NCBI GenBank assembly: GCA_002269645.1 | Contig: NIVC01002344.1 | Location: 62,001 to 126,000 of the forward strand | Source: Macrostomum lignano | Taxonomy: Eukaryota | Length of the DNA: 64,000 nt | Direction of reading: 5' to 3' | Part shown: positions 1 to 64,000 of the stretch, one piece after another | Layout: every line of letters begins with the position of its first letter | How positions within the stretch are numbered: position 1 is the first letter of the stretch | Program-made: the position numbers and the translations under genes | Notes under the pieces: generated by a model | The model's input: only the letters and a program-made list of their open reading frames with translations | Told to the model about the DNA's origin: nothing | Database searches by the model: none

Positions 1-605
<605 letters not shown>

Positions 606-651
606 TATGCATAGATAAACATGCTCAGATGAGCACACATTCATACCACAG

Positions 652-3444
652 AGGTGCTCTGTACAAGTACGGCCCTCCGTGCTCAGCCTGCCCATCTACG
701 CGGCCGTTCTGCATTGACGGTCTCTGCGCTAACACGGCTGACCCTCAGGTCAAAGCGGCAGTGATAGAGTTTGACTCTACCGCTTCATCAAGTGAGTGCA
801 TTGACATCGCTGTAAACACCTGCATTCTTCACAGCCATTGCATTTCAAACAAAAAATAAGTTACAAGCAATAAAAATTCATGACGCGAAACCGCAGCTTG
901 CCGGCTGGCGTGCAAGAACTGCGGCAAGCAAGACACCAGCGCGTCTCAGTGCAAATGCAAGTGTGACGTCACTGTTGCGCTCGGCCCGTTATGCGAATGT
1001 AAGTTCGAGCTGTCCTTTGTTAAGACTGAAATTTTCTTATAAAATATATGAGAAAAATGCACACCAACTGTCGCAATGCATGATTCGATGTTTTCCATGG
1101 TAGCAAAAACAAGCAGCAGCACAAAAAAGTGCTCAGCGTGCTACGAGGATCCGGCATGCCTTAACAATGGCGTTGAAGACACCAGCGATCTGTCTGTGTG
1201 CAAGTGCAATTGCAAGAGCGGGTTCACTGGAAGCCGCTGCGAGATCCCTGTTGCTGTGCACGACAATAGCGTGAAAATAGTTCTAGCAGCTGCCAAAAAG
1301 TTTAAGTTCATCTCAAACCTAGTGTTTCTTCCCGTGGCTCGATCTTTGGTGAGTCAAATTAGTCATTCGTGTTGAAGTTTGCTTCTTTTAATTAAGTATA
1401 TTTTATCAGTTTTAACAAAAAATACACAAGATGAAAAATTGAGCAGTTTGGGGGGCACTTAAAGGTATTAGCGTATTTGCGAGAATGAACTAACAACCAT
1501 AGATATATCGGGATATTTATTGAACTTTCTAGAAAGGGATACGCACAGCTATTTGCATTAACAATATTAATCAATATTATGTATCTGACAGACATAATAG
1601 TACTTTTAGTACGAGCCATATACTATAAACAACAATTCGTTCATTTAAGTAATGTGCGTTTTCCTTTGTTGTTGACCTGGAGTGATGAATTCACTGTTAG
1701 GAATGACGATGAGTGTGAATATTGCTTTTAGGTAGTGATGATGTAAAGGAGTGATGCTGTTAAAGTGATGCTATGTGAACTCGATGCTCGACAACTTTTA
1801 TTGTGCTTAAGCATGAAATAAACGAGCAATTTCTCAAACTGAAACATCCTCGCTTTGTTGATCTCGTAAGAAAAACTTATTTATTGGTTTACAGTTACAC
1901 GTTTTCAATCAATTCGATCGAATACGAGTTTTAGGCCATTTATTCCGGGCATGAATCTCTTCTTTAGTGACCTTTCAGTGCGCAGAGGCTGTATCTTATT
2001 GTTAATTTTTTATTCCGCCGAATACATTCCTAATAGTGAAAGCATATTTAATTGTCTACCAAAATTTCAGATGGGATAAATTGTGTTTTACAAACCTAGC
2101 AAACAATTGAAATTCGGCTCAAGTTTTTATAGTGTGAGCCTTGAGTATCGTGATACGTATCGGAATGCAATTGTTTGAGCTCCATTAGGTTTTAAAATTT
2201 CGAAACTGCAGTAGGTAAATTTCAGGGCGAGTGGTTTAGAGCAGGAGATCATTATCGAGATCACGAGTAGAAAAATAGTAGTTAACTTAGTCTGCTCAAG
2301 CCATGTATCTCAATTTTTCTGGGTTCGTTCACAATATTTTGAGAGCCATTGAGCAAATGTCTGCTGGGCTGTCATTCGTGCTTAATTTTCAAATTTAACT
2401 TCAACTTGATAGATTGATTGATTGTGCGTGTTGAAATTTCTCTACAGAATCTCCTTTATTGTACACTTTATTCTTTTATCAGATGAAGTATTGGTCGTGT
2501 GTGCAGCTTTGTTTCCCGAAGCGTTGATATTCGTTAGTCAAAACATTTAAAGTAGATTGAGCGCTCTGGAATACGAAATCGATCAATTCAATACCAGTGA
2601 CACGGCCGTTTAAGACCCGTTATGTCTTTCGTTGGCTCTGGCCACGTGTAAACCTTTGCATCCTCTTCACCCTCCTCAGTTCAACCTTAAGCTCTGGCCT
2701 CTGCTAAAAGACGAGTTCGCCGCTGCCATCAACGCCTTCTGTCGGAAGGACGCCACCAGCTACGCCGCATGCTGTCCCGGAAAGACTTTTCCATCCAGCT
2801 CCTTGGCTTCGGTCAGTCACGTGACGAAGACGGACATAAAATTCGTAGACAGCACAGTGGCGAATAGTTTCGATAACTCGCTCAGCCTCCTAGTTTACTC
2901 GCTTGTGAGCAGCAGCGACTTGTGCAAGGCCGGCACCTGTGGCTCATCGTCCTGCACTGGTGAGTGCACAGGTTTTCGCCGTGAAGCATCCAGTCACGCG
3001 TGACATGACGCTGTGATTCAATTACTTCTACAGTTGTAACAATGCGCTGAAAACATATGTTGCTGCACTAAAGAATTGCTTTATGACAAGATTTCAATTT
3101 ACCAATTTCCAGATCCGACCGAGGTTGCACAGACCGCTTTATCATCCGCGCTGAAAAGTAGCAAAGAAGAAATTTCTAAGAAGACAAAAGCTTGTTGCGG
3201 GGACGCCATTCTCAGAGACATTATTGTAGGCACAGGTAGTTCCAGTGGCACAGGCGGTTCCAGTGGTACAGGTGGTTCCACTGGTACCAGTAGTTCCAAT
3301 GTTCCTGGTGACACAGGTGGCTCTAAAAACGACGATCAACAAGCGATACCAAAGCTCTGTGCTAAAGACGTCGCACTTGGCAGTATTGCTAAATGTCTTT
3401 CTGTTCTCCATGCGTGCCTCCTTATCCACTCATATCTTGTTTGA
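652..3444 (+). CDS. CAP/SCP-EGF-EGF protein, copy 1, 3' exons only (652-791, 897-998, 1104-1348, 2680-2959, 3113-3444); exons 1-2 lie upstream of the window
   Basis: GT-AG junctions with compatible phases (2,1,1,0,1). Reads GALYKYGPPCSACP..CIDGLC (CAP C-terminal hinge), CRLACKNCG..CKCKC..GPLCE and CLNNG..CKCNCKSGFTGSRCE (EGF-like), then a GSSGT linker and a hydrophobic C-terminus. Confidence 0.85.
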
Positions 3445-4114
3445 TCGGCTTGATAAATGACTTTTTTCTGCATAAAAAATTATTTAGCTTAAAAAAAACA
3501 AATATACTCGTCGAAATTTCAAGTTGACTTATTTCCATATTTTCAACTGCTGCCTTGAAGCTGATATGCAGCACGAGTTCCTGATGGGCCGAACTCAGTC
3601 TGATTTTAAGTCATCCGTGAACTTTCTTACAATATTGTATTTTAAGCTTAACCTTAAAATATGCTTTTAAGTGACCTTTGTACATCAGTTGTGTGATTTA
3701 ATAACGAAACTTGATTGCGATGCAAACTAAACGATCATATAACCACAGTCGTTGGAAACTTGGAAACTCCGAGATCTTCGACAGCTAGCGGTGGAACGCT
3801 AGGCAGGACTAATCACATTCGCGAGCAATTAATGCTAGAGAAAAACAGAATTGTTAATTTTTTCAATTTTTTTTAAACCACTGCACTTTTGCATGATCTG
3901 TGCTTTTGTATAGCAGCAAAGTTGGCAATTTCTAAAATTTTTACTCAAATTTACGAGTGCAACCACAGACAGACAAATCTACAATTCTGCGTTTTAACAA
4001 AAGGCGCAGTTAACGTAAGAAGACAAGTCAATTACTAATTCTGTCACCTAGTTTACGGCTGGGTGAAAAATATTATAATGCATTAAAACTGCATTTTAAA
4101 TGCATTGGATTGCT

Positions 4115-4234
4115 TGAAGCAATGCAGAGTTGAGTGTCTTGCTCAAGGACACAAATTGTTTCGAGTGGTTTGAGAACCGAACCCCTGGCTTTTCAGTCGT
4201 GAGTTCGACGCTCTAACCACTGAACTACAACTCC
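4115..4234 (-). mobile_element. tRNA-derived SINE with CORE-like domain, 5' part only
   Basis: Minus strand reads GGAGTTGTAGTTCAGTGGTTAGAGCG (A box)...GGGGTTCGGTTCTC (B box)...TTGTGTCCTTGAGCAAGACACTCAACTC. Matches the copies at 18418, 52864 and 57322. Confidence 0.8.
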
Positions 4235-4654
4235 AAAAACTCCACGAGGAATTGAAGAAGAGTGGATGAGGCTTGTATGGATTTGTGCCGTGTGAGCTTC
4301 CTTCATAGATGCTTTAATATATGTTCTTAAACCACTATAAAGTCACTTTTCAGAAGGTTATTGCCACAGATTTTTAGTTTGTAGGATTTAATAAACCGCA
4401 TTCCCGGATATAACATTATAATTATCCCGAATCCTGTAGAAGATAGAATAGAGTTGCAGGGTGTATTTATATCATGAGGCCCGAAGGGTTTAAGAAAAAT
4501 ACACCCCTTAACTCTCTTAAGCTACATCTCTCATAATTTTTTTGCGTTGTGATGATAAAAATACGCTCGTACAACCATGCAGCAAATTTATTCTACTGAC
4601 TGAAAAAGCCATAGACTGTAACGTATTTAAACTACTTTAATTTCGCGGGATGTA

Positions 4655-5288
4655 CACTCAGCAACATTTAAAACGCAACACTCTAACTAGAAGAAAAATC
4701 AACTCACTCAGAAGAGTCAAAGCGCATAGTCTATGGTTCAAATCGAGCTTCAGAAACGCGTGTAGCTTCCTCTCGCAAGTAACAGGGCGATGACTATGGA
4801 CTGTTTTCAGATAGAGTGATCCAGCTGAGAGAATGGTTCAACAGATGACAGACGCGGAAAGATGGCGAGCAGTCGGAATGTTGGAAGCAGGTTGTACTCT
4901 TCGAACAACAGCTGTTGTACTGCGAAGTTGGTGAAGCACCGTACCTTTTCTCGCGTGAGCCACGCTTCCAGTGGCTCTGCTCTTCTGTAGCAGACGTAAA
5001 ACTGTTGAAGGCGACCTCCCGAAGTGGTTCGCAACTGTTCGAAGAGTACAACCTGCTTCCAACATTCCGACTGCTCGCCATCTTTCCGCGTCTGTCATCT
5101 GTTGAACCATTCTCTCAGCTGGATCACTCTATCTGAAAACAGTCCATAGTCATCGCCCTGTTACTTGCGAGAGGAAGCTACACGCGTTTCTAAAGCTCGA
5201 TTTGAACCATAGACTATGCGCTTTGACTCTTCTGAGTGAGTTGATTTTTCTTCTAGTTAGAGTGTTGCGTTTTAAATGTTGCTGAGTG
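4655..5288. mobile_element. Non-autonomous Tc1/mariner-derived foldback element (253-bp arms, 128-bp spacer)
   Basis: TA|CACTCAGCAAC...GTTGCTGAGTG|TA. Arms 4655-4907 and 5036-5288 are reverse complements with one mismatch seen. The minus strand from 5110 encodes a Tc1-type HTH start (AERWRAVGMLEAGCTLRTVANHFGRSPSTVLRLLQKSRATGSV). Confidence 0.9.
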
Positions 5289-5544
5289 TATATACTCGTA
5301 TCTACGAGCTCGTAGATACGCTCGTATGTCTATGGTAGAGGTAAGTGTAGGGTGTAATATAAATGAGAAAACGTGCGCAAAGAAAGAAAGAAAGGATTGA
5401 GTTTCCATTAAGAATTAGGAAAACATGGAAGACCGAGTGTTAATAAATCCATTAGTGAACTTTTGCGGAAGATTTTCAAATCGGATCACCGACCAGGACT
5501 TGGAAGATATTCTAAGTGACGGTCTAGATTTACATGATCCGTAC

Positions 5545-5788
5545 TCTGTCCAAAAAAAGTGAGAGCTGCCGAGCTGCTGTGACGTGGATGAACAACTCAT
5601 CATGGAGAGAACAGGACATCGAATTTTATCTGCACACGCGATCCTATAAAAAAACTTCGGATGTCCAAATCGAAACATGGAGTGCAATTTTGGATGGAAA
5701 AAGTTTGGAGAATGTCATTCAAAATATGGACCCAGCCCAGTCGATAAATTTCACTTTCAAGGACTGCACTGTAGCCGTCAACAATTAA
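5545..5788 (+). pseudogene. Probable decayed Crypton-type tyrosine recombinase C-terminus
   Basis: SCRAAVTWM..EQDI..LHTRSYKKTSDVQIETWSAIL..INFTFKDCTVAVNN resembles, from memory, the HSLRA..GH..YKRTS.EQ..S.IL..F.NC C-terminus of Crypton/DUF3504 recombinases. No database search was run. Confidence 0.45.
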
Positions 5789-6466
5789 TTTGGGTATGCA
5801 TGATAACGATTTCTCTAGGAACGAAATCTATATAACTGATGTGCACGCTATAATGTACAAAACTAATTTAGAGATTTTCTATATCTACTTGTTTGCTTGT
5901 TTTCTATGGCTAAAGTTGTTCGTTTTACTTGTTTAAACTGCAGCAATCCCCTAAAATATCGGAATATTTGTTCTCATAAGTCTCGCAAAATAAATATCCA
6001 TGGCAAGAACGCCCGGCAAATTAGATTTAACGTGGTTTAAAATATTTTAGACGTGCTAGATATAGCTGCTAACCAAAAGTTCAGAGAGCAACCAACTTCA
6101 AAACCGCAACAAATGCAGATTCGGCTACGAGTATTCGCTAAGCTTCTGGCTGTCTTCCTCGTGCAGTCTTGGCCGCTCTCCGAAGCCACGTTCAGCGACG
6201 AGGAGAAGAATAAAATCTTGGACACCCACAACCAGCTGCGACAATCCGCCTCCCCATCTGCTGCTGCTATGAGCTTTGTTGTAAGCAGTACTTGTACCCT
6301 TTTCCATTGAATTGTTTTCTTATTGATGCACTTTATATGATGACCACGGGGCTTCGGGAATGTGGTCCATTCGGCCTAAAATTGAATTTCTGAAATTATA
6401 AAAATGAAAATTATTAAGCTACAGGTCGTCCTCGCCTGGATTTGCAATTGTGCCAACAATCTAGAT

Positions 6467-6572
6467 CAGAGGTCGACGAACTCCGGCCTGCGCGCTACAT
6501 GCAAACCGCCAAGCCTCTCTATCCGGCCCTCGGGTCATCTTGAAATTTCACAATAGCAATCCGGCCCGCTCA
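6467..6572 (+). mobile_element. Possible hAT (Charlie-like) MITE end remnant in CAP intron 1
   Basis: TCTAGAT|CAGAGGTCGACGAACTCCGGCC...AATCCGGCCCGC resembles Charlie-type termini. The second TIR was not found. Confidence 0.3.
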
Positions 6573-7285
6573 AGATTTTTGTCTCATCTCAGCTCGATCT
6601 TCTCAACTCCTTACTTATCTTTTCTCTTCTCTTATCCTATCTCCCATCTCATTTCTCGTCTAATCTAGCCCGCAGCCATGAGCTGGATTCTTTATCCAAT
6701 CCTTGAGGTAAAACGTTTGAAGTTCATGTTTAAATAAAAATTAAGTCGAGAAATCGCTTTAAAAGGTTTTTTCACGTGCAGCGATTGCACTAAAGTGCTC
6801 CTAAAGTGTTTGGAGATTTTTTTTACGTCAGTCATTCGTCTTTAGGACTCGTCTTTAGACAAAATTCCTGAAATTCGAACCTATTTTTTTAGACCTGGAA
6901 AAATAAACTCGAGAACTTGGCTTTAAAGGCAGCCGAAGAGTGCAAATTCGAACACAAGTATCATGGCGAATATGCAAGTTTAGGAGAAAACATTTACAGT
7001 GGCTGGCGGACTGATCCTGTACAGATCATTTTTGCTTGGTTCTCGGAGAAAAGTCAGTACAATCATGACACTCGCAAATGCACTGGCCGGATGTGCGGCC
7101 ACTACACGGCTATCATGTTCGACATCGTTACTCATCTTGGCTGCGCCATCAAGAAAGAGTGCTCAAAAGGAGCGCATATGGTTTTCTGTGAGTATTCTCA
7201 CGGCTCAGGGTAAGCATTCATCAGTTCAGTGTTTCCTATAGTTTCATGAATTATTAAAAAATCAAAAGTAAAATTCGTCAACATC

Positions 7286-8058
<773 letters not shown>

Positions 8059-9861
8059 TATGCATAGATAAACACGCTCAGATAAGCACACATTTATGCA
8101 CACCGTAGAGGTGCTCTGTACAAGTACGGCCCTCCGTGCTCAGCCTGCCCATCTACGCGGCCGTTCTGCATTGACGGTCTCTGCGCTAACACGGCTGACC
8201 CTCAGGTCAAAGCGGCAGTGAAAGAGTTTGACTCTACCGCTTCATCAAGTGAGTGCATTGACATCGCTGTAAACACCTGCATTCTTCACAGCCATTGCAT
8301 TTCAAACAAAAAATAAGCCACAAGCAATAAAAATTCATGACGCGAAACCGCAGCTTGCCGGCTGGCGTGCAAGAACTGCGGCAAGCAAGACACCAGCGCG
8401 TCTTAGTGCAAATGCAAGTGTGACGTCACTGTTGCGCTCGGCCCGTTATGCGAATGTAAGTTCGAGCTGTCCTTTGTTAAGACTGAAATTTTCTTATAAA
8501 ATATATGAGAAAAATGCACACCAACTGTCGCAATGCATGATTCGATGTTTTCCATGGTAGCAAAAACAAGCAGCAGCACAAAAAAGTGCTCAGCGTGCTA
8601 CGAGGATCCGGCATGCCTTAACAATGGCGTTGAAGACACCAGCGATCTGTCTGTGTGCAAGTGCAATTGCAAGAGCGGGTTCACTGGAAGCCGCTGCGAG
8701 ATCCCTGTTGCTGTGCACGACAATAGCGTGAAAATAGTTCTAGCAGCTGCCAATCAGTTTAAGTTCATCTCATTCGTAGTGTTTTTACCCGTGACTCGAT
8801 CTTTGGTGAGTCAAATTAGTCATTCGGTCATTTAAATATTCTTTCTTATGCTTTGTATTTGGACTGATGCATTTACTGTTGCGAATGACGATGAGTGTGA
8901 ATATTGCTTGGACGTAGTGATGTGAAGTAAAGAAGTGATGCTCTGAAAGATAGATACCACTCACTGTTAGTAGGCCGTGACTATAGAGTTTCTCCGTGAT
9001 GGATTCCTCCTTGGATTATTGGATTAACTTGATATGTAAACTTCACATTAAACTTCACTCTTCTGGAAAAAATCTTATAAAAAGTTTTTCACTGCTTGAG
9101 CAGGAAATAAAAAAGCCATTTCTGCAAATTCAACAATGCTTGTTCGTCACAAAGTGTATCAATCCGTTATTAATTGGCCTAAAATTAGTGATGGTCGATT
9201 ACAATCGGCTGAGCTCTGTTAGTTTTTAATACCTCGTATTTCGACAGAGTATTTGAGTAAATTCCAGGGCAAATATTTGACTTTCCATCCTCCTCACCCT
9301 CCTCAGTTCAACCTTAAGCTCTGGCCTCTGCTAGAAGACGAGTTCGCCGCTGCCATCAACGCCTTCTGTCGGAAGGACGCCACCAGCTACGCCGCATGCT
9401 GTCCCGGAAAGACTTTTCCATCCAGCTCTTTGGCTTCGGTCAGTCACGTGACGAAGACTGACATAAAATTCGTAGACAGCACAGTGGCGAATAGTTTCGA
9501 TAATTCTCTCAGCCTCCTGGTTTACTCGCTTGTGAGCAGCAGCGACTTGTGCAAGGCCGGCACCTGTGGCTCATCGTCCTGCACTGGTGAGTGCACAGGT
9601 TTTCGCCGTGAAGCATCCAGTCACGCGTGACATGACGCTGTGATTCAATTACTTCTACAGTTGTAACAATGCGCTGAAAACATATGTTGCTGCACTAAAG
9701 AATTGCTTCATGACAAGATTTCAATTTACCAATTTCCAGATCCGACCGAGGTTGCACAGACCGCTTTATCATCCGCGCTGAAAAGTAGCAAAGAAGAAAT
9801 TTCTAAGAAGACAAAAGCTTGTTGCGGGGACGCCATTCTCAGAGACATTATTGTAACCATC

Positions 9862-9995
9862 AGTGGTTCCAGTGGTACAGGTGGTTCCAGTGGTACAGGC
9901 GGTTCTAGTGGCACAGGTGGTTCCAGTGGTACAGGTGGTTCCAGTGGTACAGGTGGTTCCAGTGGCACAGGTGGTTCCAGTGGCACAGGTGGCAC
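9862..9995 (+). repeat. 18-bp coding tandem repeat (GSSGTG)n in the last CAP-EGF exon
   Basis: GGTTCCAGTGGTACAGGT units, about 7 copies here versus about 3 at 3228-3295. Confidence 0.9.
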
Positions 9996-10499
9996 CAGTA
10001 GTTCCAATGTTTCTTGGGTACCGAAGCTCGCTGCTAAAGACATCGCACTTGGAAATATTGTTAAATGTCTTTCCGTTTTCCATGCGTGCCTCTTTATCCG
10101 CTCATATCTTGTTTGATCGGCTTGATAAACATAACTTGTTTCCGCAGAAACAACGAATTTTGGATTCGATTTGTGCTCAGAACTGCTTGCTGTTGAATAA
10201 AAATATTTTAGTTTGTAAAATATACTCATCCAAATGTCGAATTGTCTTATTTCCATATTTTTGCAACTTTAAGACCAGCTGCTTCGATCCAATAGACTTT
10301 TACAACTGCATCTCTGAAGCTGATATGCAGCACGAGTTCCTGATAGGGAACTCATTCTGATTTTAAGTCATTTGTAAACTTTTTTTACAATATTTTTGTT
10401 GTATACCGATCCGAATCCAATGTACTTTTATTTTCAGTCGTTGCCCCAGCGTTAATTTATTTGTCTGTGTCCCAAACAGCTACCGACTGACTCTGACTC

Positions 10500-10535
10500 T
10501 ATAAAGGCTTGCCGTTACTTATATCGTTAAATAAA
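10500..10535 (+). promoter_or_regulatory. LTR TATA box (10500-10505) and polyadenylation signal AATAAA (10530-10535)
   Basis: TATAAA followed 30 bp later by AATAAA, present in both LTRs. Confidence 0.65.
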
Positions 10536-10612
10536 ATATACATTCAACTTAAGCTACGCTCTCGTTATAACAGCTTTCGGCTCAGCACAGAATCAAAGCA
10601 CAAAACACAACA

Positions 10613-13600
10613 ATGGCGTCGCAGTCACTTGGCGAACTGCCGCTGGAGAAGCCCGATCGAGCTCAAACCTGGATGACTGCCTTCCAAGCGCTGGCCCGAG
10701 CAAAGGACTGGACTGATAGTGATGGAAAGAAGACCATCGCAGACAACTTTTTGGCGCACTGCGGGCTCACAGCCTCGGAGAAGATACAAAGCATAATCGC
10801 CCCCAAATCCGTGACCGACCTGACTTTTGATGAAATCAACACTGCCGTGCAGGCGTACCTAAAGCCAAAGGAAAAGCTGGTCATCGCTGAACGCGTTCGT
10901 TTCTTCGCCATGCGACAAGCACCAAATGAATCAATTTCTGACTTCGTTAGCCGACTTCGTCGTGCCGCTAAGGACTGTAAGTTTGATGATTTGAAGACAT
11001 CCACCAGTCCTCTCGAGGAATTGCTCCAAATGGCGCTAATTTCTGGGCTCAGCAATGTAAACCAACAACAACGCGTTCTGGAAGCCACTCAAATCAAATC
11101 ATTCAAGTCGGTTCTCGAAATTGTCGACTTTATTCGCGACCTAGAGCAGGTGACAGCTTTTGTGTCCATAAAATCAAGCGACTTTCAAGCGACTTTGACT
11201 CAGCCAGCTCCTTCAATCCAAACACACGAAGCCTCTGTGCATTACTCGCAGCGACAAAATGGACATCGGAGTGTCAAGGACTGTCGTTACTGCGGCAAAG
11301 CACATTCGGAAGGAAAATGCCCGGCTTTTGGCAAGCTCTGTTCAAAATGTGGTAAGAAAAATCACTTCGCCAGTGTATGTCGCTCATCATCTGCACGGCC
11401 TGTGCACCAAGTCACTGACCCATCAGCTCATGAAATAGACAATGAGCCACATAAAAAGACTTCTCTGATGCATCTCAGCGACGTGGGCACCGTCCACGCT
11501 GTCAACGTGGCCACCGAGCCACTTATTATCGATGGCAAGACCGTCGACATGCAGATCGATACAGGCGCCTCCGTCTCCGTGCTCTCCAGTTCGCAATGGG
11601 AACGACTGGGTCGACCCTCGCTGCAGAAGTGTTTTCGGCGGCTAGAAGCCTTTGATGGTCACGTGATGAAATCACTCGGAAAGCTGGCAACCACGGTTGA
11701 ACTACGAGGTCATCTGCACCCTGCAGAGCTCATTGTGGTCAACTCGAGCAAACCATATGGCTTACTTGGTCGCGATCTGTTGGACGCGGAGGACCTCTTT
11801 AACACCACAAGTGTGCCCCAGAACAACACCCGCGTAGTTGAGCCACTGCCTACCATAAAAGGCGTGAAAGCTCGCATGGAGGTTGTTGACGGTGCCAGAC
11901 CCAGATTCTGCCGTGCTCGATCCGTGCCTATTGCAATTGAGGGGCAGATTAACGCCGAACTCGACCGCTTGCAACAGCTAGGAATAATTGAACCCATCGA
12001 GGGACCCGTGAGCAAGGCGTCGCCCGTGGTGTGGGTGAAAAAGAAAGATGGCACCTTGCGCACGTGTGCCGATTACAGCGCACTGCACGTGAATGAGAAA
12101 ATCAAGTCCGACTCGCATCCGATCCCCAATGTAGAAATCCTTTTCTCACGCTTGAAAAACGCAAAAGTCTTCGCCACCGTCGACCTCCGCTCGGCCTACT
12201 GGCAAATTGAACTGGATGAAGCGGCCAGAGATATCTCTATCATCAACACGTCGCGTGGACTGTACCGAGTAAACAGACTGCAAATGGGGATGAAAAACGC
12301 CTCGTTCATCTTCCAGAGAACTATGGAATCGATTTTGTCAGACATCAAAGGACTGCTGATTTATCAAGACGACATCCTGGTGCACGCACCAGATGCGGCT
12401 ACTCTAGAAAAGCGCCTTGCCGCGGTGCGCACCCGACTACAAGAAAAGCGCGTCACCATCAACGAGTCCAAGTGCATCAACTACACCGATTCCATCTCTT
12501 TTCTTGGATTCAAGATCTCTGCCGCCGGAATCCAGCCAGACGATCGGCTTGTTGAAAAAGTCAGACAAGTTTCTGCACCGACTAACAAATCTGAGCTCGC
12601 GAGCTTTCTGGGACTAGTCAACTTCTTTGGGAGACTGATTCCGAACTTCGCTCGAAAGACCGCTCCTCTTAACCATCTGCGAAAATCCAACGTCAACTTT
12701 GACTGGACCGACGAGTGCTCTCGAGCTTTTAATAACCTCAAAGCCGAAATCGCCTCTGCGCCAATAGTGCAGCCCTATAGCCTATCAAAGGAGCTGACTC
12801 TAACAACGGATGCCTCAAAGAGCTCAATAGCTGCTGTAGTGACTCAGGAAGGGCATCCCGTAATATTTGTATCAAGGACGCTGTCATCCGCCGAATAAAA
12901 TTATTCAAATATTGAGCGCGAGGCCCTCGCCATCTTCTGGGCCGTCGCTCGACTGAAGCACTTCCTTCATGGCCGTCACTTCACAATCAAGACAGATCAT
13001 CAGCCACTGACTCGCCTTTTCCGCGGTGCATCCCTCTGAACACATCGGCGAGAATCGGGCGCTAAGCTACGCATCTCATGCAATTTGACTTCAACATCGA
13101 GTACGTGCGAGGCCGCGACATCCCACACGCTGACGCTTTATCTCGGCTCCGCTTTGATCACCCTTCAGCAGACGACAAGGAAACGTTTGATGCTATCAAC
13201 GTCGTGGTATTTGAATCGCCGGTGATCGAGGCCGGAAGAATTTTGGCAGAAATGGACGCAGACCCGTTCACCCAGAAGATTTTAATAAGAGTACGCAATG
13301 GAAATTGGCAAGGTTGCTCGCAGGCAGAGTCAAGCTTCAAAGCCGTTTCCGAAAAGCTAACGCTGGAAAACGGACTTCTTTACATGCAGAGGAGGGTTTA
13401 CATCCCCCCACGGTTGCGCCGGGCTGCCTTTGACGCGATCCATGACACCCACTCTGGAATTCAGGCCTCATACAACCTGCTTTCAGCGTCTTGCTGGTGG
13501 CCTGGGATGCAACAGGATGTGTCACGATTTGTCCAACGCTGCCCGGTCTGCAGCCGCCTACGACCGCGTGTCGGCCACGACAGGGATCGATGGCCCGCCC

Positions 13601-14433
13601 CGGACTATCCATTCCAACGCATTCACATGGACTGGGCGCATGTAAGAGGAGCTGGCGACATACTGATTATCGTTGACGCTCATTCTGGCTGGATAGAAGC
13701 GTTTCCCTGCCAAAACAGAGTGGCCAGCACTGTCCAGCGGTGCCTCTGCGCCGTCTTTGCACGCTTTGGTATGCCGGAACTGGTTGTGTCAGACAATCCA
13801 CCCGAATTTGTGGCCGATAGCCTCAACGCATGGCTGCGCGCACATGGAGTGAAGAAAATGGAGTCACCCGCCTACTATGCTCAGGCAAACGGCCTCGCAG
13901 AAAGGGCAGTGCAGACCGTTAAATCAGCGCTGCGTGCATGGTCGGAGAGAATAACTCACATGGATTTCCTATTCTACCTGCAAAAAGTGATCATGCACCA
14001 TCGCAACTCCTCAAGAAGCCGCGGCCAGTGCCCAGCCGAGTTGGTGCTTGGTAGACGCCTTCGTGTACCGGTCGTCTCACAGTTCGAGCAAGGAGACAAC
14101 GTCATCTACCAGCCGCAGAAATCAACTCAGGGAAGCCAGGCTACATTTCTAATGACTGCTGGACACAATACGGCATGGATTTTAGAAGATGAGAGCCTGA
14201 AGCTGGCCAGCACCAATCAGTTGGCCCCATCAATGCCACAGCAGGACGCCCTTACAGCGGACGAAGAGGAAGCGAATGACAATCTGCCTGTGCAACAGCC
14301 CCCGATGCAAATGGCGGCCGGAGAAGAGCAGGCACCAACGACCCATGAGCAGGATGCCCCAGAGCAACCGAATGACAACCCGATGCGCCGAAGCTCGCGA
14401 AATCGTCGGGCCCCTGATCGATTCGTGCCGTAA
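10613..14433 (+). pseudogene. gag-pol polyprotein with two stops and one frameshift in RNase H
   Basis: Zn knuckles CRYCGKAH..C and CSKCGKKNHFASVC; protease IDTGAS; RT YQDD; RH TTDASK; integrase H..H..C..C and MDW..SDN..AERAV. TAA at 12896 (AE*NYS), frameshift near 13030, TAA at 13063 (RIGR*A). Confidence 0.92.
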
Positions 14434-15439
14434 TTGCTGAACAGTATAGACGCTGATTAAATTCCAAACTTTCAACGAATTCGCCGTTACTTTGTTAAGC
14501 ACCAAGCTCCCTAAGCTCACCCGTTCATACTCAAACCCACTAATCAATAACCACCAACGCTTTTCCGTTGCAGTTCTCATTCCCTCGAAGGGGGACATGT
14601 TGTATACCGATCCGAATCCAATGTACTTTTATTTTCAGTCGTTGCCCCAGCGTTAATTTATTTGTCTGTGTCCCAAACAGCTACCGACTGACTCTGACTC
14701 TATAAAGGCTTGCCGTTACTTATATCGTTAAATAAAATATACATTCAACTTAAGCTACGCTCGCGTTATAACAGCTTTCGGCTCAGCACAGAGTCAAAGC
14801 ACAAAACACAACACTTTTACTTTAATCGAAGTACTTAACATAAAAATATGCTTTTTAGTGGTTGAGATGTAAACTAAACGATCCTGTAACCACATTCGTT
14901 CGGGAGACTTGAAAACTACTATATATCTTCATACGAGTATTAGTTGAAGCAGAAGAAAGGTCTACGTCTACGACTGGAAAAATTTAGAAGTTACTAAAAA
15001 AGTGACCGAGGTTTATCGGATTTCATATGCTGCTCCCTCTGTATGTTAATTCCTGGACAAATTACTTACAAAATTACATTTTTGTGCGGTTGCTCTGATG
15101 ATTTAGCTTACCGCAAAGATGAATTTGTTGCCCAGTCAGCTGAGACAAGCGAGTTTTAATCGCGCTTCATTTTAAGTTTGCACAATGGAGAGACTGTTCT
15201 GTATTTAAATGCTTCATCTGCGGATTTTTTAGAAGGCATTTTAAAGAAAAAAAAAACTCGAGAACGTTGCGCAAAGATCTGCATTTTTTTGAAACCGAAT
15301 TCGTACTCTAAATAAGTTAAGTCCTTGTAAACAACTTATTTAGACTAGATTTATCCAGCTAAACATTTTCATTTTGCTTCCTTCTGGCTGGCTTTCGCGG
15401 TTCTCCAAACGAACACTTAATTTGTAAGTGCAGCAGAGG

Positions 15440-18400
15440 CTACCTGTCAGGTATTTGCTTTCCCTGCTTTCGATGCTTTCTTGACGGCGTGCCGATCCGA
15501 TGAGGATCTGGTGATGACGATCCGATGAGGACCTGCTTGAGCTTGATGTTCTCAGAGCTGACACTCTGCCCGCTGTTGTGAGCCTGTTGTTGTTCCAGCT
15601 TCTGTGGGGTAGCCGCCTTAACACCCTCTGTTGCGTCACCTTCGCGAGGTCCAATGCAGCGCTGAAAATAGCTCTCCCAAATAGCATGCAGCTGGTGCTG
15701 CTGCTGTGGCATCTGCTGCTGTTGCTTTTGCTTCGATTGTTGCTGATTTTGAAGATGGTCTTCATCATCGGGACACTGCTCAGACGTGTTTGAAACCAAT
15801 CTACTCTGTGGAGAGAAAGATTAAATAATAAAAACAAATTAACTTCGAGTAAAATTGTTCACCCCCCCCCACACAGAGGTGCTCCAACCGCCAGCAAATT
15901 TAAATTTTCCCAAATTCACCATTGATTCGTCCTGCATCGCAGCCTTTGACATGTACACCGGCTGCTTGGCGATCCGCTTGAGCTCATTTAGATGACTCCT
16001 ATTGAGCTCCAGCATCTTGGCCTTCATCAGCTGTTGCACGTGTCTCTGCTTCGATAGTTTGTACTCATCCAGAGTTTTCTTGTGCTTTTTAATCTCTGAT
16101 AGTTTCTGCTTGAGTCGAGGCCACAAGTCGTCTGGTGCATTCGTGGCAGTGAAGTCGAAAAGCGCGAGCTCATAGTGCTGGTCTTCCGCCGACTTTTTCG
16201 AGAAAGTGACAAGACAGTTTTGGGTGAGGCTGAGCATGTCACCAAGTCGCAGTTTGAGAAACTGGAACACGTTGCCGTCAAAATGGTTGATGAGGCCGAG
16301 AACCGCGCTACGTTGATCTCTGCTTGAGCAGCGAACCACCATCAGCTCATCGCCGATCACCTGCACCGATTTGAACCTGTCGTAGCTTTCAAAGCTGACC
16401 TTGCCCTCGTTGACTCGGTCTATCGAGCAGTACTCCTCGTTGATGTAGTAGCGAATGACTTTGCTGTCTGATAGCTGGCCAACTGTCATGAAGTTGTTCT
16501 GTAATTTGTGGGGTTGGATTTTAATATCGTTCATTGAGTTTTTATAAGAGGCAGGGGGCGTTGCCATGGATTTTATGGTGGGGGGGACAAAGCCAAGAAT
16601 TCTGCGTGTACATCATATGCTTGACTAAATTTCTACATGTACATTTTTCAGAATCGATGTTGTCAGCGATCATTCTAGGGCCACAGGGACTCATTTTAGC
16701 ACCGCAGGTTCCTTCTAAGCGCCACAGGCGCTCATTTTAGTCCTACAGGCGCTCATTTTAGCGCCGCAGGCACTCATTTTAGCACAGCAAGCACTCATTT
16801 TAGCGCCGCAGGCACTCATTTTAGCACCACAGGCACTCATTTTAGCACAGCAAGCACTCATTTTAGCACCACAGGCACTCATTTTTGCGCCGCAGGCACT
16901 CATTTTAGCACCACAGGCACTCATTTTAGCACCACAGGCACTCATTTTAGCGCCGCAGGCACTCATTTTAGCACCACAGGCACTCATTTTAGCACACCAC
17001 ATTCACTCATTTTAGCACCTCAGGCACTCATTTTAGCGCCACAGGCACTCATTTTAGCACCACAGGCACTCATTTTAGCACCACAGGCACTCATTTTAGC
17101 ACCGCAGGCTCCATTTAAGCGCCGTAGGCACTCAGTTTAGCGCCGCAGGCTCCATTTAGGCGCCACAGGCACTCATTTTAGCATCACAGGCACTCATTTT
17201 AGCACCACACGCACTTATTTTAGCGCAACAGGTACCTTTTTGTCGCCCAAAAGCATTTTTTTTATTTCTATAACAGTTCAACAAAGGTGGGGTGGGGGAG
17301 GACAAAGCGTTGGCACGTCCCCCCATAGATTTTACAAGGGGGACATGTCCCCCCCTCCCGGAGGCGACGCCCCTGATAAGAGAGTTCCGCTTTTCTTGCG
17401 CCAGTCCAGCCCCTGAGGCTCTTAGTCTCACCTCAAAAATCCCAATGAAGTCCATTGAGTCATCAGTCAAGTCGCATTTGCAGCACAGCACCCGCTTTAA
17501 ACTGGCGGTGTCGTACATGATAAAGTTGCCATCTTGACACATCACCAGCTTCTTGTTGTTGCCAGAGATGGCAAAGTGCTGCGGACCGCGACCAATGTTC
17601 ATCACTACGTGATTTAGGAAACTCCTGGAGACTAAACTAAACACGCTAAAGCAGACGGGGACGCTGGCAGCTCGAACCAGCAGGATGCGGTCAGCGGTGA
17701 CCCATTCGAGTCGGTCAAACACGATTTTAGGGCTGTTCTCGTCGCAGAGCTCATAGATTAGCGGATTGTCTTTGCAGCTGAGCCACAGCACTAGGTAGCT
17801 GGTGACGCAGCGGTCTGTCCACAGGCTAGCAATGCTGCCACGGCGGCACTTCATCTCCACGAAGCTGTAGTCGAACACGTTGTTCACGCTTTCCATGTGG
17901 ATATTTTCTATATTGAGCAGCTGCACCAGACTGCCGCTGACCAGCACCATTATGTTGGACTCATTCTGTGGGTGCGAAGGGGTGTCGGTCGTAGTGTACC
18001 ACTGACTGTTATTGACTTGATGACGCTTCTGTCCATGTGTCTTTTAGAAAACTTCTATTCTACATGCTACACTCCGCAACAGCTACTCCCTCCCCCTCCC
18101 TGGCGCAGTGTGGCGAGGCTGTCGCTGGCCATGGAAGTTGCCATTGGCAACCGTGCTGGTGTGTTGCCACTTGGCCAGCAGCTGCCGGATCGTCTCGACG
18201 CCTTGCAGGAAGTGCCAGCTTCAGCCATTCTGACAGCTCGCAGCTTTTCAGCATTCGTGTTATGCTCCACCATTGCACTCGCAATCACTGACTGTCACAC
18301 TGGCAGTCACATTCCTGCATTTTTACTGTCACCAACCAGCCGCAGGGGGGGGGGGGGTTAGCTGTTGCTGAGTGTATAGCTCGGTAGCTTTTCTGGGGTT

Positions 18401-20217
18401 TGGGATCGGGAGACTTAGGGTTGTAGGGTTAGAGCGTCGGACTCATGACTGAAAGGTCGGGGTTCGATTCTCAAACCACTCGGAACGATTTGTGTCCTTG
18501 AGCAAGACACTTAAACTCTGCATCGCTGCAGTTCAGCTGTAAAATAGGTGCCAGCATTAGATGGGGTATAATTGAGGGTGTGTGTGGCGACGGGGCCCGC
18601 CTTCGACTGAACAGCCGTACGCAGGCTTCAGATGCGCCGCGCAATAGCTGCGGCTGAGCTGTCGGTTGCACATCTACCCATTAGGGCAGTTGAAATCAAT
18701 TATTAATATTACGATCGCTATTATTATACACGCATGTGGAGAGAAGAAAACTACAAAAATTCCTTACCTCAGATACAGAAAAGATAAATACTGTCATATC
18801 GCAGATTCCAGTGCCAATTTGAGACTCAAGTTGCATGCTCTTCCTATTGAAGATGAACAGATTTTCGAAGTTATTGTCCAAGACTACTAAATAGTCCTTG
18901 AGAATGCAGATCTGCGCTGGTGTGAAGGCGAGCTTTACAGACTTCGGCAGCACGCCGTAGTGCCAGTTGTACATGATAGCATCGAATTCCGTCATCTTTG
19001 ATGCTTGTTGAGCAGAAGGCAATCTGAGTTATCAGATAAGTATAGTATATTTAAAGCAATTCTCGGGACCTCAAATTATTCCGTGTGTTCTATTCTTGAA
19101 TTATCTTTCCTCTCTTTGATTAAAAATCGATTGCATATGGCTATATTTCCTTAGCTTTATGTCATAGACAACAAATTAATAATCACAAGGCATTGGGCGC
19201 GGAGAAAGCAACGCCTGTGACCATAATGGGAGCAACGAATGTAACCACAGTGTCTCTTTCCGATTACGAGTTTCTTCAAAATTAAATAAGATCATCTTTT
19301 TAAAGATGACTCAGCTGAATACACATTTTGCCGTTAGAATCGTTTGAACGTACAACATGTAAATATGCATGCAGGGGCGTCGCCATTGATTTTATGGTGG
19401 GGGACAATACAATGCCAAGAATTCTTTATTACAAAAAATCCTACATTATTTTGTTTTTAGCATTTATTTAGGCGCCATGCACAAGCAACACTCATTCTAT
19501 CACTCTAGAGCAAAATAAATGATTTCTAGAACCGAGTAACAACGTGGGGCGAGGGGGCCGCGGGGGCAAAAATTGGCATATATTCTCCCTCTAGATTTTA
19601 TTGGGGACAATTACGGTGATGTAACTGGCCTCAACTGCATGCGCTGACAATTTCGTACACTTAAACGATATTGAATGTTGATACAAAGGTAAAAAAAAGC
19701 TTCTAGTTTTAGTTTTGTAAGGGTATAATTTTGTAGTAGGTTGTCGTGACATGTGTAATTCGTAGAAAGCATGTATGTAAAGGTATTCCTTATCCGCATG
19801 CATACCGTACTACTTGTATTATTTCATTTATTTTAACAAAATTCTATTCGTATTATTTTCATTGTTACTGTTGAATTTGCGAGATAGCCCCGTATGTGTT
19901 GTTACTAAATTATTTGTACTTTCTTGCATATCGTATTATTTCTCGTAAATTAGTTCAATTTTATGTACATGTACTGATCGCGTTATAGTATTCTTGCACG
20001 ATACTCGTATTTAATCGATTAATTTGTAAATGTACATTGCGCCTGAGGGGGTTTGTCTGGTTTTGAATTAGGCTTCGATTGTTTTGTTATCCTGTTTACC
20101 TACCAACAATACACTTGCAGTCAGCTGCCGCTCTCTCCCTTCGCTTAATTCTTCGCTTCGCTTCTCGCTCTAAGCTTGCGGGCCCCTTAGCTGTCCGGCC
20201 TAATGCTCTCTTAACCA
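15440..20217 (-). CDS. Uncharacterised protein: basic N-terminus, beta-propeller-like region, coiled coil, Q-rich tail. Exons (>=20217)-20100, 19023-18768, 17965-17432, 16498-15920, 15805-15440
   Basis: Donors GTAAAC, GTAAGG, GTGAGA and GTGAAT, with CAG acceptors in compatible phases (2,0,0,0), join the ORFs into one frame. The first exon runs into the N gap, so the start codon is unseen. No family recognised. Confidence 0.72.
16552..17375. mobile_element. Non-autonomous hAT-like (Tip100-type termini) element in an intron
   Basis: TIRs CAGGGGGCGTTGCC / GGCGACGCCCCTG. 8-bp flanks ATAAGAGG (16544-16551) and ATAAGAGA (17376-17383) match at 7/8. Confidence 0.8.
16690..17230. repeat. 21-bp minisatellite (GCACTCATTTTAGCACCACAG)n inside the hAT-like element
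   Basis: About 25 units, degenerate at both ends. Confidence 0.95.
18418..18680 (+). mobile_element. tRNA-derived CORE-like SINE, near full length
   Basis: GGTTAGAGCGTCGG..GGTTCGATTC..TGTGTCCTTGAGCAAGACAC..GTAAAATAGG..GCTGCGGCTGAGCTGTCGGTTGCAC. Lies in the intron 18767-17966. Confidence 0.8.
19372..19430 (+). mobile_element. Second, partial copy of the hAT-like left end
   Basis: CAGGGGCGTCGCCATTGATTTTATGGTGGGGGACA..GCCAAGAATTCT matches 16552-16603. No right TIR was found. Confidence 0.65.
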
Positions 20218-20290
20218 NNNNNNNNNNNNNNNNNNNNNNNNNNNNNNNNNNNNNNNNNNNNNNNNNNNNNNNNNNNNNNNNNNNNNNNNN
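20218..20290. other. Assembly gap (73 N)
   Basis: Run of n. Confidence 1.
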
Positions 20291-20781
20291 GGGTGAAATC
20301 GGCTGCTGATCTACTGAATCGTAGATTAATAAAATTATCCGGTACACAACAAAAAAGCCGTCTTCCCGCCTTATTCGTCACAGGGTTACGTAGAAATTAA
20401 AATGAAATAACGGATTTTAAAGAGAGTAGGAGAAAATATTAAAACAAAATAAACGCAAATATAACGTATTATTACATGTATTTGATAATTTTTTCTGTCT
20501 GGTAAAGCTTTTACAGGTTTTTTGCAATAAAAAACTGTAGCATAGTTTTTATTTTGCAATATAATTGTGCCACTCTTTAAGTGTTGACTAATGTTGCTTT
20601 GAGTCACTCGGAGGAGGTCCTTCTTGCTAATGCAATTTCTAAAAGTTTCGCAAGGTTAATATCGCATTCGTATCACGCGTTCTCTAAGCAACGTTTAAAT
20701 TTATTATTTTAATAATTTCTGTTTCTTGTTACTCTCTCTACTGAAGTTAGGTTATTTTACTTTGAGTCTGATCATTAAATT

Positions 20782-32338
<11,557 letters not shown>

Positions 32339-32457
32339 ATCCAGGCTGGTGGCACTTTTAACTGGATTTAGTGTCAGTGTGCGACTACTCTTGGTGCAGT
32401 AGGCTATGATCCGGAAAACATTTTGCGAGAGGAAGCTGATTTCTTTTTATGACAGTC

Positions 32458-32927
32458 CCAATTAGGATGCTAACTATCGCTATTAGGATGCTGAGTAGCT
32501 GAATTAGAATGCTGAATATACCAATTAGGATGCTGAATATCCTAATTAGGATGCTGAATATCCCAATTAGGATGCTGAATATCCCAATTAGGATGCTGAA
32601 TATCCCAATAAGGATGCTGAATATCCCAATTAGGATGCTGAATATCCCAATAAGGATGCTGAATATCCTAATTAGGATGCTGAATATCCCAATTAGGATG
32701 CTGAATATCCCAATTAGGATGCTGAATATCCCAATTAGGATGCTGAATATCGCAATTAGGATGCTGAATATCCCAATAAGGATGCTGAATATCCTAATTA
32801 GGATGCTAAATATCCCAATAAGGATGCTGAATATCCCAATTAGGATGCTGAATATCCCAATTAGGATGCTGAATATCCCAATTAGGATGCTGAATATCCC
32901 AATTAGGATGCTGAATATCCCAATTAG
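32458..32927. repeat. 21-bp minisatellite (AATTAGGATGCTGAATATCCC)n 3' of the helicase stop
   Basis: About 22 units, related to the 40258-41000 array. Confidence 0.97.
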
Positions 32928-33574
32928 GTAAAGCGAAAAGTTAAAAAAGTAGCCGCTCATTTGCCCCTTTTTGTCTCTCCCAGCGCATTTTACAATAATA
33001 TGTGCGTGTTTACCTGAGAGCATGGCATCCCAGTCCCAGTGCCCAGTGCTGTATTTTTGTACCTTTTTCTGCACCAAAATCCCGTTTGGTTTTTTTGTTA
33101 ATCGTGTCATGCGCTTCATTTATTATAATCTTAAATTGCCTACTTGCAGTAGCTAAAGTAGTGCATGTCGTGTTTAAACTGGTCCGGTATTTTATTTTAA
33201 TAATGATTATGATATAATAATTAAAAAACAAAAAAGTGAATTTTAGTTTTTGTTTGTTTATCTCACTGTTTCTTATGACCTACTGATGCTACTTGTAGTA
33301 ATAAGGCAGGCACGCGCGTTGTTATTTTTGTAAAATCGAACAGCACGGCCCATACGGTGTATTAATAGTTAATATCTTTGTGTGTAATTTTTATAATTCT
33401 CTAATAAATATCAATTCAGCAAGCACCCATAGTTTAAATCCGCTTGGGTTAAGAAATTTCGAGTTGAAAAAATTGAATTTCAAGTTGCTTTTTTCATTTT
33501 TTGCTCTTACTAAAATCTTCAGTGTATCAAAGTCTGTCTGATATGCCAAATTGGATTCGTCCGTAATTTACTGT

Positions 33575-34965
33575 GAGTGTCGCCTCTAATTCACTGAAAG
33601 AGTTGCCTCTGCATTGAGAGTCGCCTCTTTCCTACTCTGAGCCTGAGAGTCTCCTCTTACCTACCCTGAGAGTCGCCTCTTACCTACGCTGAGCCTGAGA
33701 GTCTCCTCTGACTTACCCTGAGAGTCGCCTCTAACTTACCTTGCGAGTCGCCTCCAACATGCTCTGAGAGTCGCCTCTGACCTGCCCTGAGAGTCGCCTC
33801 TGACCTTCCTAAGAGTCGTCTCTTACCTATTCTAAGAGTCTTCTCTGACCTACCCTGGGAGTCGCCTCTAACTTACCCTTAGAGTCGCCTCTAACTAACC
33901 CTGAGAGTCGCCTCCAACCTACCCTTAGAGTCGCCTCCGACCTGCCCTGAAAGTCGGAGTTACCTGACTTACCCTGAGAGTCGCCTCTGACCTACCCTGA
34001 GAGCAGCCTCTGACCTGCCTGAGAGTCGACTCTGACTTACCCTAAGAGACGCAGTCGCCTCTAACCTACCCCAAGAGTCAATCCTGACTTATTTTGAGAG
34101 TCGCCCCTGACTTACCCGGAGACTCGCGTCTAACCTACCCTGAGATTCAGCTCCAACCTACCCTGAGATTCAGCTCTAACCTACCCTGAGATTCAGCTCT
34201 AACCTACCCTGAGATTTAGCTCCAACCTACCCTGAGATTCAGCTTCAACCTACCCTGAGATTCAGCTCTAACCTACCCTGAGATTCAGCTCTAACCTACC
34301 CGGAGATTCAGCTCTAACCTGCCTTGAGATTCAGCTCCAACCTACCCTGAGATTCAGCTTCAACCTACCCTGAGATTCAGCTCTAACCTACCCGGAGATT
34401 CAGCTCTAACCTACCTTGAGATTCAGCTCTAACCTACCCGGAGATTCAGCTCTAACCTACCTTGAGATTCAGCTCTAACCTACCTTGAGATTCAGCTCCA
34501 ACCTACCCTGAGATTCAGCTCCAACCTACCCTGAGATTCAGCTCTAACCTGACCTGAGATTCAGCTCCAACCTACCCTGAGATTCAGCTCCAACCTACCC
34601 TGAGATTCAGCTCTAACCTAACCTTAGATTCAGCTCTAACCTACCCTGAGATTAAGCTCCAACCTACCCTGAGATTCAGCTCTAACCTAACCTGAGATTC
34701 AGCTCTAACCTAACCTGAGATTCAGCTCTAACCTACCCTGAGATTCAGCTCCAACCTACCCTGAGATTCAGCTCTAACCTACCCTGAGATTCAGCTCTAA
34801 CCTGCCCTGAGATTTAGCTCTAACCTAACCTGAGATTCAGCTCTAACCTACCCTGAGATTCAGCTCTAACCTACCCTGAGATTTAGCTCTAACCTGCCCT
34901 GAGATTTAGCTCTAACCTAACCTGAGATTCAGCTCTAACCTACCCTGAGATTCAGCTCTAACCTA
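33575..34965. repeat. 22-23-bp minisatellite grading from GAGAGTCGCCTCTAACCTACCCT to GAGATTCAGCTCTAACCTACCCT
   Basis: About 60 units, degenerate 5' and homogeneous 3'. Confidence 0.95.
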
Positions 34966-35147
34966 CATGTACCCTGAAAAACACTTCTAAACCCTTGAGT
35001 GAGTCACTCTATTTCACTCATGAATGTTCAGGAGTTATGCAGTTACAAAATGTGTTAGTTCTCATGTCTCAAGGCTAGTCTACCGCCCTCACTGCTCAAC
35101 ATGTTGCATGCGAGCCTAGCTCGTCAACTCAAAAGACTTTCAAACTC

Positions 35148-36002
35148 ATGGACTCAACTCGTGGCGGCGGTCGTGGCGGATTCCGCGGCGGTTTCGGAGG
35201 CCGAGGCGGCGGCGACAGGGGCGGCGGTGAGCGCGGCGGCGGTGGTCGCGGCAGGGGCGGACGCGGCGGTCGCGGAGGACGCGGCGGCCGCGGTGGTCGC
35301 GGAGGTCGCGGCGGCGATAAGAAAGAGGAGTGGCAGCCGGTCACCAAGCTGGGCCGGCTAGTCAAAGACGGCAAGATCAAAAGCCTGGAAGAGGTGTACA
35401 TGTTTGCCCTGCCAATTAAAGAGTCGGAAATTATCGACCAGTTCCTTGGCGGCCGGCTCAAAGACGAGGTGCTGAAGATCATGCCGGTGCAGAAGCAGAC
35501 CAGAGCCGGACAGCGCACCCGGTTCAAGGCGATTGTAGCGATTGGAGACTTTGACAAGCACGTCGGACTGGGGGTGAAGTGCTCCAAGGAGGTGGCCACC
35601 GCCATCCGTGGCGCCATCATCTTGGCTAAGCTGTCGGTCATCCCAGTGAGGCTGGGCTACTGGGGCAATAAGATCGGCAAGCCCCACACGGTGCCGTGCA
35701 AGCTGACTGGCAAATGCGGCTCTGTTGTGGTGCGCCTCATCCCAGCGCCTAGAGGCACCGGCATTGTTGGCGCTCCGGTGCCTAAGAAGCTGCTGAGCAT
35801 GGCCGGCATTGATGATGTGTACACCTGCTCGAAGGGACAGACCGCCACTCTAGGCAACTTTGCCAAGGCTACCTACATGGCTATTCAGGCTACGTTTGAG
35901 TACCTATCACCTGACCTGTGGCCTGAGACTACCGCCCCCAATCATCCGTATGCTGAGCACAGCGACTTCCTAATGAAGGCTGGTAGGCCCTACCGTCATT
36001 GA
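35148..36002 (+). CDS. RPS2: 40S ribosomal protein S2 (uS5), 284 aa, no intron in the CDS
   Basis: RGG-rich N-terminus; [64 protein letters not shown] and TLGNFAKAT. Confidence 0.98.
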
Positions 36003-36261
36003 AGGCTTGAAAGCCGTTCGATTTTTAGCTGTCGTGGACGCCACCGCTTCACTGATTTTGAGTCCAAAGTGGAATTGTCTTGTTGACGAGCTGGCTGATA
36101 TGCGCTAAGGGACATCACATAAATTGATTCATGTTGGAGAGGGAAATATACTTTTACGCTCCTTTTTCTTGGAATAAGACGTGGCGTTTTGTCTCATTCT
36201 TTTTGCTTTCTTGTTAACATTAGTTAGAATCTTAGATTAGACTCCAGCCTATCGTGAGAAC

Positions 36262-37557
36262 AGCCTCTTAATCCACTGACAGTCGCCTCTAATCCACTGA
36301 GAGTCGCCTCTAATCCACTGAGAGTCGCCTTTAATCCACTGAGATTCGCCTTTAATCCACTGAGATTCGCCTCTAATCCACTGAGATTCGCCTCTAATCC
36401 ACTGAGAGTCGCCTCTAATCCACTGAGAACCGCCTCTAATCCACTGAGAACCGCCTCTAATCCACTGAGAACCGCCTCTAATCCACTGAGAACCGCCTCT
36501 AATCCACTGAGAACCGCCTCTAATCCACTGAGATTCGCCTCTAATCCACTGAGAACCGCCTCTAATCCACTGAGAACCGCCTCTAATCCACTGAGAACCG
36601 CCTCTAATCCACTGAGAACCGCCTCTAATCCACTGAGAACCGCCTCTAATCCACTGAGAACCGCCTCTAATCCACTGAGAACCGCCTCTAATCCACTGAG
36701 AACCGCCTCTAATCCACTGAGATTCGCCTCTAATCCACTGAGAACCGCCTCTAATCCACTGAGAACCGCCTCTAATCCACTGAGAACCGCCTCTAATCCA
36801 CTGCGAACCGCCTCTAATCCAGTGAGATTCGCCTCTAATCCACTGAGAACCGCCTCTAATCCACTGAGATTCGCCTCTAATCCACTGAGAACCGCCTCTA
36901 ATCCACTGAGATTCGCCTCTAATCCACTGAGAGTCGCCTCTAATCCACTGAGAGTCGCCTTTAATCCACTGAGATTCGCCTCTAATCCACTGAGAGTCGC
37001 CTCTAATCCACTGAGAGTCGCCTCTAATCCACTGAGAGTCGCCTTTAATCCACTGAGATTCGCCTCTAATCCACTGAGAACCGCCTCTAATCCACTGAGA
37101 ACCGCCTCTAATCCACTGAGAACCGCCTCTAATCCACTGAGAACCGCCTCTAATCCACTGAGATTCGCCTCTAATCCACTGAGAACCGCCTCTAATCCAC
37201 TGAGATTCGCCTCTAATCCACTGAGAATCGCCTTTAATCCAGTGAGAACCGCCTTTAATCCAGTGAGAACCGCCTCTAATCCACTGAGAGTCGCCTCTGA
37301 TCCATAGAGAATCGCCTCTAATCCACAAATAACCGCCTCTAATCCATTGAGAATCGCCTCTAATACACTGAGAATCGCCTCTAATCTACTGAGAGTCGCC
37401 TCTAATCCAGTAAGAACCGCTCTAATCCACTGAGAGTCGCCTCTAATCCAGTAAGAACCGCTCTAACCAACTGAGAATCGCCTCTAATCCACAAATAGCC
37501 ATCTCTAATCCATTGAGAACCGAATCTAATCCACTGAATGCCGCCTCTAATCCACTG
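36262..37557. repeat. 21-bp minisatellite (AATCCACTGAGAACCGCCTCT)n downstream of RPS2
   Basis: About 60 units with GAGTCG/GATTCG/GAACCG variants. Confidence 0.97.
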
Positions 37558-37959
37558 CTAGAAAGATTCGTCCCTAACCACCCCAAAAGTGACTGTCTGT
37601 CTGCTCAGCTAATCTATAATGCAGCATTGATTCCTACCATTTTCTTCTTTAAAGTCAGACTGGTCGTTCGCTTCCAGCACTGTATAATTCGGTTACAGTG
37701 TGCAGCCTCTCACTGTTGAGTTCAATAGTCTCTGTGACGCCTGGAAGGCTCAAGAAAATTACCATCTATTTTTAAGGCTCAAATGTCCGTTTCTTTATCT
37801 CTGCTTCTTCCTCTGTTCCCTGTGTCTCTTTTGCCGGTTCGCTGCTTTGACGCCTCTGTGTGCTTGCTGGGTTTGCTGCTTCTAGCCTGGTCGTTTCATT
37901 AGCATCATCTGCTCTGCTGCTCACCCAGCTCAGCTTCTTCAGCCTCATCTGTCTGTCTC

Positions 37960-38226
37960 TTTATCTATCTATCTATCTAACCATCTATCTATCTATCTAA
38001 CCATCTATCTATCTATCTAACCATCTATCTATCTATCTAACCATCTATCTATCTATCTAACCATCTATCTATCTATCTAACCATCTATCTATGTATCTAA
38101 CCATCTATCTATCTATCTATCTAACCATCTATCTATCTATCTAACCATCTATCTATGTATCTAACCATCTATCTATCTCTCTATCGAACCATCTATCTAT
38201 CTATCTAACCATCTATCTATCTATCT
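37960..38226. repeat. (ATCT)n-derived array with 20-bp higher-order unit CTAACCATCTATCTATCTAT
   Basis: The period of 20 is visible directly. Confidence 0.93.
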
Positions 38227-39080
38227 CTGTATGCCTGTTTACGCTCCTACTAGATTAGTTTTATGACCAAACTAGAACCGTTTTTTGCAAGAATCTTTTA
38301 TAAAATTAGTTTTCTTTCGATTATTCGATCTCCTTTAGCTAGAGCGGCATTCATGTCTTCTCCTATTCGATACACAAATAGTTGACAGTCAATTCTTTCG
38401 CCACAAGTGCGTTTTGTTCATTGACTAGAAAACAGTCCTGTTGAGCAGCTACTCAAGAAGGTTCCTCCTCCATAGGATTGGAGTCCTTGAACTGGTGAAG
38501 CGGCTTGAATGACTGTCGCTTTCTACAGTTGTATAGTTCCGCCTTGAATTCTCCATGAATGCTCCACATGCTCTTCGCTCCGTCTCTGAGGCCTCTCCAT
38601 AAATCCATTCTCCGATATTTTCCAATGCGCGCTCCGCATCAAAGCCTGTTTGGTCTGCTGAATTGGGTTGGCGTTGGTTTTTTTGTCAAAGTCCCTATCG
38701 AACAGTTTATATTTTAGAGATTTATCGGCCTCACTATTGCATGAACACTCCGGCTATGCTAGATGTCACATAGATTAACTGACAATGTTATGCGTATGAA
38801 AACAGTGTAATAGAATGCATACATAACGTTCAAAAGAAGGCAAAGCAAGTCGTACACAGACTGGCATCCAATTTGTTGTGGCCGCGTGCGGATTTGAACC
38901 CTGGTAGTCTTTGCTCTCTCTTTAGCACACTAGTTTGGCTTCTTTCAATAAAAGCTTGCAAGCTTTCCAATTCTGTAGCTCCTTGCGGCTTTGCGTTAAA
39001 AATGAAGTTCGTAAGGCTTCTCAAATTTCTTTATAGCTCACTTTGGACGACAGATTTCCATACTAATAAGTTTAGCTGAA

Positions 39081-39093
39081 CCTACTACTACTG

Positions 39094-39168
<75 letters not shown>

Positions 39169-39169
39169 G

Positions 39170-39225
<56 letters not shown>

Positions 39226-39243
39226 TTACTACTACTACTACTT

Positions 39244-39323
<80 letters not shown>

Positions 39324-39386
39324 GCTACTACTACTACTACTACTGCTACTACTACTACTACTACAACTACTACTACAACTACTACT

Positions 39387-39438
<52 letters not shown>

Positions 39439-39460
39439 GCTACTACTACTACTACTACTG

Positions 39461-39507
<47 letters not shown>

Positions 39508-39508
39508 G

Positions 39509-39549
<41 letters not shown>

Positions 39550-39550
39550 G

Positions 39551-39592
<42 letters not shown>

Positions 39593-39613
39593 TACTGCTA
39601 CTACTACTACTAC
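39081..39613. repeat. (CTA)n microsatellite
   Basis: About 530 bp of CTA with CTG/CTT interruptions. Confidence 0.98.
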
Positions 39614-39721
39614 AGCTAGTACTGATACGAATACCTCTTGCGTCAATTCAATCTTAATTAATTTAAAACGCCCTTGCCCCTGTGTAAATAGAAATGGCAA
39701 ATACATATTGAACAATTTCAG

Positions 39722-41575
39722 CGCGACATTCATTGATGCCTCTGGCCTGTCTCGGTCCGGGCCGCCAGCCGGCCGCCGGGTCCTCACTCCGAGCGGCCTG
39801 CCAGTGCCTCAACGTTGACCTGCTAGTGACAGTGGCATGTAGCAGCTCTAGCCAGTCAAACGATAATGACTCTCTGAAACTGCTGATGTCAAAGCTGCAC
39901 GCTGTCTCGGGTAAGAAACCACAGGCTTCCGGGGGTCAAAAGAAAAATCCTACAAGAAAAAATGTGTCTTCTTTTAAAGAACACTCTTAAAAAGCTGTTG
40001 TAGGAGATGCGGTGGTCTTGTTTTAGGAATCCTTACTTTTTCTTTCTTTTTTCGCGCGTTCTTAAAAGCCAAAGCTAAATTCGTTTTCCCACCTGACCGA
40101 AGTTTTTTACTGTTGCTGCCAGGGTAATTGGCTGAATGACAGCTGCAATATTTTCGCAATTTTCGCAACATATCGGTAGATTGTTTAATGTTTGAACTCC
40201 CAGGGAACGTGAAGCATTTACTCTTATATAATCTATATTGAAGTAGCCCAAATAAGATGCTTAATATCCCCAATTAGAAATCTGAAATATCCCCAATTAG
40301 AAATCTGAATATCCCCAATTAGAATGCTGAATATCCCCAATTAGAATGCTGAATATCCCCAATTAGAATGCTGAATATCCCCAATTAGAAATCTGAAATA
40401 TCCCCAATTAGAAATCTTAATATCCCCAATTAGAATGCTGACTATCCCCAATTAGAATGCTGAATATCCCCAATTAGAAATCTGAAATATCCCCAATTAG
40501 AAATCTGAATATCCCCAATTAGAATGCTGACTATCCCCAATTAGAATGCTGAATATCCCCAATTAGAATGCTGAATATCCCTAATTAGAATGCTGAATTT
40601 CCCCAATTAGAAATCTTAATATCCCCAATTAGAAATCTGAGTATCCCCAATTAGAATTCTGAATATTCCCAATTAGAATTCTGAATATTCCCAATTAGAA
40701 ATCTGAATATTCCCAATTAGAAATCCGAATATCCCCAATTAGAAATCTGAATATCCCCAATTAGAAATCTGAAATATCCCCAATTAGAAATCTGAATATC
40801 CCCAATTAAAAATCTGAAATATCCCCAATTAGAAATCTGAATATCCCCAATTAGAAATCTGAAATATCCCCAATTAGAAATCTGAAATATCCCCAATTAG
40901 AAATCTGAAATATCCCCAATTAGAAATCTGAAATATCCCCAATTAGAAATCTGAAATATCCCCAATTAGAAATCTGAAATATCCCAATTAGAAATCTGAA
41001 TATTCCTAATCATGATGCTGAATTTCCGGAATCCCGATAAAGAACTCAATATTTCCCTGCTCCATTAAGTAAAAAGATGTTAATAAATATCAAAATAGGG
41101 ATCTATATTACAATATTACGACGCTGATAATACATATTAATATCCCAATCAGGTCGTCAGGAAGAGTCACTAACCCATGCTTCCCATCCCCACAGCAAGC
41201 AGCTCAGCATTAGGCAGCAACAGCCTCAGCATCCAGCCTTCGCTACCAGCGCATCTCAACCTACCAAAAGGACAGAGCTGGCTAAGCAGTCCCACTGCAG
41301 ACTGGGACACCAGCCTCATGCTGCCAGAATCTGCTACTCAGGCGTCTGCATCAACTGGCTCGGCTTCCTCAGTGATGTATCAGGATTTGACCGAGTCAGC
41401 CGCTGTTAACTCCGCCGATAGCAGTCTGATGTCGTTCACTTGTCTAATATGCAACACAGGCTGTTTCCTGTACTGCTTAGAGGATAAGCAAGCACTGCTG
41501 ATGGCTGCTCAGGATTCAAATCCCGGTAGTAGTCAGGAAGCTTTATTGCCAGTTGCTCTTCTTGGACAAATTTTG
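39722..41575 (+). CDS. Two exons (39722-39910, 41196-41575) of an uncharacterised gene with CxC and CxxC motifs
   Basis: TTTCAG acceptor and G|GTAAGA donor (phase 1). The next acceptor, CTAAC..CCCCACAG at 41195, is also phase 1, with a TTG|GTAAGT donor. Reads ..LRAACQCLNVDLLV.. and ..SFTCLICNTGCFL.. Confidence 0.6.
40258..41000. repeat. 22-23-bp minisatellite (CCCCAATTAGAAATCTGAATAT)n in an intron
   Basis: About 33 units, same family as 32458-32927. Confidence 0.96.
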
Positions 41576-42049
41576 GTAAGTTGCGGCTTGTTTCAGATCT
41601 CATGGCGATGAGAAAGTCCCGGGCTTGATGATTTTCCTATTTAATTTGACACGACACCTCTAATAAAAATATCTGTGTAGAAATGTAAAGTTTTTTTAGT
41701 CCAAGACTTTTTAAGTGCCCAAGCTGCACTTTAGGCACCAGCCATCAAGTGTTTACAATCTAGCGTATGTTTATGCAGGTGTTCGCATGATAATTCCGAC
41801 ACTTTAATAACCTAGGGTAGATGCCTAAAATTAGTTTTATAATCTTTTAGCACAGTGAATATTGCTCTAATGCTATAGCACTGCCTTCTTCCTAGCGGGT
41901 ATCGTAATATGACCATGTCGCAGATACGCCGTTGCGTGTTGTAAAATTTCAATTCCAATGCAAATTTAGCGGATCGTGTATCCACCTGACTGACTGGCTG
42001 GCCTAAATTGCTGTGGGTGTTCGATTTCTCTGGGATACCTTTTTAGCGG

Positions 42050-44212
<2,163 letters not shown>

Positions 44213-45034
44213 ATGTTTGTAAAGCTTGACGGAATCCTCGCACTTGCCCGCCAGCAGTTCATTTTTACTGAGCTCGCTGTGGCTTATATCCCGCCACTCT
44301 ACTCCCAACTGTCAATGCAGAAGTATTGAACCCGTCAATATATGCGTAGTATTTATATGCCTAAAATCCCCTGCAGCGATATTGATATTTTCTACGAGGA
44401 CTGGGCTAACGACAAGCCTTATTAAGCCCCCCCCTCTGTATCAGCAGATGCCCAACCAGTGAATGTTATGAAAAGACGATTGCGTTACAATTCCCAACTC
44501 TCTACTCTAGCATGATACTATGGAGATAAAAACGGTTGCATCCGCGCTGCCCGTGAATACATCAATCTACTATAGATTTTTCTCATGAATGATATTGATT
44601 GTAGCTTTGTGAATTGTGTAGCATAGTGTTATTCGGCTAGTATGTGCGTCAAATTCTTAATTCCCGACGCGTTAGAAAAAACGCGTGGATTTTTTTTGCA
44701 GCATACCTCGTATTGAGTTAATTAGCGCTTCGGTGCCTAGATTGTTGCACCTGTCGCTCGCAATCTGTGCCAATTCTTCACTGTTCTCCCTCCTGCAGAA
44801 ATGATTGTGATTAGACAGGTGAAGTGTGCTGGTCAGCGGCGCAAAGATGAAGATGAGATAGCAGATGGCCGCTTATGTTTTATCAGCCGTGAACTCAGCA
44901 GTGTTGGTTATTAATTTGAGAACTATCTAGATAATAAGTGTTGTATAGGAGTGCAAAAATAAGAACAGAAGGTAACTGCTAATGAGCAACTGGTCAAACC
45001 TGTGATATTAAGTCGTGACTGTGCCAGATTTATC

Positions 45035-45560
45035 TCATGAATAAATCGACTGCACACAAGTGAATATCAGTTGATTTGACGTCATTGATGGCTTAGATAA
45101 AGTCACTTTCACCCTGCAACAATATCTGGACAGATTAAATGCTAAGCATGCCCTGGTTTCTGCCGACTTGTCAGAATTTTGGTCAGCTGTCGGGAATCTT
45201 TTGCTAAATATACGTAGCTTTTTTCGCATTGAATTTAATCCAAGAAAGGTTTGAAAATGCAACGGAGATCCTTCAACTTCTGTTGCATTTTCTGCAACGT
45301 CAACAAAGGGTTCGTCTCAACTGCATCGAATAGCAGTTGGACCAGAGGCTCTCGCAACTTGCCTTGGTGATTTTCACCGCTTCGCAGGCGATCTTTGCCG
45401 CCAGTGGTTTCAACGCGCTGATGGGTGTTGTAAACCATATTTTCTTTTACATTCAGGAGCCTTGCAATGTCCTTTGGGTGTTCACCTCTGTCCAGTGCTT
45501 CGATCATAAGCCCAGCATATGGTCCACAATTCTGAGGCTGATCTTGCTCCACCGCAGCAG
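45035..45560 (-). mobile_element. Decayed Tc1/IS630-type transposase N-terminal fragment
   Basis: MIEALDRGEHPKDIARLLNVKENMVYN..RVETTG..RSG..KL..VETNPLLTL resembles the paired HTH region. The frame breaks afterwards and no TIRs were found. Confidence 0.55.
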
Positions 45561-46524
45561 TTGCAAATGAAGCTATGGACCAAATTAATGCTTGTTGGAC
45601 CAAATTAAATGCCGCTGTGCCAACCTTGCTACCATTGCAGACAAAAGTTCCATTACATTGGCAAACGTATCTTGGATTAAATTAAATGCACACAAGCCCA
45701 AATGGGCTGAAAAAAGCTGTAGTAGAAAACGAATAAACAAAAGGCTACAAAACGTCACGAGTTGTCTATGGCCAACAGATGAGTACTCCACTCCCCGGTC
45801 CTGTCAGTGGGGTGTTTCGGAGTAGGAGTCAAAGTCTGCGCCTTGCAGCAAACTTCTCGAAACCATGAGTTGATGACTTAATCTCAGATTGGATTAATAA
45901 TCCCATAATTATAGCTTTGATCTGCAGCAACAATGCCCAAAAATATGCTTGCATAATTATTTACGGCAATCCATCTCTGCACTAGATTTGTCTTTAGAAA
46001 TCAATTCTAGCCAAGTTTCAAAGTTGAATAAGTGAAGCTGTCCGTTTGCACTTTATTGTGTATACTGCATGGCTAGATCTTCCTAAATAGCTTTTTTATT
46101 TTTTGCGTGCAGATTATAATGCCACTTAGATGAATATGGAAAGAGTTAATGAAAATCAATATTATTTATCCATGGAATCATTATAGTAATACTCTGCGCA
46201 TAAAGAGGACTCCATTGAGCCTATTGGGCTTTGTATAGGATTAAAGAATATCCTGCTGGAAATTGAAATGCCGCTTATGCCTGTCTAGTCGATAAGATTA
46301 GAGTGAGTCTCTTTACGGCACTTTAACTCCAGCCGAAAAAAAGTCTGCGATATAATTTATTGGGGAGTTTAAATTTTTTCTGCGCAACGATTGTACCGGT
46401 AGTCTGACACCGCTTCTTTGCTTGGAGTTGATTTATGGCATATTCTGATTTTTTAACAGCAGAAAAATAAGCCTCATAGAGTAGCGCTATGACTGCTTCT
46501 TTTGGGAAAACTGGTGTTTAACAG

Positions 46525-46890
46525 CTTCACTCAGATTTTAAGCACTCAACAGTCCAGCAGTGCCTTACAGAGGCAACATTTCTGATACAAGCAGGAAGTA
46601 CTTTAAAACCTTTAAAGACAATTATAACGTTGGACTTGGATTTGAAATGCTCGATTGTATGGATATTGTCCGGACTGTTGGAAGACTGGAAACATTTATC
46701 TCGTAGTCAGGGGATTGTAAATTCTTACTGTCTACCTCTGAAGGATCATGCAAACGCTTATCCACATACAGCTACTACAGCATGTGTACGAATATCCTCA
46801 GTGGAGCAATGCTGTCAATTAATCAATTTGCCGTTCCGTCTAGCTTTGCTGTTGGGAATTTTGCTTCGCAAACAGCGTGTCACATTAAAG
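46525..46890 (+). CDS. Candidate internal exon (about 120 open codons) of unknown identity
   Basis: TTTAACAG acceptor, then an open frame LHSDFKHSTVQQ..RKQRVTLK, with only a weak GTTACT donor. Confidence 0.25.
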
Positions 46891-48335
46891 GTTACTATAT
46901 TATAGATCTACCAGCATTTTGCGTACTATGCAAAACAGTAATGTTGAATGGGAAGATGGTGCATTTCTGCTACAGTACAGTAGTATGCTTTTATTCTATC
47001 TACTGCGCTTTGGTTGCTATTTAAATAGGAGCCTCCAAAATATCCGCTAGATGCCTTCTCACAAGCCCTTGTGAGTGTCATGCGTCCACCGATAAGCTGA
47101 TCTGCCAAGTAAAAGGGAAAGTAATGATTGCTCTAGGTGAAACCCGAATGAGCGCACTGCCGAGTGTTCACCCAGAAGTTTCAGGGCATGCATTTTAATG
47201 TGTGTACGTGTGCGTGTGAATAGCGCCAGTGAATTTTTGTTCAAACGAATGGTTTACATTTTGTTACGCGGGATTGTAGATTATTTTTTCCAGCTGTAGA
47301 GCGTGCGGAAAAAATGATTAGAAAGCGACTGGCGCCTCTAATATATTGAAAAAAAGTTTTCGAATGCCAGGATTGTCACTACTGCATCATAAACAGATGA
47401 TGAGTGATGCTGGTGACACGAAAGCTGAAGCTGGGCTAAGCTTGTCTCCCATCTGTCTCCGCGTTCCGATCATGCTGTCAGGAAATCAGTCTAATTCCAT
47501 TTCCTATTATTGTTTCTGCGTGTGCAGTGCCTTATAGCATTTCTAAAGCTCGCTTTTAACGAATAAATTTTACGAGTAAAACGCGATCTCTCTCTGCTCT
47601 GTATTTTAAGCGATTTAAGAGTGCGAAAACGTGACTTAAAGTCTTACTAGTGTAAAAAAACAGTCTTAATTAAAACTTTATGCTAGCATGTCCATTGCCA
47701 ATTTCATGCTACTTAAATCTGAAAAAGGATTTGTGCTTGTTTTTACTAAAAGTACATATCTGTCCCTCCCAACGACTACGCAATGCAAAAGCTATGAAAA
47801 ACTATTCCTAAGTGATCGAATACACTTCCTTGATACACTTGTGTTTTTGTCCCCTGAGTGTGATGATACAGATGTGAATTTCGATATTTATATTGTTTCG
47901 TTTTTTATCATTTTGTCTGGATGTTTTTTCGCGCTAAAATACACACTGGTTCTGTAAGTGGAAGGTTAGGGCTTAATGAAATGCTCTTGACGTTTTGTTA
48001 CCTGCATGCAATTCCACTAATCAGTTTGGTCGCACACTTGGATAGGCTCAGCGTGTGCCTAAGTGTATCACTCTAGTAATGCCATCTTCTTTCGGTTTGG
48101 ATAATTCCATAAAGTAACAAAAATCTTTTCCGTTTGAAATACCTGTCTTTGCTAGCAGTATCCGTCTCTTTTGTCCAGCTCTTTTTGATTGTAAGGACTT
48201 AAGACTTCTTTTTAATCAATGTAGAGCCTAAGGGAAAGAAAAATTGCATGTATCAATTTATACATTCGTCTGCCTTTTGGCCATCTGGGTTATTGTAATT
48301 TTAAGCATTTAGTTTATGAATCACTTCATAGTATT

Positions 48336-50966
48336 CCCGATGGGAAAAGGGCAGCCTCTAATTTTTACCCTAGCCTCAAACGCAGCCTCAAATGAACCTC
48401 AAAGCGGATTTTTCGAGGCTGGTTTGATGCTAGCCTCAACAATAGTCTTCAGCATTGAAAGAGATTGTATTTGATGCTGGATTCGAGGCTCGAGTAAAGG
48501 CTTTATTTGAGCCTGGATTTGATGTTTAATTTAGAGGCTAAATTTGAAGCTAGATTAGAGGTTGAATTCGAGGCTGGAATAGAGGCTGGATTCGATGTTC
48601 AAGTTAGCGGCTGGATTCGATGTTTAAGTTGGCGGCTGGATTCGATGTTCAAGTTAGAGGCTGGATTCGATGTTTAAGATAGCGGCTGGATTCGATTTTC
48701 AAGTTATAAAGGCTGGATTAGAGGTCGGATTAGAGGCTGGATTAGAGGTTGGATTAGAGGTCGGATTAGAGGCTGGATTAGAGGCTGGATTAGAGGTCGG
48801 ATTAGAGGCTGGATTCGAGGCTGGATTCGAGGCTGGATTAGAGGTCGGATTAGAGGCTGGATTAGAGGTTGGATTAGAGGTCGGATTAGAGGCTGGATTA
48901 GAGGCTGGATTAGAGGTTGGATTAGAGGTCGGATTAGAGGCTGGATTCGAGGCTGGATTCGAGGCTGGATTAGAGGTCGGATTAGAGGCTGGATTAGAGG
49001 CTGGATTAGGGGCTGGATTAGAGGTTGGATTAGAGGTCAAATTAGAGGCTGGATTAGAGGTCGGATTTGAGGCTAGATTAGAGGTTGAATTCGAGGCTGG
49101 AATAGAGGCTGGATTCGATGTTCAAGTTAGCGGCTGGATTCGATGTTTAAGTTGGCGGCTGGATTCGATGTTCAAGTTAGAGGCTGGATTCGATGTTTAA
49201 GATAGCGGCTGGATTCGATTTTCAAGTTATAAAGGCTGGATTAGAGGTCGGATTAGAGGCTGGATTAGAGGTTGGATTAGAGGTCGGATTAGAGGCTGGA
49301 TTAGAGGCTGGATTAGAGGCTGGATTAGAGGTTGGATTAGAGGTCGGATTAGAGGCTGGATTAGAGGCTGGATTAGAGGTCGGATTAGAGGTTGGATTAG
49401 AGGTCGGATTAGAGGCTGGATTAGAGGCTGGATTAGAGGTTGGATTAGAGGTCGGATTAGAGGCTGGATTCGAGGCTGGATTCGAGGCTGGATTAGAGGC
49501 TGGATTAGGGGCTGGATTAGAGGCTGGATTAGGGGCTGGATTAGAGGCTGGATTAGGGGCTGGATTAGAGGTTGGATTAGAGGTCAAATTAGAGGCTGGA
49601 TTAGAGGCTGGATTAGAGGCTGGATTAGAGGTCGGATTAGAGGCTGGATTAGAGGCTGGATTAGAGGTCGGATTAGAGGCTGGATTAGAGGCTGGATTAG
49701 AGGTCGGATTAGAGGCTGGATTCGAGGCTGGATTCGAGGCTGGATTAGAGGTCGGATTAGAGGCTGGATTAGAGGTTGGATTAGAGGTCGGATTAGAGGC
49801 TGGATAAGAGGCTGGATTAGAGGTTGGATTAGAGGTCGGATTAGAGGCTGGATTCGAGGCTGGATTCGAGGCTGGATTAGAGGTCGGATTAGAGGCTGGA
49901 TTAGAGGCTGGATTAGGGGCTGGATTAGAGGTTGGATTAGAGGTCAAATTAGAGGCTGGATTAGAGGCTGGATTAGAGGTTGGATTAGAGGTCGGATTAG
50001 AGGCTGGATTCGAGGCTGGATTAGAGGTCGGATTAGAGGCTGGATTAGAGGCTGGATTAGGGGCTGGATTAGAGGTTGGATTAGAGGTCAAATTAGAGGC
50101 TGGATTAGAGGTCGGATTAGAGGCTGGATTAGAGGTCGGATTAGAGGCTGGATTAGAGGCTGGATTAGAGGTCGGATTAGAGGTCGGATTAGAGGCTGGA
50201 TTAGAGGTCGGATTAGAGGCTGGATTCGAGGCTGGATTAGAGGTCGGATTAGAGGCTGGATTAGAGGCTGGATTCGAGGCTGGATTAGAGGTCGGATTAG
50301 AGGCTGGATTAGAGGCTGGATTAGAGGCTGGAAGAGAAGCTCAAGTTGGAGGCTTAATGGTGTGTGCCTGCAGCTCTTTTGCAAATAGAGGAGCAAATAT
50401 CCCTCCCACAAAAATGTGAACTCTGTATATACTCGCCTGTACCCAGTAAGACACCCGTCTTTGTATAAGCGAATACGTTGTGTGCACTGTATCTTAAGGA
50501 GGGAAAATATACTACGAGTATGCAGATATCTGCGTGGCAGATAAGTTATATTTCATAATTCCATATATCGTTATTGTTTAGTATTGTTTAGTACGTTACA
50601 ATACAATCCATATGACCGATTATATGGCCTTTTAACATCTTTATAAACAGACATTGTCTAACTGTTTATTATTGCCTTGGAAAAAACTACGCCAGTCTCG
50701 AATCCATCCTCTAATTGAGCGTCTAATTCAGCCTCTAATCCAGCCTCCAATTCAGCATCGAATCGCCAGCCTCTAATCCAGCCTCCAATACGAGCCTTAA
50801 ATAGCGAGCATTAAATCTGGGTCATTTTTAGAGGCTGCCGCACTCAAGAGTCGAGCCTCTAACCTAGCCTCTAGCCTCCCATTGGTTTAGTGTAACCAAA
50901 TAAAAAATCATTAGAGGCTAGCGCCAAAAAGTAAGCCTCCAACACCCCTCCAGATTTCCCATCGGG
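48336..50966. mobile_element. Non-autonomous CACTA/CMC-like DNA transposon (2631 bp) carrying a 12-bp satellite
   Basis: 12-bp TIR CCCGATGGGAAA / TTTCCCATCGGG with ATT on both flanks. AGCCTC(TAATCC) motifs occur in both orientations near both ends. Confidence 0.7.
48410..50335. repeat. 12-bp array (GGATTAGAGGCT/GGATTAGAGGTC)n with a 523-bp higher-order duplication
   Basis: The block at 48541-48720 recurs at 49064-49243. Confidence 0.97.
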
Positions 50967-52196
50967 ATTTAGAATTTGCAGTGAGCTTACACTAAATCGA
51001 TTTTATTAAGATAACAAGTTTTTTGCTAACAAAAGTTTGTGGTTGTCCTTGCAGATCACAAATAAAATGAGCAATGAAATGGGGAGTTGGGGTATTGAAC
51101 TGCTGTAGGGATCATGAGTTGTATTTTGAGTTGTATAGTTTAACTTTAGAATTGACTTTGCTATTAGGATCTTGCAGAGCTACACACATGTTCAAGTGTG
51201 TGTCTTTAGTACACATGTAGCCTGTAAATTGAAGGGGGTGACGTTTCATAAACTCAAAATTGATGCCAAATTTTCGATTTTGTAAGGTTCAAAAACCTTA
51301 ACAATGCGAATGAGACAATAATTCTAAGAGGTTTATTTTCTCGAGGCAAGATTTTGACTTGCATTGGTCGCCTGGAGTGGCATAAAAATTAAGGTCAACA
51401 TATTATTTTATTTGGCAGCTCTCCGTGTTACTCGTACCTAAACTCAATTCTGGTTCATGTGTGCAATCACATTTTCTCCTGTTAAGTTCTGACTGTTTTA
51501 AGGCCTCCCTTGTTTTAGCCAAGCAAACTAATTAACTTTCAAAGGAAATTGTGCCTGTCGAGTATAACGACTACTTGATTTACTCTTCCTCAGAAATTTG
51601 ATTCATGAAAGGAGACGCTGTCCCAGCTTTGTATCATTCTAATTTCCCTTTAGACTTCGTTTCCTCAAGACTGTTATTGCTAGTTCGAGTGGCTTTTTTC
51701 CTGGCTAGAATTTGAAATTAGAAGACTCATCGGGTTTTGATATTTAAATGAAACGCAAATCAGCGGCAAAGGTTATTATGCTACCGGTAGTGTTGCGCTC
51801 AAGCTTGCATGCAAGTGTGTTTAATAGCTTCAATATGCAAACGCATCGATTCAAAAGTCTTTACCATACACCTCTAACTGGACACTAAATGACGATTATT
51901 TCCAATTGTGATGTCACTATGCATAAAAGATTGAACTGCACATTTAGAAGCCATAAATATGGCTTTTTCTAAGTTGCAATGATCAGATTGAATCTAGGAG
52001 CAAGCAATTTAATAATTGGTGGGGGAATCAAGCTATTTAAAACTAGTCTTTCATTATCTATGGCCTAAGGGGGTCTCAAAAGTAGCAAAACCAGAATTGC
52101 ATGCGTTTCAGCCTTGGAAATGCAATCATAATGTTAGATGATTATTGTTCCCTTTTATATCTATGGCCATATGTCATATGCGTTTTGCGCTCTGGT

Positions 52197-52580
52197 GTCT
52201 ATGGCCAAGACATACCTTGCGTGTAAAATGATTGTTGCCGACTGTTGGTCCGTTTATGTCTATGGCCAAGACATACCGTGCGTGTAAAATGATTGTTGCC
52301 GACTGTTGGTCCGTTTATGTCTATGGCCAAGACATACCTTGCGTGTAAAATGATTGTTGCCGACTGTTGGTCCGTCTATGTCTATGGCCAAGACATACCG
52401 TGCGTGTAAAATGATTGTTGCCGACTGTTGGTCCGTTTATGTCTATGGCCAAGACATACCGTGCGCGTAAAATGATTGTTGCCGACTGTTGGTCCGTCTA
52501 TGTCTATGGCCAAGACATACCGTGCGTGTAAAATGATTGTTGCCGACTGTTGGTCCGTTTATGTCTATGGCCAAGACATA
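52197..52580. repeat. 61-bp minisatellite (TCTATGGCCAAGACATACCGTGCGTGTAAAATG...)n
   Basis: About 6 units with a period of 61. Confidence 0.95.
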
Positions 52581-52863
52581 TATCATGCTGTGGGATTAGA
52601 GGAAGAATGGTTAGTCACGGGCATGTACAATGTGCTGAAGTTGCACATTGCGGTTCGATACCATCACACGATTTTTCAAGTGAAGAGGAATTATGATAAA
52701 ACCTGGTTGTGATGAAACTTTTCAGGTAAAAACTTCGCTACAAAGGCCAAATTTAAAATCGCATCTAGGGTTAATTTCGATGGTGCACTTTGGAAATTTG
52801 ACATTAACCATTGCGAATTTCATTATGAGAATTCACCTTCGGAGTGATTTTTACATACTGTGT

Positions 52864-53050
52864 GGCTGTAGCATTAGTGGTTAGAGCGTCGGAAGTCGGG
52901 TGTTCGATTCTAGACCCACTTAGAACAATTTGTGTCCTTGAACAAGACACTCAACTCTGCATTTCTTCAGTTCACCCAGAAGTAAAATGGGTGCCAGCAT
53001 TAGGAAAGGTAATTGAGCTGCGGCTGAGCTGTCGGTTGCACATCTGGCCC
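52864..53050 (+). mobile_element. tRNA-derived CORE-like SINE with an internal deletion
   Basis: A box, B box, CORE-like segment and GCTGCGGCTGAGCTGTCGGTTGCAC tail. Lacks about 70 bp present in the 18418 and 57322 copies. Confidence 0.8.
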
Positions 53051-53157
53051 AACTGGGCAGGTGCGATTGATTTTAACTATTATTGGGCTTTAAAGAAAAT
53101 TTATTAGTTAGTTAAATTTCAATTTTATTGAACTCCACTATGAACTACTCTTCTCAG

Positions 53158-53281
53158 ATCGACCCAGATGAATTGTCTAAACGACGCCAGCTAGCCAGTG
53201 AGAGTTGGTTTCGCTTGGCCGTGGCCGACCTGCCGCAGCCTACCGAATCTGGCGCAGAGTTTGACAGCTCTACTGCTGATG
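53158..53281 (+). CDS. Isolated coding-like exon (IDPDELSKRRQLASESWFRLAVADLPQPTESGAEFDSSTAD)
   Basis: CTCTTCTCAG acceptor, G|GTGAGC donor, open frame and elevated GC. May belong to the gene starting at 39722. Confidence 0.5.
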
Positions 53282-53849
53282 GTGAGCTGTTGGAAACTGT
53301 GTTTTTGATACATATCGTTAGGTACCAGCTCAGCAAGTTACTTATTATGTACTGCCTCCAGTTTTGTTTGCTCAGAATAAAAATCAATTTACTCTAAGTT
53401 ATGCTTATACAATATCATTATTTATTAATAAATCTCGGGTTTCGATCCTTTAATTCATTGAAGAGTCAGAGATATTAACCGGAGTTGACTATTATTGAGT
53501 ACCCATTTGCTCTGCTCCAATTATCCGAAATTGATCGGTATTCTATAGTATAATATTGGGGATTGGAAAATTGAGAAGATTTATTGCTGACCTTGGCTGG
53601 CATTTCTGCTCAAAGTCAGGACTAAAACAGGCTGTATTATGAGCAGTGCTGCGAATGTGAAGATCTGCACTGTGCTCTCTGATTTTATTGATTGAACAAA
53701 TATAGGTAAGGCTTGACAGGGGCGTGGTTTGACTTATTTGTGGCGCGTCTCGTCAATTTTTTTGCCCAAGTACGCTGTTTGAAATTCCAGCACAAGCTTT
53801 GTTATAAAATCCGATTCCAATTTATAGACAGCTTCTATAGATACCCACC

Positions 53850-54200
53850 GCTCTACTTCTTTATCTTACCAAGCTACTTCTATGTCTACTTATCTACTTC
53901 TTTATCTTACCAAGCTACTTCTCTGTCTACTTATCTACTTCTTTATCTTACCAAGCTACTTCTCTGTCCACCTATCTACTGCTTTATATTACCAAGCTAC
54001 TTCTCTACTTAGAAGTACTTATCTACTTCTTTATCTACTCAGCCACTTCTCTATCTACCTAGCCACTTCTATGTCTACCTAGCCACTTTTCTATCTACCT
54101 AACCACTTCTCTGTCTAGCTATCTACTTCTTTATCTACCCAGCCACTTCTCTATCTACCTAGCCACTTTTCTATATACGTAGCTACGTATCTGTCGCCCT
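53850..54200. repeat. Degenerate CTACTT/ATCT-rich low-complexity repeat
   Basis: Recurrent CTACTTCTTTATCTTACCAAG and CTACCTAGCCACTT units. Confidence 0.75.
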
Positions 54201-55726
54201 AATTCTCCTGCTAAGTTTTTGCTTCTATATCTGCCACCTATCCAAATATATGTAGTTGGGTCTCTAGCAGATAAAAAGCCTAGAAAATGTGTTATCATCT
54301 GCTCAACTTGAGCATCAATCAATGCAGTAAAAATAAATAGTAATGCAGGTCATATGTATCAAAAGTAGATCCTCCGAACTTTTTTCCAAGCTGCTTTCTG
54401 CCGTTTTCTATCATCTGCTTCGCCTCTCTGCATGGCACGCCCCGTTGCTTTAGAGATCAGAAATCCTTCTATTCGACTTAATGCAATTAGTGCCTATATG
54501 TATGCCTATGCAGACCTAACTGACTGATTGATTGCATTACCTCTGCACGGCGAGGCACTTGTCCAGCGGCAGGTAGTTGAGTGTCTAATCTGGCGTTCTA
54601 GAGTCCCTCTATACCAGTGCATGTCTCTCTGTGTGCTCCTTTTTTCTTTAGCCTTATAGCCTTACTACAGTTGGCAGTCTTACACGAACAGTACTCAAAG
54701 CTAATTAACGTCCTATTGTAGCTTTTAAGTTGAAGCTTAAAAGCGTTGCAGACTTTATCAATTCGTATTTGATATTTCCCCTCTCTCATTTCTCCCAACC
54801 AACTCGCCACGTCTTCCCATTTTGTTCCCAGGGGGGTATTTTGTTTTAGTTCGCACTGCATGACTGAATGTATTAAAAAATCGGAAAAAGAGGAATGCTT
54901 CGTTCTTTATATTATCCTTAATGTACATGCGGCTCATGCACTATGCATGAGTCCAAGCTCTTACTTAATTCCTTGTGAATTCCGGCTTTTTAGTACTCGC
55001 GGTCGTGTGGGAGACGTTGATTTTTACGGAGGCTTAAAGGTTTTAAAAATTTACAAAGAATGATGTTTTAAAATCCATGCTTTATTATGCAGTTAATTTA
55101 ACATTTACTAAACTTGCGCAATTAAACAGATCGTGGTGAATTATTAAAGTTTGTAGATTTTTTTGTATTTTTTATGTTTTATGCACATCACAATAGCGAC
55201 AATACATCGATATTATATTAATAATATGTAGTAGCGCATCTGTACAAGAAAAAAAATAATAGTATCGTTTCTTTGGACAAACAAAATATCTCAAATATTG
55301 TTAAATAGTACAGCACAGTAAGTCTGATCGCATTTAAACAAAAAATCTTGGTATTTAATTTTACAGTTTGTTAAAACGCTAGTCGCATTGAAATGTTAGT
55401 TTTAAAGGTTAAAAACTGGAAAATACAACGAGATTCAAATTCAATTCAAATTCCGACAACATCGGCATCGACAACATCGACAATATCGGCTATATTAGCT
55501 AGTGCTAATTCGATTGCCCGAAGCTGTGGAGTATCAACAGTTCCGCGTATATCATAAGATAATTCGGACAGTGCAAGTACAACTCTCATGGGGACGACAC
55601 ATCGACTTGTACGAATCTCTTCTATAGAGCCATGAATACAGAATGACGAAATTTAACGGGAAAATCGAGATTTCTTGGTACGCATTAAAACAAGAGTTGT
55701 TGCTTTTCGTTGCATCGACGCTGCAG

Positions 55727-59917
<4,191 letters not shown>

Positions 59918-61431
59918 TCGCTATTTATACCAATTCAACTCTCGATTTCTAAATCAGTTTCCGGCTTTATGCAGACCGTCTCCCACTAGAACCAATGGCG
60001 TTTGCTGGGGCAATTTCTGCTTCTTTCTGTCTGCTATCAGTGGCTGCCCAATCAGCGATCGGATAAACGCTCTTAGTCTTCGCGCAATTCATTGAGTCTG
60101 ACTTGCCTTTACCTTAATGTGACACTTCGGAAATCAAATATTTCATGAATCCGCGTTTATTTTCAGTTTGAACCAGACACTGGGTATGTTACCCATAGCA
60201 CTGTCTCCTGATGAGAAGGTATAGGTTTATGCTCAGGCGTCAAGCAGAATATACTCAACAACATACATTCTAGTTCCGTATTGACTTTTGAGTGACGCAA
60301 ATAGCGCCACGCGACGCAGAGTTGGTTTTGGTGATGAGGGATCGGGAAAGGCGGAGGGCGAATATTGGATGAATTGAAGCTTCCGCACTGTTTTCATTGT
60401 TTTTTTCAAGGATTAATATCAAAATGGTTGGCTAGTTGATAGACGCTGGTTAAAAGACACTGCTCACTGGGGCAAAGGGGGCGAATTTTCAATGTTGCCG
60501 AGTAAAAATGCTTTCTCACTGACTACGGGTCAAGTATCTACAGCCCTCCTGTTGACAAATAGTCAAATTTTTGCGGAATTAATAATAAACATAACTATAA
60601 TTGGTTAAGACTAAAAGTGCGTAACTACTGGTGGCTTTCTAGAATGAAATGGACACCTATGTTTACTCACCATCCCTCAGTGACGCCAAAAAGTTTTTAA
60701 TGTCTACATCTCTATATCATTCTATCTTTCATCTGGGTCTATCTTTGGCAATGACCAACAGCTCTTGCGCTGTTGACAGGGGAATCAGATTTCCCCCTCC
60801 CCTCTGCCTGCCGTTCGCTCTCACTGTGTCTCCTTTTTCCTCTAAAACTCTCGGCTGCTCACCTACCGTGTTTGGTGGGGGAGGGTAGCCTGTATTTGTG
60901 TGCACTTGTGAGTCGGACTTGAGAGCTGCTGGTTATAGCGTACTACGTATATTTATATACATACATATGCCCTTCTTGCCCATACCATTTTTCTTTTTTC
61001 CCTACTATTTACCCTGGCCGAGTTCCTCTTCACTGTTCACTCTCGTTTCGGATGTGCGCCCTGCTCTCTGTCCATTTGTCCGGCCTATATCTCTGCCTAT
61101 ATCTGTGCCTATAGCACTGCCATACAAACGCGCATTTGGATGATGTTTTAAGTGCTTGCTCAAGCAAAGTGGAGCTGAAATATTGGAGGAGAGAGAGCGT
61201 GAGAGTGAGAGAAATTGAGACCAAAGGAGGGAGAAAGGCAGATATAAAGGATAAGCATTGGTGTGTCATTTGATTGAGAGAGTGGGTTTTTCTGCATTTA
61301 CGAGTGAATTTGCAAATGGCACTAGAAATATATTATTGGCATCTAACATAAATGCAGCGTAATGGAATACTTTTTAATTATTTGCGTGTAAACTAGACTT
61401 ACTCTAGTAAGTGAATTTAAAGCTATATACC

Positions 61432-61800
61432 TCGAAGTTGCTGGGCCAGCCTCCCAGACTGTCAGTTGCTGCGCCAGCCTCCCAGATCTCAATTGCTGGG
61501 CCAGCCTCCCAAAGTGTCAGTTGCTGGGCCAGCCTCCCAGATCTCAATTGCTGGGCCAGCCTCCCAGAGTATCAGTTGCTGGTCCAGCCTCCCAGATCCT
61601 CAGTTGCTGGGCCAGCCTCCCAGAGTATCAGTTGCTGGGCCAGCCTTCCATATCCTCAGTTGCTGGGCCAGCCTTCCATATCCTCAGTTGCTGGGCCAGC
61701 CTCCCAGATCCTAAATTGCTGGGCCAGCTTCCCAGATCCTCAGTTGCTGCACCAGCTTCCCAGATTTTCAGTTGCTGGGCCAGCCACCCTCTCAGTTTGC
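61432..61800. repeat. 28-bp minisatellite (GTTGCTGGGCCAGCCTCCCAGAGTATCA)n
   Basis: About 13 units. Confidence 0.93.
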
Positions 61801-62789
61801 AGAAATTTATATGCTACCTGGAGTGTACCATTTGTCAAAAATTTCCTGTTTTTGTAAAAGCCGCATAAAAAGCCAAATCAGAAACTTCCTGCTTTCAGTC
61901 TGATTGGCTGTTTAGTGGTGGGAGCCATTTCATTTTCTATAGTCTTCCTGTCTATTTCTCATTTTTGTGATGTGTTTCTATTTATGAGTCTGCACTCTTC
62001 ATTGCAATCTTTTCTGCTTTGATGGACCCGTTCTCGTATTGTCTAGAATGCCATTGACACTGTACGAGTGCCTTCCAGAAATAGGATTACTCAGTGTTAC
62101 TACTCATTTTTTGGCATCCACTGGCAGGTTTTCTATGCAGGTGTAATTAATTTAGCTGGCTGCTCCAGTTCACGCCGGTAATAAGCAATTTCTGATAATG
62201 GAAGCATATTCCGCTGGGTTGGGAATAAAAATGGCTGTACTCATGTTTTTTTGTTTTTGTGAAACCAGCGGCATCAATGCATTGCTTATCGAGTTTGTCT
62301 AGCCGGTTTGTCTGGCTTGATTAATTACTTTATCCACTCTCCCGGTATCAGTTCTTGCTGTCGCAGAGGTCTCTGATTAGTAAGAATGCTAACAGTCTTT
62401 TTCGGTTTGCTATTATAGATTTTTTGAACGCCTAATTGAAATCTTGTGTCTTCGCTTCGATAGAACGGCTACAATAAACTGTAGTTTGAGGCTGTCTTTA
62501 TCGAATTTCAAAGCAATATTGATTTAATCTGCACCTCGGGCTCTGTCAGATTTCTAAGTTATCTGGCCTCTTCGTTTTATTCCAAATCTGTTTGGTTGGA
62601 GAAAAAAGTGGTAGGATTAAATATTGTGAAACTGGAGCTTGTCTGAGAGCGTGATGCTGCATCAGCATCAATTTAATGCGATTTTCTAAGCTAAAAATAT
62701 GCCTGCATTCTATTAACATAGTGCTACTCGTATTTTATTCAATATTTTTATTTTCATGCTGCAAATTTCAAAGTGGAATATATCTTGAC

Positions 62790-63620
62790 AAAGTCTAGAG
62801 CTGCGGCTCCTGGAGGGATGTAAAAATTCTGGAGCTGCGGCTCATAAAGTGACACAAACGGTCTACAGCAGCGGCTCATAGAGTGACACAACAATCCTAA
62901 AGCAGGAGGTGGCTCATAGAGTGACACAACAAGCCTAAAGCAGTGAGTGGCTCATAGAGTGACACAACAAGCCTAAAGCAGGAGGTGGCTCATAGAGTGA
63001 CACAACAAGCCTAAAGCAGTGAGTGGCTCATAGAGTGACACAACAAGCCTAAAGCAGTGGGTGACTCATAGAGTGACACAACAAGCCTAAAGCAGTGAGT
63101 GGCTCATAGAGTGACACAACAAGCCTAAAGCAGTGGGTGACTCATAGAGTGACACAACAAGCCTAAAGCAGTGAGTGGCTCATAGAGTGACACAACAAGC
63201 CTAAAGCAGTGGGTGACTCATAGAGTGACACAACAAGCCTAAAGCAGTGAGTGGCTCATAGAGTGACACAACAAGCCTAAAGCAGTGGGTGACTCATAGA
63301 GTGACACAACAAGCCTAAAGCAGTGAGTGGCTCATAGAGTGACACAACAAGCCTAAAGCAGTGGGTGACTCATAGAGTGACACAACAAGCCTAAAGCAGT
63401 GAGTGGCTCATAGAGTGTCACAAAGTGTCTAGAGCTGCGGCTAATAGAGAGACATAAAAATCAAGTAACTGCGGCTCATTAAGTGACACAAAAAGCCTAG
63501 AGCAGCGGCTCATAGAGTGACACAAATAGTCTAGAGTAGTGGGTCATAGAGTGACACAAAAGGTCTAGAGCTGCGACTCATAGTGATACAAACGGTCTAG
63601 TCTCAAGCTGCGGCTCATAG
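62790..63620. repeat. 38-bp minisatellite (GGCTCATAGAGTGACACAACAAGCCTAAAGCAGTGAGT)n with a 76-bp alternating dimer core
   Basis: GAGTGGCTC and GGGTGACTC units alternate in the centre; the edges are degenerate. Confidence 0.95.
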
Positions 63621-64000
63621 GACTGTAATTTCTGAGATGGCTATTTATCCAAATTATACCGGTGTGTCCACAAGCGTATCTCATAAAGAGTGCATGAGCC
63701 AAGAAGGATAGACAGCTGTAATCTTCCCATCAAGCTGACTGTTATACCGATCTCTCTCTCTCCTCTCTCTCGTTACATAGCCCTCCCGTTTAAGCTCATT
63801 GCCCCAAGTAAGAAATCTTTAATCTGATTGCAACTAATAGTTTTAATCCCATTGATGTTACGCTTTGATGGCCTCTGGGCAATCAGAAGAATCTTGTGTT
63901 AACTGCAGCCACAAAACTCGTGCCAACATAGCAAAGCATGAAAATATATTAGCTAAAATACTTTTAGAAGATATTGTAAATGATGAGGAATGTCAGCATG

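Follow-up and report, generated by a model that had tools for sequence, protein, structure and literature searches.

Within a 64,000-nucleotide stretch of Macrostomum lignano DNA (contig NIVC01002344.1:62001-126000; hereafter the window), positions 48336-50966 are best explained as one copy of a non-autonomous, foldback-type class II transposon that inserted at ATT and whose left arm then expanded in situ, a reading to which we assign a probability of roughly 0.6. Elements of this type are already known, and a single copy was seen here, so that its past mobility, which we infer, rests on one copy. The features of the element and its immediate flanks are as follows, with strand in brackets.

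48333..48335 (unstranded): left copy of the putative target-site duplication, ATT, read from the sequence and identical to 50967-50969
48336..48347 (+): left terminal inverted repeat (TIR), CCCGATGGGAAA, perfect reverse complement of 50955-50966
48348..48468 (+): left subterminal region, with AGCCTC at 48353, 48372, 48384 and 48432 and GAGGCT at 48415; aligns with the reverse complement of the right arm
48469..48714 (+): outer degenerate left-arm tract of diverged 12-mers and 24/25-bp variant units, GGCTGGATTCGATGTTCAAGTTAGC (TRF and sequence)
48539..49623 (+): segmental duplication within the left arm at a 523-bp offset, 48539-~49100 and 49062-~49623 (gapless lag identity)
48715..49110 (+): 12-mer block 1, 33 in-register monomers of GGATTAGAGGCT and variants (monomer typing)
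49111..49237 (+): second block of 25-bp variant units, a duplicate of 48588-48714 (TRF; inside the 523-bp-lag duplication)
49238..50329 (+): 12-mer block 2, 91 in-register monomers in five main variants (motif matches, monomer typing and TRF)
50333..50689 (unstranded): central non-repetitive loop, 357 bp, without a complete ORF of its own (ORF list, Rfam, ARAGORN)
50690..50797 (-): right-arm repeat tract of about 8 degenerate 12-mers, AGCCTCTAATCC on the + strand, inverted relative to the main array (TRF, 74% matches)
50798..50954 (-): right subterminal region, with AGCCTC at 50854, 50866, 50873 and 50934 and GAGGCT at 50831 and 50914 (core count)
50955..50966 (-): right TIR, TTTCCCATCGGG on the + strand (sequence read)
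50967..50969 (unstranded): right copy of the putative target-site duplication, ATT (sequence read)

Three features give the unit transposon-like boundaries: its TIR is perfect, a direct repeat of 3 bp flanks it, and the motif domain goes no further than the termini. An initial annotation of this DNA had described a 12-bp TIR starting with CCC and an ATT on both flanks, and each is present at the positions listed. The left and right TIRs are the only two matches to CCCGATGGGAAA in the window at two or fewer mismatches, one in each orientation. The element flanks read TATT on the left and ATTT on the right, around termini that read CCC...GGG; a 2-bp duplication reading fails at these flanks, and the flank sequence rules out a direct repeat longer than 3 bp. 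The same annotation had allowed for a 13-bp TIR (T...A); the additional base at each end simply belongs to the adjoining ATT, T coming from the left copy and A from the right one. By itself, the 12-mer pair is not significant, with 2.9 matches expected at two or fewer mismatches, and inverted matches of 12-13 bp lie no more than 900 bp away at 3 of the 20 other arrays in the window. Because such matches are not rare here, the TIR carries conviction only when taken with its position and the ATT repeat. In AT-rich DNA, a flank match of 3 bp has a chance probability of a few per cent, and a flanking direct repeat is absent at all other inverted matches near window arrays.

The short core motif AGCCTC/GAGGCT, which was originally noted as scattered in both orientations near each end, is indeed found in both orientations within 130-170 bp of each element end. 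The left region contains 5 cores in 133 bp (48336-48468, TIR included; Poisson P about 4e-8) and the right region contains 6 in 169 bp (50798-50966, TIR included; Poisson P about 3e-9). Against a background of 0.67 per kb elsewhere in the window, both subterminal regions are about 55-fold enriched; the loop has one core match only (2.8 per kb). Motif-rich sequence stops 17 bp short of one terminus and 27 bp short of the other, with zero core matches across the 1.3 kb upstream and 4 kb downstream of the element. Within the right subterminal region, GGCAGCCTCTAA (50828-50839, inverted) matches 48350-48361 on the left.

The right arm (50690-50966) repeats the left one in shortened, degenerate and inverted form, and the arms are now 277 bp and 1,997 bp long, respectively. 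Alignment of the left 265 bp with the right arm yielded a score of 155 as the reverse complement and 77 in direct orientation, while random genomic segments scored 40 ± 16 with a maximum of 96.5; in a comparison against shuffles, the arms scored 156.5 versus 49 ± 8. The right-arm tract, whose 12-mer motif matches span 50694-50791, forms inverted-repeat pairs (78 nt, 79-82%) with the left array in many registers. Folded as single-stranded DNA, 50100-50966 has a z of -8.8, the inner array pairing with the right arm across the loop. The sole perfect stretch between the arms is the terminal 12 bp, the remainder being about 50-70% identical, and constraint on the tips would be expected to yield this combination of perfect tips and diverged arms. 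Long inverted arms of tandem subrepeats around a non-repetitive middle are what define foldback elements as a structural class; this foldback architecture is the better structural description of the locus and was absent from the initial annotation. Searches detected no similarity to the loop elsewhere in the window, no RNA family (Rfam) or tRNA (ARAGORN) across the window, loop included, and no complete ORF outside the repeat frames in the element (ORF list). We also considered a PacBio palindrome artefact and rejected it, as the arms are diverged and very unequal in length instead of being a perfect sequence followed by its reverse complement.

These observations bear on whether there is a transposon at all. 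The locus could alternatively be a complex minisatellite that evolved locally through an inverted duplication of part of the array along with its edge; the TIR match and the ATT repeat would then have arisen by coincidence or as a by-product. Such an origin draws on the abundance of unstable arrays, which saturate the genome: tandem arrays make up about 28% of the window, and arrays at matching positions differ 2- to 15-fold in copy number between homeologs. The chance inverted matches near other arrays point the same way. Nevertheless, we regard this origin as unlikely. An inverted duplication that included the left boundary would leave AAT, not ATT, beyond the right end, and on both sides the perfect match coincides exactly with the outer limit of the motif domain even though the adjacent arms are diverged. 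By a rough estimate, finding a 12-bp inverted match within ~100 bp of both domain edges and, in addition, a 3-bp direct repeat has a chance probability of ~1e-5, and the other inverted matches near arrays all lack the direct repeat.

The transposon reading must also account for the great difference in arm length. The entire left-arm repeat tract (48469-50332) covers 1864 bp with about 135-155 tandem 12-mers (GGATTAGAGGCT), a length that is possibly inexact given a PacBio-based assembly; the earlier figures of about 150 copies and 1.9 kb were thus fair. TRF reports a 12-bp unit in 134.7 copies with 83% matches over 48710-50332, and the strictly in-register monomers number 124, in two blocks. 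Longer periods overlie the 12-mer, with TRF rows at 48509-49101 (period 24), 48469-50332 (period 48) and 49103-49229 (period 25, 5.1 copies). Monomer typing reads block 1 as BACBAABADDBACBAACBADDBAAECBFBGHIJ, and in block 2 higher-order strings recur, such as CBADDBAAECBF. The 523-bp higher-order duplication reported previously is real: lag-523 identity is 96.5% over 48539-48827 versus 49062-49350 (289 bp) and, beyond this, 86-100% (43-50/50) per 50-bp bin to about 49100. A recent one-sided expansion fits these data, since divergence is higher among the right-arm repeats (74% matches) than in the long array (83%), and since the long array combines five main variants, recurring higher-order strings and a highly similar duplication. 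In-situ expansion is routine in M. lignano, as the share of arrays in the window and the copy-number differences between homeologous arrays indicate. With regard to origin, the monomer consensus GGATTAGAGGCT is identical to two perfect right-arm copies (50730 and 50768), and degenerate copies occur in both subterminal regions, so that, as in a satellite derived from a transposable element, the array monomer is homologous to non-array sequence of the element. Since each arm holds degenerate copies of the array 12-mer in both orientations, the simplest origin is that the element's own subrepeats expanded.

We therefore propose the following course of events as a working model. The element would have inserted into an ATT target and duplicated it, such that the pre-insertion site is expected to read ...CATAGTATTTAGAATTTGC... 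with a single ATT. Each end would have carried CCCGATGGGAAA followed by an arm of degenerate 12-bp units (AGCCTCTAATCC from outside to inside on the right arm), the arms being mutually inverted across the 357-bp unique loop. A non-coding element of this kind would need a transposase supplied in trans. The inner left arm would then have grown in place, through replication slippage and through unequal exchange among 12-mers, including at least one segmental duplication at the 523-bp offset, from something like roughly 8 copies, as on the right, to the present number. We infer that this expansion followed insertion. The 12-mer itself may be a protein-binding site, an assignment made by analogy.

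The initial annotation went further and derived the satellite from a transposase-binding site. Growth of the element's own 12-mer remains the simplest origin, and the binding-site part, made by pure analogy, is weakened, since the same 12 nt sit in a 21-bp array that has no TIRs. The further suggestion that the array could titrate the transposase is speculative. Every unit of the 21-bp array (36255-37557) includes the full 12-nt period, GCCTCTAATCCA, which indicates that the motif is not specific to the element. A diverged form, GCCTCTAA, lies within a 23-bp array (33564-34966), and CCAGCCTC lies within a 28-bp array (61436-61789); the other 15 array consensus units compared have just 4-6 nt in common with the 12-nt period. 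As to arrays of the monomer outside the element, the window holds only the related 21-bp and 23-bp ones. These two arrays flank RPS2, lack TIRs and occupy the same positions in the homeolog, so they are old and not element-bound.

This distribution would fit an element that is a transposon, yet whose 12-mer belongs to a genome-wide minisatellite core family (GCCTCTAATCC) that was captured or used as building material, the array having then grown in the ordinary way inside a mobile element. The occurrence of related sequence in the 21-, 23- and 28-bp arrays and the age of the RPS2-flanking pair favor such a history. Conversely, the motif lies in both orientations in the non-array subterminal 130-170 bp, which is the layout of En/Spm-type binding sites and not that of a captured array, and the arrays on either side of RPS2 could be what remains of old copies of this element's family. 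For the Xenopus MITE miDNA4, it has been proposed that the element took up a tandem repeat that already existed (PMC12628747). On balance we hold this history to be possible, if on the improbable side, and retain expansion of the element's own subrepeats as the preferred reading. Nothing convincing in the way of TIRs was found around the other 20 arrays of the window, so that an array within a transposon is not a general rule there.

Searches for further copies covered 85 kb of M. lignano DNA, and no second TIR-bounded copy was found in the window or in the 20.9-kb homeologous locus on NIVC01003109.1, which ends at window position 41293, about 7 kb short of the element. On that contig, the counterpart of the insertion site would lie below record position 22019, some 7-10 kb past the end of the locus. 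A 107-aa satellite-frame ORF (50088-50411, - strand), compared with 5.8 billion proteins in the PLIQ frame (of the frames PLIQ, GLEA, SNPA and IRGW), returned four chance low-complexity matches only. In metagenomes, the pattern CCCGATGGGAAA N3-33 AGCCTC, which is too permissive, matched at least 120 loci, and among the matches listed there was no paired TIR or motif enrichment. A 22-nt satellite dimer had 0 matches in viral contigs and one coincidental 2.5-copy match in prokaryote genomes, at a cyanobacterial gene start, and a text search of the literature for the 12-mer returned unrelated primers only. The single occurrence of the element across the window, the homeologous locus, the protein collection and the listed metagenome matches counts toward the minisatellite origin considered above and against the transposon reading. 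Ten flanking ORFs and a 204-aa array ORF are likewise absent from the protein collection. The window also contains a GPCR (P0125) and a gene that begins at 39736 (P0127), each represented in UniRef only and linked to no recorded contig, and it carries retrotransposon ORFs.

As regards the superfamily, a CMC-type element is our best guess from the 3-bp duplication and the CCC terminus, and CMC/CACTA membership is plausible, as flatworm SmTRC1 also starts with CCC. Several superfamilies make 3-bp duplications. PIF/Harbinger elements have a TWA target duplication and GG(G/C)...CC termini, and piggyBac ends also read CCC...GGG, with a TTAA target duplication. Both ends carry short subterminal repeats, direct as well as inverted and enriched about 55-fold, in agreement with CMC; the 3-bp duplication is read from ATT flanks seen in one copy, and the CCC start is weak evidence, consisting of three bases only and being common to other superfamilies. 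The plant CACTA core has a CACTA/CACTG terminus, and the terminus found here is CCCGATGGGAAA. A TIR starting with CCC has been proposed for animal CACTA-related elements, including flatworm SmTRC1 and insect elements (DeMarco et al. 2006, PMC1636069). Of the features that bear on the earlier label of CACTA/CMC-like, the CCC start agrees with SmTRC1; there is no CACTA terminus, no transposase partner was retrieved, and the SmTRC1-type duplication is 2 bp compared with 3 bp here.

The element could instead derive, as a foldback or MITE, from a superfamily outside CMC, such as PIF/Harbinger, Zator, Academ or an atypical piggyBac-like group. The range of superfamilies with 3-bp duplications and the CCC...GGG ends of piggyBac lend this some weight, as does Repbase practice, under which non-autonomous elements are classifiable only through the termini (the first 11 bases in common) and duplication length of their autonomous element (PMC4455052). 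Each named candidate with a defined target conflicts with the flanks, however: ATT is not the TWA of PIF/Harbinger (Tourist-type MITEs), whose ends are GG...CC and not CCC...GGG, and TATT and ATTT are not the TTAA of piggyBac. Three base pairs also exclude hAT, Mutator and P (7-10 bp), to which most described foldback elements belong (PMC4079207). The 7-10-bp duplication of the Mutator-/P-related foldbacks FB, Tetris and Galileo is not seen, the repeat being 3 bp, which excludes these superfamilies and does not exclude the foldback structural class. Altogether we find an origin outside CMC doubtful and keep a CMC-type foldback element as the working assignment.

If its mobility is confirmed, the element would offer a clean, small example, in a flatworm regeneration model, of inverted-arm repeats growing into a satellite-like array. 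Tandem repeats constitute 13% of the M. lignano assembly (PMC5730564 supplement), and confirmation would also supply a named family for part of this poorly classified fraction and of the 3% DNA-transposon fraction, both of which make the genome hard to assemble. A broader analogy, which we consider very improbable, would make GCCTCTAATCCA a putative transposase or host-protein site, with one foldback family having seeded the 12-mer, 21-bp and 23-bp (RPS2) arrays and having become a major source of the tandem-repeat fraction, and with the arrays acting as protein sinks. The route from transposable element to satellite is already well documented in flies, frogs and bivalves, and so the element opens no new question.

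Several known systems resemble the M. lignano element in part. In Drosophila FB, inverted arms consist of short tandem subrepeats that are degenerate toward the tips and lengthen into compound units inward, much as the 12-mers here become 24/25-mers; FB has 9-bp duplications, a different transposase group and usually more symmetrical arms, in contrast to the 3-bp duplication and unequal arms observed here. En/Spm (CACTA) and animal CACTA-related elements share short TIRs and a 2-3-bp target duplication, and En/Spm carries 12-bp subterminal motifs in both orientations; the CACTA terminus is absent from the M. lignano element. SmTRC1 of Schistosoma mansoni likewise has a TIR starting with CCC and an internal tandem-repeat region (PMC1636069), but its 54-bp TIR, 2-bp duplication and Transposase_21 protein differ from the 12-bp TIR, 3-bp duplication and non-coding sequence of our element.

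There are documented cases of tandem repeats growing within foldback elements and MITEs (Tetris, PMC4079207; review, PMC12628747). The Drosophila virilis foldback transposon Tetris (Dias et al. 2014, PMC4079207) is likewise non-autonomous. Its long inverted arms carry tandem repeats and enclose a middle domain that is non-coding, its repeat numbers differ between arms (and, in Tetris, also between alleles), and its repeats have grown into satellite-like arrays of kilobase size. Few structurally complete copies of Tetris are known, and its transposase partner was not found (PMC4079207). Its unit of about 220 bp and its 8-10-bp duplication, which suggests Mutator, differ from the 12 bp and 3 bp found here, and arrays outside the element and multiple copies have been demonstrated for Tetris, whereas one copy is seen here. 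Xenopus miDNA4, Xstir and bivalve MITEs are also short non-autonomous elements with an internal array of variable copy number, for which a route has been proposed whereby the array expands inside the element and the termini decay to leave an ordinary satellite (PMC12628747). In those MITEs the repeat is an internal module distinct from the ends, whereas in the M. lignano element the inverted arms are built of the repeat, which comes as close as 17-27 bp to the termini.

The sequence CCCGATGGGAAA occurs at 48336-48347 and, as an inverted copy, at 50955-50966, and no other match to it is found in the 64-kb window when two mismatches are tolerated. ATT stands directly before the left copy and directly after the right copy of this terminal inverted repeat (TIR). 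The AGCCTC/GAGGCT hexamer (hereafter the core), counted in both orientations, is present five times in the left 133 bp of the element (P ~4e-8) and six times in the right 169 bp (P ~3e-9), compared with a density of 0.67 per kb across the remaining window. Within the element, the outermost core matches sit 17 bp (left) and 27 bp (right) from the termini; outside it, the nearest matches are at a distance of 1.3 kb on the upstream side and 4 kb on the downstream side. We thus recover the 12-bp TIR starting with CCC, the ATT on both flanks, and the scattered subterminal motifs in both orientations reported in the initial annotation.

That description did not include about eight degenerate 12-mers at 50690-50797, which are inverted with respect to the main array. 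Furthermore, when the right arm is reverse-complemented, the left 265 bp align to it with a score of 155, versus 77 in direct orientation and 40 ± 16 for random genomic segments; in a shuffle control the arms scored 156.5 and the shuffles 49 ± 8. Because of these inverted 12-mers and the preference of the arms for inverted alignment, the unit 48336-50966 is a foldback, composed as follows:

48336-50332: left arm
50333-50689: loop, unique sequence of 357 bp
50690-50966: right arm

The single strand of 50100-50966, folded computationally, does far better than its shuffled versions (z = -8.8). Apart from those in the repeat frames, the element has no complete ORF, and a scan for Rfam families and tRNA found none.

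A 12-bp inverted match by itself is no more than chance, as inverted matches of 12-13 bp within 900 bp also occur at three of the twenty other arrays in the window. It is the combination of features that makes the TIR pair convincing: its two copies coincide exactly with the ends of the motif domain on either side, it is the sole perfect stretch in the arms (the remaining arm sequence is about 50-70% identical), and it alone, among inverted-match pairs near arrays, carries a flanking direct repeat. By our rough estimate, an inverted match this close to both domain edges together with a 3-bp direct repeat has a joint chance of order 1e-5. A left boundary duplicated in inverted orientation is unlikely, since it would place AAT at the right end, where ATT is found. 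No further copy of the element was recovered by comparing translated satellite ORFs with the protein collection, by a metagenome scan for the element ends (among the loci listed, at least 120), or by viral and prokaryote scans for the satellite; an exact look-up of eleven local ORFs in the protein collection gave no match.

The long array occupies the left arm. By TRF, 48710-50332 holds 134.7 copies of the 12-bp unit, and the repeat tract, starting at 48469, spans 1864 bp, in keeping with the roughly 150 tandem copies and 1.9-kb satellite previously proposed. Strictly in register are 124 monomers, which fall into five main variants and form higher-order strings that recur. The 523-bp higher-order duplication, also noted earlier, has 96.5% identity over its first 289 bp and extends to about 49100. 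Most likely, 48336-50966 is a non-autonomous cut-and-paste transposon whose inner left arm was later expanded, with mobility inferred from one copy. An element with arms made of the 12-bp subrepeat would have inserted at ATT, after which slippage and unequal exchange would have lengthened the inner left arm. Such an expansion fits the greater homogeneity of the long array relative to the short right-arm tract (83% versus 74% TRF matches), its higher-order strings, and its near-identical segmental duplication.

This expansion needs no special cause, because tandem arrays make up about 28% of the window and their copy numbers differ by a factor of 2 to 15 from those of arrays at matching positions in L121, a 20.9-kb locus of contig NIVC01003109.1. 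L121 runs collinear with window 23213-41293 (about 92-94% identity), ends ~7 kb before the element and, judged by its sequence, represents a second, diverged version of the region on a different contig of Mlig_3_7, the assembly that also holds the window. It is most likely a homeolog, given the neopolyploid genome of M. lignano with its three subgenomes (PMC10733133). The 21-mer array at 26846 has 93 copies in the window and 48 in L121, the 22-mer array at 40263 has 34 and 95, and an ATCT tract measures 0.26 kb and 3.9 kb, respectively. Across the M. lignano assembly, tandem repeats amount to 13% (PMC5730564 supplement).

The 21-bp array (26846-28807, 2 kb) begins inside the final 17 bp of the first of two ORFs containing DEAD-box helicase exons (26437-26862 and 29028-29516, +; a neighbouring gene model has DEAD and Helicase_C domains) and occupies most of the gap up to the second. 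AGAT microsatellites of 0.6 kb (1-617, cut by the window start) and 0.8 kb (7286-8070) lie ~2 kb and ~1.2 kb upstream of the first and second copies of a small, near-identical two-ORF unit (2632-3444 and 9253-10116, about 6.6 kb apart), which encodes a Cys-rich N-terminal part together with GTGGSS repeats; together, these pairs at 1-10116 look like a local tandem segmental duplication.

Like En/Spm ends, the element carries a short motif in both orientations close to its tips (within about 150 bp of each), an arrangement that would suit a transposase-binding site. Against this reading, the complete 12-nt period GCCTCTAATCCA is also present in every unit of the 21-bp array 36255-37557. Reduced forms of it are found in the 23-bp array 33564-34966 and in that of 28 bp at 61436-61789, while the other 15 array consensus units compared have just 4-6 nt in common with it. 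The 8-mer CCAGCCTC is found both in the 28-bp unit AGTTGCTGGGCCAGCCTCCCAGATTCTC and where two element 12-mers join, so that this unit may represent a third relative of the 12-nt core or a chance match. The arrays at 33564-34966 (23-mer CCTGAGAGTCGCCTCTAACCTAC) and 36255-37557 (21-mer CTGAGAGTCGCCTCTAATCCA, containing the whole 12-nt period) are related, share one orientation, and bracket an ORF upstream and downstream, respectively. Their L121 counterparts (9293-9843 and 11134-11743) have about half as many copies (55 versus 24 and 62 versus 29). As neither array has TIRs and both also occur in L121, either the 12-nt motif is a general minisatellite core of the genome, or these arrays are old relics of the element family. 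Titration of a transposase by the array is speculation.

The bracketed ORF (35148-36002) encodes ribosomal protein uS5/RPS2 (Pfam) and is apparently intronless. It is identical to M. lignano PAA53253.1 (the L121 locus) and PAA58688.1 (NIVC01002344.1:87121-108002, 100% identical to window 25121-46002, which places the window at 62001-126000 of that contig) save for a 24-residue gap in the RGG region and a few adjoining residues. Both proteins are marked 'partial'. Since the genomic ORF reads uninterrupted and in frame through the RGG-repeat residues they lack, a GC-rich coding repeat has probably been spliced out or skipped in the gene models.

Upstream of the element, a gene model starts from the ATG at 39736 (+; 39736-44425 and beyond 46002). 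UniRef A0A1I8F104 (140 aa, 'SLC12 domain-containing') matches exons at 39736-39909, about 41192-41395, and 44378-44425, and the NCBI model on this contig, with a product of 547 aa, continues past 46002. Farther downstream no convincing coding ORF was seen, so this doubtful gene model may contain the element or end shortly before it. A 122-aa ORF at 45235-45603 (-), 2.7 kb upstream of the element, has weak, sub-threshold Pfam matches to HTH_29 and HTH_23 (winged-helix/homeodomain-like HTH) and looks like what is left of the N terminus of a Tc1/mariner- or IS630-type transposase; no evidence ties it to the element. Elsewhere, 10613-14433 (+) is the interior of a Ty3/Gypsy-type LTR retrotransposon, its pol frame interrupted between RNase H and integrase: one ORF (10613-12898) carries gag-like, protease, RT, and RNase H domains and a second (13078-14433) integrase domains. 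A two-exon rhodopsin-type GPCR gene (55727-56494 and 59039-59917, -) has 99% identity with UniRef A0A1I8HFG8 (M. lignano, 458 aa) and no NCBI gene model in the protein collection.

The putative 3-bp target duplication rules out hAT, Mutator, and P, the superfamilies of most described foldbacks (PMC4079207). PIF/Harbinger is at odds with the ATT duplication and with ends reading CCC...GGG, and the flanks differ from a piggyBac-type TTAA target. Our best guess from this comparison is CMC: the ends of CACTA-related elements of Schistosoma, Aedes, and Tribolium also start with CCC, and SmTRC1 carries an internal tandem repeat (DeMarco et al., PMC1636069), although those elements have 2-bp duplications. 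In Repbase practice, assigning a non-autonomous element requires that it share the first 11 bases and the duplication length with a classified element (PMC4455052). Of the CACTA/CMC-like transposon with an amplified motif initially proposed, the observation is confirmed and the interpretation partly supported: the expansion fits, but neither end has a CACTA terminus, and the 3-bp duplication differs from the 2-bp one of the CACTA-related elements above.

This type of element is already known; transposable-element repeats expanding into satellite-like arrays have been described in Drosophila, Xenopus, and bivalves. The nearest published parallel is Tetris of Drosophila virilis (PMC4079207): it too is a non-autonomous foldback, its arm repeats differ from arm to arm and from allele to allele, and they have expanded into satellite arrays. 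MITE-borne arrays of Xenopus and bivalves followed the same element-to-array route (PMC12628747). Compared with these, the M. lignano element is distinguished by its very short 12-bp unit, by repeats that reach nearly to the tips, and by its putative 3-bp duplication.
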